Shown here: in pieces, positions 1 through 64,000 of the stretch
Layout of the letters: each line of letters begins with the position of its first letter
Position numbering within the stretch: position 1 is the stretch's first letter
Assembly: GCF_003991155.1 (NCBI RefSeq)
Contig: NZ_CP031293.1
DNA: 64,000 nucleotides
Strand: one strand, 5' to 3'
Origin: Escherichia coli
GTDB taxonomy: Bacteria > Pseudomonadota > Gammaproteobacteria > Enterobacterales > Enterobacteriaceae
Notes under the pieces: generated by a model
Databases searched by the model: none
What the model saw: the letters and a program-made list of their open reading frames with translations, nothing else
Told to the model about the DNA's origin: nothing
Translations under genes and position numbers: made by a program

Positions 1-1863
1 TATCCGGCTCAACAATCGGGCGCGATTTTCCTCTGCCCTTCGCTTTGGTTTTGGCAATGTTCTGCCCCAGCGCCAGGATATCGACCACTTTCTTGTTCAA
101 GCCTTGCGGCGTAATGCCGTGTTCCTCGTTGTACTTCTGCTGTTTCTCGCGGCGACGTTCGGTTTCGCCAATCGCTTTCGCCATTGATGGGGTGATCTTA
201 TCGCCGTAGAGAATCGCTTTACCGTTAACGTTACGTGCCGCACGACCAATGGTCTGGATCAACGAACGTTCGGAACGCAGGAAGCCTTCTTTGTCAGCGT
301 CGAGGATCGCCACCAGCGACACTTCCGGCATATCCAGACCTTCGCGCAGTAAGTTGATCCCTACCAATACGTCGAACTCACCCAGACGCAAGTCGCGGAT
401 AATCTCCATACGTTCGACGGTGTCGATATCTGAGTGAAGATAACGCACGCGCTCACCGTGTTCTTCGAGATATTCAGTGAGATCTTCCGCCATCCGCTTG
501 GTCAGAGTTGTAACCAGTACGCGTTCGTTAATTGCCGCTCGCTGACGAATCTCCGATAGAAGATCATCCACCTGTGTCGCTACCGGACGCACTTCAATAA
601 TCGGGTCAAGTAAGCCTGTTGGACGCACCACCTGATCCACCACATCGCCGCCGGATTTTTCCAGCTCGTAATTACCCGGCGTCGCCGAAACATAGATGGT
701 TTGCGGCGCTAATGCTTCGAACTCTTCAAACTTAAGCGGACGGTTATCCAGCGCTGATGGCAGGCGGAAGCCATACTCCACCAGTGTCTCTTTACGCGCC
801 CGGTCACCGCGATACATGCCGCCAATTTGTGGAATGGTGACGTGAGATTCATCGACGACCAACAGCCCATCGGCAGGCAGGTAATCAAACAGCGTCGGCG
901 GTGGCTCACCTGGTCCACGGCCGGAGAGGAAGCGTGAGTAGTTTTCAATGCCCGAGCAATACCCCAGTTCGTTCATCATCTCCAGATCAAACTGGGTACG
1001 CTGGGTCAGCCGCTGCTCTTCAAGCAACTTGTTGTTCTCCAACAGCACTTTGCGTCTGGCGGCCAGTTCTTCTTTGATCTCTTCCATCGCCTGTACGATG
1101 CGCTCGCGCGGCGTGACGTAGTGCGTTTTCGGGTAGATGGTAAAACGTGGAATAGTGGAAACAATCTGCCCGGTCAGCGGGTCAAATAACGACAATCGTT
1201 CCACTTCCTCGTCAAACAGTTCCACGCGAAGTGCAATGTCATCCGATTCTGCCGGGAAGATATCTATCACCTCACCACGAACGCGGAAAGTACCGCGCTG
1301 GAATGCCTGATCATTACGAGCGTATTGCAGCTCCGCCAGTCGGCGCAGAATCGCGCGCTGATCGATAATCATACCGACCGTGAGATGGAGCATCATCTTG
1401 AGATATAAATCAGGATCGCCCAGACCATAAATCGCGGAAACCGATGCCACCACAACCACATCACGCCGCTCCAGCATCGCTTTGGTGGCGGACAAACGCA
1501 TCTGCTCGATATGTTCGTTTACCGAGGCATCTTTCTCAATGAAGGTGTCGGAACTCGGTACATAGGCTTCCGGCTGATAGTAGTCGTAGTAGGAGACGAA
1601 ATATTCCACCGCGTTTTCCGGGAAGAATTCTTTCATTTCGCCATACAACTGGGCCGCCAGCGTTTTGTTGGGCGCAAGTACCATGGTAGGGCGCTGAAGG
1701 TCAGCAATGACATTGGCAATGGTGAAGGTTTTCCCGGAGCCAGTCACTCCAAGTAACGTCTGGTGCGCCAGGCCATCTTCCAGCCCCTCTTCGAGACGTC
1801 GAATCGCCTCTGGCTGATCGCCAGAAGGTTTAAAAGCGGAATTCAGTTTGAACGGTTTACTCA
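1..1863 (-). CDS. uvrB: Excinuclease ABC subunit B; N-terminal 621 codons, 3' end lies beyond window start
   Basis: Reverse complement of 1840-1863 encodes MSKPFKLN; frame stays open to position 1; helicase-like motifs recognisable (GKTF..). Confidence 0.95.
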
Positions 1864-1940
1864 TGAGTCGCTACCTGAAGGAGTTGGGCGGGCAGGTATG
1901 TAATTTTACTCGTCGTACTTAATTATGCCAACAAATTACA

Positions 1941-1956
1941 CTGGATAAAAAAACAG
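1941..1956 (-). promoter_or_regulatory. LexA (SOS) box in uvrB promoter
   Basis: ctggataaaaaaacag; reverse complement CTGT-N8-ATCCAG fits CTGT-N8-ACAG consensus with one mismatch, about 80 bp upstream of uvrB start. Confidence 0.7.
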
Positions 1957-2442
1957 TTTCTCACCATAATATTTCTGTTACAGCGTAAACTCAGCTGTCA
2001 ATCATGAGCAAAATTTACTCTGTGGCGAGATAAAACTCCGGCCTTACCGGGTTATCCCCAAAGCAACGGCTTTTTTAACATTTGTCAAGATGAGTGATGA
2101 CAGTTTTATGGCAAGAGATGCCTGTTCAGTGACTGCCATTGCAATTATCTAACCAGTTAAAAAATAAAAGATATTTCTTTGAGCCGTCTTTAACGCCAAT
2201 TCGCGTGCAAGCCGCGTATTCTCTCGCTTGCCTCGTGTTTTCTAACTCTAATACACATGGTTATCCACAGGAATAGTGGATAACTGTCTGCAGCCCCTAT
2301 CCCCCGCCGCCTGGGCAATTCCCACATCCACCGCATGATGCGGAAGTAAAATTTTTTTCGTGATTATTTTAGAATTTAATTGGTTAAATTGCAGTCAATC
2401 GAAGACGCGATCTCGCTCGCAATTTAACCAAGTACAGGATGA

Positions 2443-3120
2443 CTACATTAAGGCAAGATTGATGTACTTTCCGGTTGCCGCATTTTCTGGATTTTCTGCA
2501 AGCCAGGGAATTTCGCCCACCAGCGGAGCGGGAATCATGCGGGTGAGCGTGGTCAAATATTCAGCGTGACGCTTGCCCGGTGGAGTGACATCGTTCGCTA
2601 CCCAACCCACCAGAGTGAGTCCGGCTTGCTGCACAGCCTGTGCAGTCAACATCGCGTGATTAATACAGCCGAGTTTCACACCAACTACCAGTATCACCGG
2701 CAGTTGTTCCTGTGTTACCCAATCCGCAAAAGTGAAAGTGTCAGAAAGCGGCGTAAACCAGCCGCCAGCACCTTCCACTAACACCCAGTCAGCCTGTTGT
2801 TCAAGCGCGCGTAATCCGGCGCTCATTACCAATGATTCTATCGGCCTGCCCTCTTGCGCGCTGATGATGTGCGGCGAAGTGGGTTCTGCGAAGGTGTAAG
2901 GATTTACCGTTGCGTAATCCAGCTGCAGGCTGCTGTTGCGCTGTAACGCCAGCGCGTCGCTATTACGTAAGCCTTCCGGGGTCTTTTCGCTGCCAGAGGC
3001 GACCGGTTTATAACCTGCCGTCCGGTGGCCTACTGCCTTTGCGGCTTGTAAAAGTGCACAACTGGCGACGGTTTTCCCCACTTCGGTATCCGTTCCGGTG
3101 ACAAAATAACGTTTACTCAC
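2443..3120 (-). CDS. bioD: Dethiobiotin synthetase
   Basis: Translation (M)[17 protein letters not shown]-loop; probable GTG start at 3120 (ORF track starts at TTG 3126); overlaps bioC stop. Confidence 0.9.
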
Positions 3121-3868
3121 GAGCAATCACTCCCAAAAAAAGATGATACGTCAGAGGATATCGCCCCTGTTGTTGCGGCCAGGCCAGTTGCAATCGCTGC
3201 AACTGCGAACGCGTTAATATTCGCGGGTCGCGCCCTTCATGAAGATGCGTGGCACCGATGCCTTTCAGCGAACGCATGGCACTGAGCGCATCATCAAACC
3301 ACAGCGTGATGGGCTGAATATGATGTTGATAATGCACGCCGTTCAGTGACTGTTCGATTTCATCTGGCGGTAAAAAGCGATTAGCATGCGGACGCTCGTC
3401 CACCGCCTGCCACGCCTGATGTAATTCAGGGAGCGATCCCTGCACCAGCGTGGTAAACGCGACCACGCCTCCGGGGCGCACCACCCTGTATAGCTCGCGG
3501 AGTGCCGTGGATAAATTACCGCACCACTGTACCGCGAGATTGCTCCATGCAAGATCGAAGGTTGCAGTCGCTAACGGCAGGGATTCGATATCTCCCGCCA
3601 GATAATGGTCTGCGGCATCCTTCTGGCGTGCCTGAACAAGCATTGGCGGAGAGAGATCTAACGCCGTCACCTGCGCGTGACGTTCCCGCCAGTGGCGGCT
3701 CATCCAGCCAGGTCCACAACCCGCATCCAGTACGTGGGTGTATTTACGCTGTGGGAGCATTGCCAGTAAGACGTCAGCACTCTGGCGCTGTAGATCCGCA
3801 TGTTGCTCATAGTGCGCGGCTGCCCGACCAAATGCCGCTGCAATGGCTTGTTTATTAACCGTTGTCAT
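3113..3868 (-). CDS. bioC: Malonyl-ACP O-methyltransferase
   Basis: SAM-methyltransferase motif LDAGCGPG; start taken at MTTVNKQ (ORF track gives a longer N-terminus); overlaps bioF 3' end. Confidence 0.88.
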
Positions 3869-5009
3869 GCAGCACCTCCAGCAGACTATCGATATCCTGC
3901 ATTTCATGCGCTGCGGTTAGCGTTAAGCGCAGTCGCGCAGTACCAGCGGGTACGGTTGGCGGGCGAATCGCCGTGACCCAGCAACCTTGCTGGCGCAGTT
4001 TTTCTGCCAGTTGTAACGCACGGCTGTTATCACCGACGATCAATGGCTGGATGGCGCTCCATGAATCAGCAAGCGTAAACGGCAAATCCTGCACTCCGGC
4101 ACGAAAACGCGTAATGAGTGCCGCCAGTTTTTCGCGCCGTGCATCACCCTCATCACTGCGAATGACCGCCAGCGACGCACGTAATGCCTGCGCCTGAGCG
4201 GGCGGCATACTGGTGCTGTAGATAAGATGGCGGGCGAATTGCAGCAGATAATCCGCCACCGTATTGGAGCAAAGCACCGCTGCTCCGCTGATGCCAAATC
4301 CTTTGCCAAAAGTCACCACCAGCAATTCTGGTTTTACCTTTTGCAGCCAGCAGCTGCCACGCCCCTGCTCCCCGATAACGCCCGTGCCGTGGGCGTCATC
4401 GACCATCAACCAGCCATCGTGCTGTTGCGTTACCTGCTGGATTTCCTCCAGTGGCGCACTATCGCCGTCCATGCTGAACACGCCTTCTGTCACTACCAGT
4501 TGCTGCCCCGGACAGGGGGAAGCAAGCAGTCGCGCCAGATGAGTGACATCGTTATGAGCAAAACGGCGAAGCGGCGACGGGCTTAAACTTGCAGCCTCCA
4601 GCAATGAGGCATGGCTAAGCCGGTCGGCAACAATACGGTCCTCTTTCGCCATCATCGCGGCAATGACGGCCTGATTTGCGGCAAAACCAGAGATAAACAG
4701 CAGTGCCCGCGAATAGCCCAGCCACTCGGCCAGTTCTTCTTCCAGCGCCTGATGCGCCACGCTATAACCGCTGACGTGACCGGAGCCGCCGCTACCGACG
4801 CCAAATTGCTCCGCACTCTGCTTCCAGGCACGGATAATTTGCGGATGATGGCTTAAACCTAAATAATCGTTACTGGAAAAGTTCAGATACTGGCGATCGT
4901 CCGCCACCAGCCAGCGTCCGGCTCCTTGCGCCACTGGATAACGGCGACGCAGGGCATCGGCAGCACGCCGCGCATCGAGCGCCGCGTTGATTTTCTCCTG
5001 CCAGCTCAT
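3855..5009 (-). CDS. bioF: 8-amino-7-oxononanoate synthase
   Basis: 384-aa PLP-dependent acyltransferase translation; operon position between bioB and bioC. Confidence 0.93.
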
Positions 5010-6046
5010 AGTGCTGCCGCGTTGTAATATTCGTCAGTGTCCGGGGTCATCAGCGCCTGCTCCAGACGCTGCTGTTGTTCGTTATCGCCCGCCAGCACGG
5101 CAGTTTGCTGCGGATTTAGCCCCAGTTTGCGGAACAGTTGCAGGTCTTTATCTTCTTCCGGATTCGGCGTGGTCAGCAGTTTGCAACCGTAGAAAATCGA
5201 GTTTGCGCCAGCCATAAAGCACATCGCCTGAGTCTGTTCGTTCATCTGCTCGCGTCCGGCAGAAAGGCGTACGTAAGAGGTCGGCATCATGATCCGCGCA
5301 ACTGCAATGGTGCGAATAAAATCAAAGGCATCGACATCATCGTTATCCGCCAGCGGCGTGCCTTTCACCTTCACCAGCATGTTGATTGGTACGCTTTCCG
5401 GCGGTGTTGGCAGGTTTGCCAGTTGCAGCAATAATCCGGCGCGATCTTTTACTGTTTCGCCTAAGCCCACAATGCCGCCTGAACAGACTTTGATCCCGGC
5501 GTCGCGCACTTTTTCCAGCGTATCGAGGCGTTCCTGATAGGTACGCGTGGTGATGATATTGCCGTAAAACTCCGGCGAGGTGTCGAGGTTGTGGTTGTAG
5601 TAATCCAGCCCGGCATTCGCCAGGCGCTGCGCCTGAGATTCACTCAACGTGCCCAGCGTCATACACGCCTCCAGCCCCATCGCTTTTACCCCCTGCACCA
5701 TTTGTTCCAGGTACGGCATATCGCGTTCGTGGGGATTCTTCCACGCCGCGCCCATGCAGAAGCGCGTCGATCCTGCCGCTTTCGCTTTGCGCGCCGACTC
5801 CAGCACCTGTTCAACTTCCATCAACCGCTCGGCTTCCAGCCCGGTTTTGTAGCGCGAGCTTTGCGGGCAATATTTGCAATCTTCCGGACAAGCTCCGGTC
5901 TTAATCGACAGCAAAGTGCTGACCTGCACCTGACGAGGATCGAAATGCTGACGATGCACCTGCTGCGCTTCAAACAGCAGATCCAGCAACGGTTTTTCAA
6001 ATAATTCTGTGACTTGCGACAATGTCCAGCGTGGGCGGTGAGCCAT
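5006..6046 (-). CDS. bioB: Biotin synthase (radical SAM)
   Basis: 346 aa, CPEDCKYC radical-SAM cysteine motif; divergent from bioA. Confidence 0.95.
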
Positions 6047-6089
6047 GGGGCTTCTCCAAAACGTGTTTTTTGTTGTTAATTCGGTGTAG

Positions 6090-6128
6090 ACTCGTAAACC
6101 TAAATCTTTTCAATTTGGTTTACAAGTC
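6090..6128. promoter_or_regulatory. bio operator (BirA binding site) within divergent bioA/bioBFCD promoters
   Basis: Imperfect palindrome gtaaacctaaatcttttcaatttggtttac between bioB and bioA starts. Confidence 0.75.
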
Positions 6129-6132
6129 GATT

Positions 6133-7422
6133 ATGACAACGGACGATCTTGCCTTTGACCAACGCCATATCTGGCACCCATACACATCCATGACCTCCCC
6201 GCTACCGGTTTATCCGGTGGCGAGCGCCGAAGGTTGCGAGCTAATTTTGTCTGACGGCAGACGCCTGGTTGACGGTATGTCGTCCTGGTGGGCGGCGATC
6301 CACGGCTACAATCACCCGCTGCTTAATGCGGCGATGAAGACGCAAATTGATGCCATGTCGCATGTGATGTTTGGTGGTATCACCCATGCGCCCGCTGTCG
6401 AGCTGTGCCGCAAATTGGTGGCAATGACGCCGCAACCGCTGGAGTGCGTTTTTCTCGCGGACTCCGGCTCCGTAGCGGTAGAAGTGGCGATGAAAATGGC
6501 GTTGCAGTACTGGCAGGCCAAAGGCGAAGCGCGCCAGCGTTTTCTGACCTTCCGCAATGGTTATCATGGCGATACCTTTGGCGCGATGTCGGTGTGCGAT
6601 CCGGACAACTCAATGCACAGCCTGTGGAAAGGCTATCTGCCAGAAAACTTGTTTGCTCCCGCCCCGCAAAGCCGCCTGGATGGTGAATGGGATGAACGCG
6701 ATATGGTGGGCTTTGCCCGCCTGATGGCGGCGCATCGTCATGAAATCGCCGCAGTGATCATTGAACCGATTGTCCAGGGCGCAGGCGGGATGCGCATCTA
6801 CCATCCGGAATGGTTAAAACGAATCCGCAAAATGTGCGATCGCGAAGGTATCTTGCTGATTGCCGACGAGATCGCCACCGGATTTGGTCGTACCGGCAAA
6901 CTGTTTGCCTGTGAACATGCAGAAATTGCGCCGGATATTTTGTGTCTCGGTAAAGCCTTAACCGGCGGCACAATGACCCTTTCCGCCACGCTCACCACGC
7001 GCGAGGTTGCGGAAACCATCAGTAACGGCGAAGCCGGCTGCTTTATGCATGGGCCAACTTTTATGGGCAATCCGCTGGCCTGCGCAGCAGCAAACGCCAG
7101 CCTGGCGATTCTCGAATCTGGCGACTGGCAGCATCAGGTGGCGGCTATTGAAGGGCAGCTACGCGAGCAACTTGCCCCCGCCTGTGACGCCGAAATGGTT
7201 GCCGATGTGCGCGTACTGGGGGCAATCGGCGTGGTCGAAACCACTCGTCCGGTGAATATGGCAGCGCTGCAAAAATTCTTTGTCGAACAGGGTGTCTGGA
7301 TCCGGCCTTTTGGCAAACTGATTTACCTGATGCCGCCCTATATTATTCTCCCGCAACAGTTGCAGCGTCTGACCGCAGCGGTTAATCGTGCGGTGCAGGA
7401 TGAAACATTTTTTTGCCAATAA
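6133..7422 (+). CDS. bioA: Adenosylmethionine-8-amino-7-oxononanoate aminotransferase
   Basis: ATG at 6133 gives [17 protein letters not shown], 429 aa class III aminotransferase; ORF track start 6022 is an upstream in-frame extension. Confidence 0.93.
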
Positions 7423-7480
7423 CGGGAAGTCAGCGTGAGGGTTTCTGGCTACACTTTCTGCAAACAATAAAGGAGGGTTC

Positions 7481-7957
7481 ATGAAACTCATCAGTAACGA
7501 TCTGCGCGATGGCGATAAGTTGCCACATCGTCATGTCTTTAACGGCATGGGTTACGATGGCGATAATATTTCACCGCATCTGGCGTGGGATGATGTTCCT
7601 GCAGGAACGAAAAGTTTTGTCGTCACCTGCTACGACCCGGATGCGCCAACCGGCTCCGGCTGGTGGCACTGGGTAGTTGTTAATTTACCCGCTGATACCC
7701 GCGTATTACCGCAAGGGTTTGGCTCTGGTCTGGTAGCAATGCCAGATGGCGTTTTGCAGACGCGTACCGACTTTGGTAAAACCGGGTACGATGGTGCAGC
7801 GCCGCCGAAAGGCGAAACCCATCGCTACATTTTTACCGTTCACGCGCTGGATGTAGAACGTATTGATGTCGATGAAGGTGCCAGCGGCGCGATGGTCGGG
7901 TTTAACGTTCATTTCCACTCTCTGGCAAGCGCCTCGATTACTGCGATGTTTAGTTAA
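7481..7957 (+). CDS. ybhB: PEBP-family (kinase inhibitor-like) protein
   Basis: 158-aa ORF with aggag-like RBS (aaaggagg) upstream; conserved position after bioA. Confidence 0.85.
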   Translation: MKLISNDLRDGDKLPHRHVFNGMGYDGDNISPHLAWDDVPAGTKSFVVTCYDPDAPTGSGWWHWVVVNLPADTRVLPQGFGSGLVAMPDGVLQTRTDFGKTGYDGAAPPKGETHRYIFTVHALDVERIDVDEGASGAMVGFNVHFHSLASASITAMFS

Positions 7958-8108
7958 TCACTCTGCCAGATGGCGCAATACCATCTGGTATCACTTAAAG
8001 GTATTAAAAACAACTTTTTGTCTTTTTACCTTCCCGTTTCGCTAAAGTTAGTATAAAAAAGCAGGCTTCAACGGATTCATTTTTCTATTTCATAGCCCGG
8101 AGCAACCT

Positions 8109-9392
8109 GTGAACACATTTTCAGTTTCCCGTCTGGCGCTGGCATTGGCTTTTGGCGTGACGCTGACCGCCTGTAGCTCAACACCGCCCGATCAACGTCC
8201 TTCTGATCAAACCGCGCCTGGTACCTCTTCTCGCCCGATTCTGTCGGCAAAAGAAGCGCAGAATTTCGATGCTCAACACTATTTTGCATCCCTGACACCA
8301 GGTGCTGCAGCGTGGAATCCTTCCCCGATTACCCTGCCTGCACAACCTGACTTTGTTGTCGGCCCGGCGGGTACTCAAGGTGTAACGCATACCACGATTC
8401 AGGCGGCGGTAGATGCGGCAATTATCAAGCGTACCAACAAGCGCCAGTATATTGCCGTGATGCCTGGTGAGTATCAGGGAACGGTGTATGTCCCTGCCGC
8501 TCCGGGTGGAATTACTCTGTACGGTACAGGTGAAAAACCGATTGATGTGAAAATTGGGCTTTCCCTTGATGGGGGCATGAGCCCAGCCGACTGGCGTCAC
8601 GACGTCAACCCACGCGGCAAATATATGCCGGGTAAACCAGCGTGGTATATGTACGATAGCTGCCAGAGCAAACGCAGCGACAGCATTGGCGTGCTCTGTT
8701 CTGCGGTCTTCTGGTCACAAAACAATGGCCTGCAACTGCAAAACCTGACCATCGAAAACACACTGGGCGATAGCGTAGATGCGGGTAACCATCCGGCGGT
8801 GGCACTGCGTACTGATGGCGACAAAGTGCAGATCAATAACGTCAATATTCTCGGTCGCCAGAATACCTTCTTTGTCACCAACAGCGGTGTGCAAAACCGT
8901 CTGGAAAGCAACCGTCAGCCGCGTACCCTGGTGACTAACAGCTACATTGAAGGGGATGTGGATATCGTTTCTGGTCGCGGCGCAGTGGTGTTCGATAATA
9001 CCGAATTCCGCGTGGTGAACTCACGTACTCAGCAAGAAGCGTATGTGTTTGCACCGGCTACGCTGTCTAACATCTATTACGGTTTCCTCGCCGTAAACAG
9101 CCGTTTCAATGCTTCCGGTGATGGCGTGGCGCAACTGGGTCGCTCGCTGGATGTTGATGCCAATACCAACGGTCAGGTGGTGATCCGTGATAGCGCCATC
9201 AACGAAGGTTTTAACACGGCGAAACCGTGGGCCGATGCGGTGATTTCCAATCGTCCATTCGCAGGTAACACCGGCAGCGTTGACGATAGCGACGAAATAC
9301 AACGCAATCTGAATGACACTAACTACAACCGCATGTGGGAATACAATAACCGCGGCGTGGGTAGTAAAGTGGTTGCAGAGGCGAAGAAGTAA
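8109..9392 (+). CDS. ybhC: Pectinesterase-family outer-membrane lipoprotein
   Basis: 427 aa, GTG start, lipoprotein signal (LTAC lipobox), pectin methylesterase-like fold. Confidence 0.85.
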   Translation: MNTFSVSRLALALAFGVTLTACSSTPPDQRPSDQTAPGTSSRPILSAKEAQNFDAQHYFASLTPGAAAWNPSPITLPAQPDFVVGPAGTQGVTHTTIQAAVDAAIIKRTNKRQYIAVMPGEYQGTVYVPAAPGGITLYGTGEKPIDVKIGLSLDGGMSPADWRHDVNPRGKYMPGKPAWYMYDSCQSKRSDSIGVLCSAVFWSQNNGLQLQNLTIENTLGDSVDAGNHPAVALRTDGDKVQINNVNILGRQNTFFVTNSGVQNRLESNRQPRTLVTNSYIEGDVDIVSGRGAVVFDNTEFRVVNSRTQQEAYVFAPATLSNIYYGFLAVNSRFNASGDGVAQLGRSLDVDANTNGQVVIRDSAINEGFNTAKPWADAVISNRPFAGNTGSVDDSDEIQRNLNDTNYNRMWEYNNRGVGSKVVAEAKK

Positions 9393-9395
9393 AAA

Positions 9396-9427
9396 AAGAA
9401 AACCCGATAGTCTGAACCATCGGGTTA
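9396..9427 (-). terminator. Candidate rho-independent terminator for ybhJ
   Basis: Hairpin cccgat..atcggg with A-run on plus strand (T-run on minus strand) just downstream of ybhJ stop. Confidence 0.45.
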
Positions 9428-9435
9428 ATGAAACT

Positions 9436-9464
9436 GGGCGCTATATTTCATAGCGCCTTTTTTT
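9436..9464 (+). terminator. Rho-independent terminator after ybhC
   Basis: gggcgctatatttcatagcgcc hairpin followed by ttttttt. Confidence 0.6.
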
Positions 9465-11724
9465 ACATCTGACGGTTTTTATTGAAGTTAATCAAACTAC
9501 CCGCCTTGATAATCTCGCGCTCTTCGGCCGTCAGGCTTTCCATGTAAAGCGTAATTTCCGTTACCGGCGCATCTTCATGGATCACATAACCTTTAAACGT
9601 CGTACCCGGATTATCCAGCGCTGCTTTAATGCCAGGGATGTAAATGTAATCACCTACGTCAAAGTTCGGTGCTTCCGCCATTTGCAGCGGTAACATCCCC
9701 CAGTTGATGACGTTAGAACGGTAGCGTTTAGTCGCGTACTCCTCGGCAATATTCGCCAGACCGCCAATCACACGCTGACAGCTCGCCGCCTGCTCACGCG
9801 CAGAACCATCGCCTGGTTTCACCGCATAGACCATACTGCCAATTTCAGTTTGCAGCGGATCAATATGCTCCTGACCAGCAATCTGCTTAATGCGCGCAAA
9901 CACCTCTGTCAGCTCGCTGACATTTCCCGCCAGACGCTGATTTTCCAGCTCAGCAGTCGCTTTACTTCTACCAACATAACCTGGATCGCGGCGTGACAGG
10001 GTAAACTCCGCCAGACCAATCGGATTTGAACGATAAGAAGAGGTTTCACCGGAAGGAATCAGTTCGTCGGTGGTGGTCACTTCGTCGAGAATCTTCGAGC
10101 ACACTTTGAGGACGATATTGTCAGTCAGCGCACCCAATTCCGGCCAGTCTTTAATGTTCGGTCCGTAAATCAGCGGTTGCTGGGTCGCCCCTTTCACAAA
10201 GCCCTGATAAACACGGTTTTTATACGGCGTTACATCGAAGGCGTACTCCGGCACGTTGTCCCAGCAATCGAGTTCGCTGGCAGAGGTTAAATAGCCACCG
10301 TTTGCCGCAGTCGCAGCGATAGAACGAGCGTCCATCAACGCCACCGCTGACATCTGCCCATTGGCTGGCTTAGAGCCTTCGCGATTCGGGAAGTTTCGCG
10401 TGGTGTGGCGAATACTCAAACCGTTGTTGATTGGCGTATCGCCCGCGCCAAAGCATGGGCCGCAGAACGCGGTTCTGATGATTGCGCCTGCGCCAATCAA
10501 ATCTGCTACCACACCTTTTTTGGCGAGATCCATAAACACCGGCTGTGATGACGGGTAAACCGCTAACGAGAAGGTGTCATTGCCACAGGATTGACCGCGC
10601 AGTGCATTCGCCGCCGCGATGACGTTTTCGTAGTTACCGCCAGAACAGCCCGCGATAATCCCCTGCTGCACTTTCAGGCGACCGTTTTCGACTTTATCCA
10701 GCAGCGAGAGTTTGGCTTTACCGTGTGCCACGCGCTCGGACTCAATTTCAATCTCACGCAGAATGTCGGTCAGGTTCTGGTTCAGCGTGTCGATTTCATA
10801 CACGTTGCTCGGGTGAAACGGCAGCGCAATCATTGGTTTGATGGCGCTTAAATCAACGCTGATGCAGCCATCGTAGTACGCCATCGGTTGAGGGTTAAGC
10901 TGGCAGTAATCCTGGCCGCGACCGTGCAGCGCCAGCCAGTTATGGACTTCTTCATCGGTTTGCCAGACAGAACTTAAACAGGTCGTTTCAGTGGTCATCA
11001 CGTCAACGCTGTTGCGGAAATCGGTAGAGAGCGCTGCAACACCGGGACCTACGAACTCCATCACTTTGTTTTTGACGTAACCGTTTTTGAACACGGCACC
11101 GATGATAGCCAGCGCCACATCCTGCGGCCCCACATACGGCGCAGGTTTTCCGGTCAGATGCACCGCAACCACGCCCGGATAGTCGATATCCCAGGTGTCA
11201 TTAAGCAGTTGTTTTACCAACTCGCCGCCGCCCTCGCCAACCGCCATTGTCCCTAACGCACCGTAACGGGTATGGCTGTCTGACCCGAGGATCATTTTGC
11301 CGCCGCCTGCCATCATCTCACGCATATATTGATGGATGACCGCAATGTGCGGAGGCACAAAAATACCGCCATAACGCTGGGCTGCCGATAAACCAAAAAC
11401 ATGATCATCACCGTTAATAGTGCCGCCGACGGCGCAGAGTGAGTTATGGCAGTTGGTCAGCACATACGGCAGCGGGAAACGTTCCATACCGGACGCTTTA
11501 GCGGTCTGTACAATACCAACAAAGGTAATATCGTGAGAGGCTAATGAATCAAACTTAATTTTAAGCTTATCCATATTTCCGGACGTATTATGAGAAGAGA
11601 GAATAGACCAGGCAATAGTGCCTTTTTTGGCTTCTTCTTTTTTAATTTCGCCGGTGAAATGTTCTTCGGCAATTATTTCGTTATTACTGGCGAGAAACAC
11701 GCCTTTTTCAGATAACTTGATCAT
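9463..11724 (-). CDS. ybhJ: Aconitase-family hydratase (substrate unknown)
   Basis: About 753 aa from ATG at 11724 (MIKLSEKG); aconitase-like Fe-S ligand region; ORF track start 11748 is an extension. Confidence 0.85.
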
Positions 11725-11906
11725 CAAATGCTCCAGATATCTGCGCACCGTGAAGTGCGCAGAAAGATAATAAATGGATATACTCTAAATAATTCGAGTT
11801 GCAGGAAGGCGACAAGCGAGTGAATCCCCAGGCGCTTACATAAGTAAGTGACTGGGGTGAGCGAACGCAGACGCAGCACATGCAACTTGAAGTATGACGA
11901 GTATAT

Positions 11907-13340
11907 TTACAGCATGTTCCAGCCGATCAGCATATTCCACCACCACACGCCGAGGGTGATATGCACCAGGAAGGTTAATATCGTCAGTACCGCACCGACC
12001 AACCACCAGGATTTAATATCGTTGTAACCCACGCCAAAGATGACCGGACCTGCCGCGCCGCCATAGTGAGTAACCATGCCGCCATAGGAGTTAGAGAACA
12101 ACAGTGCCAGCGCGGTTAACATTAACGGTGCGCCGGAGACATTCGCCAGCATGGCAAATACCGGTAACATGGCAACGATATAGGCACTACCGGAAGCGAA
12201 GAAATAACGCACGATGATGCTGAGGAAAATAATAACGAAGAAAGCAACGTTACCGTGACCATCAAATGCCAGGTTATTTTTAAAGACTTCAGCTAACCAT
12301 TCGAAGAATTTAACTTTCGATAATAAGGAGCTTAAGCCGATAATACCGCCGTACCAGATTAAGGTATTCCAGCCGCCTTTATTTTTAACCACGTCTTCCC
12401 AGGTAACGATGCCCAGCAGCAGCATAGTTGCCATAACAACGATTGCCACGGTGGATTCATCAACCCCCAGAGACTTACTGAAAATCCAGCCCAGCAGCGC
12501 CAGCACAAAGACACCGAGCAGCATTTTTTCGCGGATTTTCATCGGTCCCAGTTCGGCAAGGCCCGCTTTAGCGATGGTTTTGTTATCCACCTTCTTAATT
12601 TCTGGTGGATACATGGTGTAAATCACCAGCGGGGTGACCAGCAGCATAATGATGCCAGGCAATCCGGCGGCCAGCGCCCATCCACCCCAGCTAATTTGCA
12701 GGTGCAGAATGTCGTTGATCATTTTCAGCGCCAGAATGTTCCCCGCCATTGCGGTAAAGAACATATAGCTGGTGGTTTTGGTGACCATGTAAATGGACAT
12801 CATCAGGTAATGTCCGACACGACGCGGACTTTTTTCCGGTTCTGACCCCAAAGCCACCGCCACGCTGTTGATGATCGGTAACACAATGCCGCCCGCACGC
12901 GCGGTGTTAGACGGTGTTGCCGGAGCCAGTACCAGATCGAGAAATACCGTAACGTAACCCAGACCCAGGGTAGTGCTACCAATTTTACCAATCAGCAAAT
13001 AGGCAATACGTTTACCTAAGCCGGTGGTCACAAATGCGGCGCTTAAGGTAAACGCCGAGAACACCAGCCAGGTGGTACCGGAAGAGTAACCGCTTAATAC
13101 AGCGGTGGTTTTAAATTCCCCACCTGATAAGTTACCCACCACTACCATCGATGCGGCGACGGCAATTAACAGTACGACAGGTTCCGGGAAAGGCTTGATA
13201 ACCAGCCCCACAATGGCCGCCAGGTAAATACCAAAAAGCACCCACGCCAGTTCGCTTAATCCTGCTGGAGCTGGCATAAAGCCAATAATACATGGGATTG
13301 CTAATATCAGAATTAGCTTCCATAACGATTTCTTATTCAT
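11907..13340 (-). CDS. ybhI: DASS-family (divalent anion:Na+ symporter-like) transporter
   Basis: 477 aa highly hydrophobic polytopic protein, CitT/DASS-like. Confidence 0.85.
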   Translation of the reverse strand: MNKKSLWKLILILAIPCIIGFMPAPAGLSELAWVLFGIYLAAIVGLVIKPFPEPVVLLIAVAASMVVVGNLSGGEFKTTAVLSGYSSGTTWLVFSAFTLSAAFVTTGLGKRIAYLLIGKIGSTTLGLGYVTVFLDLVLAPATPSNTARAGGIVLPIINSVAVALGSEPEKSPRRVGHYLMMSIYMVTKTTSYMFFTAMAGNILALKMINDILHLQISWGGWALAAGLPGIIMLLVTPLVIYTMYPPEIKKVDNKTIAKAGLAELGPMKIREKMLLGVFVLALLGWIFSKSLGVDESTVAIVVMATMLLLGIVTWEDVVKNKGGWNTLIWYGGIIGLSSLLSKVKFFEWLAEVFKNNLAFDGHGNVAFFVIIFLSIIVRYFFASGSAYIVAMLPVFAMLANVSGAPLMLTALALLFSNSYGGMVTHYGGAAGPVIFGVGYNDIKSWWLVGAVLTILTFLVHITLGVWWWNMLIGWNML

Positions 13341-13415
13341 TTAATATCCTGTTCTTTCTGTATGACTCATACAGAATTCCTTTATTGATTGTCATTATCA
13401 CGACAACAAAATTTT

Positions 13416-14468
13416 TCAGGGAAGATAAACTTCACCGGAAAATATTTTTCTGGTCGTCCGAATAACAGATGCGCGTAACGTCGTGGCATCCTGACCTTCA
13501 TTACTTAAATGAACGTCGAGCGCACCACTGGGGTGTTCAATATTGATATTGCCGTATCCTACAGAAGGGACGATTTGTCGGGTGACGGTGCCTTCCAATG
13601 CACAACTACTGGAAATAGCAATAGCACCGGTTATCGCCAAAGCGCGATGGCAAGAATGCGGCATAAAATAACGCACATTAATTGCCCCGCCTTTCTGCGC
13701 TGGAGAAATAAGTACAGGTTTAGGGATAACCATATTACTGACATCGCCTAAGCCCATTGCTTTACCCGCTTGTAGACGGATAGATTCAATGCGGGCTAAT
13801 AATGCTTTGTCGGCATCCAGCTCTGCCGGTAATTCATAGCCTGTTTTTCCCAGATATTCAGCAGGAATAATGACAATTGGCATCGCCATATCGATACAGG
13901 TCACCGGGACATCGTCAAAATAATCAATCTGATTATCTGTCGGGAAGACTTTTCCGGTTTTCGTTCCGGCGGCATTCAGGAAAGTGAGCGCAACCGGTGC
14001 GGCAGTACCCGGTACGCCGTCAATTCTGGCGCTACCCTCGTACTCGACAACACCATTTGGCGTTTGCACATCAGCTTCGATGAACGTACCCGTATTGACG
14101 TTGCGGATACGTACGCGGGTAACTGGCGAAGTCGCTGCAATCAAACCATTTTCAATGGCGAATGCCCCAACGCCAGACAGCATATTGCCGCAGTTAGGCG
14201 TGGTATCGACACGTTGCTCATGGACGATAACTTGAGCAAACAGATAATCGACATCTGCATGCGGATCGCTGGAGCGGCTAATAATGGCGACTTTACTGGT
14301 CAGCGGATTACCGCCGCCAATACCGTCAATTTCCAGATCGTTACCGGAACCCATAATTGCCATCAATATTTTATCGCGCTGCGTTTGATCTTCGGGTAGA
14401 TGTTCCGCTAACAGGAACGCGCCCCTCGAGGTTCCACCTCGCATCATCACGCAGGGTATTTTTTTCAT
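13416..14468 (-). CDS. ybhH: PrpF/AcnD-accessory-like isomerase family protein
   Basis: 350-aa translation; PrpF-like (diaminopimelate epimerase fold) family by sequence recall. Confidence 0.8.
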   Translation of the reverse strand: MKKIPCVMMRGGTSRGAFLLAEHLPEDQTQRDKILMAIMGSGNDLEIDGIGGGNPLTSKVAIISRSSDPHADVDYLFAQVIVHEQRVDTTPNCGNMLSGVGAFAIENGLIAATSPVTRVRIRNVNTGTFIEADVQTPNGVVEYEGSARIDGVPGTAAPVALTFLNAAGTKTGKVFPTDNQIDYFDDVPVTCIDMAMPIVIIPAEYLGKTGYELPAELDADKALLARIESIRLQAGKAMGLGDVSNMVIPKPVLISPAQKGGAINVRYFMPHSCHRALAITGAIAISSSCALEGTVTRQIVPSVGYGNINIEHPSGALDVHLSNEGQDATTLRASVIRTTRKIFSGEVYLP

Positions 14469-14651
14469 AATAATGCCCTCAATTTAAAAACATAACTTAT
14501 TGCGATATGGTTACATTAAGGGCAAAGCATCTCTAATGACTTTAGCTCAACGATTAATAACATTTTTTCATTAATTTAAGTTGGTTAAATGCAGTTAAAA
14601 TTTTTAACGGTCAGCCACCCAAAATCGACGCTTCCATTTTCCGGAGTAATA

Positions 14652-15605
14652 ATGAAGCATGAATTATCAAGTATGAAGGCATTTGTCATACTGGCAGAGT
14701 CCAGTTCATTTAACAATGCTGCTAAATTACTCAATATTACGCAACCTGCATTAACGCGAAGAATAAAAAAGATGGAGGAAGATTTACATATCCAACTATT
14801 TGAGCGTACAACTCGCAAGGTTACGTTAACAAAAGCAGGAAAAAGATTGCTCCCGGAGGCGCGGGAATTAATAAAGAAATTCGATGAAACGATTTTTAAT
14901 ATTCGTGATATGAATGCTTATCATCGTGGTATGGTGACATTAGCGTGTATTCCGACCGCAGTATTTTATTTTTTACCGCTGGCAATCGGTAAATTTAATG
15001 AGCTGTATCCCAATATTAAAGTGCGGATTCTGGAACAAGGCACGAATAATTGCATGGAATCGGTGCTGTGTAACGAATCAGACTTTGGCATAAACATGAA
15101 CAACGTCACAAATTCATCCATCGATTTTACCCCACTGGTCAACGAGCCGTTCGTGCTGGCCTGTCGGCGTGACCATCCATTGGCCAAAAAGCAGCTTGTA
15201 GAATGGCAGGAGTTAGTGGGTTACAAAATGATTGGCGTACGCTCCTCCAGCGGCAACCGACTGTTGATAGAACAACAGCTAGCCGACAAGCCCTGGAAGC
15301 TGGACTGGTTTTACGAAGTGCGTCATCTTTCGACGTCATTAGGACTGGTGGAGGCAGGACTGGGGATTTCGGCGCTTCCAGGCCTGGCAATGCCCCATGC
15401 GCCCTATTCTTCGATTATTGGTATCCCACTGGTGGAACCCGTTATACGTCGGACATTGGGGATTATTCGCCGCAAAGATGCCGTGCTTTCTCCGGCAGCT
15501 GAACGCTTTTTTGCCTTGCTGATTAATTTGTGGACTGACGATAAAGACAATTTGTGGACCAATATCGTCGAACGCCAGAGACATGCGTTACAGGAGATAG
15601 GTTAA
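14652..15605 (+). CDS. ybhD: LysR-family transcriptional regulator
   Basis: N-terminal HTH (AAKLLNITQPALTRRIKKMEEDL); start set at ATG 14652 (MKHELSS); divergent from ybhH. Confidence 0.8.
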   Translation: MKHELSSMKAFVILAESSSFNNAAKLLNITQPALTRRIKKMEEDLHIQLFERTTRKVTLTKAGKRLLPEARELIKKFDETIFNIRDMNAYHRGMVTLACIPTAVFYFLPLAIGKFNELYPNIKVRILEQGTNNCMESVLCNESDFGINMNNVTNSSIDFTPLVNEPFVLACRRDHPLAKKQLVEWQELVGYKMIGVRSSSGNRLLIEQQLADKPWKLDWFYEVRHLSTSLGLVEAGLGISALPGLAMPHAPYSSIIGIPLVEPVIRRTLGIIRRKDAVLSPAAERFFALLINLWTDDKDNLWTNIVERQRHALQEIG

Positions 15606-15645
15606 TACACCGGCGCAGGAGAGACTGCGCCGGGTAAATCAGCGG

Positions 15646-16677
<1,032 letters not shown>

Positions 16678-16795
16678 CTAAAATTAGTCGCTTTTGGCGG
16701 TGAATGCTGAATTAAAACGCAGAATTTTGTCCGATAGTGGTATCGGTGTACCATTCGCGCAGACGAAAATTCTTAACCTTAATCTGGAATACGCC

Positions 16796-17614
16796 ATGAC
16801 CACACGCGTGATTGCTCTCGACTTAGACGGCACCTTATTGACCCCGAAAAAGACCCTGCTTCCTTCATCGATAGAAGCCCTGGCCCGTGCTCGCGAAGCA
16901 GGCTATCGATTAATCATCGTCACAGGTCGCCATCACGTCGCTATTCATCCTTTTTATCAGGCGCTGGCGCTGGATACACCTGCTATTTGCTGTAATGGCA
17001 CCTATTTGTATGATTATCATGCAAAAACCGTGCTGGAAGCGGACCCAATGCCCGTTAATAAAGCCCTGCAACTCATTGAGATGCTGAATGAACACCACAT
17101 TCACGGTCTGATGTATGTCGATGATGCAATGGTCTATGAGCACCCGACCGGGCATGTCATTCGCACGTCTAACTGGGCGCAAACCCTGCCGCCGGAACAG
17201 CGTCCGACTTTCACACAAGTCGCTTCTCTGGCTGAAACGGCGCAACAAGTTAACGCCGTATGGAAGTTCGCCCTGACGCACGATGACCTGCCGCAATTGC
17301 AGCATTTTGGTAAGCATGTCGAACATGAACTGGGACTGGAGTGTGAATGGTCCTGGCACGATCAGGTTGATATTGCACGCGGCGGCAACAGCAAAGGTAA
17401 ACGTTTGACGAAATGGGTTGAGGCACAAGGTTGGTCGATGGAAAACGTCGTGGCATTCGGCGATAACTTTAATGATATCAGTATGCTGGAAGCCGCTGGT
17501 ACAGGCGTGGCGATGGGCAACGCCGATGACGCGGTAAAAGCGCGCGCCAACATTGTGATTGGTGATAACACCACCGACAGCATTGCCCAGTTCATTTATA
17601 GCCACCTGATTTAA
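16796..17614 (+). CDS. ybhA: HAD-superfamily phosphatase (pyridoxal phosphate phosphatase-like)
   Basis: ATG 16796 MTTRVIALDLDGTLL (HAD motif I DxD); 272 aa. Confidence 0.85.
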   Translation: MTTRVIALDLDGTLLTPKKTLLPSSIEALARAREAGYRLIIVTGRHHVAIHPFYQALALDTPAICCNGTYLYDYHAKTVLEADPMPVNKALQLIEMLNEHHIHGLMYVDDAMVYEHPTGHVIRTSNWAQTLPPEQRPTFTQVASLAETAQQVNAVWKFALTHDDLPQLQHFGKHVEHELGLECEWSWHDQVDIARGGNSKGKRLTKWVEAQGWSMENVVAFGDNFNDISMLEAAGTGVAMGNADDAVKARANIVIGDNTTDSIAQFIYSHLI

Positions 17615-18673
17615 TCAGGCGGTTATCGACACACTTTTAATTTGCGCGTACAGCCACAGGCCTGGTTTGATCGCCAGTTCATCCCTGGCCCACGGGCTGA
17701 TACGCGCCCACAGCGTTTTACCGCCGACTTCCAGCTCCACTTCCACCTGGCCGTTGTCGTCATAACTATTAACAACTTTTGCCCGCAATACGTTACGAAT
17801 GCTGGTTTGCTGCGGCGGTTGTAAAACCAGAGAAACATCGGAAGCCTGAATGCGGATACGTAGCGCAGCTTGCAGCGGTTCGTCCAGCTTATTGACCCAC
17901 AAATGCTGATCGCCCAGCGCCAGCGCGGTCATCGCGTAATGCGGATGATGCTCAAGCACCGTCACTTTCAGAATGCTACTTTGTTGCTCTTTCGGCAGCC
18001 ACGGATTCATCACGCTACTGCCCCACACTTCTTCCAGCGCGCCAAAGGCTTTCACCTGACCGTTTTCCAGTACCATCACTCTGTCTGCCAGATGGAGGAT
18101 CTCATCCAGCGAATGGCTGACATACAACATCGGAATGTTGATTTCCCGCGTCAGACGTTGCAGATAAGGCAACAGTTCGCGTTTACGCGGAATATCCAGT
18201 GACGCCAGCGGTTCATCCAGCAACAGCAATTCCGGTGCTGTCAGCAAAGCCCGACCAATCGCCACGCGCTGTTTTTCGCCTCCGGACAGGCTGCCTGGTA
18301 AACGATCAAGCAACGGTTCAATGCCTAAAAGCGCCACCAGCTTATCGAACTGATCGACCATGCTTTTCGCCATGCCGTAGCGCAGATTGCCACGCACTTT
18401 GTAATGCGAGAACAGCCGCGCATCCTGAAACACATAGCCTACGCGACGCTTTTCTGGCGTCAGGCAGATACCTTTATCGGCGTCATTTAGTACCCGACCA
18501 TTGAGGACAATCCGCCCTTTTTGCGGGCGCGTCAGCCCACTGATGGCGTTAATCAGCGAGGTTTTTCCGGCACCAGAGACACCAAAAATAGCGGTGATGC
18601 CATTGGCGGGCAGCGTTTCATTAATCGTCAGGCAATGGTTGCCCAACGTCTGGGAAAAATTCAGTTCCAGCAT
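17615..18673 (-). CDS. modC: Molybdate ABC transporter ATP-binding protein
   Basis: 352 aa; Walker [13 protein letters not shown] signature LSGGEKQR. Confidence 0.93.
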
Positions 18674-18675
18674 GA

Positions 18676-19365
18676 TTAGCGCCCCGCCCGTTCACGGCTG
18701 ATTCTGGCCAGCCATTCTGAAATCAACAGGGAGATCATCGCCAGCGCAATAGAAATAATACACAGTCTCGCCGCGCCACTTTCCCCACCTGGGGTCTGGA
18801 TCAGGGTATACATAGCAGAAGGAATGGTTCGCGTTTCACCAGGAATGTTCGACACAAAGGTGATGGTTGCGCCAAATTCACCGAGCGAACGAGCGAATGC
18901 CAGTACCGTACCAACAATAATTCCCGGCAACGTCAGCGGTAAGGTAATAGTGAAGAAGACACGCCAGCGCCCGGCACCCAACGTTCTTGCGGCCTGCTCC
19001 AGTTTGATATCAACACCTTCCAGCGCCAGACGAATCGCCCGCACCATCAGCGGAAAAGACATGACAGCGGCAGCGAGAACCGCACCACGCCAGCTAAACG
19101 CGAAAGAAAGACCAAACCAGTCATACAGACGTTCACCGATAAATCCGCGCCGTCCCATCGAAACTAATAATAGGTAACCGACGACCACGGGCGGTAACAC
19201 CAGCGGTAGATGCAGTACGCTGTCGAGCAGAGCTTTGCCCGGAAACGTGCAACGCACCAGTAACCAGGCAAAAAAGATCCCAAACGGCAGGCTAAGCAGC
19301 ACAGCCAGGGAAGAAACTTTCAGGCTTAGTAAAACCGCCTGCCATTCTGGATCGGTCAGTATCAT
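18676..19365 (-). CDS. modB: Molybdate ABC transporter permease
   Basis: 229-aa membrane protein with ABC permease EAA-like loop; tight spacing with modA/modC. Confidence 0.93.
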
Positions 19366-20138
19366 TACTTGGTTGTAAATCCGTAACGTTTAAAGATTTC
19401 CGCTGCCTGCGGTCCCTTCAGATAATCATAAAATGCTTTCACTGTCGCATTATTATGCCCTTCCACAACAGCAACCGGATATTCCACTTTTTTATGTGAA
19501 TCTTCCGGGAAGGTGGCAACCACTTTTACCCCTTTGCTGGCAACTGCGTCAGAACCGTAAACAATACCCAGCGGCGCTTCATTGCGTTCGACCAACGCCA
19601 GCGCGCCACGAACATCTTCCGCCGGAGCCAGTTTCGGGGAGAGCGTATCCCATGCGCCCAGTTTTTGCAGTGCTTCTTTCGCATAAATGCCAGCAGGGAC
19701 ATGTTCCGGATCACCAACCGCGAGGCGACCGCCATTCAGCAGCGAAGTCCAGTTGGTTTTGCTGTCGATGGTGAAATCTTTCTGCTCGCTGGCTTTCGGT
19801 GCTACAACGACCAGGCTATTGCCGAGCAGTGTCTGGCGCGAAGCCGTATCGATCGCTTTTTTATCAACCGCATAATCCATCCATTTCTGATCGGCAGAAA
19901 TAAACAGATCCGCAGGCGCACCCGCTTCAATCTGACGGGCCAAAGTAGATGACGAAGCGAAAGAAGAAACCACATCCACGCCTTTCTCTTTTTTATACTG
20001 CGTAGCAATGTCCTGCATTGCGTTAGTCAGTGATGCGGCGGCGAACACCGTGATTTTCCCTTCATCTGCCAGTGCATTGCCAGCAACAGCGAAAGAGAGT
20101 GCCGCCCCGGTAAACAAGTTCAACCATTTACGAGCCAT
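19365..20138 (-). CDS. modA: Molybdate-binding periplasmic protein
   Basis: 257 aa with signal peptide MARKWLNLFTGAALSFAVAGNALA. Confidence 0.93.
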   Translation of the reverse strand: MARKWLNLFTGAALSFAVAGNALADEGKITVFAAASLTNAMQDIATQYKKEKGVDVVSSFASSSTLARQIEAGAPADLFISADQKWMDYAVDKKAIDTASRQTLLGNSLVVVAPKASEQKDFTIDSKTNWTSLLNGGRLAVGDPEHVPAGIYAKEALQKLGAWDTLSPKLAPAEDVRGALALVERNEAPLGIVYGSDAVASKGVKVVATFPEDSHKKVEYPVAVVEGHNNATVKAFYDYLKGPQAAEIFKRYGFTTK

Positions 20139-20149
20139 TGGTAACCCCT

Positions 20150-20182
20150 TAATCTAACGTTATGTAGGCGTCAATATAACGG
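20150..20182 (-). promoter_or_regulatory. modABC operator (ModE-molybdate binding site)
   Basis: Reverse complement reads cgTTATATtgacgccTACATaacg, matching the TATAT-N7-TAYAT ModE consensus immediately upstream of modA. Confidence 0.6.
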
Positions 20183-20304
20183 CAAGTTCGGAATTTTCCC
20201 AGCAGTTATTGCTAACCTTTGTGAGGTAGATGAGAAAAAATATCGGCAGGAAAAGCAGGAAGTTGAGAAAAAGAAAATGCCCGACTAAGCGGGCATTCAG
20301 GGAA

Positions 20305-20472
<168 letters not shown>

Positions 20473-20582
20473 TCATGAGACTATTCTAACCGCTAAGCAC
20501 AGAAAAGCACTCCCCTTTTGTGCGGTCAGCTTTGCGTGGCGTTCGTTTTCCGTCACAATAAGACTTTTGCCAGGACATTGTT

Positions 20583-21371
20583 ATGCAGGCCGAAATCCTT
20601 CTCACCCTTAAGCTCCAACAAAAATTATTCGCCGACCCGCGCCGCATTTCGCTACTAAAACACATTGCGCTTTCCGGTTCCATTAGCCAGGGAGCGAAAG
20701 ATGCCGGTATCAGCTATAAAAGCGCCTGGGATGCCATTAACGAGATGAATCAGTTAAGTGAGCATATTCTGGTTGAGCGCGCAACAGGCGGTAAAGGTGG
20801 CGGCGGCGCAGTACTGACCCGCTATGGTCAGCGACTGATTCAGCTCTATGACTTACTGGCGCAAATCCAGCAAAAAGCCTTTGATGTGTTAAGTGACGAT
20901 GACGCCCTGCCGCTGAACAGCCTGCTGGCCGCGATCTCACGTTTTTCACTGCAAACCAGCGCCCGTAACCAGTGGTTCGGTACCATCACCGCCCGCGATC
21001 ATGATGACGTTCAACAGCATGTTGATGTCTTACTGGCTGATGGAAAAACACGCCTGAAAGTCGCAATTACCGCACAAAGCGGCGCACGTCTGGGGCTGGA
21101 TGAAGGCAAAGAAGTGTTGATATTGCTAAAAGCGCCGTGGGTAGGGATTACTCAGGACGAGGCGGTCGCGCAAAACGCTGACAACCAATTACCGGGTATT
21201 ATTAGTCATATTGAGCGCGGCGCAGAGCAGTGCGAAGTATTAATGGCGCTACCCGACGGGCAAACACTGTGCGCCACAGTGCCGGTAAATGAAGCGACTT
21301 CTCTTCAGCAAGGACAGAATGTCACGGCCTACTTTAATGCCGACAGCGTGATTATCGCCACGCTGTGCTAA
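20583..21371 (+). CDS. modE: Molybdate-responsive transcriptional regulator
   Basis: 262 aa; N-terminal HTH and C-terminal tandem Mop domains; divergent from modABC. Confidence 0.9.
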   Translation: MQAEILLTLKLQQKLFADPRRISLLKHIALSGSISQGAKDAGISYKSAWDAINEMNQLSEHILVERATGGKGGGGAVLTRYGQRLIQLYDLLAQIQQKAFDVLSDDDALPLNSLLAAISRFSLQTSARNQWFGTITARDHDDVQQHVDVLLADGKTRLKVAITAQSGARLGLDEGKEVLILLKAPWVGITQDEAVAQNADNQLPGIISHIERGAEQCEVLMALPDGQTLCATVPVNEATSLQQGQNVTAYFNADSVIIATLC

Positions 21372-21438
21372 GCGTGTTGACAATTTGTTATGAAACACGT
21401 ATCCCTGTCAGTAATCGCTGCACAAAATGGGATATAAA

Positions 21439-22911
21439 ATGTCATCGTTGCAAATTTTGCAAGGCACGTTTCGTCTTGGCGACACAAAAACGCTGCAATT
21501 GCCTCAGCTAACGTTAAACGCGGGTGATAGTTGGGCGTTTGTCGGTTCGAATGGAAGCGGGAAATCGGCGCTGGCCCGCGCGCTGGCAGGTGAACTTCCG
21601 CTTTTGAAAGGTGAACGGCAAAGCCAGTTTTCCCACATCACTCGTCTCTCCTTCGAGCAATTGCAAAAGCTCGTCAGCGACGAATGGCAGCGGAATAACA
21701 CCGATATGCTTAGTCCTGGCGAAGATGACACCGGGCGTACCACGGCTGAGATCATTCAGGATGAAGTAAAGGATACTCCGCGTTGCATGCAACTGGCGCA
21801 GCAGTTCGGTATTACCGCCCTCCTCGACCGACGCTTTAAATACCTTTCCACTGGCGAGACGCGAAAAACCCTGCTGTGTCAGGCGCTGATGTCGGAGCCT
21901 GACTTGTTGATCCTTGATGAACCGTTCGATGGCCTGGATGTTGCCTCACGTCAGCAGCTGGCTGAGCTACTCGCCTCGTTACATCAGTCCGGTATTACTC
22001 TGGTACTGGTGCTCAATCGCTTCGATGAGATCCCGGAATTTGTCCAGTTTGCTGGCGTGCTGGCGGATTGCACGTTAGCGGAAACTGGCGCTAAAGAAGA
22101 ACTGCTCCAACAAGCACTCGTTGCGCAACTGGCGCATAGCGAACTGCTTGAAGGTGTGCAAATGCCGGAGCCGGATGAACCTTCAGCACGTCACGCCTTA
22201 CCCGCCAACGAACCGCGCATTGTGCTGAACAATGGCGTGGTTTCTTATAACGAACGCCCCATTCTTAATAACCTTAGCTGGCAGGTGAATCCAGGCGAAC
22301 ACTGGCAAATTGTCGGGCCAAATGGCGCGGGAAAATCGACGTTATTAAGCCTGATTACTGGCGATCATCCGCAAGGTTACAGCAACGATTTGACGCTTTT
22401 CGGACGACGTCGCGGCAGCGGCGAAACCATCTGGGATATCAAAAAGCATATCGGTTACGTCAGCAGTAGTTTGCATCTGGATTACCGGGTCAGCACTACT
22501 GTGCGTAATGTGATTCTTTCTGGCTATTTTGATTCGATTGGCATTTATCAGGCCGTTTCGGATCGCCAGCAAAAACTGGTGCAGCAGTGGCTGGATATTC
22601 TCGGCATTGATAAACGCACGGCTGACGCTCCGTTCCATAGTCTTTCCTGGGGACAGCAGCGTCTGGCGCTGATCGTCCGCGCGCTGGTGAAACATCCGAC
22701 GTTGCTTATTCTCGATGAACCACTACAGGGGCTGGACCCGCTCAATCGCCAGCTTATCCGCCGTTTTGTTGATGTGCTGATTAGCGAAGGTGAAACGCAA
22801 TTGTTGTTTGTTTCGCACCACGCTGAAGATGCGCCTGCCTGTATTACCCATCGTCTTGAGTTCGTGCCGGACGGTGACTTTTATCGCTATGCGCTGACAA
22901 AAATTAACTGA
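21439..22911 (+). CDS. modF: ABC-type ATPase with two nucleotide-binding domains
   Basis: Two Walker A sites (GSNGSGKS, GPNGAGKS); start at ATG 21439 (MSSLQILQG). Confidence 0.88.
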   Translation: MSSLQILQGTFRLGDTKTLQLPQLTLNAGDSWAFVGSNGSGKSALARALAGELPLLKGERQSQFSHITRLSFEQLQKLVSDEWQRNNTDMLSPGEDDTGRTTAEIIQDEVKDTPRCMQLAQQFGITALLDRRFKYLSTGETRKTLLCQALMSEPDLLILDEPFDGLDVASRQQLAELLASLHQSGITLVLVLNRFDEIPEFVQFAGVLADCTLAETGAKEELLQQALVAQLAHSELLEGVQMPEPDEPSARHALPANEPRIVLNNGVVSYNERPILNNLSWQVNPGEHWQIVGPNGAGKSTLLSLITGDHPQGYSNDLTLFGRRRGSGETIWDIKKHIGYVSSSLHLDYRVSTTVRNVILSGYFDSIGIYQAVSDRQQKLVQQWLDILGIDKRTADAPFHSLSWGQQRLALIVRALVKHPTLLILDEPLQGLDPLNRQLIRRFVDVLISEGETQLLFVSHHAEDAPACITHRLEFVPDGDFYRYALTKIN

Positions 22912-23078
22912 GTCGGTAATGCTGACTGTACCGGAGGCGGCCTAAGCGCCCTCTCCGGCCTACAGTTCGACGCATGCAGGCATGAAACCGCGTCTTTTTT
23001 TCAGATAAAAAGCGCAATCATTCATAAACCCTCTGTTTTATAATCACTTAATCGCGCATAAAAAACGGCTAAATTCTT

Positions 23079-23094
23079 GTGTAAACGATTCCAC
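23079..23094 (+). promoter_or_regulatory. gal operator OE (GalR/GalS site)
   Basis: gtgtaaacgattccac matches known OE sequence upstream of gal P1/P2. Confidence 0.8.
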
Positions 23095-23172
23095 TAATTT
23101 ATTCCATGTCACACTTTTCGCATCTTTGTTATGCTATGGTTATTTCATACCATAAGCCTAATGGAGCGAATT
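23095..23172 (+). promoter_or_regulatory. gal P1/P2 promoter region
   Basis: Contains ttgttatgctatggttatttcataccataagcc core promoter between OE and galE start. Confidence 0.7.
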
Positions 23173-24189
23173 ATGAGAGTTCTGGTTACCGGTGGTAGCG
23201 GTTACATTGGAAGTCATACCTGTGTGCAATTACTGCAAAACGGTCATGATGTCATCATTCTTGATAACCTCTGTAACAGTAAGCGCAGCGTACTGCCTGT
23301 TATCGAGCGTTTAGGCGGCAAACATCCAACGTTTGTTGAAGGCGATATCCGTAACGAAGCGTTGATGACCGAGATCCTGCACGATCACGCTATCGACACC
23401 GTGATCCACTTCGCCGGGCTGAAAGCCGTTGGCGAATCGGTACAAAAACCGCTTGAATATTACGACAACAATGTCAACGGTACTCTGCGCCTGATTAGCG
23501 CCATGCGCGCCGCTAACGTCAAAAACTTTATCTTTAGCTCCTCCGCCACCGTTTATGGCGATCAGCCCAAAATTCCATATGTTGAAAGCTTCCCGACCGG
23601 CACACCGCAAAGCCCTTACGGCAAAAGCAAGCTGATGGTGGAACAGATCCTCACCGATCTGCAAAAAGCCCAGCCGGACTGGAGCATTGCCCTGCTGCGC
23701 TACTTCAACCCAGTTGGCGCGCATCCGTCGGGCGATATGGGCGAAGATCCGCAAGGCATTCCGAATAACCTGATGCCATACATCGCCCAGGTTGCTGTAG
23801 GCCGTCGCGACTCGCTGGCGATTTTTGGTAACGATTATCCGACCGAAGACGGTACTGGCGTGCGCGATTACATCCACGTAATGGATCTGGCGGACGGTCA
23901 CGTCGTAGCGATGGAAAAACTGGCGAACAAGCCAGGCGTACACATCTACAACCTCGGCGCTGGCGTGGGCAGCAGCGTGCTGGACGTGGTTAATGCCTTC
24001 AGCAAAGCCTGCGGCAAACCGGTTAATTATCATTTTGCACCGCGTCGCGAGGGCGACCTTCCGGCCTACTGGGCTGACGCCAGCAAAGCCGACCGTGAAC
24101 TGAACTGGCGCGTAACGCGCACACTCGATGAAATGGCGCAGGACACCTGGCACTGGCAGTCACGCCATCCACAGGGATATCCCGATTAA
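23173..24189 (+). CDS. galE: UDP-glucose 4-epimerase
   Basis: ATG 23173 MRVLVTGGSGYIGSH (Rossmann GxxGxxG), 338 aa. Confidence 0.95.
   Translation: MRVLVTGGSGYIGSHTCVQLLQNGHDVIILDNLCNSKRSVLPVIERLGGKHPTFVEGDIRNEALMTEILHDHAIDTVIHFAGLKAVGESVQKPLEYYDNNVNGTLRLISAMRAANVKNFIFSSSATVYGDQPKIPYVESFPTGTPQSPYGKSKLMVEQILTDLQKAQPDWSIALLRYFNPVGAHPSGDMGEDPQGIPNNLMPYIAQVAVGRRDSLAIFGNDYPTEDGTGVRDYIHVMDLADGHVVAMEKLANKPGVHIYNLGAGVGSSVLDVVNAFSKACGKPVNYHFAPRREGDLPAYWADASKADRELNWRVTRTLDEMAQDTWHWQSRHPQGYPD
23192..23207 (+). promoter_or_regulatory. gal operator OI (intragenic, inside galE)
   Basis: gtggtagcggttacat about 113 bp downstream of OE, the spacing expected for GalR looping. Confidence 0.8.
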
Positions 24190-24198
24190 GGAACGACC

Positions 24199-25245
24199 AT
24201 GACGCAATTTAATCCCGTTGATCATCCACATCGCCGCTACAACCCGCTCACCGGGCAATGGATTCTGGTTTCACCGCACCGCGCTAAGCGCCCCTGGCAG
24301 GGGGCGCAGGAAACGCCAGCCAAACAGGTGTTACCTGCGCACGATCCAGATTGCTTCCTCTGCGCAGGTAATGTGCGGGTGACTGGCGATAAAAACCCCG
24401 ATTACACCGGGACTTACGTTTTCACTAATGACTTTGCGGCCTTGATGTCTGACACGCCAGATGCGCCAGAAAGCAACGATCCGCTAATGCGTTGCCAGAG
24501 CGCGCGCGGTACCAGCCGGGTGATCTGCTTTTCACCGGATCACAGTAAAACGTTGCCAGAACTGAGCGTTGCGGCATTGACGGAAATCGTCAAAACCTGG
24601 CAGGAGCAAACCGCAGAGCTGGGAAAAACGTACCCGTGGGTACAGGTCTTTGAAAACAAAGGCGCGGCGATGGGCTGCTCTAACCCGCATCCGCACGGAC
24701 AGATTTGGGCAAATAGCTTCCTGCCTAACGAAGCTGAGCGCGAAGACCGCCTGCAAAAAGAATATTTTGCCGAACAGAAATCACCAATGCTGGTGGATTA
24801 TGTTCAGCGCGAGCTGGCAGACGGTAGCCGTACCGTTGTCGAAACCGAACACTGGTTAGCCGTTGTACCTTACTGGGCTGCCTGGCCGTTCGAAACGCTA
24901 CTGCTGCCCAAAGCCCACGTTTTGCGGATCACCGATTTGACCGACGCCCAGCGCAGCGATTTGGCACTGACGTTGAAAAAGCTGACCAGTCGTTATGACA
25001 ACCTCTTCCAGTGCTCCTTCCCCTACTCTATGGGCTGGCACGGCGCGCCATTTAATGGCGAAGAGAATCAACACTGGCAGCTGCACGCGCACTTTTATCC
25101 GCCTCTGTTGCGCTCCGCCACCGTACGTAAATTTATGGTTGGTTATGAAATGCTGGCAGAAACCCAGCGAGACCTGACCGCAGAACAGGCAGCAGAGCGT
25201 TTGCGCGCAGTCAGCGATATCCATTTTCGCGAATCCGGAGTGTAA
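24199..25245 (+). CDS. galT: Galactose-1-phosphate uridylyltransferase
   Basis: 348 aa; HIT-like motif region, CFLC zinc site. Confidence 0.95.
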
Positions 25246-25248
25246 GAA

Positions 25249-26397
25249 ATGAGTCTGAAAGAAAAAACACAATCTCTGTTTGCCAACGCATTTGGCTACC
25301 CTGCCACTCACACCATTCAGGCGCCTGGCCGCGTGAATTTGATTGGTGAACACACCGACTACAACGACGGTTTCGTTCTGCCCTGCGCGATTGATTATCA
25401 AACCGTGATCAGTTGTGCACCACGCGATGACCGTAAAGTTCGCGTGATGGCAGCCGATTATGAAAATCAGCTCGACGAGTTTTCCCTTGATGCGCCCATT
25501 ATCGCGCATGAAAACTATCAATGGGCGAACTACGTTCGTGGCGTGGTGAAACATCTGCAACTGCGTAACAACAGCTTCGGCGGTGTGGACATGGTGATCA
25601 GCGGCAATGTGCCGCAGGGAGCCGGGTTAAGTTCTTCCGCTTCACTGGAAGTCGCGGTCGGAACCGTATTGCAGCAGCTTTATCATCTGCCGCTGGACGG
25701 CGCACAAATCGCGCTTAATGGTCAGGAAGCAGAAAACCAGTTTGTAGGCTGTAACTGTGGAATCATGGATCAACTGATTTCCGCGCTCGGCAAGAAAGAT
25801 CATGCCTTGCTGATCGATTGCCGCTCACTGGGGACCAAAGCTGTTTCCATGCCGAAAGGCGTGGCTGTCGTCATCATCAACAGTAACTTCAAACGTACCC
25901 TGGTTGGCAGCGAATACAACACCCGTCGTGAACAGTGCGAAACCGGTGCGCGTTTCTTCCAGCAGCCAGCGCTGCGCGATGTCACCATTGAAGAGTTCAA
26001 CGCTGTTGCGCATGAACTGGACCCAATCGTGGCGAAACGCGTGCGTCATATCCTGACTGAAAACGCCCGCACCGTTGAAGCTGCCAGCGCGCTGGAGCAA
26101 GGCGACCTGAAACGTATGGGCGAGTTGATGGCGGAGTCTCATGCCTCTATGCGCGATGATTTCGAAATCACCGTGCCGCAAATTGACACTCTGGTAGAAA
26201 TCGTCAAAGCTGTGATTGGCGACAAAGGTGGCGTACGCATGACCGGCGGCGGATTTGGCGGCTGCATCGTCGCGCTGATCCCGGAAGAGCTGGTGCCTGC
26301 AGTACAGCAAGCTGTCGCTGAACAATATGAAGCAAAAACAGGTATTAAAGAGACTTTTTACGTTTGTAAACCATCACAAGGAGCAGGACAGTGCTGA
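25249..26397 (+). CDS. galK: Galactokinase
   Basis: 382 aa; GHMP kinase motif [11 protein letters not shown]. Confidence 0.95.
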
Positions 26398-27431
26398 ACG
26401 AAACTCCCGCACTGGCACCCGATGGTCAGCCGTACCGACTGTTAACTTTGCGTAACAACGCAGGGATGGTAGTCACGCTGATGGACTGGGGTGCGACTTT
26501 ACTTTCCGCCCGTATTCCGCTTTCCGATGGCAGCGTCCGCGAGGCGCTGCTTGGCTGCGCCAGCCCGGAATGCTATCAGGATCAGGCCGCATTTCTGGGG
26601 GCCTCTATTGGTCGTTATGCCAACCGCATCGCCAATAGCCGTTATACCTTTGACGGTGAAACCGTGACGCTTTCGCCAAGTCAGGGCGTTAACCAGCTGC
26701 ACGGCGGCCCGGAAGGGTTCGACAAACGTCGCTGGCAGATTGTGAACCAGAATGATCGTCAGGTGCTATTTGCCCTGAGTTCAGATGATGGCGATCAGGG
26801 CTTCCCGGGTAATCTCGGCGCGACGGTGCAATATCGTCTGACCGACGATAACCGTATCTCCATTACTTATCGCGCCACAGTTGATAAACCTTGCCCGGTG
26901 AATATGACTAATCACGTCTATTTCAATCTTGACGGCGAGCAGTCTGACGCGCGCAATCATAAGTTGCAGATTCTGGCGGACGAATATCTGCCGGTTGATG
27001 AAGGCGGCATTCCGCACGACGGTCTGAAATCTGTCGCCGGAACCTCTTTTGATTTCCGCAGCGCCAAAATCATCGCCAGTGAGTTTCTTGCCGACGACGA
27101 TCAGCGCAAAGTGAAAGGTTACGATCACGCGTTCTTGTTACAGGCCAAAGGCAATGGCAAGAAAGTGGCGGCGCATGTCTGGTCAGCAGATGAAAAATTG
27201 CAGCTGAAGGTCTACACCACCGCTCCGGCTCTGCAATTCTACTCCGGCAACTTCCTCGGCGGCACACCGTCGCGGGGAACCGAACCTTACGCCGACTGGC
27301 AAGGGCTGGCTCTGGAAAGCGAGTTTCTGCCGGACAGCCCGAACCACCCTGAATGGCCGCAACCGGACTGCTTCCTGCGTCCTGGCGAAGAGTATTCCAG
27401 CCTGACGGAATATCAGTTTATTGCTCAGTAA
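26391..27431 (+). CDS. galM: Aldose 1-epimerase (galactose mutarotase)
   Basis: 346 aa; GTG start overlapping galK 3' end by 7 nt. Confidence 0.93.
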
Positions 27432-27587
27432 TGTTAAGCCCTCGTCATGAGGGCTTTATCCTCATATTGTTCAAATCACCAGCAAACACCGACATATTTG
27501 CAACTCAATATTCACAACAACCTTACACTGCGACACTATTTTCGCTATGGTTATGCGTAAGCATTGCTGTTGCTTCGTCACGGCAAT

Positions 27588-27606
27588 ATAATGAGAATTA
27601 TTATCA
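27588..27606. promoter_or_regulatory. Fur-box-like site upstream of gpmA
   Basis: ataatgagaattattatca resembles GATAATGATAATCATTATC consensus, about 30 bp upstream of gpmA start. Confidence 0.55.
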
Positions 27607-27633
27607 TTAAAAGATGATTTGAGGAGTAAGTAT

Positions 27634-28386
27634 ATGGCTGTAACTAAGCTGGTTCTGGTTCGTCATGGCGAAAGTCAGTGGAACAAAGAAAACCGTTTCA
27701 CCGGTTGGTACGACGTGGATCTGTCTGAGAAAGGCGTAAGCGAAGCAAAAGCAGCAGGTAAGCTGCTGAAAGAGGAAGGTTACAGCTTTGACTTTGCTTA
27801 CACCTCTGTGCTGAAACGCGCTATTCATACCCTGTGGAATGTGCTGGACGAACTGGATCAGGCATGGCTGCCCGTTGAGAAATCCTGGAAACTGAACGAA
27901 CGTCACTACGGTGCGTTGCAGGGTCTGAACAAAGCGGAAACTGCAGAAAAGTATGGCGACGAGCAGGTTAAACAGTGGCGTCGTGGTTTTGCGGTGACTC
28001 CGCCGGAACTGACTAAAGATGATGAGCGTTATCCGGGTCACGATCCGCGTTACGCGAAACTGAGCGAGAAAGAGCTGCCGCTGACGGAAAGCCTGGCGCT
28101 GACCATTGACCGCGTGATCCCTTACTGGAATGAAACTATTCTGCCACGTATGAAGAGCGGTGAGCGCGTAATCATCGCTGCACACGGTAACTCTCTGCGT
28201 GCGCTGGTGAAATATCTCGATAACATGAGCGAAGAAGAGATTCTTGAGCTGAATATCCCGACCGGCGTGCCGTTGGTTTACGAATTTGACGAGAACTTCA
28301 AACCGCTGAAACGCTATTATCTGGGTAATGCTGACGAGATCGCAGCAAAAGCAGCTGCTGTTGCTAACCAGGGTAAAGCGAAATAA
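27634..28386 (+). CDS. gpmA: 2,3-bisphosphoglycerate-dependent phosphoglycerate mutase
   Basis: ATG 27634 [17 protein letters not shown] (RHGE catalytic His motif), 250 aa. Confidence 0.95.
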
Positions 28387-28410
28387 ACGTCATTCGCTTA
28401 AAAATGAGAA

Positions 28411-28440
28411 AGCCGACTGCAAGTGAGTCGGCTTTTTTGT
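28411..28440 (+). terminator. Rho-independent terminator after gpmA
   Basis: agccgact..agtcggct stem followed by ttttttgt. Confidence 0.7.
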
Positions 28441-28467
28441 TTGTCGTTGCTAACAATGGAGCACATT

Positions 28468-28503
28468 GCCTGATGCGACGCTGCGCGTCTTATCAGGGCT
28501 GCA
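28468..28503. repeat. REP-like extragenic palindrome between gpmA and aroG
   Basis: gcctgatgcgacgctgcgcgtcttatcagggct resembles REP consensus GCCGGATGCGGCG..CTTATCCGGCCT. Confidence 0.5.
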
Positions 28504-28533
28504 AACGTACAGTCATGGCGATTCGACTATAAA

Positions 28534-29586
28534 TTACCCGCGACGCGCTTTTACTGCATTCGCCAGTTGACGTAACAGAGCATCGGTATCATCCCAGCCA
28601 ATGCAGGCATCGGTGATGCTCTTGCCATAGGCCAGCGGTTCCCCACTCTCGAGGCTCTGATTGCCTTCCACCAAATGGCTTTCCACCATCACGCCAATAA
28701 TAGCCTTTTCGCCACCGGCAATCTGCTGGCAAACGTCAGCACAAACATCCATCTGCTTTTTGAATTGTTTGGACGAGTTGGCGTGGCTGAAATCGATCAT
28801 CACCTGCGCTGGCAGACCTGCTTTGTTCAGCCCTTCTTTCACTTCAGCAACGTGCTTCGCGCTGTAGTTAGGCTCTTTACCGCCGCGCAGAATGATATGG
28901 CAATCGCCGTTACCGCTGGTATTCACAATCGCCGAATGCCCCCATTTCGTTACGGACAGGAAGCAGTGCGGCGCACCGGCGGCATTAATAGCATCGATAG
29001 CCACTTTAATCGTACCATCAGTGCCATTTTTGAAGCCTACCGGACAAGAAAGACCAGACGCCAGTTCGCGGTGCACCTGCGATTCCGTAGTACGTGCGCC
29101 AATTGCGCCCCAGCTCATCAGGTCAGCGAGATATTGTGGAGTGATCATATCCAGGAATTCACCCGCCGCTGGCAGACCGCTGTCGTTAATATCGAGCAGC
29201 AATTTGCGGGCAATACGCAGACCGTCGTTGATCTGGAAGCTGTTATCCATATGCGGATCGTTAATCAGCCCTTTCCAGCCCACCGTAGTACGCGGCTTTT
29301 CAAAATAGACGCGCATTACGATTTCCAGCTCATCTTTCAGCTCTTCACGCAGCGCCAGCAAGCGAGTGGCATACTCTTTTGCTGCGACAGGATCATGAAT
29401 TGAGCATGGGCCAATCACCACCAACAGGCGATCATCATTACCTTTTAGGATCTTATGGATCGCTTTTCGGGCATGGGCAACCGTATTCGCGGCATTTTCA
29501 GTAGCGGGGAATTTTTCCAGCAATGCGACAGGAGGAAGTAACTCTTTGATTTCTTTGATGCGTAAATCGTCGTTCTGATAATTCAT
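28534..29586 (-). CDS. aroG: Phe-sensitive DAHP synthase
   Basis: 350-aa translation MNYQNDDLRIKEIKELLPP. Confidence 0.95.
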   Translation of the reverse strand: MNYQNDDLRIKEIKELLPPVALLEKFPATENAANTVAHARKAIHKILKGNDDRLLVVIGPCSIHDPVAAKEYATRLLALREELKDELEIVMRVYFEKPRTTVGWKGLINDPHMDNSFQINDGLRIARKLLLDINDSGLPAAGEFLDMITPQYLADLMSWGAIGARTTESQVHRELASGLSCPVGFKNGTDGTIKVAIDAINAAGAPHCFLSVTKWGHSAIVNTSGNGDCHIILRGGKEPNYSAKHVAEVKEGLNKAGLPAQVMIDFSHANSSKQFKKQMDVCADVCQQIAGGEKAIIGVMVESHLVEGNQSLESGEPLAYGKSITDACIGWDDTDALLRQLANAVKARRG

Positions 29587-29656
29587 GTCTGTTCCAGTGT
29601 TGCCATACTTATCTTAGTGAATGCAATACTTCCAATCTATATCTTCCGTCAGAATG

Positions 29657-29674
29657 TGTAAACGGGGTTTTACA
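29657..29674. promoter_or_regulatory. TyrR box upstream of aroG
   Basis: tgtaaacggggttttaca = TGTAAA-N6-TTTACA perfect consensus, about 70 bp upstream of aroG start. Confidence 0.75.
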
Positions 29675-29901
29675 CTATGAACGGATTAATCCTGGAATTA
29701 GCAAGAAAAACGCCAGATTGTCGCGAAAAACGAGATCTCTCCTACAATTTCTAACTGTAACTCCTTTGTTTGTTAATTATTTCAAGATTCTCTGCTGGGT
29801 ATCTTTGCCTGGCTGAAATCTTAAACCATTGCCTTATATTCACCTGCAAATGCACTGTTGGAAGAGGTTATCCGACATAACGACCATAACAGGAGCATCC
29901 T

Positions 29902-30282
29902 ATGAAAATGACAAAACTGGCCACACTATTTTTGACTGCCACTCTAAGCCTTGCCAGCGGTGCCGCACTGGCTGCCGATAGCGGAGCGCAAAGCAATAAC
30001 GGCCAGGCAAACGCCGCAGCTGATGCGGGCCAGGTAGCCCCTGATGCCCGTGAAAATGTCGCGCCAAATAACGTCGACAATAACGGGGTAAATACCGGTT
30101 CTGGCGGCACAATGCTGCATCCGGATGGTTCTTCAATGAACAATGACGGCATGACCAAAGATGAAGAGCACAAGAACACCATGTGCAAAGATGGTCGCTG
30201 CCCGGATATCAATAAAAAAGTCCAAACCGGTGATGGCATCAACAATGATGTCGATACCAAAACCGACGGTACCACGCAGTAA
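29902..30282 (+). CDS. ybgS: Secreted glycine/asparagine-rich small protein
   Basis: 126 aa with signal peptide [24 protein letters not shown]. Confidence 0.85.
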
Positions 30283-30303
30283 CCCTGCGAAATAGCCAAT
30301 AAT

Positions 30304-30335
30304 GGGAGAGCGGAGTCTCTCCCTTTTAATTTTTC
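30304..30335 (+). terminator. Rho-independent terminator after ybgS
   Basis: gggagagcggagtctctccc hairpin followed by ttttaattttt. Confidence 0.65.
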
Positions 30336-30395
30336 CCTTCTAAAAGCAGTATGATGTCATAAAGTTAAGTGAGAATAATTAAGGGATGACTCGTC

Positions 30396-31337
30396 ATGGC
30401 GCACTCACACTCACACACTTCCTCACACCTGCCAGAAGATAATAATGCTCGTCGCTTGTTGTATGCTTTCGGCGTGACTGCCGGGTTTATGCTCGTAGAA
30501 GTCATTGGTGGTTTTCTTTCCGGTTCTCTGGCATTGCTGGCCGATGCAGGTCATATGTTGACCGATACTGCCGCCCTGCTTTTCGCCCTACTCGCCGTGC
30601 AATTTTCACGTCGTCCTCCCACCATTCGCCACACTTTCGGTTGGCTAAGATTGACCACGCTCGCGGCGTTTGTGAATGCCATCGCCCTGGTGGTAATTAC
30701 CATTTTGATTGTCTGGGAGGCGATAGAACGCTTCCGCGCGCCGCGTCCGGTCGAGGGCGGCATGATGATGGCAATTGCCGTGGCTGGATTGCTGGCAAAT
30801 ATACTTTCTTTCTGGTTACTTCATCACGGCAGCGAAGAGAAAAACCTCAACGTGCGAGCAGCGGCACTGCATGTGCTCGGGGACCTGCTGGGTTCGGTTG
30901 GGGCTATTATTGCCGCGTTGATTATTATCTGGACCGGCTGGACACCTGCTGACCCCATTCTCTCAATACTGGTGTCGCTTCTGGTTCTGCGTAGCGCTTG
31001 GCGACTGTTGAAAGATAGCGTGAATGAATTACTTGAAGGTGCACCGGTATCGCTGGATATCGCTGAACTGAAGCGTCGTATGTGCCGGGAAATCCCGGAA
31101 GTCCGCAATGTGCACCATGTACATGTATGGATGGTAGGCGAGAAACCGGTGATGACGCTGCATGTGCAGGTGATCCCGCCACACGATCACGATGCCTTGT
31201 TGGATCAGATCCAACACTACCTGATGGATCACTATCAGATTGAGCACGCCACCATTCAGATGGAATATCAACCTTGTCATGGGCCAGACTGCCACCTGAA
31301 TGAAGGGGTGTCTGGCCATTCACATCATCACCATTAA
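30396..31337 (+). CDS. zitB: Cation-diffusion-facilitator zinc exporter
   Basis: 313 aa; His-rich N- and C-termini ([16 protein letters not shown]), CDF transmembrane core. Confidence 0.93.
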
Positions 31338-32053
31338 TGGGACAGCGCGCGTGAGCCTCTTTCGCGTGCGCTGTTGATCCACATCCGGCTGCCGTTGAGC
31401 GCAATAAAGGTCAGGATGATGTACTCCAGAGACATGGCGTAAACGCCCTGAAGTGCAAAAATAACGACGCTAATCACGTTAATAATCACCCACAACAGCC
31501 AGTTTTCCACATATTTACGCGTCATCAGAATCATTGCCACGATAGATAACACCATCATGCAGGAATCCCAGAACGGGAAAGCGTCCGGTTGCAGTTCAGG
31601 CATCGCAACCTGTAATCCTAATGCTTGCATGATGATGACTGCCACGCGGGTCAAAAATGCAAACACCGGATTGATAAATACCGTCATCAGACCAATCGAA
31701 ACAACGCAAACCGCCAACCAGCTTAGCGCCTTCGGCAATGGCAACCAGCGAATTTTCAACTCCGCCTCGTTCTGACTGGTTTGTCGCGACCACGCATACC
31801 AACCGTAAATATTCGCGGCAAAGAAAAACACCTGTAATAGCAGGCTGGCATACAGCTGAATCTGAAAGAAAATAATGCCAAACAAGGTGACGTTGATCAG
31901 GCCAAAAAAGTAGTTGCTGATCTTCTCCAGACTGGCAAGGCCAATACACAGCAACCCGGCGATTGTGCCTACCGCTTCGATCCATGAGAGATCATAACCG
32001 CCTGCCCCTATTGGTATATGTACCAGGATATTCTGCACACTAAAAAAATCCAT
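31334..32053 (-). CDS. pnuC: Nicotinamide riboside transporter
   Basis: 239-aa hydrophobic protein; 3' end converges on and overlaps zitB stop by 4 nt. Confidence 0.92.
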
Positions 32054-32090
32054 CTTTCCCCCAAAGCGTAACGTTACGCCTTATTATTCG

Positions 32091-33134
32091 TTATCCACGT
32101 AGTGTAGCCGCAAATTCCAGCATACGATTGAGCGGCACCAGCGCCCTCTCTCGCAGCCTTTCATCAACATGAACCTCGTGATTGCTTCCTTCCTGTTCTA
32201 ATGCCTCTGCGATAGCCCGAAGGCCATTCATGGCCATCCACGGACAATGCGCGCAACTGCGGCAGGTTGCGCCCTCACCCGCGGTTGGTGCTTCCAGTAA
32301 CTCTTTATCTGGCACCGCCTGCTGCATTTTGTAGAAAATGCCCCGATCGGTTGCCACGATAAGCCGCTGATGTGGCAATGTTTTCGCAGCAGCGATCAGT
32401 TGACTGGTGGAACCGACCGCATCCGCCATATCGACAATAGCTTGTGGTGATTCTGGATGCACCAGTATGGCAGCATCCGGGTATTCTTCTTGCAAGCGGG
32501 TTAACGCCTGAGTCTTAAATTCATCATGCACAATGCAGGCACCCTGCCAGCATAAAATGTCTGCGCCCGTCTGTTTTTGCACGTAACGCCCCAGATGTTT
32601 GTCGGGTGCCCAGATGATTTTTTCACCCAAACTATCCAGATGATCAATAAGTTCGACGGCAATGCTTGAAGTTACCACCCAATCTGCCCGCGCTTTTACC
32701 GCAGCAGAAGTGTTGGCGTAGACGACGACAGTATGATCGGGATGGGCATCGCAAAATGCGTTAAATTCTTCAACAGGGCAGCCGAGATCCAGTGAACATT
32801 CAGCCTGAAGTGTCGGCATCAGAATTGTTTTTTCCGGACTGAGAATTTTGGCGGTTTCTCCCATAAATCTCACCCCCGCGACTAACAACGTAGAAGCGGG
32901 ATGCTTTGCACCGAAGCGCGCCATTTCCAGAGAATCAGAAATACAGCCACCGGTTTCTTCTGCCAGTTGTTGAATTTCGGGATCGGTGTAGTAGTGGGCA
33001 ACCATCACCGCATTACGTTCTTTTAGCAGACGTTTTATCTTCTCACGGTAATACGCTTTTTCATCAATACTTAACGGCGTCGGCTTCGGGGGGAAAGGAT
33101 AAATCGCCGCTTCAGGATCAAACATCACGCTCAT
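32091..33134 (-). CDS. nadA: Quinolinate synthase
   Basis: 347-aa translation [18 protein letters not shown]. Confidence 0.95.
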
Positions 33135-33206
33135 CTTACCATCTCGTTTTACAGGCTTAACGTTAAAACCGACATGAGCGTAATATTCGCTGTTATCGGT
33201 GAAATT

Positions 33207-33224
33207 TGTTTTATATGCTAAACA
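33207..33224. promoter_or_regulatory. NadR operator (NAD box) upstream of nadA-pnuC
   Basis: tgttttatatgctaaaca matches TGTTTA-N6-TAAACA palindrome, about 75 bp upstream of nadA start. Confidence 0.65.
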
Positions 33225-33350
33225 AGATAGTCGAATGGTGGGGAAAAGTCACTCGAATTACGCCTGATTCCACCGACGTAGAGTTGCTTGCACAGTAAGC
33301 TCTGACGATGTCATCAGGTTTACAAAGTGAAATTGAGGATACCTGAATAG

Positions 33351-33380
33351 CAAAAAAGCGCCTTTAGGGCGCTTTTTTAC
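33351..33380 (-). terminator. Terminator after the tRNA operon (hairpin could act bidirectionally)
   Basis: aaaaaagcgcctttagggcgctttttt: GC stem flanked by A-run and T-run, directly downstream of last tRNA. Confidence 0.7.
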
Positions 33381-33382
33381 AT

Positions 33383-33458
33383 TGGTGGGTCGTGCAGGAT
33401 TCGAACCTGCGACCAATTGATTAAAAGTCAACTGCTCTACCAACTGAGCTAACGACCC
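33383..33458 (-). tRNA. lysQ: tRNA-Lys (anticodon UUU), 76 nt including CCA
   Basis: Reverse complement equals GGGTCGTTAGCTCAGTTGGTAGAGCAGTTGACTTTTAATCAATTGGTCGCAGGTTCGAATCCTGCACGACCCACCA; gene name by order in K-12 operon. Confidence 0.95.
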
Positions 33459-33491
33459 CTTGCGGGATTATGCTGCTTTAATCATTCAGGA

Positions 33492-33567
33492 TGGTGGGTC
33501 GTGCAGGATTCGAACCTGCGACCAATTGATTAAAAGTCAACTGCTCTACCAACTGAGCTAACGACCC
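33492..33567 (-). tRNA. lysZ: tRNA-Lys (UUU)
   Basis: Identical 76-nt copy. Confidence 0.95.
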
Positions 33568-33615
33568 ATACGGGTGTTACCTGAAAGATTTCTACTCGGA
33601 ACCAATCTTTAAAAT

Positions 33616-33691
33616 TGGTGGGTCGTGCAGGATTCGAACCTGCGACCAATTGATTAAAAGTCAACTGCTCTACCAACTGAGCTAACGACCC
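33616..33691 (-). tRNA. lysY: tRNA-Lys (UUU)
   Basis: Identical 76-nt copy. Confidence 0.95.
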
Positions 33692-33694
33692 GAG

Positions 33695-33770
33695 TGGTGG
33701 GTGATGACGGGATCGAACCGCCGACCCCCTCCTTGTAAGGGAGGTGCTCTCCCAGCTGAGCTAATCACCC
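33695..33770 (-). tRNA. valZ: tRNA-Val (anticodon UAC)
   Basis: Reverse complement GGGTGATTAGCTCAGCTGGGAGAGCACCTCCCTTACAAGGAGGGGGTCGGCGGTTCGATCCCGTCATCACCCACCA. Confidence 0.95.
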
Positions 33771-33821
33771 GATACTGCGCTGGATACTACAAACTACTTC
33801 CACCGAACCCACCGTCATTAG

Positions 33822-33897
33822 TGGTGGGTCGTGCAGGATTCGAACCTGCGACCAATTGATTAAAAGTCAACTGCTCTACCAACTGAGCTAACGACCC
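33822..33897 (-). tRNA. lysW: tRNA-Lys (UUU)
   Basis: Identical 76-nt copy. Confidence 0.95.
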
Positions 33898-33899
33898 GG

Positions 33900-33975
33900 T
33901 GGTGGGTGATGACGGGATCGAACCGCCGACCCCCTCCTTGTAAGGGAGGTGCTCTCCCAGCTGAGCTAATCACCC
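33900..33975 (-). tRNA. valT: tRNA-Val (UAC)
   Basis: Identical to other Val copy. Confidence 0.95.
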
Positions 33976-34010
33976 GATACTACGCTGGATACTACAACTA
34001 ACTACGTTAG

Positions 34011-34086
34011 TGGTGGGTCGTGCAGGATTCGAACCTGCGACCAATTGATTAAAAGTCAACTGCTCTACCAACTGAGCTAACGACCC
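34011..34086 (-). tRNA. lysT: tRNA-Lys (UUU), first gene of operon
   Basis: Identical 76-nt copy. Confidence 0.95.
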
Positions 34087-34250
34087 ACTTTTTCGTTGCT
34101 TTCGGTTTGTTTGATATCCCGTGGCAACGGCGGCATATATTACTGATTTCAGACTTGAGCGCAACAAAAATTTCGATGTAGATCACTCAACTGCTTATGA
34201 TTCGCACGACACGACCAGAAATAATGCGACTTCTGGTCGTGTGTTATGCA

Positions 34251-35042
34251 TTACATCGCGTTCAGACGTTTTTGCGCCTGTTTAGCGCCATCAGTACCAG
34301 GGTATTTACTGATAACCTGCTGGTATACGGCTTTCGCTTTTGCGGTGTCACCTTTGTCCTGCATGATGACGCCGACTTTAAACATCGCATCTGCAGCCTT
34401 CGGTGACTTCGGATAGTTTTTCACTACCGAAGCAAAATAATACGCCGCATCATCTTTTTTACCCTTGTTGTAGTTTAACTGACCCAGCCAATAATTGGCG
34501 TTTGGCAGGTAAGTTGAATCAGGGTAATTCTTGATGAAATTCTGAAATGCCACCATTGCGTCATCCTGGCGGGATTTATCCTGCACCAGCGCAATAGCTG
34601 CATTGTAATCCGTGTTTGCATCACCGCTTTTCACCGGCGCGCCAGCATTCGCAGTACCAGCATCAGCTGTCGGCGTCGTTGATGCCGCCGCACCGCTTTG
34701 ATCGCCGCTGGTTGATTGCGCCGTTGCACCACCGCTGCTGAGGCTATCGATCTGCAACAGGATCTGCTTTTGCCGCTCCACGACCTGATTCAGTTGATAC
34801 TGATTTTCCTGAATCTGACCACGCAGGGAATCAATATCGGATTGATTATCAGAGAGTTGTTGCTGGAGTTGGGTTAAAAGCTGGCTGTGAGCATTAGAAA
34901 TACGCTCAAGTTGAGTGACGCGGTCTTCGACCGAGCCTGAGCCGACACTACTGATTGGTGCCTGAGCAAAAGCGGCCCAGGGGGCCGCTATACCAACCAG
35001 TAACGACAGACTCAATAGTTGATGTCTGAAGTTACTGCTCAT
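34251..35042 (-). CDS. cpoB: Cell-division coordinator with TPR repeats (YbgF)
   Basis: 263 aa; signal peptide, coiled-coil Q-rich N-domain, C-terminal TPR. Confidence 0.92.
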   Translation of the reverse strand: MSSNFRHQLLSLSLLVGIAAPWAAFAQAPISSVGSGSVEDRVTQLERISNAHSQLLTQLQQQLSDNQSDIDSLRGQIQENQYQLNQVVERQKQILLQIDSLSSGGATAQSTSGDQSGAAASTTPTADAGTANAGAPVKSGDANTDYNAAIALVQDKSRQDDAMVAFQNFIKNYPDSTYLPNANYWLGQLNYNKGKKDDAAYYFASVVKNYPKSPKAADAMFKVGVIMQDKGDTAKAKAVYQQVISKYPGTDGAKQAQKRLNAM

Positions 35043-35051
35043 GCAATTCTC

Positions 35052-35597
<546 letters not shown>

Positions 35598-35607
35598 TTA
35601 ATTATTA

Positions 35608-36900
35608 TCACAGATACGGCGACCAGGCAGGGAATTTGACCTGTCCATCAGTTGCCGGAAGACGCGCTTTGAAACGCCCATCTGTAGAAACCAAATTCAG
35701 CACGGATCCCATCCCCTGAGAAGAGCTGTAGATTACCATAGTGCCGTTAGGTGCCAGACTTGGCGTTTCATCCAGGAACGTGGACGACAGAACTTGTACG
35801 CCTCCCGTTGCCAGATCTTGTTTGGCAATGTGCTGCTGTCCACCGTTGGAGCTAACCATTACCATAAATTTACCGTCGCTGCTGACATCCGCATCCTGGT
35901 TCTGCGAACCTTCCCAGGTAATACGTTGTGGCGCACCGCCGTTGATATTCACTTTATAAACCTGTGGACGACCGGCCTGGTCAGAAGTAAATGCCAGGTT
36001 CTGGCTATCCGGGAACCAGGTCGGTTCGGTATTGTTACTGCGACCATCAGTCACCTGGCGGATCTGACCAGAAGCCAAATCCATTACGTACAGGTTCAGA
36101 CTACCGGTTTTCGACAAGGCGAATGCCAGTTTGCTGCCGTCTGGCGAGAATGCAGGTGCACCGTTGTGACGCGGGAATGAAGCCACCTGACGTACAGCGC
36201 CATTTGCCAGCGTCTGAATAACCAGCGCGGAACGACCGCTTTCGAAGGTCACATAAGCCAGTTTAGAACCGTCTGGTGACCACGCCGGAGACATCAGCGG
36301 CTGCGGTGAACGGTGAACGACAAACTGGTTGTAACCGTCATAGTCAGATACGCGCAGTTCATACGGGAACTGACCGCCGTTGGTCTGAACAACGTAGGCA
36401 ATACGGGTACGGAACGCACCTTTAATGCCGGTCAGTTTTTCAAACACTTCATCACTGGCGGTATGACCAGCATAACGCAGCCACTGCTTGTTCACTTTGT
36501 ACGAGTTCTGAGCAAGTACAGTACCCGGTGCGCCGCCAGTGTCAACAAGTTGATAAGCAACATTGTAAGAACCATCCGGATTCGGAGTGACCTGACCGAC
36601 AACTACAGCGTCAATACCCAGCGCGGACCATGCAGCTGGTTGTACTTCCTGCGCACTACCCGGCTGCTGTGGCAGACGAGCGCGATCTAACGGATTAAAT
36701 TTACCGCTGTTACGCAAGTCGGCAGCAACGATGCCGCCAATATCTTCAGGTGCCGCACCAGGGCCCGCCCACTGGAAAGGAACAACTCCAATAGGACGAC
36801 CGGAATCTACACCGCTGTCGATCACAATGCGGACTTCAGCATGCAGAACTGATGCCCACAGTATGAGAAAACCAAATGCTACTCGTAATGCCTGCTTCAT
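35608..36900 (-). CDS. tolB: Tol-Pal system periplasmic beta-propeller protein
   Basis: 430 aa with signal peptide. Confidence 0.93.
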
Positions 36901-37032
36901 CATATCTCCCTTATCTGGACCGATGGCCCACGATAATTTAGCAGAATGTTAACAAACTAAAATACACAAAACTACCAGAACCCCGTGGCAACCGGTGCCT
37001 GATGTTGACCGTCGGAACAGTCAACATCGCGA

Positions 37033-38298
37033 TTACGGTTTGAAGTCCAATGGCGCGTTTTTGAACACTTCATATACTGCCTGGCTTGGTGGTTTCGGGA
37101 TCTTCGCAAGTTTAGCTGCTGCCAACGCAGCCTGACAAAGTGCGGGATCGCCACCTTCAGGTTTGATATCCAGTAACATACCATCGGGTGCCAGTTTTAT
37201 GCGCAGCGTACAGGTTTTGCCTGCATAGGACGATGCGTCATAGAACTTACTTTCGATAGCAGATTTAATCTGCCCGGCATAGTTATTGATATCGGCCCCT
37301 GATGCGCCATTGTTTTTAGTATTACCACTCCCGGCTGGCGAAGCATTGTTCCCTTTCGCCCCTCCCCCCGTTTTCGGTGCATTCTTACCAGAGCTTAGCT
37401 CACCGAAAATATCATCTGCCTCTGCGGCAGCTTTTGCTGCAGCGGCTTTTTCAGCTGCTGCTTTTGCCGCTGCCGCTTTTTTGTCTGCGGCGGCTTTTTC
37501 TGCCGCTGCTTTCTTATCAGCTGCTGCCTTTTCAGCAGCCGCTTTTTCTGCTGCTTTTTTGTCGGCTGCCGCTTTCTCTGCTGCCGCTTTCTTATCAGCT
37601 GCAGCCTTTTCAGCAGCCGCTTTCTTCTCAGCTTCTGCTTTGGCTTTTTCAGCAGCTTCAGTTGCCGCTTTCTTTCTTGCTTCAGCTGCAGCTGCTTCTG
37701 CCGCTTCCGCTTTCTTCTTCAGTGCCGCCGCGGCTGCCTCGGCTTTTTTCTGCGCTTCGGCTGCGGCTTTGGCGGCTTCTGCTTCTGCTTTTTTCTTCGC
37801 GTCTGCAGCCGCTTTCTTCGCTGCTTCTTCCGCAGCTTTTGCATCCGCTTCAGCCTTCGCTTTAGCATCTGCCGCCGCTTTCGCTGCCGCTTCTTCCGCT
37901 TGCTTCTGCTTTAACTCGGCCTGTTTTGCGGCTTCTTCAGCCTGCTTTTTCTGTTCCTGAGCCGCTAACCGCTCTTTCTCAAGTTGCTTCAGGCGTTCCT
38001 GTTCAGCCGCTTGTTTCTCACGCAGTTCTTCAGCAGCCTGCTGTTCCTTCATCTTGCGCTGCTCATCAGAACGCTTCGCGCTTGATTCCTGGCTTTGCAT
38101 GCGTTTGTACTGCTCAACTACCGCACCTGAATCAACCATGACAGCGTCGATGGACGAACCACCGCCGCCTCCGGCTGAAGCTTCTATATTCTCATCGAAC
38201 GAACTCCAGATCAGCGCCGCAAATAAGATGACATGCAGCACTGCTGAAATAATTATCGCCCGTTTGAGCTTGTCGTTTTGTTCGGTTGCCTTTGACAC
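37033..38298 (-). CDS. tolA: Tol-Pal system protein TolA
   Basis: 421 aa; N-terminal TM anchor, long Ala/Lys/Glu-rich helical repeat domain, C-terminal globular domain. Confidence 0.93.
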   Translation of the reverse strand: MSKATEQNDKLKRAIIISAVLHVILFAALIWSSFDENIEASAGGGGGSSIDAVMVDSGAVVEQYKRMQSQESSAKRSDEQRKMKEQQAAEELREKQAAEQERLKQLEKERLAAQEQKKQAEEAAKQAELKQKQAEEAAAKAAADAKAKAEADAKAAEEAAKKAAADAKKKAEAEAAKAAAEAQKKAEAAAAALKKKAEAAEAAAAEARKKAATEAAEKAKAEAEKKAAAEKAAADKKAAAEKAAADKKAAEKAAAEKAAADKKAAAEKAAADKKAAAAKAAAEKAAAAKAAAEADDIFGELSSGKNAPKTGGGAKGNNASPAGSGNTKNNGASGADINNYAGQIKSAIESKFYDASSYAGKTCTLRIKLAPDGMLLDIKPEGGDPALCQAALAAAKLAKIPKPPSQAVYEVFKNAPLDFKP

Positions 38299-38362
38299 TC
38301 TCGGTTTCCAAAAACTGTTCGCCTGTTACCCGCTCTCTTTCAAGCAAGGGAAACGCAGATGT

Positions 38363-38791
38363 TTAGATAGGCTGCGTCATTAAACCAACCGATTTCACAC
38401 CCGCACTATGTAACAAGTTCAGTGCTTTAATTATTTCATCGTAAGGCACATCTTTTGCGCCACCGATCAGAAAGACCGTTTTCGGGTTGGCCTTGAAACG
38501 GCTGGACACTTCCGCCACCACCTGCTCTGGTGGTAAACGCTCCAGGCGATCTTTCTCAACCACCACGGTGTACTGACCAATACCAGACACTTCAACAATC
38601 ACTGGCGGATTATCGTTACTGCTCACCGCCTGTGATTCAGTAGCGTCTGGCAGATCGACCTCCACGCTCTGGGTAATGATGGGCGCTGTCGCCATAAAGA
38701 TCAGCAACAGCACCAGCAGTACGTCCAGCAACGGTACAATGTTGATTTCGGACTTGAGATCGCGACGACCTCGTCCACGCGCTCTGGCCAT
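38363..38791 (-). CDS. tolR: Tol-Pal system protein TolR
   Basis: 142 aa, ExbD/TolR family. Confidence 0.93.
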   Translation of the reverse strand: MARARGRGRRDLKSEINIVPLLDVLLVLLLIFMATAPIITQSVEVDLPDATESQAVSSNDNPPVIVEVSGIGQYTVVVEKDRLERLPPEQVVAEVSSRFKANPKTVFLIGGAKDVPYDEIIKALNLLHSAGVKSVGLMTQPI

Positions 38792-38794
38792 GGC

Positions 38795-39888
<1,094 letters not shown>

Positions 39889-40037
39889 TTTACATCCCGG
39901 TAATGCAACAAAAGTTAGAGCTTTTAAACGCTGCTACTATACGCGCGCGATTGAGGTTTGGGAATGAGGGCAAGTTAAGGGAGCGTAAAAATTTATGGGC
40001 CTGGAGCGGCCCATAATTTTTTAAAGAGAATTCTGAT

Positions 40038-40331
40038 TTAAAAGAAGAAGAAAATCAGCCCGACAATGAGAACAATATCGGCAAGCAATGGGCAAAAAAT
40101 CCCTTGCCAAAGAACCTTCTGCGGACGAAAGCCCACGCCGTGAATAACACCAGCACAGACGGCCCACATCAGCAATAAACCATGCCAGATTTCCAGTTCA
40201 CTGGTCTTCGCGGCGAAACGTGACGGGTCCCAAAACATACATCCTGCTAACAGAAGCGCCATCACGAAGGAAAGCGCCCGCAGGGGGCGCTTGTCCATTA
40301 CCGCATACAAGGTTGCGATAATCTTACTCAT
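40038..40331 (-). CDS. ybgE: Small inner-membrane protein of cyd operon
   Basis: 97-aa hydrophobic ORF downstream of cydX. Confidence 0.8.
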   Translation of the reverse strand: MSKIIATLYAVMDKRPLRALSFVMALLLAGCMFWDPSRFAAKTSELEIWHGLLLMWAVCAGVIHGVGFRPQKVLWQGIFCPLLADIVLIVGLIFFFF

Positions 40332-40444
40332 CAGATGTCTTCTTGACCGGCTTTGCCTGATTCGACGTGCTCAAGCGCCAGCGCGGTGATTACCCCAAAC
40401 GAACAGGCAAGAAGCGTTCCCAGAATCCATGCGAAATACCACAT
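40331..40444 (-). CDS. cydX: Cytochrome bd-I accessory small subunit (37 aa); absent from ORF track
   Basis: Reverse complement translates MWYFAWILGTLLACSFGVITALALEHVESGKAGQEDI; stop overlaps ybgE start. Confidence 0.8.
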   Translation of the reverse strand: MWYFAWILGTLLACSFGVITALALEHVESGKAGQEDI

Positions 40445-40458
40445 TTTTAGCTCCTTAC

Positions 40459-41598
40459 TTAGTACAGAGAGTGGGTGTTACGTTCAATATCTTCTTTGGT
40501 GATACGACCGAACATTTTCCAGTAACACCAGGCGGTGTAGAGCAGAATGATCGGTACCAGAACCACCGCAACCCAGGTCATGACGTTAAGTGTCAGCTGG
40601 CTGGAAGTTGCATCCCACATTGTCAGACTTGCGTTCATCATGGTGCTGGACGGCATCACAAACGGGAACATTGCGATACCGGCAGTCAGGATGATGCAGG
40701 CCAGCGTCAGGGAGGAGAACACAAACGCCCACGCGGCTTTATCCATACGTGCAGTCAGGATGGTCAGCAGCGGCAGAACCACACCCAGTGCCGGAATAGC
40801 CCACAGAATTGGCGTGTTGTTGAAGTTAACCAGCCATGCGCCAGCTTCACGAACCACTTCTTTATTCAGCGGGTTAGAGGCTGCGTAATGGTCCATTGTC
40901 GATTTCACGACATAACCATCGATACCGTACATCACCCATACGCCAGCCAGTGCGAAGCAGACCAGTGTCACCAGTGCCGCCACCTGAGCCGTTGCACGGG
41001 TACGCAGGTGCAGTTCGCCCACGGTACGCATTTGCAGATAGGTTGCGCCCTGAGTAATGATCATCCCTACGCTCACCACGCCTGCCAGCAGGCCGAACGG
41101 GTTAAGCAGCTGGAAAAAGTTACCGGTGTAGTACAGACGCAGATATTCATCAACGTTGAACGGTACGCCCTGCAACAGGTTACCGAACGCTACACCAATC
41201 ACCAGCGGCGGAACGAAGCTACCAATGAAGATGCCCCAGTCCCACATGTTACGCCAGCGGGTTTCTTCAATCTTGGAGCGGTAGTCAAAACCGACCGGAC
41301 GGAAGAACAAAGACGCCAGCACGAGGATCATCGCCACATAGAAGCCGGAGAACGCAGCGGCATAGACCATCGGCCAGGCAGCAAAGAGTGCGCCGCCCGC
41401 GGTGATCAGCCAAACCTGGTTACCGTCCCAGTGTGGTGCAATGGAGTTAATCATAATTCGACGCTCGGTGTCGTTACGACCGAGGAAACGGGTGAGCATG
41501 CCCACCCCCATGTCGAAACCGTCAGTGACTGCAAAACCAATCAGCAGAACGCCAACCAGCAGCCACCAGATAAAACGCAATACTTCATAATCGATCAT
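40459..41598 (-). CDS. cydB: Cytochrome bd-I ubiquinol oxidase subunit II
   Basis: 379-aa polytopic membrane protein. Confidence 0.95.
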   Translation of the reverse strand: MIDYEVLRFIWWLLVGVLLIGFAVTDGFDMGVGMLTRFLGRNDTERRIMINSIAPHWDGNQVWLITAGGALFAAWPMVYAAAFSGFYVAMILVLASLFFRPVGFDYRSKIEETRWRNMWDWGIFIGSFVPPLVIGVAFGNLLQGVPFNVDEYLRLYYTGNFFQLLNPFGLLAGVVSVGMIITQGATYLQMRTVGELHLRTRATAQVAALVTLVCFALAGVWVMYGIDGYVVKSTMDHYAASNPLNKEVVREAGAWLVNFNNTPILWAIPALGVVLPLLTILTARMDKAAWAFVFSSLTLACIILTAGIAMFPFVMPSSTMMNASLTMWDATSSQLTLNVMTWVAVVLVPIILLYTAWCYWKMFGRITKEDIERNTHSLY

Positions 41599-41613
41599 TT
41601 GACGACTCCTGTC

Positions 41614-43182
41614 TTAGCGTGCCGGCTGAGTAGTCGTGGAAGACTGCTCAAAGTGATAGCGACCGGTTTTCAGGCTGCTTGGGCCGAGGCGTGCAAACTT
41701 GAACATTAAGAACAATTCTGCCACCAGGAACAGGGTATACAGGCCGCAAATCAGCACCATTGAGAAGATGAGATCGCCTGCGGTCAGTGACGAGTTCGCC
41801 ACAGCTGTCGGCAGCACTTCACCGATAGCCCACGGTTGGCGGCCATATTCAGCCACAAACCAGCCCGCTTCTACAGCAATCCACGGCAGCGGAATACCGT
41901 ACAGCGCGGCGCGCAGCAGCCATTTTTTCTCGCCAATGCGGTTGCGGATGACACTCCAGAAAGAGAGCGCGATGATTGCCAGCAGCAGGAAGCCACACGC
42001 CACCATGATACGGAACGCGAAGTACAGCGGCGCTACACGCGGAATGGAGTCTTTGGTTGCCTGTTGAATCTGCGCTTCAGTCGCATCAGCCACGTTTGGC
42101 GTATAGCGTTTCAGCAGCAGACCGTAACCGAGGTCTTTCTTCATGCTATTGAACTGGTCACGAACCGCCTGGTCGGTAGAACCAGAACGCAGTTGCTCGA
42201 GCAGAGAGTACGCCTTCATCCCGTTACGAATGCGTTCTTCATGCTGCACCATCAGTTCTTTCAGGCCGATAACTGGAGTATCCACGGAACGCGTTGCAAT
42301 GATGCCCAGCGCGTAAGGGATCTGGATCGCAAATTTGTTCGTCTCCTCTTCCTGATCAGGAATGCCGAACAGAGTAAAGGCAGCAGGCGCAGGTTGCGTT
42401 TCCCACTCGGCTTCAATAGCAGCCAGTTTGGTTTTCTGCACGTCGCCCATTTCGTAACCAGATTCATCACCCAGAACAATAACAGACAGAACGGCAGCCA
42501 TACCGAAGCTGGCAGCGATAGCAAAGGAGCGTTTAGCGAAGGCGAAGTCACGACCTTTCAGCATATACCATGCGCTGATACCGAGGATGAACATCGCGCC
42601 AGTCACATAACCAGACGCTACAGTGTGAACGAATTTCACCTGAGCAACCGGGTTAAGCACCAGCTCGGAGAAGCTCACCATCTCCATACGCATAGTTTCA
42701 AAGTTGAAATCGGACGCGATTGGGTTTTGCATCCAGCCGTTCGCAACCAGAATCCACAGTGCGGACAGGTTTGAACCGAGCGCCACCAGCCAGGTGACAC
42801 ACATATGCTGAACTTTACCCAGACGATCCCAACCGAAGAAGAACAGACCTACAAAGGTGGATTCGAGGAAGAAGGCCATTAGACCTTCGATTGCCAGCGG
42901 CGCACCGAAGATATCCCCTACATAGTGGGAATAGTAAGACCAGTTAGTCCCGAACTGGAACTCCATGGTCAGACCGGTAGCCACACCCAGAGCGAAGTTG
43001 ATACCAAACAACTTGCCCCAGAACTTGGTCATATCTTTATAAATCTGTTTGCCGGAAAGGACGTAGACCGTTTCCATAATGGCCAGCAGGAACGCCATAC
43101 CGAGCGTCAGTGGCACAAAAAGGAAGTGGTACATCGCGGTCAAGGCAAACTGTAAGCGCGACAGTTCGACTATATCTAACAT
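41614..43182 (-). CDS. cydA: Cytochrome bd-I ubiquinol oxidase subunit I
   Basis: 522 aa from [24 protein letters not shown]. Confidence 0.95.
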
Positions 43183-43185
43183 CAT

Positions 43186-43987
43186 GACTCCTTGCTCATC
43201 GCATGAAGACTCCGAGAGTGAACCCCGTTAGAAAGGGTCACACGCATGCCCCAATACAAAATTATTTGCTCGCCTCTATCGTTGCCATTTCATCAAAAGA
43301 GGAAAAGACAATGATAAAAAAGTTACAAATATGTTAATGAATAAACCAAATTGATCCCGTAATTATATTACGCCGCAAAATCCTTACAATAAACAGGTTT
43401 TTATTGAGCAAATTTGCATTTTTCGACAGTGATCAATTTATAGCGAAATTGTCACGATCTCACCAATTTGATCTACGACAATTTATCGTGTTTTGCAGAT
43501 TTTTTTCAAGAATTAAAAATTGATTTATATCAAAACCAACCAAATATGTTAATTATGTATAAACCATAGATCATTGGTGATTTTATTGTTAATTTATTGT
43601 GAAATATTTATGCAACACAATTATTACAATGAAAAGGTATAGATAAAAAACCAGTGTTTTATTTAACAGAACCGCCTTATCCACTTTTTATAATACCAAT
43701 TGATTAGATTAGCCAATTTGTTGCTATTTTACATAACATATTTTTATCAAAGTTAATTGATTGTTGCCTTTATGAGCACCGGCCGTAAGCCCGTTATGTT
43801 ATTGTTTCATTAGTAATAATCACTTAAATGTATCGATGAAACAGGTATGACTTAGCGGGAGTGATTGTTTCTGAGTGAACAGAAACCACTTTCGCCTGAT
43901 AAATGAAAAATGAGCGATTTTTGCAAGTTAGTTTTTCTATAGCCGAGTACGCTCAGCGCCTCGCTTGATTACAATGAGGTTGCTGCT
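43186..43987. promoter_or_regulatory. Long AT-rich cydA upstream region / island junction
   Basis: About 800 bp with no ORF of 60 aa or more, visibly AT-rich; the cydAB promoters (FNR/ArcA-regulated in K-12) are expected here but individual sites were not resolved. Confidence 0.4.
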
Positions 43988-44932
43988 ATGAGTCCTGATA
44001 ATATCGGTTCGGCTGTCAATCGCTTCTCAGGTTGGCCATCTAATGATCCTCTAAAAACAGATAACGAATCAATGACATCACCCGTGACTGTGCAGGTAAT
44101 AAAGATGATTGCCGCCATCCTTGACCCATATCGGATAGTCGTTGGAATCGATACACTTTATACAACGCAGCGCGAAACATTTACCTCAGAGAGTCAACAG
44201 CTCATTGAATCAGCATTGCAAACACTTCATGTGATAAATTTAAATAACCTGGAAACAAATCTCGATGAGGACGGTCACTATCTGGCTTTTGGATATAACG
44301 TTGACACTCCTGACAGAATAACCGTTTCTGCTTATAATGAAAAAAAGCCTGGCTGCTATGGCCAATGTCTTTTAATACAGGATGACGAAACAGACTTATT
44401 TAACCTGATAAAAGTTAAAATTTTTGAAGCCAGGCATAATTATGTCGCTCAATTGATGAGCGATCCGGAATTTATGTTCAAATTTAGTTATAGCGCTCAA
44501 CAAAATAGATTAGAACCTCATCTTCTGGTTCCCACTTATTTCCCTCTAAAAACAAACGAACCGGTTACGCAAGAGGATGTACTGTTACTTTATCGTTTCT
44601 TTAAAATGGATGGTGATTTTAATATATTAACATCAGATGAATACATGAGTATCATGACACCTCTGATGAAGTGTGAGCGCAGCATCCACGACCACAACAG
44701 GTATGTGACGGGCAAAGATACCCTTCTTCTGGACTATCCTCCTTCTGGTAACCAGATATATTTCCATATTTTTCCTGACGAATCAGCAACACTAGTCCTT
44801 TATTTTTCAAACAATGACATTGAATGTTTCGTCTTTGAAAGAGATATTCCGAGCCAGTATCGCTTTTTCAAAATGTTTACCAATCTGGCACTGGTTATTG
44901 ATCAGTTAACCGATGCCAATCAAATACTTTAA
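43988..44932 (+). CDS. Hypothetical protein (314 aa), AT-rich, no recognised family
   Basis: ATG with gagg RBS about 9 nt upstream; contains internal YRFFKM repeat; low-GC codon usage. Confidence 0.6.
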   Translation: MSPDNIGSAVNRFSGWPSNDPLKTDNESMTSPVTVQVIKMIAAILDPYRIVVGIDTLYTTQRETFTSESQQLIESALQTLHVINLNNLETNLDEDGHYLAFGYNVDTPDRITVSAYNEKKPGCYGQCLLIQDDETDLFNLIKVKIFEARHNYVAQLMSDPEFMFKFSYSAQQNRLEPHLLVPTYFPLKTNEPVTQEDVLLLYRFFKMDGDFNILTSDEYMSIMTPLMKCERSIHDHNRYVTGKDTLLLDYPPSGNQIYFHIFPDESATLVLYFSNNDIECFVFERDIPSQYRFFKMFTNLALVIDQLTDANQIL

Positions 44933-45012
44933 TTTTTATATATTCCCTGTGGCAAATATTGCTAAACAATGCCCGGGGATTAATTTTTATTACTCACGGA
45001 AAGATTTAAATA

Positions 45013-45435
45013 ATGATCCCATCTCAAATCTCTTTCAACACCCTTCCTGTCAATGCAACATACGCTTCAGAGACAACAGTTGACACACAAAAATTCTCTG
45101 ACATCCTCTACTCAGCGGGGTGTTCCCTAAAGGATCTGGCTTATCTGAGCAGATGTCTGGCATCAATACATCCGACTATCGCCAAAAACATTTATGAAAC
45201 AGAAAATCTCAGCGATCAAAAATTACTACATATTGATTGCCGTAGTACAAATGAAATCAAGATAAATATCTTTTTTGGTCAACAACGAGAAGGATTAATT
45301 GAAATTAATTCTGACACTGTCATTTTTTCGATATTGTCTTCATTAATTGACTCCGCCATTTCTAAATTTCAACACCAAATCCCCGTTAACGGTTCAGTTA
45401 ATCGTGAACTATTGTATGAGGATTATACTGATTAA
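45013..45435 (+). CDS. Hypothetical protein (140 aa), AT-rich, no recognised family
   Basis: ATG start; Ser/Thr/Asn-rich N-terminus, acidic C-terminus; 80 bp downstream of previous ORF. Confidence 0.55.
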   Translation: MIPSQISFNTLPVNATYASETTVDTQKFSDILYSAGCSLKDLAYLSRCLASIHPTIAKNIYETENLSDQKLLHIDCRSTNEIKINIFFGQQREGLIEINSDTVIFSILSSLIDSAISKFQHQIPVNGSVNRELLYEDYTD

Positions 45436-45981
45436 ATCCACCCAGTCGCGAAAATGGCCTGCGTTATTGCCAGAGGTAATAAAACCTTTGATTAACGTTA
45501 CTCATACTGGTAGCACCTTCATGTACCTCTCTTTTTTACGAAAAATCAAAAGAGCTAACTAAGGTCATAATTCGCATGAATCATTAACCATTTGTTATTT
45601 TCAACATTATTTTTACATTAAGCAGAGATGAATTGCAGTGAAATTCGACTTAAATTTTATGAAATGCATTTACTCATGGCTAAACCCATATCACTAAAAT
45701 GCAAATTAGAAGTAGATCACAAATACCTCAATACACCAAATCAAGTTAATTTTAAAAATTTAACATTCATGACATTAGTTGACATAACACACTGAATTAA
45801 CATGAGAATTTAACAACATACTTTAAACAATCATTTCCCGAAAGACATTTTGAAAATAGATCAATTGCAACATTACGGTCAGATAAAGACACTCCTGTGA
45901 TATTAAACCTGTGCCGTTATGAACGGCCATAAATACGACGTGTGTAACTTATTTTACTCTCTGTCTTACAAAGGATTACCC

Positions 45982-46431
45982 ATGAAGAAAGCAACACTTG
46001 TGATTGGCGTTATTGGCGCGGACTGCCATGCAGTAGGCAATAAAGTTCTGGACCGCGTTTTTAGCAACCATGGCTTCAGAGTCATTAATCTGGGCGTAAT
46101 GGTCAGCCAGGACGAATATATTGATGCGGCCATTGAAACTGGCGCTGACGCGATTGTCGTCTCCTCTATCTATGGGCATGGCGATATCGACTGTCTGGGC
46201 ATGCGCGAACGCTGCATCGAGCGTGGACTGGGGGACATCCTGCTCTATGTGGGCGGTAACCTGGTGGTCGGAAAACATGACTTCGCTGACGTGGAAACCA
46301 AATTCAAAGAGATGGGATTTGATCGCGTCTTTGCCCCAAGTCATGACTTAGAAGATGTTTGTCAGCTGATGGCACACGATATCAACCAACGTCATGACGT
46401 TGATACTCGTATTCTTGAAGAGGCAATCTGA
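45982..46431 (+). CDS. Glutamate mutase sigma (S) subunit, B12-binding
   Basis: [24 protein letters not shown]: DxHxxG cobalamin-binding motif; strong similarity to clostridial GlmS/MutS; aagga RBS; ORF track start 45919 is an extension. Confidence 0.9.
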
Positions 46432-47819
46432 TGCAAATCGTCTCTGTCGATATTGGATCGACGTGGACCAAAGCAGCCCTCTTCGCCCGGGAGGGGGATG
46501 CGTTAACGTTGGTTAACCACGTACTGACCCCAACCACCACCCATCATCTGGCGAAGGGGTTTTTCTCCAGCCTGAACCTGGTGTTAAACGTAGATAATGC
46601 CCTCCCCCTGTTTAACAACGGTGAGGTTGCATTGAAGTATTCCTCCTCTGCCAAAGGTGGGCTGGCGGTTGCCGCAATGGGATTGGTGCCTTCTATCACC
46701 CTGGAAACCGCGAAAGTAACCGCTCACTCTGCGGGGGCTAAAATTGCGCAATATTACGCCTACAAGCTGAACCGCCGTGATATCCAGGCACTGGAAGAAA
46801 CGCAGCCCGATATTCTCTTGTTCACCGGCGGCACCGACGGCGGAGAAGAAAGCTACGGCCTGAATAACGCCCGTGTGCTGGCAGAATCCAAACTCGACTG
46901 CGCCATTATTTATGCCGGAAACCGGGATATTCAGGACGAGGTGCAGGAGATCCTAGGGCATAAAGACCTGACCATCGTCGACAACGTTCTGCCCGATCTT
47001 GACCATCCGAACCCTTTAGCTGCACGCCAGGCTATCTGCGACATATTCCTTAAACGCATCGTTAAAGGGAAAGGGCTGGATGTCGTTGTTGATAAAACAG
47101 GCGAAGAACCAATGCCGACACCGTGGACAGTCTTTGAACTGGTTAAGGCAATCAGTAATGTCGATCACAGCTGGAAAGAGTTCATGCTGATCGACATGGG
47201 TGGCGCAACCACCGATGTCTATTCCGCCTGTGCCAACACGCTCTCGCCCGACACCGTTTTACACGGCGTACCGGAACCCTTCGTGAAACGGACGGTGGAA
47301 GGCGATCTGGGAATGCGCGTCTCGGCAATGGTGGTTGGTGAAAGTGCGAAAGAGTTAGTCAATGTGAATTTTGCTCAGCAACCCGCACAGCTGGACGCTT
47401 TTTATCATTACCTCCGTCATCTAGTCGCTCATCCCGACTACTTACCCGCGAATGCAGAAGAAAAATATTTCGATACCGTCCTGGCCGGACTGTGTGTGGG
47501 TTATGCCACCGAAAGACATGCGGGCACCAAAAAAGAGGTCTGCACCTGCGTCGGCAATGTCGATTTACAGATGGGACGTGACCTGACAACCGTGCGTAAA
47601 GTCGTCGGATCCGGCGGATGGCTCTCGCGTGCCAGTCAGTTCGATATGCATCACTGGTTGAAATACCGCGAGTTAAACGACGACGGTAAACGCATTCTCT
47701 TACCGACCGAATTTGAATATTACCGCGATTCCCGGGGGCTATTACCACTGCTGGCAAACGTCGCCAGAGTCGATCCGCTGGCCGCCGCGCGCACCAGTAT
47801 TCAATGCTTAACCCTATAA
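46431..47819 (+). CDS. Glutamate mutase-associated protein L (MutL/GlmL-like, putative reactivase)
   Basis: 462 aa; start overlaps S-subunit stop (TGATG); position between S and E as in Clostridium. Confidence 0.8.
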   Translation: MQIVSVDIGSTWTKAALFAREGDALTLVNHVLTPTTTHHLAKGFFSSLNLVLNVDNALPLFNNGEVALKYSSSAKGGLAVAAMGLVPSITLETAKVTAHSAGAKIAQYYAYKLNRRDIQALEETQPDILLFTGGTDGGEESYGLNNARVLAESKLDCAIIYAGNRDIQDEVQEILGHKDLTIVDNVLPDLDHPNPLAARQAICDIFLKRIVKGKGLDVVVDKTGEEPMPTPWTVFELVKAISNVDHSWKEFMLIDMGGATTDVYSACANTLSPDTVLHGVPEPFVKRTVEGDLGMRVSAMVVGESAKELVNVNFAQQPAQLDAFYHYLRHLVAHPDYLPANAEEKYFDTVLAGLCVGYATERHAGTKKEVCTCVGNVDLQMGRDLTTVRKVVGSGGWLSRASQFDMHHWLKYRELNDDGKRILLPTEFEYYRDSRGLLPLLANVARVDPLAAARTSIQCLTL

Positions 47820-47837
47820 CAATTAAGGCTGCAATCA

Positions 47838-49283
47838 ATGGAACTTCGAAATAAGAAATTAACCCATGACGAATTCATGACCGAGCGGCAACAGGTACTG
47901 AAAACCTGGGAAACCGGCAAGGATGTTGAAAACTTTGAAGATGGCGTTAAATACCAACAAACCATTCCTGAGCATAAACGCTTCTCTCTTGCCCTGCTGA
48001 AAGCAGACAAGGAAGGTAAAACTCTTAGCCAACCGCGCGCAGGCGTGGCGCTGATGGACGAACACATCGAACTACTGAAAACACTACAAGAAGAGTGCGA
48101 TCTGCTGCCGAGCACCATCGATGCATATACCCGTCTGAATCGGTACGAAGAAGCGGCTGTAGGGATTAAAAAATCCATCGAAGCCGGAACCTCTAAACTG
48201 AACGGTTTACCGGTCGTTAACCACGGCGTCGCAGCTTGCCGTCGCCTCACCGAAACTCTGCAAAAACCGCTACAGATCCGCCACGGCACGCCAGATGCGC
48301 GTCTGCTGGCTGAAATCTCGATGGCCAGCGGCTTTACCAGTTATGAAGGCGGCGGCATTTCCTACAATATTCCGTATGCCAAGCGCGTAACGCTGGAAAA
48401 ATCGATCCGCGACTGGCAGTACTGCGACCGTTTAATGGGGATGTATGAAGAACACGGGATCCGCATCAACCGCGAACCGTTTGGCCCACTAACGGGTACC
48501 CTGATCCCGCCGTTTATCTCGCACTCTATCGCGATAATCGAAGGCTTGCTGGCGCTGGAACAGGGTGTGAAATCTATCACCGTTGGTTATGGACAGGTCG
48601 GCAGCCTGACGCAGGATGTTGCGGCGATCCAGTCTCTGCGTGAACTTGCACACGAATATTTTCAGAGCTATGGCTATACCGACTATGAATTAAGTACCGT
48701 GTTTCACCAGTGGATGGGCGGCTTTCCGGAAGACGAATCGAAAGCGTTCGCTATTATCTCCTGGGGCGCAGCCGTCGCGGGGATGTCTGGTGCCACCAAA
48801 GTCATCACCAAAAGTCCGCACGAAGCCTGGGGCATCCCGACTGCCGCTGCCAACATTCAGGGGCTGAAAGCCTCCCGCCAGATGCTCAACATGGTCAACG
48901 AGCAGAAATTCCCGCCGTGCCCTGCGGTTGAACTGGAAATTGAACTGATTAAGAGCGAGGTTCGCGCGGTACTGAATAAAGTGTTCGAACTGGGTAATGG
49001 TGATATTGCGCGCGGTACGGTGCTGGCATTTGAAGCGGGCGTACTGGATGTGCCGTTTGCGCCAGCCGCCTGCAACGCGGGCAAAATTCTTCCGGTCCGT
49101 GACAACACCGGCGCGATACGCGTACTGGAAGCCGGAGCCGTTCCATTGCCAAAAGATATTCTCGACCTCCACCACGATTACGTTGCGGAACGCGCACGCT
49201 TTGAAGGACGCCAACCGACATTCCAGATGGTTGTAGATGACATCAATGCTGTATCCCACAGTAAATTAATAGGAAGACCATAA
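47838..49283 (+). CDS. Glutamate mutase epsilon (E) catalytic subunit
   Basis: MELRNKKLTHDEFMTERQQVLKTWETGKDV closely matches clostridial GlmE/MutE N-terminus; 481 aa. Confidence 0.9.
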   Translation: MELRNKKLTHDEFMTERQQVLKTWETGKDVENFEDGVKYQQTIPEHKRFSLALLKADKEGKTLSQPRAGVALMDEHIELLKTLQEECDLLPSTIDAYTRLNRYEEAAVGIKKSIEAGTSKLNGLPVVNHGVAACRRLTETLQKPLQIRHGTPDARLLAEISMASGFTSYEGGGISYNIPYAKRVTLEKSIRDWQYCDRLMGMYEEHGIRINREPFGPLTGTLIPPFISHSIAIIEGLLALEQGVKSITVGYGQVGSLTQDVAAIQSLRELAHEYFQSYGYTDYELSTVFHQWMGGFPEDESKAFAIISWGAAVAGMSGATKVITKSPHEAWGIPTAAANIQGLKASRQMLNMVNEQKFPPCPAVELEIELIKSEVRAVLNKVFELGNGDIARGTVLAFEAGVLDVPFAPAACNAGKILPVRDNTGAIRVLEAGAVPLPKDILDLHHDYVAERARFEGRQPTFQMVVDDINAVSHSKLIGRP

Positions 49284-50524
49284 TGAAAATAAAACAGGCT
49301 CTGTTCACCGCTGGCTACTCCTCATTCTATTTCGATGACCAGCAGGCGATAAAAAACGGAGCGGGTCATGACGGCTTTTTTTATACCGGGGAGCCGGTAA
49401 CACAGGGGTTTAACGCCGTTCGTCAGGCCGGGGAGTGCGTATCAGTACAGTTGATTCTGGAAAACGGCTCGGTCGCCGTAGGTGACTGTGCTGCCGTACA
49501 GTATTCCGGGGCAGGTGGTCGCGATCCACTGTTCCTCGCTGAGCACTTTATTCCGTTCCTCAACGACCATATCAAGCCATTACTGGTAGGCCGCGATGTG
49601 GATGCTTTCCTGCCGAATGCCCGTTTCTTCGACAAATTGCGTATTGACGGCAACTTGCTGCATACCGCCGTGCGCTACGGATTATCACAGGCGCTGCTTG
49701 ATGCTACCGCGCTGGCAACCGGCCGTCTGAAAACTGAAGTAGTTTGCGATGAATGGCAGTTGCCACGCGTGGCGGAATCCATTCCATTATTTGGTCAGAG
49801 CGGGGACGATCGATATATCGCCGTCGATAAGATGATCCTTAAGGGCATCGACGTGCTGCCCCATGCACTGATTAATAACGTCGAAGAGAAACTGGGCTTT
49901 AAAGGTGAAAAACTGCGCGAATATGTCCGCTGGCTGTCGGATCGTATTCTGAGCAAGCGCACCAGCGCACGCTACCACCCTACCCTGCACATCGATGTAT
50001 ACGGCACTATCGGTCTGATCTTCGATATGGATCCGCTTCGCTGTGCGCAATACATCGCCAGCCTGGAAAAAGAAGCGCAAGGCCTGCCGCTCTACATTGA
50101 AGGGCCGGTCGATGCCGGTAACAAGCCCGATCAAATTCGCCTGCTGACCGCGATTACCAAAGAGCTGACGCGCCTCGGTTCCGGCGTGAAAATTGTGGCC
50201 GATGAATGGTGTAACACCTACCAGGATATTGTTGATTTCACTGATGCCGCCAGTTGTCACATGGTGCAAATCAAAACCCCGGATCTGGGCAGTATTCACA
50301 ACATCGTCGATGCGGTTCTTTACTGCAACAGCCACAGCATGGAAGCGTACCAGGGCGGCACCTGCAATGAAACTGATGTCAGTGCCCGCACCTGTGTCCA
50401 CGTCGCCCTTGCCGCTCGCCCTATGCGTATGCTGGTAAAGCCAGGGATGGGCTTTGACGAAGGCCTCGATATCGTCTTCAACGAAATGAATCGTACTATC
50501 GCGCTGTTGCAGGCTAAGGATTAA
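49283..50524 (+). CDS. 3-methylaspartate ammonia-lyase (beta-methylaspartase)
   Basis: MKIKQALFTAGYSSFYFDDQQAIKNGAGHDGF..DCAAVQYSGAGGRDPLF matches clostridial methylaspartase; start overlaps E-subunit stop. Confidence 0.92.
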   Translation: MKIKQALFTAGYSSFYFDDQQAIKNGAGHDGFFYTGEPVTQGFNAVRQAGECVSVQLILENGSVAVGDCAAVQYSGAGGRDPLFLAEHFIPFLNDHIKPLLVGRDVDAFLPNARFFDKLRIDGNLLHTAVRYGLSQALLDATALATGRLKTEVVCDEWQLPRVAESIPLFGQSGDDRYIAVDKMILKGIDVLPHALINNVEEKLGFKGEKLREYVRWLSDRILSKRTSARYHPTLHIDVYGTIGLIFDMDPLRCAQYIASLEKEAQGLPLYIEGPVDAGNKPDQIRLLTAITKELTRLGSGVKIVADEWCNTYQDIVDFTDAASCHMVQIKTPDLGSIHNIVDAVLYCNSHSMEAYQGGTCNETDVSARTCVHVALAARPMRMLVKPGMGFDEGLDIVFNEMNRTIALLQAKD

Positions 50525-50527
50525 CAA

Positions 50528-51898
50528 ATGGCTCGTTCTTTTAAAGTCTTATCGCCAACGGCAATCCTCGGGTATGGATTCCCGGAAGAGAGCTTCCGCA
50601 AAGCGATGGCAGAATCGCCCGATCTGATCGCCGTTGATGCAGGCTCTTCCGATCCTGGCCCCCACTACCTCGGAGCGGGCAAACCGTTTACCGATCGCGC
50701 AGGGGTCAAGCGCGATCTGCGCTATATGATCACCGCAGGCGTGCAAAATAATATACCGGTGGTGATCGGAACAGCTGGCGGTTCTGGTGCCGCACCACAC
50801 CTGGAGTGGTGCCGAGAAATAATTCATGAGATTGCCCGGGAAGAGCGACTCGTGTTCTCGATGGCGCTGATCCCGGCAGACGTTGACAAAGCCATCGTCC
50901 ACCAGGCGCTGGATAACGGCAAAATCACGGCGCTGGATTTTGTCCCGCCGTTAACCCACGACGCGATTGACGAAAGTACGTATATCGTTGCGCAAATGGG
51001 CATCGAACCCTTCCAGCGGGCGCTGAAAGAAGGCGCGCAAGTGGTGCTGGGCGGGCGCGCTTACGACCCGGCCTGCTTTGCTGCGCTCCCGATCATGCAA
51101 GGCTTTGATGAAGGTCTGGCGCTGCATTGTGGGAAAATCCTTGAATGCGCGGCAATCGCCGCAACGCCCGGCTCAGGCTCTGACTGTGCGATGGGCATCA
51201 TTGATGACAACGGCTTTACGCTGAAGACATTTAATCCGAAGCGTAAATTTACCGAAACGTCAGCGGCTGCACACACACTGTATGAGAAATCCGATCCCTA
51301 CTTCCTGCCTGGACCTGGCGGCGTGTTGAACCTGAAAGGCTGCACATTTAAAGCGGTCAATGACGGCGAAGTGTACGTCAGCGGTTCTAAGCATGAAGAA
51401 ACGCCGTATGCCCTGAAACTGGAAGGTGCGCGACGGGTGGGCTTCCGCTGTCTGACCATCGCAGGAACGCGCGACCCGATCATGATCGCCGGGATCGATA
51501 AAATCATCGATGAAGTCAAAACCAGCGTTTCACGTAACCTGTCGCTCGACGATGACAGCATTCGCATCAATTTCCACCTGTACGGCAAAAACGGGGTGAT
51601 GGGCGACCATGAACCGATGCAAACTGCCGGGCATGAGCTGGGGATTGTCCTTGATGTAGTTGCACCGACCCAGGAAATTGCCAATAGCGTTTGCTCGCTG
51701 GTGCGCTCTACCATGCTGCACTACGGCTATGAAAACCGCATCGCTACCGCAGGCAATCTGGCGTTCCCGTTCTCCCCTTCTGATATCCAGGGCGGGCCGG
51801 TATACGAATTTTCCATATATCACCTGATTGAAGCCAACGACGCTCTGCGTTTTGATTTCCATATTGAACAGGTGACGCCAGAAGGAGTTCAGGCATGA
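50528..51898 (+). CDS. DUF1446-like (AtuA-like) protein of unknown function
   Basis: 456 aa; N-terminus ...VLSPTAILGYGFPEE resembles the DUF1446 family by recall; 3 nt after methylaspartase stop. Confidence 0.65.
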   Translation: MARSFKVLSPTAILGYGFPEESFRKAMAESPDLIAVDAGSSDPGPHYLGAGKPFTDRAGVKRDLRYMITAGVQNNIPVVIGTAGGSGAAPHLEWCREIIHEIAREERLVFSMALIPADVDKAIVHQALDNGKITALDFVPPLTHDAIDESTYIVAQMGIEPFQRALKEGAQVVLGGRAYDPACFAALPIMQGFDEGLALHCGKILECAAIAATPGSGSDCAMGIIDDNGFTLKTFNPKRKFTETSAAAHTLYEKSDPYFLPGPGGVLNLKGCTFKAVNDGEVYVSGSKHEETPYALKLEGARRVGFRCLTIAGTRDPIMIAGIDKIIDEVKTSVSRNLSLDDDSIRINFHLYGKNGVMGDHEPMQTAGHELGIVLDVVAPTQEIANSVCSLVRSTMLHYGYENRIATAGNLAFPFSPSDIQGGPVYEFSIYHLIEANDALRFDFHIEQVTPEGVQA

Positions 51899-52212
51899 AA
51901 CAGTCAATTGTCTCACTGGCGCAAGTCATTCGTTCGAAAAATGCCGGACCTTACGAACTGGTTTTAGATATTTTATTTAAAACGAAAGAAAACTATGAGC
52001 GAGTTAAATCATCAGGGCAATTAACCCCAGAACTGATTGCGCGCTTATATCATGTTGAACCTGACTTTATTCACCGTATTGTCTGGTTTGATCCTTCTAA
52101 CGCAGTAAAAATCGTCATGCCACGAGATATTATCTCCGGGAATGTAGGTGACAATGATGTCTATGGTGCACAGCAACATGCACCTTTATTAAATATGAGT
52201 TTCGATTTGTAA
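51895..52212 (+). CDS. DUF4387-like small protein (usual partner of DUF1446)
   Basis: 105 aa; ATG overlaps upstream stop (ATGA); family assignment by recall. Confidence 0.6.
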   Translation: MKQSIVSLAQVIRSKNAGPYELVLDILFKTKENYERVKSSGQLTPELIARLYHVEPDFIHRIVWFDPSNAVKIVMPRDIISGNVGDNDVYGAQQHAPLLNMSFDL

Positions 52213-52372
52213 AAATCCGAATACTTTTAGCCAACTGACATCCCGTCACTTATTGCAGTTCAACACTTCAGCTATTTGTAAGGTTGTAATAGCAGGTAGA
52301 TGCCTGAATCTCTATTCAGGCATCTACTTCTCCTGATTCTGATTTATCGCCGTGCACCTGATGGAGGAAAAA

Positions 52373-53653
52373 ATGAAGAAAATAAGTTTAACCACGATGA
52401 TTCTTTTGGCGCTGGTACTTGGAATGATTATCGGCGTAGTGCTCAATAACACTGCTTCACCGGAAACCGCAAAACTCTATGCGCAAGAAATATCGATATT
52501 CACGACGATTTTCTTACGACTGATAAAAATGATTATCGCTCCGTTAGTGGTCTCTACCCTGGTGGTAGGTATAGCTAAAATGGGAGATGCCAAAGCCCTT
52601 GGTCGTATTTTTTCTAAAACACTCTTTTTATTTATTTGCGCCTCATTGCTGTCAATTGCCTTAGGCTTGATAACGGTAAATTTCTTCATGCCAGGCACAG
52701 GAATTAATTTTGTTGCACACGGTGCCGAAACCACCGGAGTGGTCGCGTCAGAACCCTTTACACTAAAAGTATTTATTTCGCATGCTTTCCCCACCAGCAT
52801 TGTCGATGCCATGGCACACAATGAAATTTTGCAAATCGTGGTGTTCTCAATTTTCCTCGGCTGTAGCCTGACGGCGATTGGTGAGAAAGGCAGCGCCATC
52901 GTTCACGCCTTAGATTCGCTGGCACATGCCATGTTAAAGCTCACTGGCTACGTCATGCTCTTCGCTCCCCTGACCGTATTCGCCGCTATTTCAGCATTGA
53001 TTGCTGAACGAGGACTGGCAGTTATGGTGAGCGCCGGGATCTTTATGGGTGAATTTTATTTCACCATGTTGTTACTTTGGGTGCTGCTTATCGGTCTGGC
53101 CATCGTTTATGTCGGCCCCTGCATCAGACGCCTGACCCGTGCCCTTTCGGAACCCGCCCTGCTGGCATTTACCACATCCAGTTCTGAAGCGGCTTTTCCG
53201 GGAACGCTTGAAAAACTGGAGCAATTTGGCGTTTCCCCCAAAATTGCCAGCTTTGTCTTACCCATTGGCTACTCATTTAATCTCGTTGGATCAATGGCCT
53301 ACTGCTCCTTCGCCACAGTTTTCATCGCCCAGGCCTGCAATATCCATTTATCCATCGGTGAGCAAATCACCATGCTGTTGATCCTGATGTTGACCTCGAA
53401 AGGAATGGCTGGCGTACCACGCGCCTCAATGGTGGTTATCGCCGCCACGCTCAACCAGTTCAATATTCCGGAAGCGGGGCTGATCTTGCTGATGGGCGTT
53501 GATCCGTTCCTTGATATGGGGCGTTCCGCGACAAACGTCATGAGCAACGCAATGGGCGCTGCGATGGTGAGTCGGTGGGAAGGCGAACATTTCGGCGAGG
53601 GCTGTCGGGGTAAAGCATTAAAACCCAATGAATCGAACGTTGCTCTGCCCTGA
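52373..53653 (+). CDS. Dicarboxylate/amino acid:cation symporter (DAACS, GltP-like)
   Basis: 426 aa polytopic protein; ggagg RBS before ATG 52373; ORF track start 52352 is an extension. Confidence 0.8.
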   Translation: MKKISLTTMILLALVLGMIIGVVLNNTASPETAKLYAQEISIFTTIFLRLIKMIIAPLVVSTLVVGIAKMGDAKALGRIFSKTLFLFICASLLSIALGLITVNFFMPGTGINFVAHGAETTGVVASEPFTLKVFISHAFPTSIVDAMAHNEILQIVVFSIFLGCSLTAIGEKGSAIVHALDSLAHAMLKLTGYVMLFAPLTVFAAISALIAERGLAVMVSAGIFMGEFYFTMLLLWVLLIGLAIVYVGPCIRRLTRALSEPALLAFTTSSSEAAFPGTLEKLEQFGVSPKIASFVLPIGYSFNLVGSMAYCSFATVFIAQACNIHLSIGEQITMLLILMLTSKGMAGVPRASMVVIAATLNQFNIPEAGLILLMGVDPFLDMGRSATNVMSNAMGAAMVSRWEGEHFGEGCRGKALKPNESNVALP

Positions 53654-53760
53654 GGGGGATCTTAAGCAATCAGAAGCCAATGACTACGCATTTTTATAAG
53701 CCGGATCATGAAGTTAGACGGCAATTAAGTAAAACTAACGTTTAAGGTGAAAAGTGAAAT

Positions 53761-55413
53761 ATGTCCAAACCATTTATCTGGCAAGAACCGTTTCTACAAA
53801 ATAAAGACGGTACAGAATATACATTAATTAGCGATCAACATATTACAGTAACGGAATTAGACGGCGAAGAAGTGATAAAAATCGCTCCTGAAGCATTAAC
53901 GCTGCTTGCCCGGCAGGCATTTTATGAAGCCTCTTTTTTCTTACGTTCCGCTCATTTGCAACAGGTCGCCAGCATTCTTAACGATCCGCACGCCAGTAGT
54001 AATGATAAATACGTTGCGTTGCAGTTATTACGTAATGCTGAAGTCTCAGCAAAAGGGGTATTACCCAACTGTCAGGATACCGGCACCGCAACTATTGTTG
54101 CCAGTAAAGGGCAACAGATATGGACCGGAGGTAACGACGCTGAAGCCTTAAGCAAAGGCATTTACACCACTTTTCAGGAAAATAATCTGCGCTTTTCACA
54201 AAATGCGCCACTGGATATGTATACCGAAGTCAATACGCAAACCAATCTACCGGCGCAGATTGATATCAGCGCCGTCGCTGGTGATGAGTACCATTTTCTC
54301 TGTATTAATAAAGGGGGCGGCTCTGCCAATAAAGCCGCGCTTTATCAGGAAACCAAATCCCTATTGCAACCAGAAAAACTGACCGCATTTTTAATCGAAA
54401 AAATGAAATCGCTGGGCACCGCTGCCTGCCCGCCTTACCACATCGCCTTTGTCGTCGGAGGGCTTTCAGCCGATCAAACCTTAAAAGTTGCCAAGCTGGC
54501 CTCAACGAAATATTACGACAATTTGCCCACCAGCGGAAACGAGCAAGGACAAGCATTCCGTGATATTGAGCTGGAAAAAGTATTGCTCGAGGCCAGTCAG
54601 CAATTTGGTATTGGTGCGCAATTTGGGGGTAAATATTTCGCTCATGATATTCGCGTCATTCGTCTGCCGCGTCACGGTGGCTCTTGCCCGATAGCTATGG
54701 CGCTCTCCTGTTCTGCGGATCGCAATATCAAAGCAAAAATTAACAAGCACGGTATCTGGCTGGAAAAACTCGAACACAATCCGGGGCAATATATTCCAGC
54801 CTCACTGCGGGAAGAAAATCACGCGCAACATGTACAGCTGGATCTAAACCGTCCGTTGCGTGACGTGATGCAGGATCTCGCCAGATTACCGGTAGGCACC
54901 CGCGTGTCGTTAAGTGGTCCCATCGTAGTGGCGCGCGATATCGCCCACGCCAAAATAAAAGCGCGGCTGGATAGCGGCGAACCGATGCCGGATTACCTGA
55001 AGCATCATATTGTCTATTACGCTGGCCCGGCGAAAACACCGGAGAACATGGCCTGCGGTTCACTGGGTCCAACCACGGGCGGTCGAATGGACGGTTATGT
55101 CGATACCTTCCAGGCGGCTGGCGGCAGTCTGGTGATGTTATCGAAAGGTAACCGCAGCCAGCAGGTCACCGATGCCTGTCACAAACATGGCGGCTTCAAT
55201 CTGGGGAGTATTGGCGGTGCAGCTGCGTTACTGGCGCAAGAATATGTCAAAAGTCTGCGTTGCCTGGAATACCCGGAGCTGGGTATGGAAGCGGTGTGGA
55301 TGATGGAAGTGGAAAATTTACCCGCATTCATCCTGGTAGATGATAAAGGCAATAATTTCTTTAGTCAGTTTGAGCAGCAACACCGCTGCGCCAGTTGCCC
55401 TGCGGGACATTAA
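53761..55413 (+). CDS. fumD: Class I (Fe-S) fumarate hydratase-family enzyme, probable mesaconase
   Basis: 550 aa, FumA/FumB-like along full length; context with methylaspartase suggests mesaconate hydration; symbol follows the name used for the E. coli O157:H7 enzyme (recalled, not verified). Confidence 0.8.
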
Positions 55414-55422
55414 GGAAAATGA

Positions 55423-56025
55423 ATGGAAGCGCGAATTTCAACTGAACGGCATGTGCAGCGCCAGCAGAAATTGAAGGAACAGGTCGATACGCGCGTCGCG
55501 GCGGCGATAGAGAAAAAAGGGATTTTGATTGTTTTCACCGGCAACGGCAAAGGGAAATCCACTGCCGCGTTTGGTACTGTGACGCGCGCGGTGGGTCATG
55601 GCAAAACGGTGGGGGTTGCGCAGTACATCAAGGGGCAATGGGACAACGGCGAATACAACCTTCTCCAACCGCTGGGGGTTGAGTTTCATATTATGGGAAC
55701 CGGTTTTACCTGGGAGACACAGAACCGGCAAGCGGATATCGACGCGGCGAAAGAGGTCTGGTCGGAAAGCAAACGGATGCTGGCTGACAAGCGTTACGAC
55801 TTAGTGGTGCTTGATGAGCTGACCTATATGCTGGCTTACCATTATCTGGACACCGAAGAAGTGATCGCTTCTCTGCAAAACCGCCCGGCACAACAAAGTG
55901 TCATTGTCACCGGACGCGGTTGCCACAGTCAGATATTAAAAATGGCGGATACGGTCAGCGAAATCCGCCCCGTCAAACATGCTTTTGATAACGGCATTCA
56001 GGCGCAGCCGGGTATCGACTGGTAA
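55423..56025 (+). CDS. Cob(I)alamin adenosyltransferase (BtuR/CobA/CobO family)
   Basis: 200 aa; P-loop GNGKGKST; 9 nt downstream of the hydratase. Confidence 0.85.
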   Translation: MEARISTERHVQRQQKLKEQVDTRVAAAIEKKGILIVFTGNGKGKSTAAFGTVTRAVGHGKTVGVAQYIKGQWDNGEYNLLQPLGVEFHIMGTGFTWETQNRQADIDAAKEVWSESKRMLADKRYDLVVLDELTYMLAYHYLDTEEVIASLQNRPAQQSVIVTGRGCHSQILKMADTVSEIRPVKHAFDNGIQAQPGIDW

Positions 56026-56058
56026 TAACTGCGCCTGGCATCCCGCCAGGCGCAGGTT

Positions 56059-56964
56059 TTACATCTCCTGCGGTACGACCGATTTCGCCAGCAACCATTC
56101 ACGAAATTGCTGCAAGTGCGGTGAGTCAGACTTCTCTTCCTGCCACGTCATAATAAAACGATTACCGGTACGAATAGGCACATCACAGGGAATCACCATA
56201 TCGCCACTATCCAAATCATGTTGAATAGCGAACCGTGGTAACAGCGCCACGCCGAGATTAGAGCGCACGGCGGCAATCAGCATTGAAAGCAAATCGAAAC
56301 GTGGTCCGTTATTGACCAGCGGACTGCTAACGCCAGATAAAGCAAACCACTCTTCCCAGCCAGTAATACGGGTGCTTTGATGCAGAAGTGGTAACTCAGT
56401 AAGCAGTTCTGCCACTGACAGTTTTTGATCGGACATTGCAAGCAAACTGCCGCTGCATACCGGCAAAATCTCCTCATCAAAGAGATATTCTACTTCCGCC
56501 CAGGGCGCGCAAAAATTTTCGCGCATAATGACAGCATCGTACTCCCGATTAAGAAAATCGCCGTTATTAGCTAAAGAATGAATATTAACAATAATATCGG
56601 GATGTAACTTTGTGAATTCATGTAAATTTGGGATTAACCAGTGGGTACTAAAAGTAGGATTAACGGCAAGTTCAATAACCTGAACCGTAGGCTGCCAGGT
56701 CATAATGGTATTGGTATCGCGTTCCAGCTTATTTAATGTTTCTTTTACTATCCCCAGGTAATACTTCCCTGCATCATTAAGAAAAATGCGTTTTTTAGAG
56801 TGTGAAAATAACGGAGTACGTAAAAATTCCTCCAGCGCACTTACTTGTCTGAATACTGCACTTTGGGTTAACGCTAACTCCTCTGCCGCTCTGGTATAAC
56901 TTTCATGACGTGCGACGACCTCAAAAGTCACCAGCAGTTCCGTTTTAGGTATTTTTCCTCGCAT
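56059..56964 (-). CDS. LysR-family transcriptional regulator
   Basis: 301 aa; N-terminal HTH FEVVARHESYTRAAEELALTQSAVFRQVSALE. Confidence 0.85.
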   Translation of the reverse strand: MRGKIPKTELLVTFEVVARHESYTRAAEELALTQSAVFRQVSALEEFLRTPLFSHSKKRIFLNDAGKYYLGIVKETLNKLERDTNTIMTWQPTVQVIELAVNPTFSTHWLIPNLHEFTKLHPDIIVNIHSLANNGDFLNREYDAVIMRENFCAPWAEVEYLFDEEILPVCSGSLLAMSDQKLSVAELLTELPLLHQSTRITGWEEWFALSGVSSPLVNNGPRFDLLSMLIAAVRSNLGVALLPRFAIQHDLDSGDMVIPCDVPIRTGNRFIMTWQEEKSDSPHLQQFREWLLAKSVVPQEM

Positions 56965-57002
56965 AATGCCTTCCCTTAAAAATAGTTGAAACTATCAAAA
57001 AA

Positions 57003-57026
57003 CCATTACTTATTGCTAAGTAATGG
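57003..57026. promoter_or_regulatory. Perfect inverted repeat, candidate operator upstream of LysR gene
   Basis: ccattacttattgctaagtaatgg (10-bp arms, 4-bp spacer) 40 bp upstream of LysR start; contains T-N11-A type LysR motif. Confidence 0.4.
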
Positions 57027-57234
57027 CAACCAAAGCAGCAATCAATATTTTATAAAAATCATGTTCGATATTTATAACCTGGTAAGCCTGGCGTGACAAT
57101 TGTCTCAATCAGACAATAATAATCCGAAAAGCAAAACGCCCTTCGGATTATTATGATTCAAGTTAAGTGAAGATTATTAAATTGATAGCAATTATCATAT
57201 CTATGGATATTATGACAAACAATCAACAAAAATT

Positions 57235-58905
57235 TTATTTTTGATTTATAGCATATCCTTCTAAGAATTTTTGCGAAGCTGCAATATCTGGGGTAAAGAC
57301 CCGATCCTGGTCGACAAACGGCACGACTTTTCTGTATTCGGTAAACATTGCTTTGGTGGATTTCCCTAATGCCAGTTGTGGATCGGCCTGCAACCGTAAA
57401 TCGAGAGCCTGTGCGGAATGCATCAGTTCAATGCCATAAATCACGTTCAGATTATCGACAACCTGTTTCAATCTTCTGGCCGCGTGGTCATTATTGGCAC
57501 CGGTATCTTCTATACCTCCGGCAACCGGTTGAATATCGAAAGAAACCGGGTTAGCGAGATCGACATTTTCCGCATGCAGCGCAACAAACGGGATATGTAA
57601 TGAACCGAAGCCATGACCTTTATTACCTGCTGCCGACAGGAAGCGTGACAAACCGGTAAAGTGATCATCTTCAAGATGCAGCGAGCGGCGCATACTGTTA
57701 TGTGAAACATGCACTAACGCCACGGTCAGACGCTGGGTGGCAAGCGCAACCGGTAACGATTCGAAATTCGCCGTCGGGAAGATCCCACCGCTGATTGCCC
57801 CATCTTTAACAAAATATTGCGCGACCTGACTGGAGTCCTGATACGCTTTGTCTGCATTCAGCACGGTTGCCGGGTTGTCATCGGAACTGTTGATCTGCAC
57901 GGTAATGGTATCTTCAGCATCGCGCAACGCGCGCATTGCCTCAGAAATGGTATACACCGTCGTTCTGAACGATAACGGATCCTGCAATGCACGTTTGTCA
58001 TGCTTATGCCATAAATAAGAACCACTTAACGCATCGCGAATCTCTTTAGCGGAATCAGCCAACTGCGGGAAAGGACGCACGGCGATCGACTGCGGCAGTA
58101 CCGGCGCGACATTGCCATTCAACGCTTCCAGACTCATAGCGAAAACCACCGGGCTGACATTCAGCAACTGACGTGCCGAACGAACAGCTTCGATAGCGTA
58201 GGCTGTCCCGACGCTGTTGTTCGATAAAATCGCCAGCATATCTTTACCCTGCGGTACCAGTGGCTTAAGTCCCACTTTCGCCAGCGCGTCACCACCGCTC
58301 ATTTGCACGCCATTTACTCGGGCTTTCCATTCCCCCATCATCACCAGACCAACGTGCGAAGCGAGCATAATATCCGCTGCGCCGATACTTCCCCGCACCG
58401 GAATTAACGGTGTAACGCCGCGATTAATAAATTCGGCATACAACTCGGCAATATAAGGCTGTGCGCCGGTTTGCCCATGCAGCATGGTATTTAAACGTAA
58501 TACCATTGAAAGGCGTGCCAGATAATCCGGTAACATCGGACCAACGCCCGCAGAATGGGCGCGCAGCGCGGCAGCATTAAATTTTTTCGACGCGTCAATC
58601 ACCTCAGGCGTTAAATTTCCTTTGGCATCAAATATGGGCTGATCTTTATTTAGCCCCACGCCCACGGTTAAGCCATAAACAGGCGTACCTGAATGCGCGG
58701 CAGTCATCACCAGATCATAACTTTTTTCCATGCGCTCCATGGCGTTCGACGCGATTTTGACGCCGTTATCACCTAATGCAATTGACCAGGCCTGGTCAAT
58801 GGAAAGATGTTCGCCATCCAGCGTAATGGTTGATTTCGCCATCGCAATGGAGCAAACGCTCCAGAGCACAACGGTGACAGTGACTCTTCGTATCAATCCT
58901 TTCAT
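57235..58905 (-). CDS. Histidine/aromatic ammonia-lyase family homolog with predicted signal peptide and disrupted MIO (Ala-Ser-Gly) motif
   Basis: 556 aa; aligns with HAL throughout (e.g. GEWKARVNG.., LSNNSVGTAYA) but has GSIGAADIMLASH where HAL has GSVGASGDLAPLAH; N-terminus MKGLIRRVTVTVVLWSVCSIAMA-KS is Sec-signal-like; aagga RBS 6 nt upstream. Confidence 0.8.
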   Translation of the reverse strand: MKGLIRRVTVTVVLWSVCSIAMAKSTITLDGEHLSIDQAWSIALGDNGVKIASNAMERMEKSYDLVMTAAHSGTPVYGLTVGVGLNKDQPIFDAKGNLTPEVIDASKKFNAAALRAHSAGVGPMLPDYLARLSMVLRLNTMLHGQTGAQPYIAELYAEFINRGVTPLIPVRGSIGAADIMLASHVGLVMMGEWKARVNGVQMSGGDALAKVGLKPLVPQGKDMLAILSNNSVGTAYAIEAVRSARQLLNVSPVVFAMSLEALNGNVAPVLPQSIAVRPFPQLADSAKEIRDALSGSYLWHKHDKRALQDPLSFRTTVYTISEAMRALRDAEDTITVQINSSDDNPATVLNADKAYQDSSQVAQYFVKDGAISGGIFPTANFESLPVALATQRLTVALVHVSHNSMRRSLHLEDDHFTGLSRFLSAAGNKGHGFGSLHIPFVALHAENVDLANPVSFDIQPVAGGIEDTGANNDHAARRLKQVVDNLNVIYGIELMHSAQALDLRLQADPQLALGKSTKAMFTEYRKVVPFVDQDRVFTPDIAASQKFLEGYAINQK

Positions 58906-58955
58906 TGTGTTTCCTTATCATGATGAGTTTAACAACGGGTTACTGCGACAACGTT

Positions 58956-59906
58956 TTAATTTGTTCTATCTGTTTTCCCCCGCCGGACAATACTGGTCAC
59001 CAGGCGAGCGGCAACTTTCGCAGTTAAATTATCGCGGTCCAGGTCCGGGTTAAGTTCGGCAATATCCGCAGCAATCAACTTCTCGCTACCGGCGATTAAA
59101 TTCACAATGGCTTCAGTAATATTTAACGGCACGCCTAACGGTGATGGAGCAGAAACACCGGGCGCCTGATAACCTGGTAAAACATCGAGACAAATCGTTA
59201 AATAAATGGCGTCACAAGCCTGAATATCTGCCGAGAGCGCATTAGCGATCTCATGCAAACCACGTTCAAATTGCAGAGATTCGTCCAGCCAATAACGCAC
59301 ACCGAGACAATCAGCGCGATCAAATAACGCCTGAGTATTGGCAAAACGACTTATTCCCAGCACGCGATAATGAAACGGTTTGCCATGCTGCGCGTTCCAC
59401 TCTTGCATCTGACGAAACGGCGTACCTGAATTGGCTTGTTCCGCCATCCGTAAATCAAAATGCGCGTCAAGGTTCACAATCAGTAACCGCTGAATATCCG
59501 GACGCGACTGCATAATCCCCTGAAATGTTCCCCACGCCACTTCATGACCGCCCCCCAGAACCACCGGTAAACTGCCGCGCGCAATGGCTGTAGATACGTT
59601 AGCCGCCAGACGATTTTGTGCGGATTCCAGCGCGTGGTCCTCGCTTTGTACATCGCCCATATCGAAAATAGCGCCTTCACAGAGCACTGGCATATTTCCC
59701 AACATGCTGCGCAACGCGCCCGGTCCGCCTGCTGCACCCGCTCGCCCATCATTACGTTGCACTCCGTCATCAACGGCAAAACCAATCAGCGTACAACCGC
59801 CGTGGCTTTGTTCACTAAACGGTTGCACATGCTGATGCCAGCGAGTGCTGATGCCGGTTTCCTGCGAGTCAACACGCCCACTCCACGGCAAAAATGTTTG
59901 CTTCAT
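58956..59906 (-). CDS. hutG: Formimidoylglutamase (arginase family)
   Basis: Start at MKQTFLPWSGRVD (ATG overlapping hutI stop); arginase-fold metal-binding motifs (LDAHFD). Confidence 0.8.
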   Translation of the reverse strand: MKQTFLPWSGRVDSQETGISTRWHQHVQPFSEQSHGGCTLIGFAVDDGVQRNDGRAGAAGGPGALRSMLGNMPVLCEGAIFDMGDVQSEDHALESAQNRLAANVSTAIARGSLPVVLGGGHEVAWGTFQGIMQSRPDIQRLLIVNLDAHFDLRMAEQANSGTPFRQMQEWNAQHGKPFHYRVLGISRFANTQALFDRADCLGVRYWLDESLQFERGLHEIANALSADIQACDAIYLTICLDVLPGYQAPGVSAPSPLGVPLNITEAIVNLIAGSEKLIAADIAELNPDLDRDNLTAKVAARLVTSIVRRGKTDRTN

Positions 59907-61117
59907 TACCAACTCCTTTTTCCGCCGACAATAAGCCCCTGGCAAGGCTGATGCCCAAACCAGTAAGCCAGTTCACGTGGATGATTAAGATCCCAGACCG
60001 CCATATCCGCCCGTAATCCCGGTGCAAGTTCACCCCGGTCAATAAGTCCAAGTGCCTTTGCCGCATTACGCGTAACGCCCTGAACGGCTTCCAGCGGCGT
60101 CATGCGAAACAGCGTACAGGCCATATTGATCATCAATGGCAATGACATATTGGGAGACGTTCCGGGATTATGGTCCGTGGAGATAGCAATCGGCACACCT
60201 GCGGCCCGCAGAGCGACAATCGGCGGCAGATGGGTTTCGCGCAGGAAGTAATAAGCACCGGGAAGCAAAACCGCCACTGTTCCAGCCGCTTTCATGGCGG
60301 CGATCCCCGACTCGCTCAGGTACTCCAGATGATCGCAGGAGAGTGCAGAAAACGCCGCTGCCAGCGCCGCGCCTTGCTGGTCAGAAAGCTGTTCGGCATG
60401 CAGTTTTACAGGTAATCCATAGCTTTGCGCTTTACTGAAAACGCGCCGTACCTGCTCTGGAGTAAAGGCGATGTTTTCACAAAAAGCATCAACTGCATCA
60501 ATCAGCCCCTGTTCATGCAACACGCACATCCAGTCGCAAAGCGCCGTAATGTAATCATCACTGCGCCCGGCAAACTCTGGCGGCAGGCTGTGCGCCCCGA
60601 GAAACGTAGACTGAATATGTAACCCGGTAGATTGCTGCAAGCGGCGGATCACGCGTAAACAACGTGCTTCATCTTCCAGCGTTAAGCCATAACCCGATTT
60701 GATTTCAAGCGTACTGACGCCTTCACGTTGCCAGTTTCGCAGTCGCTGCGCCGCCAGTTCAAACAACTGTGTTTCGCTGGCTGCCCGCGTGGCATTAACC
60801 GTAGATAAGATCCCGCCGCCCGCTCTGGCGATATCTTCATAAGCCACGCCTTGCAACCGCATCTCAAACTCGTTCGCCCTCTGGCCGCCATACACCAGAT
60901 GTGTATGACAATCCACCAGACCGGGTGTCAGCAACTTACCCTGTAGATCGTGTTCCTCTGTAATATCAGCCGTCAGTTCACGGGGGATCTGCGTGGCCTT
61001 CCCAAGCCAGACAATCGAGTCACCACGGCTGATTAATGCCCCCTTTTCAATCACTCCCCAATCGTTAGCGGAAAGCGTCGCCAGCGTGGTATTTCGCCAG
61101 AGCGTTAATGCACTCAT
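59906..61117 (-). CDS. hutI: Imidazolonepropionase
   Basis: Amidohydrolase HxH motif (CHTHLVYGG); ATG at 61117 overlaps hutD stop (ATGA); alternative GTG start at 61150. Confidence 0.85.
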   Translation of the reverse strand: MSALTLWRNTTLATLSANDWGVIEKGALISRGDSIVWLGKATQIPRELTADITEEHDLQGKLLTPGLVDCHTHLVYGGQRANEFEMRLQGVAYEDIARAGGGILSTVNATRAASETQLFELAAQRLRNWQREGVSTLEIKSGYGLTLEDEARCLRVIRRLQQSTGLHIQSTFLGAHSLPPEFAGRSDDYITALCDWMCVLHEQGLIDAVDAFCENIAFTPEQVRRVFSKAQSYGLPVKLHAEQLSDQQGAALAAAFSALSCDHLEYLSESGIAAMKAAGTVAVLLPGAYYFLRETHLPPIVALRAAGVPIAISTDHNPGTSPNMSLPLMINMACTLFRMTPLEAVQGVTRNAAKALGLIDRGELAPGLRADMAVWDLNHPRELAYWFGHQPCQGLIVGGKRSW

Positions 61118-61704
61118 AAGGATTTTTCCCCTCGTAGATAATAAAGCCACCAGCCCGCCAGCTCACCGACGGAGACTTTCTTCCGTGGTACGAAACGCCA
61201 GGGCCTGCCATCAGGTGCAACCAGCCATAACAACATATTTGCCGCGACAAACACCCTTTTCTTGCCGCTTATCCACTCCCCTTCACACAGCGTGAACAGG
61301 CCCGCTTGCGCAAGTGACGGAGGACGCCAGTCAACGGCACTTTGCACCCGCAACATCCCCGCATCGCCTTCCCGCGCCATAACATTCAGATCGCGAACCC
61401 CGCCGCCCAGCAGCTGGCAATCAGGCATAGCTTCTCCAGGGAAAATTAAGGCGGGATCGTGACGTTGCAGGTTGATGATCGAATCGGCAAACGTTAGCTT
61501 CACCCCTTCCCCGTCGAGAATCGCGAGGCCACGAACCACGCCAGGCCACGCTGAAAAAGAGCCATCCTGACTGACATTCGCCATACTGATGCGCAACAAC
61601 CAGTTTTCATCATCGGGCCAGGCAAGCAGCTGTCGGGTAAACCCCCCGCCGTTGCGCCACGGTTGCAGCGGCTTATCCATTGCAGAAATCAGCATCGGTT
61701 CCAT
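61114..61704 (-). CDS. hutD: HutD-family protein
   Basis: 196 aa with WRNGGGFTRQL motif typical of HutD/Ves family. Confidence 0.75.
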   Translation of the reverse strand: MEPMLISAMDKPLQPWRNGGGFTRQLLAWPDDENWLLRISMANVSQDGSFSAWPGVVRGLAILDGEGVKLTFADSIINLQRHDPALIFPGEAMPDCQLLGGGVRDLNVMAREGDAGMLRVQSAVDWRPPSLAQAGLFTLCEGEWISGKKRVFVAANMLLWLVAPDGRPWRFVPRKKVSVGELAGWWLYYLRGEKSL

Positions 61705-61705
61705 A

Positions 61706-63115
61706 TTAAGACTCGGGATAAATCGTATAAGCAGGAACGCAGGTGGTGCGTTTGGCCCACGGGTAATAGATAACGGCGGTAATTAACAAGCCGACAATCC
61801 AGGAGATATCCGCCCCATCCATCAGGACAGAAATGGGTCCCTGATACAGTTTTTGATTCAGGAAGGGGATCTGCACCAACACGCCTACGCCATAGCACGT
61901 CAAAGCGGTTTTGTTATACGCGCCATAACGCCCTTCCGGGGTATAAAGTGCCGGAATATCGGTTTTACCTTGTGAGATGAAGTAGTAGTCGATGAGATTA
62001 ATGGCGCTCCACGGCACAAATACCGTCAACAGCAGCAGAACGAAGTTTTTGAAATTATTCAAAAAATCTGCGCTTGCCGCCAGCGCGACGACCATCGACA
62101 ACAGCACGAACCCTACAACGTAGGCAGCACGAACACGCTGTGAAACCTGACTGCGATTATTAAAGGCGCTGACGGTCGCCAGAATCGACATAAAGCCACC
62201 GTAGGCATTCAAACAGTTCACCGTCAGTTTGCCGCAAACAATCACCGTATAAATCAGAATGGCGAAGGTGGGTCCGGCTAACTCACCCATAAAACCAACC
62301 TGATCCTTCAGGAAGTTAGCACCACAGGCCGCAACAAGCACGCCAAACGTCATGGCACATTGCGCGCCAAGCGTGGTTCCCAGAAAGGTGGCAAAGAAGA
62401 TTGATTTTGCTGGCGTATCAGAGGGTAAATAGCGGGAATAATCAGAGGCGTAAGGGGCAAACGTTAATTGCCATCCGGCAGAGAGAGCAATCGTTAATAA
62501 AAAGACCGACAGACTAAATGGCTTTTGACCAAATGCCGCAGCCACATCGTAGTGACCGCTAAGTTGAGTGGCCAGGTAAATAAACCCCAGAATACTTAAT
62601 ATCCCTGCAACACGGCCAACGACGTGAATAAGTTTATAACCGACCAATGCGATCATCGCGGTCAGCATGCCGAAAATAATAATTCCGGTCGATGCCGATT
62701 CGAAACCAAATATCCGGTTAATCGCCTGACCGGATAATACTGTACCCGTCGCGGCAAATCCAAGGTACATAATAATCACCATCAGTAACGGTAGCGCCGC
62801 TCCTTTAACGCCAAAGCGGATACGACTGGAGATCATCTGGGGTAATCCCAGCTTTGCCCCCTGCGACGAGTGCAATGCCATTACTGCACCACCAATAATA
62901 TTACCGATTAATAAACCAATTATTGCTGACATGGCTTCGGAGCCAAAAATAATCGCTAACGCGCCGTCCACCACAGCGGTAATTTGTAAGTTAGCACTTA
63001 GCCATAAAGTAAACTGACTGGATGGCGAGCCGTGGCGAGCAGACTCAGGAACGGCGTTAATCGTATTTGATTCTAATACTGGCTTTTTACTGCGGATAGG
63101 GCTGCTTGATTCCAT
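61706..63115 (-). CDS. NCS1-family (nucleobase/hydantoin-type cation symporter) permease
   Basis: 469 aa from ATG 63115 preceded by aggag RBS; ORF track TTG start at 63160 rejected. Confidence 0.8.
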   Translation of the reverse strand: MESSSPIRSKKPVLESNTINAVPESARHGSPSSQFTLWLSANLQITAVVDGALAIIFGSEAMSAIIGLLIGNIIGGAVMALHSSQGAKLGLPQMISSRIRFGVKGAALPLLMVIIMYLGFAATGTVLSGQAINRIFGFESASTGIIIFGMLTAMIALVGYKLIHVVGRVAGILSILGFIYLATQLSGHYDVAAAFGQKPFSLSVFLLTIALSAGWQLTFAPYASDYSRYLPSDTPAKSIFFATFLGTTLGAQCAMTFGVLVAACGANFLKDQVGFMGELAGPTFAILIYTVIVCGKLTVNCLNAYGGFMSILATVSAFNNRSQVSQRVRAAYVVGFVLLSMVVALAASADFLNNFKNFVLLLLTVFVPWSAINLIDYYFISQGKTDIPALYTPEGRYGAYNKTALTCYGVGVLVQIPFLNQKLYQGPISVLMDGADISWIVGLLITAVIYYPWAKRTTCVPAYTIYPES

Positions 63116-63278
63116 GAAAAAGTCTCCTGCAAAATGAGAGGTCATTTTTTGAAACAGCAATAGAGGGTCGGGAGATATTTCTCTCGACGATGTAAAAATA
63201 TTTTTTGATAATTATTGTTATACAGGCGAATTATTCTCCGCCTGTATTAGCGCAAATATTAAATGACGGCGTTAATAT

Positions 63279-64000
63279 TTAGCGAATCATCGGTAATTTC
63301 AGACCATAGTTTTTGGCACATTCAATTGCCGCTTCATAACCCGCATCCGCATGACGCATAACCCCGGACGCACAGTCATTCACCAGCACACGCGCCAGAC
63401 GTTTTTCGGCTTCTTCGCTACCATCGGCAACAATAACCATCCCGGCGTGTTGTGAATACCCCATCCCGACGCCGCCGCCATGATGCAGGGATACCCACGT
63501 TGCTCCCCCTGCAGTGTTGAGCAAACCGTTGAGCAACGGCCAGTCAGAAACCGCATCACTGCCATCAAGCATGCTTTCGGTTTCGCGGTTCGGGCTGGCG
63601 ACAGAACCGGTATCAAGATGATCGCGCCCAATCACAATCGGTGCTTTTAGTTCACCGTTGCGCACCATTTCGTTGAATGCCAGCCCCGCCAGGTGACGCT
63701 CACCAAGCCCCAGCCAGCAAATACGTGAAGGAAGTCCCTGGAAGGCAATGCGCTCGCGCGCCATATCCAGCCAGCGATGCGTCAGTACGTTATTGGGGAA
63801 CAACTCTTTAATTTTGGCATCAGTTTTATAGATATCTTCCGGGTCGCCAGACAGCGCCACCCAACGGAATGGACCTTTGCCTTCACAAAACATTGGACGA
63901 ATATAAGCCGGAACAAAGCCCGGGAAATCAAAGGCATTTTGCAGACCTTCGTTGAAGGCCACCTGGCGGATGTTGTTGCCATAATCGACAACCGGGATCC
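63279..64000 (-). CDS. hutU: Urocanate hydratase (urocanase), C-terminal part; 5' end beyond window
   Basis: Translation ..[26 protein letters not shown].. matches urocanase C-terminal region; reading frame continues to window end. Confidence 0.85.

Follow-up and report, generated by a model that had tools for sequence, protein, structure and literature searches.

Comparison with closely related proteins indicates that two adjacent genes in a 64,000-nucleotide stretch of the Escherichia coli chromosome (hereafter the window) very probably encode a heteromeric citramalate lyase, free of both coenzyme A (CoA) and acyl carrier protein, which would cleave (S)-citramalate to pyruvate and acetate and with which the surrounding operon would complete the methylaspartate route. 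The first gene, cmlA (50528..51898, plus strand), is predicted to specify the large subunit (456 aa, AtuA/DUF1446), an assignment that draws on Pfam, a match in the Protein Data Bank (PDB), an AF2 model and dN/dS values; the second, cmlB (51895..52212, plus strand), would specify the small subunit (105 aa, DUF4387), as judged from Pfam, the PDB match and gene order. The orthologous enzyme, 92% and 85% identical in its two subunits, is a complex that can bind an ATP analogue alongside citramalate, or ADP alongside pyruvate (titles of PDB entries 9ERQ and 9EVF), and in vivo it converts mesaconate-derived citramalate to acetate and pyruvate (2026 preprint). The citramalate lyase function and the name are already public and the enzyme is in use in metabolic engineering, so that it is not new as a discovery. 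It fills a gap in the enterobacterial glutamate-fermentation cluster that had been stated explicitly, namely the fate of citramalate (Kronen and Berg, 2015; PMC4682846).

The 456-aa protein has a single Pfam match, to PF07287 AtuA (formerly DUF1446), over residues 63-394 (E=2.3e-18, 66.6 bits), and the 105-aa protein matches PF14330 DUF4387 over residues 6-101 (E=2.9e-39). The same families appear in the RefSeq labels of the pair (AtuA family, DUF4387), and NCBIfam holds no model that matches CmlA or CmlB. In a sequence search of the PDB, CmlA aligned over residues 1-456 with 9erq_A/9evf_A (E=2.8e-292, 92.1% identity) and CmlB over its full length with 9erq_B/9evf_B (E=5.2e-57, 84.6% identity). 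The depositors named these chains 'Citramalate lyase, subunit A (cmlA)' and 'subunit B (cmlB)', beside the AtuA family and DUF4387 labels, and titled the entries 'Citramalate lyase - AMPPNP - citramalate complex' (9ERQ, October 2025 release) and 'Citramalate lyase - ADP - pyruvate complex' (9EVF, released 2025-10-08). Since both subunits sit in the same PDB entries, CmlA and CmlB are taken to form a complex. The AF2 model of the window CmlA (pLDDT 96.8) reaches a TM score of 0.97 to 9evf_A, and 9erq chain A is 100% identical to the product of the Klebsiella michiganensis gene at the equivalent operon position (locus L006). By these comparisons, the window pair are orthologues of the solved two-subunit citramalate lyase CmlAB. 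An earlier note on this DNA had assigned the pair to DUF1446 and DUF4387 by their N-terminal motifs and had proposed that the pair supplies the missing step of citramalate processing or, alternatively, plays an accessory role. Pfam confirms both families, the proposed step gains support from the orthologues named citramalate lyase and from the 2026 preprint, and an accessory role is not needed given this orthology.

What is known of CmlAB function comes from the depositors' molecule names, the entry titles and one 2026 preprint, for which the genes were received as a gift; a full-text literature search did not find a primary paper on CmlAB or on 9ERQ/9EVF, and the preprint cites no reference for the enzyme. 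In that work, cmlAB was used as a lyase cutting citramalate directly to pyruvate and acetate. Growth of an E. coli acetyl-CoA auxotroph on mesaconate required a cmlAB plasmid, mesaconate-derived label was found in acetyl-CoA, and evolved strains had upregulated FumA and acetyl-CoA synthetase (2026 preprint). The upregulation of acetyl-CoA synthetase points to free acetate as the product of CmlAB. A decade earlier, Kronen and Berg (2015; PMC4682846) had already pointed out that in Enterobacteriaceae and Dictyoglomus a DUF1446 gene comes after mal, and had characterized the fumD mesaconase of E. coli O157:H7 (Km for mesaconate 0.15 mM), without settling what becomes of citramalate in E. coli. 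They tested citrate lyase, isocitrate lyase and methylisocitrate lyase for citramalate cleavage and excluded all three, detected no citramalate lyase activity in extracts of E. coli ATCC 700728, and identified neither a condition under which the cluster is expressed nor anaerobic growth on glutamate (PMC4682846). Note that ATP and Mg2+ are absent from the lyase assay mix described in 2015, and that the cluster was silent in the cells used (PMC4682846). In Prevotella intermedia, mal and the adjoining AtuA-family genes are co-induced.

The operon names used here are those of the RefSeq annotation of an identical locus, its coordinates having been moved with an offset of 38527. On the plus strand of the window, glmS (45982..46431; also taken from the list of open reading frames) encodes the B12-binding subunit S of glutamate (methylaspartate) mutase and is followed by glmL/mutL (46431..47819), for the accessory (reactivating) protein of the mutase, by glmE (47838..49283), for mutase subunit E, and by mal (49283..50524), for methylaspartate ammonia-lyase (413 aa). 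The mal stop codon TAA occupies 50522-50524 and is separated by a spacer of 3 nt, CAA, from the ATG start of cmlA, whose AAGGA Shine-Dalgarno sequence is located within the 3′ end of mal. The ATG of cmlB is in turn part of an ATGA that overlaps the cmlA stop and is preceded by GAAGGAG. The open reading frames and the sequence thus agree with the earlier note, in which the 456-aa gene begins 3 nt beyond the stop codon of methylaspartate ammonia-lyase and is overlapped, at an ATGA, by the 105-aa gene. The 3-nt gap and the ATGA overlap suggest that translation of Mal, CmlA and CmlB is probably coupled, giving roughly stoichiometric amounts of the three proteins.

Downstream of cmlB, and still on the plus strand, lie a gene for a gltP-like dicarboxylate/amino acid:cation symporter (52373..53653), which presumably serves glutamate uptake, is found in enterobacterial loci only and is labelled GltP in Figure 5 of Kronen and Berg (2015; PMC4682846); fumD (53761..55413), for a class I fumarase/mesaconase whose O157:H7 counterpart has been studied biochemically (PMC4682846); and cobO (55423..56025), for a cob(I)yrinic acid a,c-diamide (cobalamin) adenosyltransferase that would provide adenosylcobalamin for the mutase. 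A gene for a LysR-family regulator (56059..56964, minus strand) is convergent with the operon. The whole island is bounded by cydAB on one side and by the hut gene set on the other. It abuts the hut genes and two orphan open reading frames, neither of which adjoins the cluster in other genera.

With cmlAB added, the operon glmS-glmL-glmE-mal-cmlA-cmlB-gltP-fumD-cobO covers the whole route from glutamate to pyruvate and acetate. Glutamate would be taken up by GltP and converted to methylaspartate by GlmSE, acting with GlmL and with the adenosylcobalamin made by CobO. Mal would then convert methylaspartate to mesaconate, FumD would convert mesaconate to (S)-citramalate, and CmlAB would finally cleave (S)-citramalate to pyruvate and acetate.

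Two hairpins accompany the operon. The first (52295..52328, plus strand), read from the sequence and recovered by RNA folding, has a 15-bp stem and a CUCU loop and lies in the spacer between cmlB and gltP; the region 52205-52360 folds with z=-4.08, and no shuffled sequence folded as well. This hairpin may act as a partial terminator or help to stabilise the mRNA. The second (56029..56055, plus strand) follows cobO at the operon end and, as a consensus match, is terminator-like, with an 11-bp stem containing nine G-C pairs and a following GTTTT. An Rfam scan of 43000-57500 found neither a B12 (cobalamin) riboswitch nor any other RNA family, and a sigma-70 scan returned fewer sites than in shuffled controls, with no plus-strand site ahead of glmS.

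The association of cmlAB with the methylaspartate pathway extends far beyond E. coli. We scanned one genome per species, starting from CmlA, and identified neighbouring genes by tblastn. This gave 80 loci with CmlA at 57-92% identity, from Enterobacterales, Betaproteobacteria, Deltaproteobacteria, Riflebacteria, Aminicenantes, Spirochaetes, Lentisphaerae, Planctomycetes, Firmicutes and others; identity of CmlA exceeds 60% across phyla. The small-subunit gene follows cmlA in 79 of the 80 loci, the one exception being a contig end. Clustering of mal with cmlA was found in 73 loci (in 71 with coverage above 50%, in the other two with mal truncated by a contig end), and mal is directly upstream of cmlA except in L074, at a distance of about 3 kb, and in L085, where it is downstream. 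Of the mutase genes, glmE is kept in 64 of the 80 loci and glmS in 57, and glmL is found ahead of cmlA in 56. In 35 loci there is a class I fumarase that spans half of the query or more, and several further loci have shorter fumarase matches, possibly reflecting split two-subunit fumarases, as in L003. Many contigs are short, which makes all of these counts minimum estimates. The order found in Pfam-labelled example loci is B12-binding, MutL, Met_asp_mut_E, MAAL, AtuA, DUF4387. In 21 loci a homologue of the LysR regulator adjoins the cluster, with identity falling to 45% in Betaproteobacteria. Outside Enterobacterales, cmlAB is accompanied by a conserved protein that combines a TsaE-like ATPase with an AlaX-like domain and could be a further component of the cmlAB system.

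The same loci were searched for the classical enzyme. Homologues of CitD, CitE or CitF were found neither in the window nor within 9 kb of cmlA in any of the 80 loci (tblastn with E. coli queries, E<=1e-4), whereas classical clostridial clusters carry CitDEF (PMC4682846, description of Figure 4); absence at the cmlAB loci and presence in the clostridial clusters is the pattern expected for a non-orthologous replacement. The earlier note was therefore right that the window holds no classical citramalate lyase genes, and the co-occurrence of the pair with methylaspartase and with glutamate mutase, by which its proposal could be checked, is borne out by the counts for mal and glmE given above. 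In seven loci, cmlAB occurs without mal, in unrelated neighbourhoods. An alternative pathway context was sought for Accumulibacter, Shewanella and Desulfospira, and the neighbours there proved to be unrelated (an efflux pump, malQ, hrpA, a protease and a sensor kinase).

Classical citrate and citramalate lyases employ a thioester because acetate leaves poorly as a free carbanion. In the crystallized complexes AMPPNP accompanies the substrate and ADP accompanies a product, which suggests that the carboxymethyl carboxylate is activated as an acyl phosphate. Going by these ligand names, we consider the chances about even that ATP plays such a role, whether as co-substrate or as catalytic cofactor. 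Phosphorylation of this carboxylate by ATP would prepare citramalate for cleavage of the carbon-carbon bond, pyruvate and the acetyl phosphate enolate would result, and transfer of the phosphate back to ADP would free acetate. ATP would thus take the place of the carrier-bound acetyl-thioester of the clostridial CitDEF-type enzyme.

A possible, though clearly less probable, version of the lyase reaction has the nucleotide in a purely allosteric or structural role, the cleavage being a direct, metal-assisted retro-aldol reaction through the aci-carboxylate of acetate, as in isocitrate lyase, without phosphoryl transfer. The 2026 preprint describes the cleavage as 'direct', reversible and disfavoured by high acetate, with ATP unmentioned, and residues D42, R177, D180, E206, E253, E299 and E370 of CmlA, nearly invariant throughout the family, would fit a metal- and carboxylate-binding site. 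The pairing of AMPPNP with substrate and of ADP with product in the titles is, however, the usual way of trapping an ATP-using reaction, and an unactivated acetate carbanion leaves poorly, both of which argue for activation by ATP. It is rather unlikely that ATP is instead used stoichiometrically, with acetyl phosphate released and its energy recovered through acetate kinase or phosphotransacetylase. The product complex does hold ADP and not ATP, and AckA-Pta is generally known to be present in Enterobacteria, but engineered E. coli grew better with acetyl-CoA synthetase (Acs) upregulated and the authors discuss 'mesaconate-derived acetate' (2026 preprint), whereas acetyl phosphate could reach acetyl-CoA through Pta without Acs, provided that Pta and AckA are intact in that strain.

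The cmlA and cmlB genes of the window are well preserved. All positions at which 27 orthologues agree without exception are unchanged in CmlA, and dN/dS against Klebsiella is 0.038 for cmlA, 0.064 for cmlB and 0.035 for mal; measured in this way, purifying selection on cmlAB is strong. Many complete E. coli genomes have the 1685-bp stretch 50528-52212 at 100% identity, and overall it occurs in 1125 of 5426. The entire 10.2-kb operon (at least 95% identity and at least 80% coverage) occurs in 1117 of these 5426 genomes, including O157:H7 and O145, so that the cluster is present in about 21% of complete E. coli genomes; in O157:H7 the nucleotide identity is 98.6%. These data bear on the view that the E. 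coli copies are cryptic or decaying, nonfunctional remnants of a horizontally acquired island, which we regard as very unlikely. That Kronen and Berg (PMC4682846) saw neither expression of the cluster nor anaerobic growth on glutamate would agree with such decay, as would the restriction of the cluster to about one in five complete genomes. Yet both reading frames are full length, CmlA keeps all the positions invariant among the orthologues, the dN/dS values of the pair (0.04-0.06) resemble that of mal, the operon is intact in more than a thousand genomes, and a dedicated LysR regulator is conserved beside the cluster. A pseudogene reading was likewise dropped on the dN/dS of about 0.04.

That the pair has nothing to do with citramalate cleavage, and serves instead as the AtuA of acyclic terpene utilisation, as a second methylaspartase or as an accessory factor of glutamate mutase, is highly improbable: several public records do call homologues '3-methylaspartate ammonia-lyase', but this label was already flagged as unexplained by Kronen and Berg (PMC4682846), Pfam finds AtuA and neither MAAL_N nor MAAL_C in the 456-aa protein, the annotated neighbourhood in the window contains no further atu genes, and the solved orthologue binds citramalate and pyruvate. 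A methylaspartase paralogue was rejected because the MAAL domains, absent from the 456-aa protein, are found on the product of the upstream gene. A CitDEF-like lyase was also rejected, as tblastn gave no homology to CitD, CitE or CitF and the Pfam matches of the pair are to AtuA and DUF4387 only.

Taken as a citramalate lyase, CmlAB would make the E. coli operon a complete module for converting glutamate to pyruvate and acetate, carried by about one-fifth of complete genomes. The RefSeq labels of the two genes being outdated and an NCBIfam model lacking, the CmlAB function can now be transferred in annotation.

Compared with CmlAB of Raoultella planticola and Klebsiella (9ERQ, 9EVF), the E. 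coli proteins have the same subunit lengths (456 and 105 aa), gene order, operon context and predicted fold, and differ by 36 substitutions in CmlA and 16 in CmlB. The clostridial citramalate lyase (EC 4.1.3.22), which is CitDEF-like and contains an acyl carrier subunit, catalyzes the same net reaction at the same end position of the methylaspartate pathway (PMC4682846). Mechanistically, the nearest analogy is to ATP-citrate lyase and citryl-phosphate chemistry: if our reading of the ligands is right, in CmlAB too ATP would activate a carboxylate before the carbon-carbon bond beside a tertiary alcohol is cut. Differently from ATP-citrate lyase, CmlAB is non-homologous to it and CoA-free, and ATP would probably not be consumed overall.

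With AtuA of Pseudomonas and Thauera, which is involved in acyclic terpene utilisation, CmlA shares the family PF07287. This family is large, comprising 2383 clusters at 50% identity with E<=1e-3 and 443 with E<=1e-30. In family members of about 600 aa, DUF4387 is fused at the C-terminus (in P0148, residues 503-604 are 34% identical to CmlB), whereas in CmlAB it is encoded by the separate gene cmlB; CmlAB thus corresponds to a split version of the AtuA architecture. CmlA is also a divergent member of the family, would act on a free C5 dicarboxylate and not on a CoA ester, and belongs to an operon for amino acid fermentation. The reaction proposed for AtuA is formally alike, in that a carboxymethyl group attached to the carbon of a tertiary alcohol is lost as acetate, although the assignment is unproven for AtuA and a review gives the corresponding terpene step to LiuE instead (PMC4097962). 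This formal identity with citramalate cleavage makes it attractive to view the whole AtuA/DUF1446-DUF4387 family as nucleotide-dependent, carrier-protein-independent lyases that release acetate in this way from tertiary alcohols bearing a carboxymethyl group, a generalization that we advance tentatively and hold to be possible rather than probable. If it is true, CmlAB would be the first characterized example of such an enzyme.

The interval between cydA and glmS, upstream of the cluster that converts glutamate to pyruvate and acetate, is low in GC (34-38% at 43000-46000 in the window, against about 53% in the flanks) and contains two plus-strand ORFs that RefSeq annotates as hypothetical, one of 314 amino acids (43988-44932) and the other of 140 (45013-45435). 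Searches of both against Pfam and NCBIfam returned no matches, and no homologues of either were found beside the cluster in other genera. Within the operon itself, the 160-nt spacer that separates the 3′ end of the citramalate lyase subunit gene cmlB from the symporter gene carries a hairpin (52295-52328) with a 15-bp stem and a CUCU loop, which has no match to an Rfam family and is followed by an interrupted U-rich tail. This hairpin may divide the operon into two expression units. Among approximately 1130 E. coli records with the operon, one or two carry it on a plasmid rather than on the chromosome.

Directly adjoining the glutamate operon in the window is a set of histidine utilisation genes on the minus strand (57235-64000), comprising a HAL-family ammonia-lyase gene, hutG, hutI, hutD, a permease gene and hutU. 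Since glutamate is the end product of histidine degradation, the island made up of the hut genes and the operon could connect histidine to pyruvate and acetate. The 80 loci of other species yielded no HutH or HutG homologues at distances of up to 9 kb from cmlA. A further organic-acid gene cluster of the window, at approximately 9460-15600, is annotated, in generic or putative terms only, as an aconitase-family hydratase (ybhJ), an anion permease (ybhI), a PrpF-family isomerase (ybhH) and LysR (ybhD).

At seven loci from other species (L034, L065, L079, L081, L067, L055 and L073), cmlAB pairs are 'orphans', with neither the methylaspartate ammonia-lyase gene mal nor glutamate mutase genes within reach, two of these loci being short MAG contigs. 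The hosts are Accumulibacter, Shewanella and Desulfospira, and the two MAG contigs come from a Holophagales bacterium and from a Desulfobacula sp.; the Shewanella pair is flanked by hrpA and a metalloprotease gene. The absence of mal and glutamate mutase near these pairs suggests that in such organisms the lyase receives citramalate from another source.

Several CmlA homologues (protein records P0002, P0060 and P0072) bear the name '3-methylaspartate ammonia-lyase' in NCBI records. AtuA is the sole domain of the homologues so labelled, and this mislabelling was previously remarked upon by Kronen and Berg (2015; PMC4682846).

Follow-up and report, generated by a model that had tools for sequence, protein, structure and literature searches.

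Adenosyltransferases encoded inside the operon of an adenosylcobalamin (AdoCbl)-dependent enzyme are known from the pdu and eut operons of Salmonella and Escherichia coli. Both PduO (pdu) and EutT (eut) lie beside a reactivation factor and are extra to the housekeeping CobA. EutT supplies AdoCbl to ethanolamine ammonia-lyase and adjoins the reactivase EutA (PMC9426561). The housekeeping enzymes Salmonella CobA and Escherichia coli BtuR belong to another family, to which PduO and EutT are unrelated. A member of the CobA family has already been placed in the enterobacterial glutamate-fermentation cluster: the Fig. 5 legend of Kronen and Berg 2015 (PMC4682846, PLoS One 10:e0145098) lists "CobA, cob(I)alamin adenosyltransferase" in the order GltP-FumD-CobA-LTTR, a name given there by homology only.

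We have analyzed this same gene of this same cluster in a 64,000-nucleotide stretch of the E. coli contig NZ_CP031293.1 (the window). The gene occupies positions 55423-56025 and is part of an island that sits between sucD and cydA; it is referred to below as the island cobA. It is not new, being already known by homology annotation, both as PGAP cobO and as the CobA of Kronen and Berg 2015. Our analysis suggests that its product is probably a pathway-dedicated supplier and recycler of AdoCbl for glutamate mutase. In this role the protein would be an analogue, not a homologue, of PduO and EutT. Unlike the pdu and eut operons, the glutamate cluster has no microcompartment genes in its annotated region. 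In comparison with Salmonella CobA and BtuR, the island protein is an accessory paralogue in a catabolic operon and does not belong to the yciK-btuR locus.

The sequence-only reading had described the gene as appended to a mutase and mesaconase cluster. This neighborhood was confirmed by profile matches for glmS, glmL, glmE, the methylaspartate ammonia-lyase and FumD, with cobA at the 3' end. The features of the region are the following:

45979-46431, plus strand: glmS (NF002612, 254 bits, above cut-off)
46431-47819, plus strand: glmL, accessory protein of the mutase (NF040745, 508.5 bits, above cut-off)
47838-49283, plus strand: glmE (TIGR01503, 865 bits, above cut-off)
49283-50524, plus strand: methylaspartate ammonia-lyase, mal (TIGR01502, 544 bits, cut-off 286)
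50528-51898, plus strand: cmlA, AtuA family, citramalate lyase subunit A (full-length match to a chain of PDB 9ERQ/9EVF, E = 2.8e-292)
51895-52212, plus strand: cmlB, DUF4387, citramalate lyase subunit B (full-length match to a chain of PDB 9ERQ/9EVF, E = 5.2e-57)
52373-53653, plus strand: GltP-like dicarboxylate/amino acid:cation symporter (PF00375, 343 bits; start taken from PGAP)
53761-55413, plus strand: fumD, class I fumarase/mesaconase (NF011921 (PRK15392), 1285.9 bits, cut-off 1060)
55412-55416, plus strand: AAGGA, a Shine-Dalgarno-like ribosome-binding motif (read from the sequence)
55423-56025, plus strand: cobA/btuR-like gene (PGAP cobO), predicted CobA-type ATP:cob(I)alamin adenosyltransferase of 200 aa (open reading frame, profile matches, PGAP)
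56029-56055, no strand assigned: strong G+C-rich hairpin in the gap that separates cobA from the convergent LysR gene (terminator-like scan)
56059-56964, minus strand: LysR-family regulator, convergent with cobA (PF00126 and PF03466)

The GlmS translation contained the DxHxxG motif (ADCHAVG), and the AdoCbl-dependent glutamate (methylaspartate) mutase is the presumed client of the island adenosyltransferase. FumD is the enzyme characterized biochemically by Kronen and Berg 2015 (PMC4682846). The partial GltP/DctA matches of the symporter fell below the curated cut-offs. As predicted from these genes, the operon covers the whole route that starts from glutamate, passes by way of methylaspartate, mesaconate and citramalate and ends in pyruvate and acetate, plus uptake. 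Concerning the AtuA/DUF4387 pair, PGAP still labels the two genes by family only; an unknown function for the pair was ruled out, given that PDB 9ERQ/9EVF name CmlA and CmlB.

All the genes upstream of cobA share its strand, and the junctions between them are short or overlap. On this basis, cobA is the last gene of a predicted ~10-kb operon, glmS-glmL-glmE-mal-cmlA-cmlB-transporter-fumD-cobA, whose co-transcription we infer from the arrangement. The cobA reading frame was intact, from the ATG at 55423 to a double stop (TAA TAA). The fumD stop codon (TAA) lay at 55411-55413, leaving a gap of exactly 9 nt (GGAAAATGA) before the cobA start, as the sequence-only reading had stated. The AAGGA motif overlapped this stop codon and was positioned 6 nt upstream of the cobA ATG. 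The hairpin started 3 nt past the cobA reading frame, with an 11-bp stem (9 G-C pairs) and a 5-nt loop followed by GTTTTACATC, and is likely the operon end. The LysR gene held the same position beside orthologous clusters.

A promoter scan found no convincing internal promoter, and the plus strand of 45000-57000 was without a promoter-like site; the scan gave 9 promoter-like sites versus 16 expected by chance. A ~580 bp A+T-rich non-coding stretch (45400-45978) precedes glmS, in which a consensus scan of the plus strand found no sigma-70-like promoter. In strain 2016C-3878, an IS1A element is inserted at 45395-45404, ~575 bp upstream of glmS, with a 10-bp overlap/duplication. The window does not carry this IS1A and is otherwise 100% identical to that strain across 40200-64000.

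We have then compared the cobA protein with curated families and known structures. It matched NCBIfam PRK05986 with 295.6 bits (cut-off 185), the equivalog TIGR00708 cobA with 246.6 bits (cut-off 167.75) and Pfam PF02572 with 216.2 bits (cut-off 25.7), the latter over profile positions 1-172 of 172. The phmmer comparison with the Salmonella CobA structure 1G5R gave E = 2.5e-88 end to end, and full-length alignments were also obtained with the Salmonella CobA structures 1G5T, 1G64 and 4HUT. These profile and phmmer scores are far above chance. PF12557 (Co_AT_N, the N-terminal helix capping the neighboring active site) scored 20.6 bits at a cut-off of 21.4; the N-terminal segment aligned without gaps to Salmonella residues 2-26, with Arg9 conserved. 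The only Pfam matches were PF02572 and PF12557, and no homology of the protein to PduO (PF01923) or EutT was detected. In all genomes sampled, PGAP gave the gene the name cobO. In the protein database, the same 200-aa clade appeared in Citrobacter, Enterobacter and Salmonella (83-87% identity), and each of its members bears the name cob(I)yrinic acid a,c-diamide adenosyltransferase.

The island protein shares with Salmonella CobA and BtuR the family, the length and the fold-defining motifs, including the P-loop, Phe91/Trp93 and Arg9. Its Walker A P-loop reads GNGKGKST (residues 40-47), matching the modified pattern GNGKGK(T/S)T. Phe95 and Trp97, which correspond to Salmonella Phe91 and Trp93, lie within GTGFTWET and were invariant in the 23 aligned sequences. 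According to the title of Moore et al. 2012, as cited in PMC5282855, Phe91 and Trp93 are required for four-coordinate cob(II)alamin. Beyond the P-loop and the Phe/Trp pair, 131 positions were invariant among the window protein, E. coli BtuR and Salmonella CobA. The absence of P-loop and cobalamin-binding residues had been named beforehand as a finding that would speak against the gene's identity. With these residues present, and with the profile matches and a 68% identity to Salmonella CobA, the predicted CobA-type adenosyltransferase identity is borne out.

How such an enzyme would serve the mutase can be outlined from Salmonella CobA. The CobA dimer would bind cob(II)alamin or cobinamide as a four-coordinate species, the lower ligand being displaced by the Phe and Trp residues. 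A flavoprotein or free reduced flavin would take the corrinoid to Co(I), which would attack C5' of the MgATP held in the P-loop to give AdoCbl and triphosphate. Co-expression of cobA with the mutase would provide more adenosylation capacity just when the mutase is made. The extra adenosylation may load fresh GlmS/GlmE with coenzyme, and the island CobA together with GlmL may re-adenosylate the cob(II)alamin freed by suicide inactivation. As the substrates of CobU and CobS have to be adenosylated (PMC9426561), a further CobA could also increase the salvage of cobinamide.

The gene had been expected to be additional to the housekeeping btuR, and this proved correct. In NZ_CP029747.1, whose island gene is 100% identical to that of the window, two matching places were found, namely the island cobA and btuR. 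Across complete E. coli genomes, a btuR homologue with ~68% nucleotide identity was present at the yciK-btuR-rluB locus in 5422 of 5426. A sensitive DNA search recovered the island cobA at 95% identity or more in 1121 of the same 5426 genomes (~21%), nearly all of which also have btuR. Likewise, glmE was found at a coverage of at least 80% in 1121 complete E. coli genomes, and, the two counts being equal, E. coli strains with an intact cluster have kept cobA. An origin of the island cobA as a recent btuR duplicate was ruled out by the 67% identity, the saturated synonymous sites relative to orthologues and the multi-genus clade.

The distribution beyond E. coli was surveyed by scanning one genome per GTDB species for GlmE, which yielded 80 loci, followed by tblastn with ten window proteins and ORF extraction. 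In 18 cluster loci (strain 2016C-3878 and 17 species-representative loci), cobA lay immediately 3' of fumD, with 80-100% identity. The genera were Citrobacter (many species), Klebsiella (K. oxytoca), Salmonella (S. enterica arizonae/diarizonae), Lelliottia, Buttiauxella, Pluralibacter and Raoultella (a MAG), so that the mutase-cobA pair extends across 7-8 enterobacterial genera. In the species-representative loci the protein identity was 80-86%, and the distance from the fumD start to the cobA start was 1662 nt, the same spacing as in the window. Diverged fumD-linked copies were found in two Yersinia species (64-66%, in an inverted block) and in Enterobacter sp. ENT03 (61%).

The clade of Pseudescherichia vulneris, Escherichia sp. 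ESNIH1 and UBA7338 (loci L022, L024 and L026) had no cobA, and fumD adjoined LysR; these three lineages still keep glm-mal-cml-fumD-LysR. Escherichia sp. E1V33 retained only a cobA remnant (residues 114-200, 93% identity, L003:10735-11000), and its transporter was also missing. In Morganella, Hafnia and Budvicia, neither fumD nor cobA was found beside the cluster. Citrobacter, Klebsiella and Salmonella synthesize B12 de novo. The sequence-only reading had inferred from cobA, in a species that does not make cobalamin de novo, a pathway meant to run on scavenged corrinoids; in this form the inference found little support, because the same gene occurs in B12-making genera and is dispensable in some lineages, which have lost it and kept the cluster. 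As the fumD-cobA pair is equally spaced in the B12-producing genera, cobA belongs to the inheritance of the enterobacterial cluster and is no E. coli adaptation to auxotrophy.

None of the ~46 non-Enterobacterales glutamate-mutase loci had a CobA-type gene within 10 kb. Among the 207 same-strand neighbor ORFs, no ACAT family figured in the 25 commonest Pfam families of each set, a tally from which single occurrences could escape. A PduO N-terminal motif, applied as an approximate pattern and hence a weak test, had no match in 82 loci. The ~46 loci and the Pfam tally indicate that a linked ACAT is no general requirement of the pathway. The clostridial-type clusters (glmS/mutS-mutL-glmE/mutE-mal, mesAB) share the core of mutase, accessory protein and ammonia-lyase with 55-65% identity; their mesaconase is encoded by two genes (PMC4682846). 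They differ from the island in having no CobA-type gene within 10 kb and in carrying CitDEF-type lyase genes instead of cmlAB. Across phyla, the cmlAB pair (in 23 loci) and lyase genes of the CitDEF type never occurred together in a glutamate-mutase cluster, each of which had the one or the other; in the 20 loci without cmlAB we counted CitE 11 times, CitF 9 times, the ligase 8 times and the ACP 7 times. This mutual exclusion of AtuA/DUF4387 and citDEF suggests that the pair replaces citramalate lyase.

The near-universal btuR, which might suffice alone, speaks for another explanation: cobA could be a redundant passenger, a CobA paralogue, active or once active, that was brought in together with the cluster by horizontal transfer, adds nothing beyond btuR and is preserved by linkage only. 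The four lineages that lost or truncated cobA while keeping the rest of the cluster are consistent with this explanation, as is the lack of mutase linkage outside Enterobacterales. We regard it nevertheless as unlikely. Nei-Gojobori dN/dS values of cobA fell within 0.01-0.10 for E. coli against other genera as well as for Citrobacter and Salmonella pairs. Of the E. coli alleles sampled, the most divergent one had 17 nucleotide differences and a single amino-acid change (A149T), and the allele of O157:H7 86-24, with 99.0% nucleotide identity, encoded the identical protein WP_000388207.1. The island cobA is thus clearly maintained under strong purifying selection. The conserved 9-nt junction and the matching counts of cobA and full-length glmE also argue against a mere passenger. 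Further against it stand 20 substitutions fixed in the island clade, which speak for a history that was long, independent and under constraint.

With regard to dedication of the island CobA to the pathway, cobA shares its strand and predicted operon with glmS, glmE and glmL, is extra to btuR, and is inherited together with the cluster, though not universally. The same 20 fixed differences from housekeeping CobA/BtuR bear on another explanation, that of a specialized adenosyltransferase using another electron donor or other cobamides (gut pseudocobalamin, cobinamide), or handing AdoCbl over directly to GlmS. The protein had only 68% identity with Salmonella CobA and 67% with E. coli BtuR, compared with 89% between these two, and a 4-residue N-terminal extension relative to both was kept in the island clade. 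The fixed differences include T42S in the P-loop (Ser46 of the window protein, codon 55558-55560), a conservative change found in 18 of 18 island-clade sequences. They also include the position of Salmonella Arg165 (Ser169, codon 55927-55929), where each of the 18 sequences has Ala, Ser or Thr, and BtuR, Salmonella CobA and the Yersinia-linked copies have Arg. Arg165 of CobA is reportedly a flavodoxin-docking, non-catalytic residue; its replacement would therefore have no bearing on family membership, while a change of electron donor would fit it. Against such a specialization, every residue for which a tie to catalysis or corrin binding could be made is retained. To our knowledge, moreover, direct AdoCbl transfer has so far been described for PduO-type enzymes only, with no such mechanism for CobA-type ones. 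This explanation therefore seems to us rather improbable. That the protein is a CobA-fold P-loop NTPase with another job, like its PRK07414 "P-loop NTPase family protein" relatives, is barely conceivable: in its favor is a weak secondary match to NF005648 (76.9 bits), well under the cut-off of 248, whereas TIGR00708 and PRK05986 were both passed and the full-length identity is to an enzyme of established structure and activity whose Phe91/Trp93 pair is conserved.

For the dedicated supplier of AdoCbl favored here, the source of the corrinoid and its possible regulatory effect were also considered. A B12-responsive cis-regulation was not borne out: Rfam gave no cobalamin riboswitch, be it at the gathering threshold over all of the window or at E <= 1 in 44500-57300, where the sole match at E <= 1 was a chance miRNA. 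Kronen and Berg 2015 (PMC4682846) found no condition for expression of the cluster in E. coli O157:H7, whether cobalamins were added or not. In the literature searched, the O157:H7 locus tag ECs0758 was mentioned nowhere and ECs0757 only in Kronen and Berg 2015. A gating of the activity by B12 is trivially true at the enzyme level, as for any AdoCbl enzyme; any such gating of the pathway would act via cofactor loading or the LysR regulator.

On the other side of the LysR gene, a hut module (HAL-family lyase, hutG, hutI, HutD, permease and hutU) adjoins the glutamate cluster on the minus strand of the window (57235-63000) and in locus L001 (L001:17813-25554). Owing to this adjacency, histidine breakdown would supply glutamate to the cluster. 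The module is variable, being absent in O157:H7 86-24, which has sucD next after LysR, and in AST85, which has RtcB there. Its HAL/PAL/TAL-family ammonia-lyase (556 aa, 57235-58905, minus strand) has a signal-peptide-like start, MKGLIRRVTVTVVLWSVCSIAMA, which is unusual for a histidine ammonia-lyase. Elsewhere in the window, a tRNA cluster of seven genes (five tRNA-Lys UUU, two tRNA-Val UAC; 33383-34086, minus strand) and a CpoB/ybgF thermometer element (35013-35151, minus strand; Rfam RF02782, 142 bits) belong to the standard E. coli backbone.

Past the correct annotation of the gene, the finding matters little: the predicted operon carries the methylaspartate route plus its own cofactor-activating enzyme. 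Should the pathway aid gut colonization by EHEC or other carriers, corrinoid import would determine its output, which would link it to the competition for B12 in the gut.

Follow-up and report, generated by a model that had tools for sequence, protein, structure and literature searches.

A perfect inverted repeat between a LysR-type regulator gene and a hut-like operon of Escherichia coli as a candidate intrinsic terminator or attenuator hairpin

What is the role of a perfect inverted repeat that stands just before the start codon of a regulator gene: is it a site at which a protein binds the DNA, or does it work as a hairpin in the RNA? The question arises at positions 57003-57026 of the window (the whole 64-kb stretch of E. 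coli DNA analyzed here), which read CCATTACTTA-TTGC-TAAGTAATGG, with 10-nt arms that are fully complementary around a 4-nt spacer. The initial annotation had described a perfect 10-bp palindrome with a 4-bp spacer, about 40 bp from a LysR start in a 270-bp AT-rich gap, and had proposed it as a plausible operator. The description proved accurate: the arrangement is 10+4+10, the start codon is 38 nt away and the gap measures 270 bp with 29.6% G+C. The proposed function, in contrast, was not supported, as set out below. We refer to the repeat as IR1 and list it together with the other features of the locus in Table 1.

Anatomy of the repeat and its genomic setting

Both genes flanking IR1 lie on the minus strand and are thus co-directional and not divergent, a point that was absent from the initial annotation. 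Within the gap, therefore, one transcription unit ends and another begins. A hut-like operon (hutU, permease, hutD, hutI, hutG and HAL-like gene, in this order) precedes the regulator gene on the same strand. The regulator gene itself is the last gene of an accessory methylaspartate island (glutamate mutase, methylaspartate ammonia-lyase, AtuA-like, DUF4387, symporter, FumD and CobO) and is convergent with cobO. About one fifth of the complete E. coli genomes contain the accessory island, that is, the hut-like genes and the methylaspartate pathway. In sequence, the window agrees at 100% identity with strain FDAARGOS_497. The enzymes of the methylaspartate cluster are oxygen-sensitive and B12-dependent, and the regulator of the island was only listed as a putative LysR-type regulator by Kronen and Berg (PMC4682846); a literature search with the locus tags of the regulator found no mention of it.

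Several observations concern the neighbouring genes. The HAL-like gene occupies the place of hutH in a hut cluster that has no hutC, and scores 298 bits against a hutH cut-off of 524 bits. The N-terminus of its protein resembles a signal peptide (MKGLIRRVTVTVVLWSVCSIAMA), and the closest relatives outside Escherichia are found in Sutterella and Turicimonas (57% identity). An intact 3' part of the gene is present in about 144 of 5426 complete E. coli genomes. Past the window end, the intergenic region between hutU and RtcB contains two perfect repeats, TATAGAAAC-G-GTTTCTATA (L001 17243-17261) and TAGTGAATAT-N13-ATATTCACTA (L001 17296-17328), both of which are candidate operators of the hut-like operon. 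On the other side of the island, a perfect match to the FNR consensus (TTGATTTATATCAA, 43520-43533) is located upstream of a putative cydA ORF, taken as cydA by its size and position. Between this putative cydA and the methylaspartate operon there are two ORFs (43988-45435), which encode 314 and 140 aa and whose coding sequence is AT-rich.

The IR1 palindrome is real and above chance. When we shuffled the gap preserving dinucleotides, a perfect inverted repeat with arms of 10 nt or more and a loop of 3-8 nt was present in only 32 of 5000 shuffled sequences. Across the 64-kb window we counted five distinct perfect repeats of this kind (arms of at least 10 nt, loop 3-8 nt), compared to 0.54 expected, and those other than IR1 are mostly terminator-like. 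The longest perfect repeat in the window is GTAGATGCCTGAAT-CTCT-ATTCAGGCATCTAC with 14-nt arms (52296-52327), which is located inside the methylaspartate operon between the DUF4387 and symporter genes. IR1 itself occurs a single time in the window, even if three mismatches are allowed, and its segment is found at a median of one place per genome in E. coli; a mobile or repeated element was rejected as its identity. An Rfam scan of positions 56000-58000 at E <= 1 returned chance matches only (mir-374 and MicX), far under the gathering scores.

Read as minus-strand RNA, IR1 has the sequence GCCAUUACUUA-GCAA-UAAGUAAUGGU, followed by UUUUUGAUAG, and folds into an 11-bp hairpin with a GNRA-type loop. 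The predicted folding energy is -13.3 kcal/mol (z = -3.56), and 0 of 200 shuffled sequences were equally stable. Only on the minus strand is there an eleventh pair (G-U), a loop of the GNRA type and a U-run. A terminator scan called IR1 on this strand, counting 11 pairs around a 4-nt loop and taking TTTTTGATAG as the tail, and the tail score (TransTermHP-style) is -5.24. Only two terminator-like sites with 11 pairs were observed in a scan of 20 kb, namely IR1 and a site at 56029-56055 between the convergent cobO and LysR genes. The stem of IR1 falls short of being G+C-rich: three of the 11 pairs are G-C, two of them at the stem foot beside the U-run. The hairpin begins 208 nt past the stop codon of the last hut-like gene. 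Downstream of the HAL-like homologues of Sutterella, Turicimonas and Serratia quinivorans we likewise found, judging by eye, a terminator-like hairpin with a T-run.

Table 1. Features of the locus discussed in the text, with positions in the window
Feature	Position	Strand	Remark
GcvA-subfamily LysR-type regulator	56059..56964	minus	putative regulator of methylaspartate (glutamate fermentation) cluster
U-run (UUUUUU)	56997..57002	minus	directly 3' of IR1 hairpin, then GATAG
IR1	57002..57027 (perfect arms 57003-57012 and 57017-57026)	minus	RNA fold, terminator scan
Core TACTTAT-TG-CTAAGTA	57007..57022		13/14 match to TACYYMT-NN-AKRRGTA (7-2-7)
TAAAAT box, candidate -10 element	57047..57052	minus	83-88 nt upstream of LysR ATG
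IR3	57100..57116	minus	small hairpin adjoining IR2; plus strand TTGTCT-caatc-AGACAA
IR2	57116..57154 (arms 57116-57128 and 57142-57154)	minus	3' untranslated region of HAL-like gene
Best sigma-70-like match in gap, TTGTCA-16-GATAAT, 10/12	57191..57218	minus	consensus match only
HAL/PAL/TAL-family ammonia-lyase	57235..58905	minus	last gene of hut-like operon

Taken together, IR1 most likely exerts its effect at the level of RNA and not by binding a protein. Our preferred reading, which we hold tentatively and at close to an even chance, is that it may be an intrinsic terminator or attenuator, namely an AT-rich hairpin that is limited to certain lineages and formed on the strand that carries both neighbouring genes. 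RNA polymerase would release the transcript at the hairpin and the UUUUUU in a Rho-independent manner, and transcripts coming from the hut-like operon or from a start within the gap would mostly end at about 57001-56997, 32 nt before the LysR start codon. A stop at IR1 would insulate the regulator gene from transcription upstream and hold its expression low. The anatomy of the hairpin, its strand asymmetry and its pattern among alleles are observed; termination, its efficiency and the position of the LysR promoter we infer. Like the intrinsic terminators of E. coli, IR1 forms a stable tetraloop hairpin on the transcribed strand, whose stem foot has two G-C pairs and is immediately followed by six U, and it is located between two co-directional transcription units. 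It differs from them in being AT-rich, with three G-C pairs out of 11 being atypical for E. coli, in lying so near the next start codon and probably downstream of the promoter of that gene, and in a full strength that is not conserved, even in a diverged allele with the upstream operon.

Variation of IR1 among alleles

For comparison we defined eight alleles of the locus. Allele A is that of the window and of every hut-positive strain that we sampled in the E. coli collection; allele T is a recombinant with the proximal part as in A; allele W is that of E. whittamii; allele B is the O157:H7 type, which has lost the hut operon except for a remnant of the 3' end of the HAL-like gene; alleles D, E and F are more diverged loci, whose regulator is 88-89% identical, and D retains the HAL-like gene and hutG. 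These seven can be aligned and diverge by up to about 19% in mean column identity. The eighth, allele C, lies outside the alignment and is missing about 47 nt including the hairpin. A clean boundary of a hut-module insertion beside IR1 was considered and rejected, allele C being a diverged homologue of the gap from which these nucleotides are missing. The locus is a rearrangement hotspot (L002 6461-6573; L004 6184-6646). In O157-type strains about 140 nt of the HAL-like 3' end remain after deletion of the hut operon, and in allele C 8.65 kb are replaced by 463 bp, which include what looks like an ERIC-type repeat.

The 5' end of the regulator gene was found in 1125 of 5426 complete E. coli genomes. 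In about 163 genomes IR1 is perfect, in about 815 it is degraded or weakened and in about 145 it is absent; the perfect form was present in every hut-positive genome of our sample from the E. coli collection. The predicted energy is the same in alleles A and T, and decreases in magnitude to -9.0 kcal/mol in W and to -6.2 kcal/mol in B (z = -0.7). For the corresponding segment of D, E and F we obtained about -3.3 kcal/mol with a minimum-energy fold that differs from the IR1 hairpin, D being hut-positive. A stem core of 7-8 bp nevertheless stays paired throughout the seven Escherichia alleles, none of which shows a change in TTTTTGAT, the sequence that follows the stem. Two independent one-sided changes in the stem result in a U-G wobble on the minus strand, while one shared A-to-C change results in a mismatch. 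The loop varies among the seven alleles in sequence and, by 1 nt, in length. Since a hairpin loop tolerates a change in arm spacing and a dimeric DNA-binding protein usually does not, an RNA hairpin suits this pattern better than a dimeric operator. The element is restricted to some lineages and probably dispensable.

The same pattern of alleles bears on the question whether IR1 has been selected at all. It may be a quasi-palindrome of an AT-rich spacer without selected function, which was perfected in one E. coli lineage, e.g. by template-switch correction, and drifts elsewhere; we regard this as unlikely, though a minor chance remains with it. It accords with the perfect form being limited to one haplotype, with other alleles differing at about the neutral rate of the gap, and with the genomes in which IR1 is absent or has marginal folding energy. 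Furthermore, all five stem differences between A and E/F raise the complementarity in A, as one template switch would. The identity of the gap among hut-positive strains was rejected as a sign of selection because the differences cluster in recombination tracts, so that this identity reflects mosaic recombination and not demonstrable constraint. However, an 11-bp hairpin followed by U6 on the transcribed strand should act physically whether selected or not, and the stem core and the U-run persist across the seven alleles. The terminator or attenuator reading has to face the same data from the other side: in O157-type strains and E. whittamii the arm changes break pairs without compensation at about the neutral gap rate, and the hairpin is nearly gone in D, though D keeps the operon. 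The U-run is kept even without the hairpin, from which it follows that hairpin and U-run may not have evolved as one unit.

IR1 as a possible protein-binding site

The operator proposed in the initial annotation would be that of the adjacent LysR-type regulator, bound for autoregulation. IR1 is dyad-symmetric and lies near the 5' end of a LysR-family gene, and autoregulation through sites in the own promoter is common in LysR-type regulators (PMC11495319). The boxes of these regulators are, however, T-N11-A dyads of 13-15 bp that are centred on a base (PMC11495319), whereas the axis of IR1 falls between 57014 and 57015 and its symmetric T/A pairs are only even-spaced; a repeat centred between two bases cannot contain a symmetric T-N11-A box. 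It further differs from them by its 10-bp arms, by being a lone site and by the lack of a divergent target gene, and its half-site spacing varies by 1 bp among alleles. In addition, site and regulator do not occur together. E. coli, E. whittamii, Salmonella and Citrobacter share residues 1-40 of the regulator, recognition helix included, without any difference, yet the palindrome was absent upstream of the orthologous regulators (57-86% identity) of Salmonella, Citrobacter, Enterobacter, a metagenomic enterobacterium, Yersinia and Trabulsiella. Within E. coli, an identical protein (WP_001214260.1) occurs in one strain with IR1 and in one strain without. A search of the whole window and of L001, the methylaspartate-operon and hutU promoters included, found no related site when up to three mismatches were allowed. 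With the anatomy of a terminator added to these points, we consider an operator of the adjacent regulator very improbable.

A different protein is suggested by the 7-2-7 core listed in Table 1. Here IR1 would be a DNA site of the nitrate/nitrite response regulators NarL/NarP over or just downstream of the LysR promoter, and phospho-NarL/NarP would repress the regulator gene, so that glutamate fermentation is switched off when nitrate is available. The consensus and the architecture of such sites are documented (PMC4886647, PMC7419079, PMC4549865, PMC2718512), and frdA is repressed by NarL through a 7-2-7 site near its transcription start (PMC4886647, PMC7419079, PMC4549865). Like the sites at frdA, nirB, nrfA, napF, yeaR and ogt, IR1 contains two inverted TACYYMT heptamers with a 2-bp spacer, both terminal TAC/GTA triplets being intact, at a position compatible with repression. 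A match of this quality was observed in only 0.15-0.5% of shuffles of the 250-nt upstream region; it is retained with one mismatch in alleles A, W, B and T, where the substitutions of the O157 type and of E. whittamii fall only at N, M and K positions or outside the 16-bp core. It would also make sense for nitrate to repress a regulator of fermentation, and the methylaspartate cluster encodes enzymes that are oxygen-sensitive (PMC4682846).

On the other hand, this match was spotted post hoc, after comparison with many consensus sequences, and matches with at most one mismatch occur in 14 of 100 shuffled windows (0.16 expected per window). Alleles D, E and F have lost the site: they show three to four mismatches, GTC in place of GTA and, through a 1-nt deletion, another half-site spacing. 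Neither allele C nor any of the other genera examined has it. It also differs from known NarL/NarP sites in having no FNR partner, a search of the gap for one giving chance-level matches only, and in belonging to a locus that is missing in E. coli K-12, the strain in which the NarL regulon was defined. No 7-2-7-like site was found at the methylaspartate or hutU promoters, and a NarL/NarP site does not account for the U-run and the GNRA loop. Comparison of IR1 with the consensus sequences of HutC, CRP, RcsB and IHF gave no match. A NarL/NarP site seems rather unlikely to us, about on a level with the absence of selected function. It does not exclude the RNA hairpin, with which it is compatible.

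Other structures of the gap and the meaning of IR1

The initial annotation had noted a second inverted repeat at about 57115-57154 after the stop codon of the HAL-like gene, possibly a terminator or a stabilizing hairpin. This repeat (IR2) is real and longer than described: its arms of 13 nt are 100% complementary, lie 13 nt apart and start 80 nt after the HAL-like stop codon, and through G-U pairs the minus-strand RNA reaches 16-17 pairs. Together with the adjoining IR3 it is predicted to fold on the minus strand with -12 to -27 kcal/mol in all seven alleles, 4-11 kcal/mol better than on the plus strand. Six pairs of IR2 and IR3 are changed on one side only and are still paired by wobble, and IR3 shows one double change from G-C to A-U between alleles; the covariation controls are weak and one is uninformative, as the 3' arms hardly vary. 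The fold in every allele and the pairs kept by wobble support the proposed hairpin role at the level of sequence. IR2 is without a clean U-run, and the tail after its upper stem is U-rich; because of the missing clean U-run, a strong terminator is a poorer fit than a weak one or than a hairpin that serves in stabilization or processing. In allele D, IR2 with IR3 is probably the only 3' structure of the operon. There IR1 would be too weak to terminate, and the conserved IR2 and IR3 presumably mark the operon 3' end.

Next to transcripts from the operon, candidate promoters in the gap have to be regarded. A TAAAAT(AT) box is located at a nearly equal distance (82-88 nt) from the ATG of the regulator gene in E. 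coli A and W, Salmonella, Citrobacter, Enterobacter and Yersinia, with a chance of about 1-3% per sequence, and is not kept in alleles D, E and F; a LysR promoter candidate conserved across all alleles was not found. If TAAAAT is the -10 element, IR1 would lie at about +15 to +38 of the LysR leader. This box, shared by five genera and upstream of IR1, speaks against a simple terminator, because the own transcript of the regulator may have to read through IR1. Directly after the HAL-like stop codon, the best sigma-70-like match could start an independent transcript that ends at IR1. IR1 may therefore attenuate the regulator transcript and the read-through from upstream, or it may end a separate RNA of about 190 nt. 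An anti-terminator pairing of 57037-57047 with 57007-57017 was set aside, as its 5' strand overlaps the predicted transcription start. We likewise set aside an Ile-rich ORF of eleven codons at about 57180-57215, for which no Shine-Dalgarno sequence was seen on reading the sequence.

Further pairings were observed in the same region. RNAalifold predicted a long-range minus-strand helix between 57182-57189 and 56991-56998 (GCUAUCAA with UUGAUAGU), which would enclose IR2, IR3 and IR1; one of its pairs changes from C-G to U-A between alleles, and the sequence is very AT-rich. A small palindrome at 57197-57210 follows the HAL-like stop codon and falls within the spacer of the promoter-like match. 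Its minus-strand sequence is ATATC-CATA-GATAT in A and ACATT-CATA-AATGT in D, E and F, which corresponds to two compensatory double changes.

Small RNAs derived from a 3' untranslated region can share the terminator of the mRNA, an example being SdhX from the neighbouring sucD gene. The gap resembles such RNAs in having the hairpins IR2 and IR3, an AU-rich stretch, a terminator-like hairpin with U-run and a promoter-like match after the stop codon. It differs from them in that it has no match to an Rfam family and no conserved seed-like segment was identified in it. It is conceivable, but we think improbable, more so than the NarL/NarP site by itself, that the gap encodes a structured minus-strand RNA of about 190 nt (IR2, IR3, a possible closing helix and the IR1 terminator), either as a small RNA derived from the 3' untranslated region or as an attenuating LysR leader, and that the DNA of IR1 serves as a NarL/NarP site in addition. 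If this combination were true, nitrate would control the regulator that belongs to the methylaspartate island in pathogenic E. coli.

Concerning the biology of the island, the operator of the putative regulator is to be sought away from the IR1 palindrome. The NarL/NarP match is the sole lead that may tie the island to anaerobic respiratory control. If IR1 is a terminator, it would simply explain how an accessory regulator is insulated from the operon upstream. Such an element would be unsurprising, of a familiar kind and here unannotated, and recognizing it would help the annotation of the accessory island.

Follow-up and report, generated by a model that had tools for sequence, protein, structure and literature searches.

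A hutH-less hut operon of Escherichia coli encodes a MIO-less, probably exported lyase: a candidate periplasmic histidine-betaine lyase

MIO-less lyases of the histidine ammonia-lyase (HAL) fold have been described in Shewanella. The leader-bearing Swoo_3913 of Shewanella woodyi is a lyase specific to histidine betaine, from which it produces urocanate and trimethylamine (bioRxiv 10.1101/2025.08.13.670108). SO_3057 and SO_3299 are further predicted-periplasmic MIO-less lyases reported in the Shewanella preprints; the former is the periplasmic ergothionase of Shewanella oneidensis (bioRxiv 10.64898/2026.04.22.720169), and the latter acts specifically on N(pi)-methyl histidine betaine. The leaders of these lyases were predicted, and were removed for expression. 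As the class of exported MIO-less lyases has been described in these 2025-26 preprints, it is no longer unknown. Literature searches on hercynine or histidine betaine with urocanate, on thiourocanate hydratase, on S-methyl-ergothioneine lyase and on E. coli hut islands returned nothing relevant beyond two preprints from the Bogachev laboratory.

In the current study, a window of 64,000 nucleotides of E. coli DNA (contig NZ_CP031293.1, assembly GCF_003991155.1) was analysed, in which an open reading frame at 57235..58905 on the minus strand, also called by PGAP (WP_001361287.1), encodes a 556-aa MIO-less HAL-fold protein predicted to be a trimethylammonia-lyase. In E. coli records, the NCBI pipeline gives WP_001361287.1, named 'HAL/PAL/TAL family ammonia-lyase', an identical start. 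The Pfam profile PF00221 (Lyase_aromatic) covers residues 34-526 with E = 2.8e-123, and therefore the family match is far beyond chance, in agreement with the preliminary description of this DNA, which had placed the protein in the HAL/PAL family. That description had also held that the protein is not the canonical HutH, and its score of 281 bits against the hutH equivalog model TIGR01225, whose cut-off is 539, bears this out. The closest solved structure is the Treponema denticola ergothionase (6s7j/6s7q), a kinship that had been suggested beforehand: 6s7j was the best match in the sequence search (5.5e-85, with HAL at about 1e-49), in the profile search (1e-174, with HAL at 1e-128) and in the fold comparison of the AF2 model (pLDDT 92), with a TM of 0.94 compared with 0.90-0.91 for HAL. 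The identity to this ergothionase is 38 % over 485 aligned residues. In this fold, the active site is formed by three subunits.

The Ala-Ser-Gly tripeptide, which is the MIO precursor in HAL, PAL and TAL, is replaced in the E. coli lyase by the loop G172-SIGAADI-M180 (58366..58392, minus strand). In the HMMER alignment to P. putida HAL, the stretch R171-G-S-I-G-A-A-D-I-M180 has Ala-Ala and a one-residue gap where histidases read GSVGASGDL, and no Ala-Ser-Gly was found in or near the loop in alignments to HAL, ergothionase and the family. The disrupted motif GSIGAADIM, with its one-residue deletion, had already been pointed out in the preliminary description, and the alignments agree with it. 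The corresponding loop of the T. denticola ergothionase, SIGEGDIT, shows an equal one-residue shortening compared with SIGAADIM of the E. coli lyase.

The alignments show that Tyr77, His117, Gln308, Arg314, Asn344 and Glu466 are kept. Tyr77 (codon at 58675..58677, minus strand) lies in an invariant alignment column and corresponds to HAL Tyr53 and Swoo_3913 Tyr77, the conserved residue that abstracts the beta-proton (bioRxiv 10.1101/2025.08.13.670108). HAL Asn195 and HAL Tyr280 are replaced by Ser228 and Leu311, and the T. denticola ergothionase likewise carries Ser and Leu at these positions. In the residue-by-residue check that had been proposed, the loss of Ala-Ser-Gly was confirmed and the equivalents of Tyr53 and Glu414 are kept, but those of Asn195 and Tyr280 are replaced. 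Compared with HutH, represented by P. putida HAL (1b8f/1gkm), the E. coli lyase shares the fold, the catalytic Tyr, the imidazole ligands (His83 and Glu414 in HAL), the carboxylate ligands and, as proposed below, the role of first enzyme of a hut operon, whereas Ala-Ser-Gly/MIO, Asn195, Tyr280, cytoplasmic location and the deamination of free histidine belong to HutH only.

With a HAL fold, no MIO motif, and the catalytic Tyr and the Gln/Arg/Asn residues kept, the E. coli lyase is, judged from its sequence, a member of the MIO-independent trimethylammonia-lyase group and no degenerate HutH; trimethylamine elimination from N-alpha-trimethyl amino acids has been demonstrated for its relatives. 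Pipelines that call this gene hutH, as in the annotation of strain SX4, are probably wrong. Comparison of E. coli alleles gave a pN/pS of 0.06, and comparison with the 85 % orthologue one of 0.12, which indicates that the gene is functional and under strong purifying selection. The suggestion that it might encode a non-catalytic binding protein did not hold up against the kept catalytic Tyr and carboxylate and imidazole ligands and the pN/pS of 0.06.

Codons 1-23 (58837..58905, minus strand) encode a predicted Sec signal peptide, MKGLIRRVTVTVVLWSVCSIAMA, with cleavage after A-M-A. The leader has the basic n-region (K2, R6 and R7), a 13-residue hydrophobic core (V8-I20; Kyte-Doolittle maximum of 2.3 in a 9-residue window) and the small residues at -3/-1 (A-x-A, here A-M-A) of a tripartite Sec signal peptide, and the AF2 model shows it as a helix of its own (residues 2-21) before the first strand. 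An N-terminal extension of at least 15 residues was present in 106 of 121 homologues, and it was hydrophobic and basic in 103 of these 106; the Gram-positive homologues are without the extension. The first residues of the mature protein, KSTITLDG, align with the very start (residue 1) of the Enterococcus homologues that have no leader (MKAIVLDG), as expected from the earlier observation that the mature part begins where cytoplasmic HALs do, and the 23-residue Sec-type extension noted there is likewise supported by these features. A Shine-Dalgarno sequence, AAGGA, lies 6 nt upstream of ATG1 (58912..58916, minus strand) and is conserved beside the 85 % orthologue, where it reads GAGGA, while no purine-rich motif was found in the sequence ahead of the internal Met22 codon. 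This internal Met is missing from the 68 % orthologue P0008, and therefore a start at the internal Met, which would have made the protein cytoplasmic, was not borne out. Together with the extension kept in orthologues, these features suggest that the E. coli lyase is probably exported to the periplasm via Sec, as had been proposed. The database entries P0002 and P0006 (535 aa) start at Met22. A lipoprotein leader was rejected because there is no lipobox and the Cys is not conserved in P0007, and a Tat leader because P0007 does not share the twin Arg and the Tat consensus is poorly matched.

The lyase gene is the last of an operon in the order hutU, NCS1 permease, hutD, hutI, hutG and lyase, all on the minus strand, which confirms the hut-like context noted previously. 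hutG (58956..59906; formimidoylglutamase, TIGR01227 292 bits, cut-off 229; PGAP) is separated from the lyase start by 50 nt, and the genes upstream of this gap overlap or abut: hutI (59906..61117; imidazolonepropionase, TIGR01224 451 bits, cut-off 298; PGAP), a gene for a HutD/Ves family protein (61114..61695; PGAP, with a weak Ves match), the NCS1 ('cytosine') permease gene (61706..63115; TIGR00800 ncs1) and the 3' part of hutU (63279..64000), which runs past the window end. Scored as the full gene from contig L001, hutU encodes a canonical urocanate hydratase (TIGR01228 934 bits, cut-off 375). It falls short of two other curated cut-offs, that of thiourocanate hydratase (670 bits against 930) and that of S-methyl-thiourocanate hydratase (672 bits against 880), and a pathway via either thiourocanate or S-methyl-thiourocanate was rejected on this ground. 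No hutH, hutC or flavocytochrome gene is present in the island.

The NCS1 permease may import urocanate, the proposed product of the lyase. In contig L013, the permease is still paired with the lyase (85 % identity) although hutD, hutI and hutG have been lost. A Comamonas operon of the order hutH-NCS1-hutU-hutD-hutI contains a permease 67 % homologous to that of the E. coli operon, and such homologous permeases of classical hut operons could carry histidine.

Based on the sequence and the gene context, we propose, with a probability of roughly 0.6, that the E. coli protein is a periplasmic histidine-betaine (hercynine) lyase producing trimethylamine and urocanate, and that the cell takes up the urocanate and degrades it to glutamate. 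The proposed substrate follows from a single missing Lys together with the gene context. The lyase would be exported via Sec and cleaved after Ala23, as its sequence features and homologues suggest, and would bind N-alpha-trimethyl-histidine in the periplasm, with the imidazole held by His117 and Glu466 and the carboxylate by Gln308, Arg314 and Asn344. Tyr77 would then take the beta-proton and trimethylamine would leave, giving trans-urocanate and trimethylamine from this presumed substrate; the chemistry of this step is established for characterised relatives, and the MIO electrophile is unnecessary because trimethylamine is a good leaving group. The NCS1 permease of the operon may import the urocanate, and HutU, HutI and HutG, as assigned by the equivalog models, would convert it to glutamate and formamide. 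Through export, hercynine cleavage and urocanate import, the lyase would stand in for HutH in the hutH-less operon. Urocanate as the product is favoured by HutU, HutI and HutG all passing their equivalog cut-offs while the island contains no hutH. The preliminary description had also raised action on a substituted histidine, and this is judged probable.

Swoo_3913 is a characterised precedent for this reading. Both proteins have a HAL fold without Ala-Ser-Gly and an N-terminal leader, Tyr77, His117, Gln308 and Arg314 carry identical numbers in the two, and Glu467 and Asn339 of Swoo_3913 lie only a few residues from Glu466 and Asn344 of the E. coli lyase. In both, the ergothionase Lys is replaced by a neutral residue, namely Asn439 (Gln-Asn) in Swoo_3913 and Ile438 (His-Ile) in the E. 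coli lyase; this neutral residue, together with the intact His117 and Glu466 imidazole ligands, is the pattern of a histidine betaine lyase. Both are also genetically coupled to a urocanate-consuming enzyme, which for Swoo_3913 is the periplasmic urocanate reductase UrdA (anaerobic respiration), whereas the E. coli lyase is coupled to the cytoplasmic Hut pathway with an importer. The E. coli lyase is not an orthologue of Swoo_3913, as it lies on a separate branch of the NJ tree and has 41 % identity to P0124, a sequence assigned to the Swoo type by its Asn in place of the Lys and by the resemblance of its C-terminus, not by name. The E. coli clade falls among the Gln-Lys lyases in this tree, and the loss of Lys in this clade is independent of that in the Swoo_3913 type. 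This independent loss, and the apparent coupling to an assimilatory Hut pathway instead of a respiratory reductase, constitute the novelty of the predicted system.

The specificity of the lyase bears on the first alternative, namely that it acts on another histidine-derived betaine, such as N(tau)- or N(pi)-methyl hercynine, S-methyl-ergothioneine, selenoneine or an undescribed derivative, with a partial or indirect link to the hut operon. We consider this unlikely. A few residues determine which of three distinct specificities a member of the family has, and the reasoning from a missing Lys to histidine betaine failed for SO_3299, which is inactive on histidine betaine and defied simple prediction. 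The His437-Ile438 pair (codons at 57592..57597, minus strand) stands where 102 of the 121 aligned sequences have Gln-Lys, and the His-Ile/Val signature is confined to a small clade of Escherichia, Citrobacter and Enterococcus (Enterococcus avium group). The private substitutions of this clade, Q437H, S412E, F/Y469G, G458I/V and A435S, fall at positions 412-469 and include His437 and Gly469; like the presence of Ile/Val where the Swoo_3913 type has Asn, they speak against histidine betaine, and a hydrophobic Ile/Val by the imidazole C2 could suit an S-methyl group. Sister members of the clade also lie outside hut operons: the neighbours in Enterococcus are a CoA-transferase, a FabK-like reductase and an MFS transporter, and P0008 adjoins hydroxyproline catabolic genes. 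No hut genes were found beside the Enterococcus members or P0008, which confines the hut link to Escherichia and Citrobacter (L008). Against another betaine, HutU is canonical and under the thiourocanate and S-methyl-thiourocanate cut-offs, as noted above, HutI and HutG are canonical too, and the operon would otherwise be without a urocanate-making enzyme. In addition, the lyase keeps His117 and Glu466 as ligands of the imidazole N, whereas the N(pi)-methyl-type representative P0155 has Gln and Asp at these positions.

A periplasmic ergothionase, which would convert ergothioneine to thiourocanate and trimethylamine and whose gene would explain the E. coli ergothionase activity reported in 1962, is improbable. 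It is suggested by the closest solved structure, by the classical report of 1962, which has no assigned gene, and by the nearest relatives, SO_3057 and other Gln-Lys lyases (53-62 % identity), which, like the E. coli lyase, have a leader peptide and a loop without the MIO motif. These SO_3057-type lyases carry Gln-Lys and neighbour flavocytochrome c or FMN_bind-FAD reductases, whereas the E. coli lyase has His-Ile and neighbours hutU-hutI-hutG and the NCS1 permease. Lys384 of the T. denticola ergothionase (Td_ETL), a cytoplasmic enzyme without a leader, is needed for thiolate binding and activity, and its replacement abolished activity (bioRxiv 10.1101/2025.08.13.670108). In the leader-bearing E. 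coli lyase this Lys is Ile438, which makes ergothionase activity unlikely; canonical histidases have Val or Tyr there. No thiourocanate hydratase, desulfhydrase or thiourocanate reductase gene was found near the lyase, where the neighbouring HutU is canonical. Moreover, E. coli W, which is said to be the strain of the 1962 report, has mngR-mngAB in the sucD-cydA interval, as in K-12, and no island there, so the classical activity is not attributable to a lyase gene at that locus.

A non-catalytic or decaying HutH remnant, or a cytoplasmic protein made from Met22, is very improbable: the MIO tripeptide, HAL Asn195 and HAL Tyr280 are indeed lost, the P0002 and P0006 entries begin at Met22 and the operon is deleted in most E. 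coli, but the pN/pS of 0.06-0.12 and the retention of all catalytic and ligand residues of active MIO-less lyases argue against a remnant, and the Shine-Dalgarno sequence before ATG1, the conserved extension, P0008 without the internal Met and the leader-like N-termini of 103 of 106 extended homologues argue against the internal start.

Returning to the histidine-betaine lyase reading, whether the His-Ile/Val clade has independently evolved a fourth specificity among the MIO-less trimethylammonia-lyases, and in E. coli would act as an 'outsourced HutH' outside the cytoplasm, turning hercynine of dietary or fungal origin into trimethylamine and into urocanate that is imported and burnt to glutamate, seems to us an evenly balanced question. 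The glutamate might then be fermented via the adjacent mesaconate-pathway genes. The His437/Ile438 signature offers a concrete, testable determinant of specificity, and the operon illustrates how hut genes may be rewired to another entry substrate, with HutH swapped for an exported lyase and the product importer kept. If the proposal is true, this would be the first case of a periplasmic betaine lyase serving assimilation and not respiration, and roughly 3 % of E. coli, the island carriers, would use hercynine rather than histidine. Gut-bacterial trimethylamine gives rise to TMAO, a marker of cardiometabolic risk, and the known bacterial routes to trimethylamine start from choline, carnitine, betaine and, rarely, ergothioneine. 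Some E. coli strains, ExPEC such as CE10 among them, would then be previously unrecognised gut producers of trimethylamine from histidine betaine, and a new trimethylamine route would exist in a very common gut species.

Of 5426 complete E. coli genomes, about 144 (about 2.7 %) contain the island with the lyase operon; strains CE10 and 2016C-3878 are examples of island carriers. A 2026 paper stated that no homologue of ergothionase is annotated in E. coli; these roughly 2.7 % of genomes do have such a gene, which goes by the name 'HAL/PAL/TAL family ammonia-lyase' and sometimes 'hutH'. A scan of 100,044 species genomes with the coding motif GH[GA]FGSLH[IV]P found 5 with the motif, which is a lower bound as the pattern misses GSIH variants.

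Downstream of the lyase, the 270-nt gap after its stop codon contains a terminator-like hairpin with a T-run (57002..57027, minus strand), recognised by consensus scan only, and the promoter and terminator scans around the lyase gave hits no more numerous than in shuffled sequence. The gene beyond this gap (56059..56964, minus strand; profile match and PGAP) encodes a LysR-family regulator, which is kept in O157:H7, a lineage that has lost the hut-lyase operon.

The gene at 57235..58905 (minus strand) very probably encodes a trimethylammonia-lyase that is exported, needs no MIO and takes a histidine-derived betaine as its substrate. Its 556-residue product is identical to WP_001361287.1, annotated by PGAP as 'HAL/PAL/TAL family ammonia-lyase' and found in 2016C-3878 and many strains, and residues 34-526 match Pfam PF00221 (E = 2.8e-123). 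The preliminary description had already placed a HAL/PAL-family ORF here, and only the strand is added by our analysis. The disrupted MIO motif claimed there was also found: in the HMMER alignment, R171-GSIGAADIM-180 replaces GSVGASGDL of P. putida HAL with a one-residue gap. In the family alignment of 121 sequences, comprising the lyase and its 120 best database relatives, none carries Ala-Ser-Gly in the MIO loop.

The lyase is nearer to ergothionase than to histidase, both as a single sequence (5.5e-85 versus about 1e-49) and with the family profile (1.2e-174 versus about 1e-128), and shares 38 % identity with the Treponema denticola ergothionase over 485 aligned positions. The fold predicted by the AF2 model (pLDDT 92) gave a TM of 0.94 to this ergothionase (6s7j) versus 0.90-0.91 to HAL. 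The score on the hutH NCBIfam model was 281 against a cut-off of 539, and the lyase falls far below the cut-offs of all MIO enzyme models. In E. coli SX4 (NZ_CP142398.1, 3325140-3326810) the gene is labelled 'hutH: histidine ammonia-lyase', and two database entries (P0002 and P0006) place its start at Met22 (535 aa); both the label and these starts are probably wrong.

The family alignment demonstrated that Tyr77, the beta-proton acceptor, is conserved in the lyase together with the imidazole ligands His117 and Glu466 and the carboxylate ligands Gln308, Arg314 and Asn344. Asn195 and Tyr280, which serve MIO/amine chemistry in HAL, are replaced by Ser228 and Leu311, the same change as in ergothionase. 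Purifying selection on the gene is strong, pN/pS being 0.06 for the two E. coli alleles and 0.12 for the comparison with the 85 % orthologue (P0007). Because these values are low, a pseudoenzyme or a decaying HutH is unlikely, and the non-catalytic protein considered in the preliminary description was not borne out.

Export of the lyase is a prediction well supported by the sequence, since the Shine-Dalgarno position, the conservation of the extension, the leader-like homologues and a detached helix agree. Within residues 1-23, three positions are basic, 13 residues form a hydrophobic core and A-M-A precedes Lys24, in line with the signal-peptide-like extension originally proposed; together with the ORF, the PF00221 match and the loop alignment, these features confirm the initial observation. 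ATG1 is preceded at a distance of 6 nt by the Shine-Dalgarno AAGGA, and sequence inspection revealed nothing comparable ahead of the internal Met22 codon. Translation from that internal Met, the alternative named earlier, is thus not supported, given the Shine-Dalgarno at ATG1 and the 68 % orthologue (P0008), in which Met is missing at this position. In the 85 % orthologue both the upstream ATG and the Shine-Dalgarno persist, as does an extension of 23 open codons with hydrophobic character, despite synonymous sites near saturation (pS 0.61); its pN/pS is 0.47 in the leader versus 0.11 in the mature part. Of the 121 sequences, 106 are extended at the N-terminus by 15 residues or more, and in 103 of those 106 the extension is hydrophobic with a basic start; the exceptions are Gram-positive proteins, two alternative-start entries and a few truncated calls. 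In the AF2 model the leader is predicted as a detached helix (2-21) ahead of the first strand of the fold, and neither a lipobox nor a conserved twin-arginine motif is present in it.

Accounts of MIO-less HAL-fold lyases with a leader are so far limited to 2025-26 preprints, and all of them concern respiratory modules. Swoo_3913 of Shewanella woodyi, which has a leader peptide and no Ala-Ser-Gly, is inactive on histidine and the other proteinogenic amino acids tested and cleaves histidine betaine (hercynine) into urocanate and trimethylamine; its Asn439 occupies the position of the thiolate-binding Lys384 in T. denticola ergothionase (bioRxiv 10.1101/2025.08.13.670108). In S. oneidensis, SO_3057 is an ergothionase that keeps the Lys, and SO_3299 has Gln there, does not use hercynine and is specific for N(pi)-methyl hercynine (bioRxiv 10.64898/2026.04.22.720169). 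According to these Bogachev-laboratory preprints, MIO is dispensable in such lyases because trimethylamine is a good leaving group, export is likewise predicted from leader peptides, and the three genes adjoin those for periplasmic flavocytochrome or UrdA-type reductases in a role in anaerobic respiration. The E. coli gene is unmentioned in the literature found on MIO-less lyases, and a 2026 paper states that an ergothionase homologue is absent from E. coli annotations, which makes its presence in this species new.

Positions 437/438 (E. coli numbering) read Gln-Lys, the ergothionase signature, in 102 of the 121 sequences, His-Ile or His-Val in 18 including the lyase, and Gln-Asp in one. The His-Ile/Val members are those of E. 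coli and E. marmotae, the 85 % and 68 % orthologues and, from the Enterococcus avium group, proteins that have no leader. A coding-motif scan of 100,044 species genomes gave, as a lower bound, five matches only: a Citrobacter MAG, Escherichia sp. E1V33 (a remnant) and three Enterococcus species. In the neighbour-joining tree this group is monophyletic and nested within leader-bearing Gln-Lys lyases, and P0124 (Swoo_3913 type, Gln-Asn) and P0155 (SO_3299 type, Ala-Gln), 50 %-cluster representatives assigned to these types by residues and not by name, lie on a separate branch. By this topology, the Lys loss in the E. coli clade is independent of that in Swoo_3913, and the Lys-less His-Ile/Val signature is new. 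At ten positions (180, 408, 412, 435, 437, 438, 458, 464, 469 and 495) the group and the Gln-Lys lyases differ without overlap, with Glu versus Ser at 412 and Gly versus Phe/Tyr at 469. Canonical histidases carry Gln-Val/Tyr at 437/438, whereas the lyase has His437-Ile438; with its Ile438 it thus resembles enzymes binding unsubstituted imidazole.

The window is E. coli chromosome, and its region 56000-64000 is 100 % identical to several complete genomes. Here hutU, an NCS1 permease gene, hutD, hutI, hutG and finally the lyase gene follow one another on the same strand, with spacings of 163 nt (hutU/permease), about 10 nt (permease/hutD) and 50 nt (hutG/lyase) and overlaps of 4 nt (hutD/hutI) and 1 nt (hutI/hutG), and a LysR gene lies 270 nt beyond the lyase. 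HutI and HutG are above their NCBIfam equivalog cut-offs; HutU reaches 934 bits against a cut-off of 375 on the urocanase equivalog and falls short on the curated models of thiourocanate hydratase (670 < 930) and of S-methyl-thiourocanate hydratase (672 < 880). Neither hutH nor hutC was found in the island or elsewhere in the window. By these assignments the operon holds a complete canonical urocanate-to-glutamate pathway, but one that has no urocanate-forming enzyme of its own.

The island is flanked by sucD and cydA, a site taken up by mngR-mngAB in K-12 and W, and also contains glutamate mutase, methylaspartase, mesaconase and cobO genes. This complete mesaconate-pathway cluster, which includes a B12 adenosyltransferase, occupies 44000-56025 (plus strand) beside the hut-like operon and includes methylaspartate ammonia-lyase (49283..50524), a symporter (52352..53653), a class I fumarase (53761..55413) and cobO (55423..56025), all on the plus strand; a pair of AtuA-like (50528..51898, plus) and DUF4387 (51895..52212, plus) genes is embedded in it. 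As glutamate is the end product of the hut-like operon, the two may form one catabolic island leading from a histidine derivative via glutamate to fermentation. In 2016C-3878 (L001), an RtcB-family gene lies between hutU and sucD (21735-23132), with rtcA/rtcR not visible, and an IS1A copy is directly upstream of glmS at the opposite island end (643-1340).

Concerning the permease, a 67 % homologue sits in the Comamonas testosteroni operon hutC-hutH-regulator-NCS1-hutU-hutD-hutI, which marks the permease as a regular hut-operon transporter. Pseudomonas hut operons encode HutTu, a urocanate-specific transporter. A review backs this role and does not give the protein family of HutTu. In the metagenome contig carrying the 85 % orthologue (SRR27755633_23718, L013 1545-5377), hutU is a C-terminal remnant and hutD/I/G are missing, but the genes for the permease (85 % identical) and the lyase are both intact and still side by side, which argues that the two work together.

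The simplest reading of the lost thiolate ligand, the predicted export, the putative importer and a urocanate pathway lacking its urocanate-forming enzyme is that the lyase converts hercynine to urocanate, to which we assign a probability of roughly 60 %. We propose a periplasmic hercynine trimethylammonia-lyase taking the place of HutH, active-looking and MIO-less, which would still bind unmodified imidazole and carboxylate and would be co-transcribed with an importer of product type. Swoo_3913 is partnered with a periplasmic respiratory reductase, whereas the E. coli lyase would be partnered with a cytoplasm-type hut catabolic operon and its putative importer; such recruitment of a MIO-less lyase into an assimilatory hut operon is new, and the lyase may be a new gut source of trimethylamine.

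Three points are the main caveats to hercynine as the substrate. SO_3299 is hercynine-inactive despite Gln replacing Lys, although in the representative of its type (P0155) both imidazole ligands are altered (His117 to Gln, Glu466 to Asp), which are intact in the E. coli lyase. The clade also has private substitutions, and its sister members occur in non-hut contexts, the hut arrangement being seen only in Escherichia and the Citrobacter MAG among the His-Ile/Val members examined. The 68 % orthologue, with leader and His-Val signature, lies among hydroxyproline catabolic genes (metagenome contig L005, 7255-18345), comprising DHDPS-like, aldehyde dehydrogenase, Ldh_2, proline-racemase-like and D-amino-acid oxidase-type genes, with OprD porin and amino-acid permease genes upstream. 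The Enterococcus His-Val genes are flanked by an OFA-family MFS transporter and a FabK-like enoyl reductase and preceded by a FadX-like CoA-transferase and a sigma-54 activator; this block, conserved in three avium-group loci (L002-L004; L002 5518-12554), appears to be a so far uncharacterised reductive pathway, dependent on CoA, for a betaine-derived enoate. All three Gln-Lys relatives examined (a Burkholderiaceae MAG, E. albertii and a metagenome contig) adjoin FAD_binding_2 flavoproteins with a cytochrome c or FMN_bind domain, matching the Bogachev-laboratory preprints.

Of 5426 complete E. coli genomes, 144 carry the full lyase gene. In about 839 others, O157:H7 among them, all that is left of it is a two-piece, 194-bp remnant of the 3' end, situated between the LysR gene and sucD (6001-6194 in TW14359, L020, equivalent to 57235-57776 of the window); the RtcB-family gene and the entire operon from hutU to the lyase are deleted there, hence the operon was lost repeatedly or early. 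In Escherichia sp. E1V33 the remnant is about 0.9 kb. The two E. coli alleles (window versus CE10, L014) differ by about 5 % of nucleotides (pS 0.18), and the first ~80 nt of the gene and 60 nt upstream are identical in both (58826-58965, compared with CE10 and the Citrobacter MAG, L008). The HutU and permease protein accessions are common to both allele-bearing strains, and the pattern points to a mosaic produced by recombination, with the lyase gene at its centre.

Follow-up and report, generated by a model that had tools for sequence, protein, structure and literature searches.

The question raised by this locus is how a hut operon is supplied when it carries neither a cytoplasmic histidase (HutH) nor a GntR-type HutC. 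The stretch of Escherichia coli DNA analyzed here (64,000 nucleotides, referred to as the window) ends within such an operon. An earlier note on this DNA described a hut-like cluster of unusual composition that includes a secreted HAL-like protein. Our analysis supports that interpretation in part. We consider it slightly better than an even bet (probability about 0.55) that the HAL-like protein acts in the periplasm on hercynine, splitting it into urocanate and trimethylamine, that the permease encoded in the operon imports the urocanate, and that the Hut enzymes make glutamate from it for the adjacent glutamate-fermentation module.

Operon layout, Hut enzymes and permease

The minus-strand order proposed earlier (hutU, NCS1 permease, hutD, hutI, hutG and the HAL-like gene with its signal peptide) and the stop/start overlaps among hutD, hutI and hutG are borne out by the gene calls and the sequence (Table 1). 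The hutD stop and the hutI start share ATGA (61114-61117), hutI and hutG overlap in TAATG at 59906, and one base lies between the NCS1 stop and the first hutD ATG. Past the window end, identical genomes show a 758-bp gap after hutU, and then a divergent RtcB-family (rtcB-like) gene, sucD and sucC. The suggestion that hutH and hutC could lie just outside the window therefore fails. Neither gene occurs in the island or its flanks, including the sequence extended beyond the window, and the reported lack of a cytoplasmic HutH and of a GntR-type HutC holds there too. The arrangement that the earlier note had named as fatal to its own interpretation, hutH and hutC directly upstream of hutU, was looked for and is absent. 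The whole interval between sucD and cydA is free of GntR-family genes, and its sole regulator is of the LysR type. A sensitive DNA search with hutU hit a single place in each genome, and a second hutU was absent from every island-bearing genome; thus, there is no hidden hutUH operon.

Table 1. Features of the hut operon and its surroundings (positions in the window).
Feature	Position	Strand	Basis or remark
B12-dependent glutamate-fermentation module	45982..56025	+	RefSeq annotation of identical genome; NCBIfam for FumD, cobO and transporter
LysR-family regulator	56059..56964	-	GcvA-like, below cut-off; same strand as hut genes, behind terminator-like hairpin
Terminator-like hairpin, 11-bp stem then T run	57002..57027	-	Downstream of lyase gene, ahead of LysR gene; consensus match only, count of such sites in the region not above shuffles
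MIO-less lyase, ergothionase / histidine-betaine trimethylammonia-lyase family, His437-Ile438 subclass, 556 aa	57235..58905	-	
His437-Ile438 codons, predicted specificity position	57592..57597	-	Alignments
MIO-precursor position, codons 172-181, GSIGAADIML	58363..58392	-	Alignments
Signal peptide, codons 1-23, MKGLIRRVTVTVVLWSVCSIAMA	58837..58905	-	Predicted cleavage after AMA
hutG, formimidoylglutamase	58956..59906	-	TIGR01227
hutI, imidazolonepropionase	59906..61117	-	TIGR01224
hutD, HutD/Ves family	61114..61704; RefSeq start 61695	-	PF05962 HutD; weak Ves match
NCS1-family permease, predicted urocanate importer (HutTu-like)	61706..63115 (RefSeq start)	-	PF02133
hutU, urocanate hydratase, 3' part only	63279..64000	-	Runs about 976 bases past window end; hutU equivalog, 437 bits

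Curated models identify HutU, HutI and HutG as canonical enzymes, and the core enzymes of a Hut operon (HutU, HutI and a formimidoylglutamate-cleaving enzyme) are all present as NCBIfam equivalogs. For the full HutU (565 aa, taken from identical genomes) the hutU equivalog gives 934 bits against a cut-off of 375, HutI scores 451 bits (cut-off 298) and HutG 292 bits (cut-off 229). HutU stays below the cut-offs for thiourocanate hydratase (670 vs. 930) and S-methyl-thiourocanate hydratase (672 vs. 880). The formimidoylglutamase HutG marks the four-step enteric route, which gives glutamate and formamide. The enteric hut systems of Klebsiella and Salmonella (hutUH-hutIGC) share these HutU, HutI and HutG steps with the E. 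coli module, but they have HutH and HutC, no NCS1 permease or HutD in the operon, and no exported lyase. The hut loci of Pseudomonas and Comamonas resemble the E. coli operon in HutU (81-83% identical to that of these canonical operons), NCS1 permease (67-72%), HutD, HutI and the position of the permease beside hutU. They differ in their MIO-bearing HutH, their GntR/UTRA HutC and an often five-step route via HutF, where E. coli has HutG.

The earlier note had pointed out that NCS1 permeases typically carry hydantoins and nucleobase-like compounds. Judged by its context, the permease is not of the hydantoin type. The orthologues at 67-72% identity are immediate neighbors of hutU in canonical hut operons with HutC and MIO-bearing HutH, in the layouts hutC/hutU-NCS1-hutH and hutC-NCS1-hutU-hutD-hutI. 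HutTu of Pseudomonas (PA5099) is presumably also an NCS1-type protein. An NCS1 transporter beside hutU in hut operons, as found here, fits the role of HutTu, a urocanate transporter in Pseudomonas (PMC12977541, PMC8034625). From these orthologues embedded in canonical hut operons we predict that the E. coli permease imports urocanate; the NCS1 subfamily model matches it below cut-off. The permease gene is under strongly purifying selection (dN/dS 0.03). In another enterobacterium, an 85% NCS1 orthologue is still paired with an 85% lyase orthologue, and hutU has decayed there.

The lyase gene: family, catalytic residues and signal peptide

Sequence and fold both place the product of the last gene in the operon among the MIO-less trimethylammonia-lyases. 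The protein matches PF00221 and has the HAL/PAL fold. Among solved structures, the Treponema ergothionase 6s7j is the nearest in sequence (35% identity; E-value 5.5e-85 vs. 1e-50 for HAL), and it is also the best PDB match of the AlphaFold model (pLDDT 83.8; TM 0.91, E-value 1.6e-32). HutH models give the lyase 281-298 bits, well under their cut-offs of 524-539, and a true HutH reaches 682-746. The loop at the MIO-precursor position (Table 1) has no Ala-Ser-Gly and is one residue shorter than in HAL/PAL/TAL (GSVGASGDLAP); the ergothionase loop reads SSIGEGDITT. On these two grounds, the missing MIO-forming Ala-Ser-Gly and the scores below the HutH cut-offs, we rejected a role as histidase, and this is the sole HAL-family gene of the island. 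The HAL-like label of the earlier note was right about the export signal, but missed the absent tripeptide and hence the family, ergothionase / histidine-betaine trimethylammonia-lyase, which explains the unusual composition of the cluster.

The residues expected of an active enzyme are all conserved: Tyr77 (catalytic base), Gln308, Arg314 and Asn339 (carboxylate ligands), and His117 and Glu466 (imidazole ligands). The catalytic and ligand residues of the characterized histidine-betaine lyase Swoo_3913 from Shewanella woodyi carry the same numbers (bioRxiv 10.1101/2025.08.13.670108). The lyase gene evolves under strongly purifying selection (dN/dS 0.04-0.05).

The lyase appears to be exported to the periplasm via a Sec-type signal peptide. 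By inspection and hydropathy, MKGLIRRVTVTVVLWSVCSIAMA followed by K has a basic n-region, a hydrophobic core and an A-x-A motif. The cytoplasmic homologues of Treponema and Enterococcus lack this N-terminal stretch, and the predicted structure shows it as a detached low-confidence helix. An AGGAA ribosome-binding site lies 5 nt upstream of the signal-peptide ATG, and none precedes Met22. The hydrophobic character of the segment is kept in the 85% orthologue although the sequence differs.

Substrate of the lyase

At the predicted specificity position of the E. coli lyase, Ile438 aligns with the thiolate-binding Lys384 of the Treponema ergothionase Td_ETL. In ergothionases this Lys binds the thiolate of ergothioneine (bioRxiv 10.1101/2025.08.13.670108; 10.64898/2026.04.22.720169), and in characterized family members that do not have it, ergothioneine is not the main substrate (bioRxiv 10.1101/2025.08.13.670108). 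It is present in 103 of 122 aligned closest homologues and in 63 of the 84 lyase matches found in 80 loci. Positions 437-438 are Gln-Lys in ergothionases, Gln-Asn in the histidine-betaine lyase type and His-Ile in E. coli, so that the E. coli protein does not have the residue that strictly defines an ergothionase. The loss of the Lys co-varies with a subclass signature (Glu412, Gly432, Ser435, His437, Ile/Val438) that differs from every characterized type; His437 could in principle bind a C2 substituent of the substrate.

The ergothionases Td_ETL (6s7j, Treponema denticola) and periplasmic SO_3057 (Shewanella oneidensis; bioRxiv 10.64898/2026.04.22.720169) are the closest to the E. coli lyase by sequence and fold. 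They share the shortened MIO-less loop, and the SO_3057 type also has a signal peptide. They differ in having Lys in place of Ile438, together with the co-varying residues at 412, 432, 435 and 437. Among the 80 closest species-level loci, about 74 pair the lyase with a flavocytochrome c, where E. coli has hut genes. The island contains no flavocytochrome, FAD/FMN reductase, desulfhydrase, hydantoinase or thiourocanate reductase.

Another close known system is the histidine betaine trimethylammonia-lyase Swoo_3913 with the urocanate reductase Swoo_3912 (bioRxiv 10.1101/2025.08.13.670108). Like the E. coli lyase, it has a MIO-less HAL fold, the same Tyr, and the same carboxylate and imidazole ligands; it is periplasmic, as the E. 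coli protein is predicted to be. A neutral residue stands at the Lys position in either enzyme, and the predicted reaction, hercynine to urocanate and trimethylamine, is shared. Orthology of the two types was nevertheless rejected: the Shewanella enzyme has Asn where E. coli has Ile, and the Gln-Asn-type Shewanella proteins P0244/P0391, proxies for Swoo_3913 chosen because their listed residues are offset by one position from the reported numbers, are 42% identical to the E. coli lyase and fall on a separate branch. In a neighbor-joining tree the E. coli lyase nests among Lys-bearing periplasmic ergothionase-like proteins at 55-63% identity. The physiology would differ as well. In Shewanella, urocanate serves as a respiratory electron acceptor and is reduced in the periplasm, whereas the E. 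coli island has no coupled periplasmic urocanate reductase and is predicted to use the permease and HutU, HutI and HutG for assimilation.

Hercynine (N-alpha-trimethylhistidine) is a dietary compound. We favor it as the substrate because a neutral Ile stands where the thiolate-binding Lys would be and because the urocanate enzymes downstream are canonical. The exported lyase would remove trimethylamine from this histidine betaine, a reaction type suggested by its family, leaving trans-urocanate; the trimethylamine would be released outside the cell membrane. The NCS1 permease would import the urocanate, and HutU, HutI and HutG, with HutD as an accessory, would turn it into glutamate and formamide. 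The glutamate may then enter the neighboring glutamate mutase / methylaspartase / FumD module, as adjacency, shared island history and the route of Clostridium tetanomorphum suggest. In C. tetanomorphum, histidine fermentation classically proceeds via glutamate. No HutH would be needed, since histidine is not the proposed substrate. The earlier idea of an imidazole-derived substrate other than histidine is probably correct, and the experiments listed with it even included growth on ergothioneine.

Several observations count against hercynine. The lyase is not orthologous to the characterized hercynine lyase and is nearer to Lys-bearing ergothionase-like proteins. The missing Lys is not predictive by itself, as the counter-example SO_3299 demonstrates; this enzyme is also without the Lys, has Gln434 and acts instead on N-pi-methyl histidine betaine. 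The subclass is also represented in non-hut contexts: its members in Enterococcus have CoA-transferase and FabK-like reductase neighbors, and a 67% homologue sits in a hydroxyproline cluster.

An unlikely alternative is that a different N-alpha-trimethylated histidine derivative is the substrate of the lyase (for example S-methyl-ergothioneine, N-pi- or N-tau-methyl hercynine, selenoneine or oxidized ergothioneine), with the Hut enzymes taking either the substituted urocanate or only plain imported urocanate. The His-Ile/Val subclass stands apart from the Gln-Lys and Gln-Asn types and from Gln434 of SO_3299, an enzyme showing that loss of the Lys need not mean hercynine. The hydrophobic Ile/Val could make packing contacts with a methyl or S-methyl substituent, and the Enterococcus enzymes of the subclass lie in a different pathway context. 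Other observations argue against such a substrate. HutU, HutI and HutG are canonical, HutU is as close to the HutU of ordinary hut operons as given above and fails the S-methyl-thiourocanate hydratase cut-off, and the imidazole-binding His117 and Glu466 of the lyase are unchanged.

It is quite improbable that the lyase is a periplasmic ergothionase, converting ergothioneine to thiourocanate and trimethylamine, with thiourocanate or a derived urocanate imported and degraded. Such an enzyme would be the gene product behind the ergothionase activity reported for E. coli in 1962. No E. coli ergothionase gene is known according to a 2026 paper (PMC13405746), and across 5426 complete E. coli genomes we found no other member of the family. 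The nearest solved structure and the nearest sequences are of the ergothionase type, and His437 and Glu412, which change together with the lost Lys, might substitute for it. However, the E. coli protein has Ile in place of the Lys that the Treponema enzyme requires for ergothionase activity, HutU fits urocanase and fails the thiourocanate hydratase cut-off, and the island does not encode the desulfhydrase, hydantoinase or thiourocanate reductase noted above. E. coli W has no island at this locus, which counts against an ergothionase only if W was the 1962 strain.

We give very little credence to an ordinary Hut operon with a secreted histidase, or a urocanate-only operon with a dead HAL relic: the canonical downstream enzymes, a gene order like the hutU-permease-hutH of other bacteria, and the many genomes with the glutamate module and no hut module, including the O157:H7 scar described below, would suit it, but MIO cannot form without Ala-Ser-Gly, a characterized MIO-less homologue does not deaminate histidine, and the lyase has kept all catalytic residues and an intact reading frame under purifying selection.

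The island and the glutamate-fermentation module

The window belongs to an E. coli accessory island located between sucD and cydA. The full hut module is present in 143 of 5426 complete E. coli genomes (a few per cent of strains), and the lyase reading frame is intact in 143 genomes. Next to it lies the glutamate-fermentation module, comprising glmS, glmL, glmE, methylaspartate ammonia-lyase, an AtuA-like gene, a DUF4387 gene, a GltP/DctA-like transporter, FumD (class I fumarase/mesaconase) and cobO.

The glutamate cluster described from O157:H7 (PMC4682846) is the same island, with the same LysR gene, cobO, fumD, transporter, mal and glmSLE. That description includes the biochemistry of FumD and names the LysR protein as the putative regulator of the cluster; it contains no hut genes, and its authors did not find inducing conditions (PMC4682846). 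The earlier note had listed the LysR-type gene as the regulator adjacent to the hut genes. The gene is there, but it goes with genomes that have the glutamate module and is not specific to hut: together with fumD-cobO it occurs in 1127 of the 5426 genomes, O157:H7 among them, and most of these are without the hut module. This distribution gives no evidence for a LysR-controlled hut operon, and the LysR gene probably regulates the glutamate-fermentation module instead.

The same distribution is a point against the hercynine reading, since most E. coli with the glutamate module do without the hut module, and O157:H7 bears a deletion scar. In the O157:H7 genome examined, rtcB and the whole hut module have been lost and only remnants remain, unlike in the hut-bearing E. 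coli. The fumD-cobO-LysR stretch compared is 97.8% identical to that of O157:H7.

A hut module without hutH or hutC in an accessory island

The hut-like cluster is real. Six genes lie on the minus strand of 57235-64000, in the order hutU, NCS1 permease, hutD, hutI, hutG and a HAL-family gene, here called the lyase. The order and the overlaps among hutD, hutI and hutG described in the earlier note were confirmed by NCBIfam and Pfam identities and by the junctions themselves. The hutD/hutI overlap is ATGA and the hutI/hutG overlap TAATG; a single base lies between the NCS1 stop and the first hutD ATG. Promoter and terminator consensus scans were judged against shuffled sequence, and neither promoter-like (18 vs 14.4 +/- 4.1) nor terminator-like sites (16 vs 12.1 +/- 3.6) exceeded the shuffles. 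An Rfam search of 31 kb around the cluster returned no riboswitch and no other RNA family. The stretch around the 13-bp repeat behind the lyase also aligns in O157:H7 (87.6% identity).

Features of the hut module, its surroundings and compared loci (window positions unless a sequence is named)
Feature	Position	Strand	Remarks
hutU	runs past window end	-	565 aa in identical genomes
NCS1 permease		-	
hutD		-	PF05962 match
hutI		-	NCBIfam equivalog, 451 bits vs cut-off 298
hutG, formimidoylglutamase		-	NCBIfam equivalog, 292 bits vs cut-off 229
HAL-family gene (lyase)	57235-58905	-	556 aa
Inverted repeat ATAATAATCCGAA-N13-TTCGGATTATTAT	57116-57154		perfect, 13 bp; between lyase stop codon and terminator-like hairpin
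Strong hairpin + T run	57002-57027		between lyase and LysR gene
LysR gene	56059-56964	-	downstream of lyase, same strand
AtuA-like + DUF4387 genes	50528-52212		overlapping ends; between methylaspartate ammonia-lyase and transporter
Inverted repeat TAGTGAATAT-N13-ATATTCACTA	L005:20096-20128, outside window		perfect, 10 bp; 120-150 bp upstream of hutU
RtcB-family gene	L005:20735-22132, just past window		465 aa; divergent from hutU
LysR to sucD in O157:H7	L096:12265-12932, strain H6437		667 bp
His-Val lyase with signal peptide	L008:10001-11659		67% identical
Plasmid hut system, pABWA45_1	NZ_CP022155.1, 13185-32690 (L099)		canonical, five-step

Many E. coli chromosomes match the window region at 100% identity. 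In these, hutU is preceded by a 758-bp AT-rich gap, the divergent RtcB-family gene, and then sucD and sucC. On the other side the island continues through LysR, cobO, fumD, a GltP/DctA-like transporter, DUF4387 and the AtuA-like gene to methylaspartate ammonia-lyase, glmE, glmL, glmS, IS1 and two hypothetical genes, and ends at cydA. Between sucD and cydA, where the island stands elsewhere, E. coli W and other K-12-like strains have mngRAB instead. Neither hutH nor a GntR-type hutC is found anywhere in the island. The absence first noted for the window thus holds for the whole island, and the suggestion that the two genes could lie just beyond the window is not upheld by the extension to sucD and cydA. 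A sensitive DNA search of 5426 complete E. coli genomes with hutU as query found the gene in 169, as the chromosomal island gene in 145 and as a plasmid gene of 72-75% identity in 24. No genome among the 5426 has more than one hutU, and therefore island-bearing strains have no second, canonical hutUH operon. Plasmid pABWA45_1 carries a complete hut system with hutG (deformylase type), hutI, hutC, hutF, hutD, an ABC transporter, hutH and hutU. This system occurs on IncF-type plasmids of E. coli, Klebsiella and Enterobacter, and the plasmid hutU never co-occurs with the chromosomal island.

The full hut module is present in 143 of the 5426 genomes (about 2.6%), and the fumD-cobO-LysR stretch up to the lyase stop codon in 1127, including O157:H7. 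CE10 (NC_017646) and 2016C-3878 are among the island-bearing strains. The gap between LysR and sucD in O157:H7 holds four remnants: the 3'-most 137 bp of the lyase gene (87.6% identical), 62 bp from its interior, 57 bp from the rtcB interior, and the rtcB 3' end. That lineage has therefore lost the hut module and rtcB by deletion; they were not inserted in the others. The rtcB-like gene co-deleted with the module encodes a protein of which only residues 214-464 match RtcB models, all below cut-offs, with residues 1-213 left unassigned. No RtcA or RtcR is encoded near it, and a defence role was discarded after PADLOC gave no match. Between two E. coli alleles of the module (L001 vs L016), synonymous divergence is 0.19 for the lyase, 0.084 for hutU and 0.068 for hutI, and only 0.007-0.009 for NCS1, hutD and hutG. 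This unevenness suggests recombination within the module.

The adjacent LysR-type regulator pointed out in the earlier note is present, but a role in hut control does not stand, as the gene is common to hut-less genomes such as O157:H7. Kronen and Berg assigned it to the glutamate-fermentation cluster, for which they found no inducing conditions (PMC4682846). Because of this assignment and its presence in O157:H7, we do not count it as a hut regulator; its distribution (1127/5426 genomes) and the O157:H7 arrangement led us to reject that role. The 10-bp inverted repeat in the AT-rich hutU-rtcB gap is a candidate operator. Two further genes, AtuA-like and DUF4387, belong to the glutamate-fermentation operon and overlap at their ends. 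The published study of the glutamate cluster did not find a citramalate cleavage route (PMC4682846).

A MIO-less lyase of the ergothionase group

The HAL-like gene encodes a lyase that lacks MIO and belongs to the ergothionase group. Among solved structures, the closest by sequence is that of Treponema denticola ergothionase (6s7j, E 5.5e-85), and histidine ammonia-lyases are far weaker matches (about 1e-50). The same structure is the top match (TM 0.91) of its AlphaFold model (pLDDT 83.8). HutH models give it 281-298 bits against cut-offs of 524-539, where the true HutH of a canonical operon scores 682-746. The loop that reads GSVGASGDLAP in HAL/PAL/TAL enzymes, the MIO precursor, is GSIGAADIML in the lyase, one residue shorter and without Ala-Ser-Gly, as in ergothionase. 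NCBIfam returned no ergothionase-type model for the lyase, which is probably why RefSeq uses the generic name 'HAL/PAL/TAL family ammonia-lyase'. A search of 50%-identity representatives showed the MIO-less group to be large and diverse. Purifying selection acts on the lyase and the permease: dN/dS against the 85% orthologues is 0.04 and 0.03, respectively, and 0.05 for the lyase between two E. coli alleles. Frames are intact in all genomes examined.

Two preprints from one laboratory describe periplasmic members (bioRxiv 10.1101/2025.08.13.670108; bioRxiv 10.64898/2026.04.22.720169). Swoo_3913 of Shewanella woodyi converts histidine betaine (hercynine) to urocanate and trimethylamine and does not deaminate histidine (bioRxiv 10.1101/2025.08.13.670108). 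SO_3057 of S. oneidensis is an ergothionase (bioRxiv 10.64898/2026.04.22.720169), and the substrate of SO_3299 is N-pi-methyl histidine betaine (the two bioRxiv preprints). The catalytic set is conserved in E. coli: Tyr77, His117, Gln308, Arg314 and Asn339 have the exact numbers reported for Swoo_3913, and Glu466 is the counterpart of its Glu467. The type-telling residue is Treponema Lys384, which binds the ergothioneine thiolate and is Asn in Swoo_3913 and Gln in SO_3299 (bioRxiv preprints). Ile438 occupies this position in the E. coli lyase.

We read the equivalents of 437-438 in the lyase matches of 80 loci. They are Gln-Lys in 63 matches (most loci), Glu-Asp in 16 (Sutterella, Parasutterella), His-Val in three (Enterococcus) and His-Ile in one (E. 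coli). The His-Ile/Val proteins also share Glu412, Gly432 and Ser435, where the Lys type has Ser, Ala and Ala. A Gln-Asn-type Shewanella protein, chosen by residue numbering (the listed residues are shifted one position), served as proxy for Swoo_3913. The Gln-Asn type is only 42% identical to the E. coli lyase and branches elsewhere in a neighbour-joining tree built without the diagnostic columns; judged by this proxy, the E. coli lyase and the characterised hercynine lyase are therefore not orthologues. Within the Gln-Lys periplasmic clade, the His-Ile/Val proteins cluster with a bootstrap of only 40%, and we do not claim monophyly or a single origin from so simple a tree. By sequence, the E. 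coli lyase is a separate, uncharacterised branch that lost the Lys.

Sutterella, Parasutterella and Turicimonas have a further class, whose specificity positions are Glu-Asp and whose residue 412 is Asp (L072-L079, L082, L084, L086, L089, L090 and L092; second copies in L034, L040 and L071). The FAD reductase next to it is a different one and shares 30-42% identity with the flavocytochrome subunit probe. Several genomes hold both this class and the Lys class.

The lyase is probably exported. Compared with the cytoplasmic homologues of Treponema and Enterococcus, residues 1-23 (MKGLIRRVTVTVVLWSVCSIAMA, then K) are an N-terminal extension. This extension is basic at its start, hydrophobic in its core and closes with A-x-A, and the model shows it as a detached, low-confidence helix. 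An AGGAA ribosome-binding site with a 5-nt spacer precedes the signal-peptide ATG, and none precedes Met22, the start in some database entries. The 85% orthologue keeps the N-terminal hydrophobicity and frame with a changed sequence. It lacks a twin arginine, and the signal is therefore read as Sec.

Gene neighbourhoods of the lyase and the permease

Lyase relatives were scanned with one genome per species, which returned the 80 loci. In about 74 of these a flavocytochrome c FAD subunit lies beside the lyase, usually with a small multihaem cytochrome. This matches the respiratory arrangement of the two bioRxiv preprints, whereas the E. coli lyase is wired to assimilation instead. The hut arrangement was found at a single one of these 80 closest species-level loci, in an E. 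coli-like metagenome bin. Outside Escherichia, the closest relative (85%, an enterobacterium) keeps the NCS1-lyase pair and a decayed piece of hutU, without hutD, hutI or hutG. Retention of the pair while the hut genes are decayed or absent argues that permease and lyase work together.

At three Enterococcus loci the neighbours are a PrdR-like sigma-54 regulator, a CoA-transferase, an MFS transporter of the monocarboxylate type and a FabK-like reductase. The Enterococcus His-Val lyases (L006, L007, L018-L020) lack a signal peptide and lie in an apparent operon with partners named as FadX-like CoA-transferase, lactate-type MFS transporter and FabK-like enoyl reductase. Its make-up suggests that the enoate product is used reductively, in a Stickland-like manner, via its CoA ester. 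The L008 lyase, also of the His-Val type, is encoded within a hydroxyproline-catabolism cluster (Pro_racemase, DAO-type dehydrogenase subunits, DHDPS-like, aldehyde dehydrogenase, Ldh_2, OprD porin), and no hut genes are found within 10 kb of it.

The downstream enzymes belong by homology to the ordinary urocanate type, and the gene context of its orthologues predicts the same for the permease. On the hutU equivalog, full-length HutU reaches 934 bits; it falls below the cut-offs for thiourocanate hydratase (670 vs 930) and S-methyl-thiourocanate hydratase (672 vs 880), and is 81-83% identical to HutU of canonical operons. Relatives of the permease (60-72% identical) occur in Proteobacteria and Actinobacteria, and we read the context of orthologues at four loci. 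On a metagenomic contig (GC 49%) hutC is followed by hutU-NCS1-hutH(ASG)-hutG, and in Comamonas testosteroni hutH and hutC are followed by NCS1-hutU-hutD-hutI. The Nocardia orthologue adjoins a GntR/UTRA regulator, and that on an Erwinia contig has no hut neighbours. Pseudomonas HutTu, encoded beside hutU, is a urocanate-specific transporter (PMC12977541, PMC8034625), and the E. coli permease resembles it in its hutU-adjacent gene context.

Proposed route and alternatives

We give a hercynine route a probability of roughly 0.55. Hercynine or a close relative would pass the outer membrane, and the exported lyase would take off trimethylamine, leaving trans-urocanate. MIO would not be needed because trimethylamine is a good leaving group. 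Urocanate would be taken up by the NCS1 permease and converted by HutU, HutI and HutG to glutamate and formamide. Glutamate would then reach citramalate via glutamate mutase, methylaspartate ammonia-lyase and FumD, with cobO supplying the adenosylated cofactor for the mutase. Clostridium tetanomorphum ferments histidine through glutamate by the glutamate mutase/methylaspartate route. A periplasmic first step would not require a betaine importer and would reuse the urocanate permease.

A substituted betaine, such as S-methyl-ergothioneine or ring-methylated hercynine, is rather unlikely as the substrate: the His-Ile/Val subclass is new and SO_3299 shows that Lys loss alone does not predict hercynine, but the Hut enzymes are canonical. 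An ergothionase is decidedly improbable, as the Lys is missing and the island has no thiourocanate-specific enzyme, although the lyase is the only family member found in the 5426 E. coli genomes and the activity reportedly described in 1962 as 'ergothionase from Escherichia coli' has no assigned gene. A secreted true histidase is very unlikely, given that there is no MIO.

The pathway chemistry and the enzyme family are already known, the latter described only recently. The new elements are the specificity subclass and, in a subset of E. coli, the proposed link from a periplasmic lyase that releases trimethylamine to urocanate uptake and Hut. Nothing on this cluster came up in the literature, whether hercynine was searched together with hutU/urocanase or S-methyl-thiourocanate hydratase was searched for. 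If the hercynine route holds, this would be a Hut pathway re-plumbed, its first enzyme swapped and that step moved out of the cytoplasm. TMAO, the oxidation product of gut-bacterial trimethylamine, is a marker linked to cardiometabolic disease, and the lyase would be a concrete gene with which to test whether E. coli makes trimethylamine in a strain-dependent way. The route would also be a candidate natural source of input for the little-understood glutamate-fermentation island of pathogenic enterobacteria. The microbial fate of two dietary compounds, ergothioneine and hercynine, is actively debated. A 2026 paper considers ergothionase-type enzymes rare in gut bacteria, with none in E. coli (PMC13405746); the island places a member of the family in about 2.6% of complete E. 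coli genomes.

A broader proposal is unlikely as a whole. It holds that a minority lineage of E. coli (and E. marmotae) releases periplasmic trimethylamine from dietary or fungal histidine betaines by a new lyase class, with His-Ile/Val for Gln-Lys, and passes the product through urocanate uptake and Hut into B12-dependent glutamate fermentation. The enterobacterial glutamate-fermentation island would find in the betaine or urocanate its missing physiological input, and perhaps also its inducer, and the gene would be the basis of the 1962 ergothionase.

E. coli W was set aside as a possible source of the 1962 activity, since it has the sucD-mngRAB-cydA arrangement without the island. A Lys-type ergothionase gene in E. 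coli was likewise rejected: the gene of Escherichia sp. MOD1-EC7003 as query against the 5426 complete genomes gave only weak Ile-type matches. MOD1-EC7003 itself (L036) and E. albertii (P0081) have a Lys-type, ergothionase-like periplasmic lyase beside flavocytochrome c.
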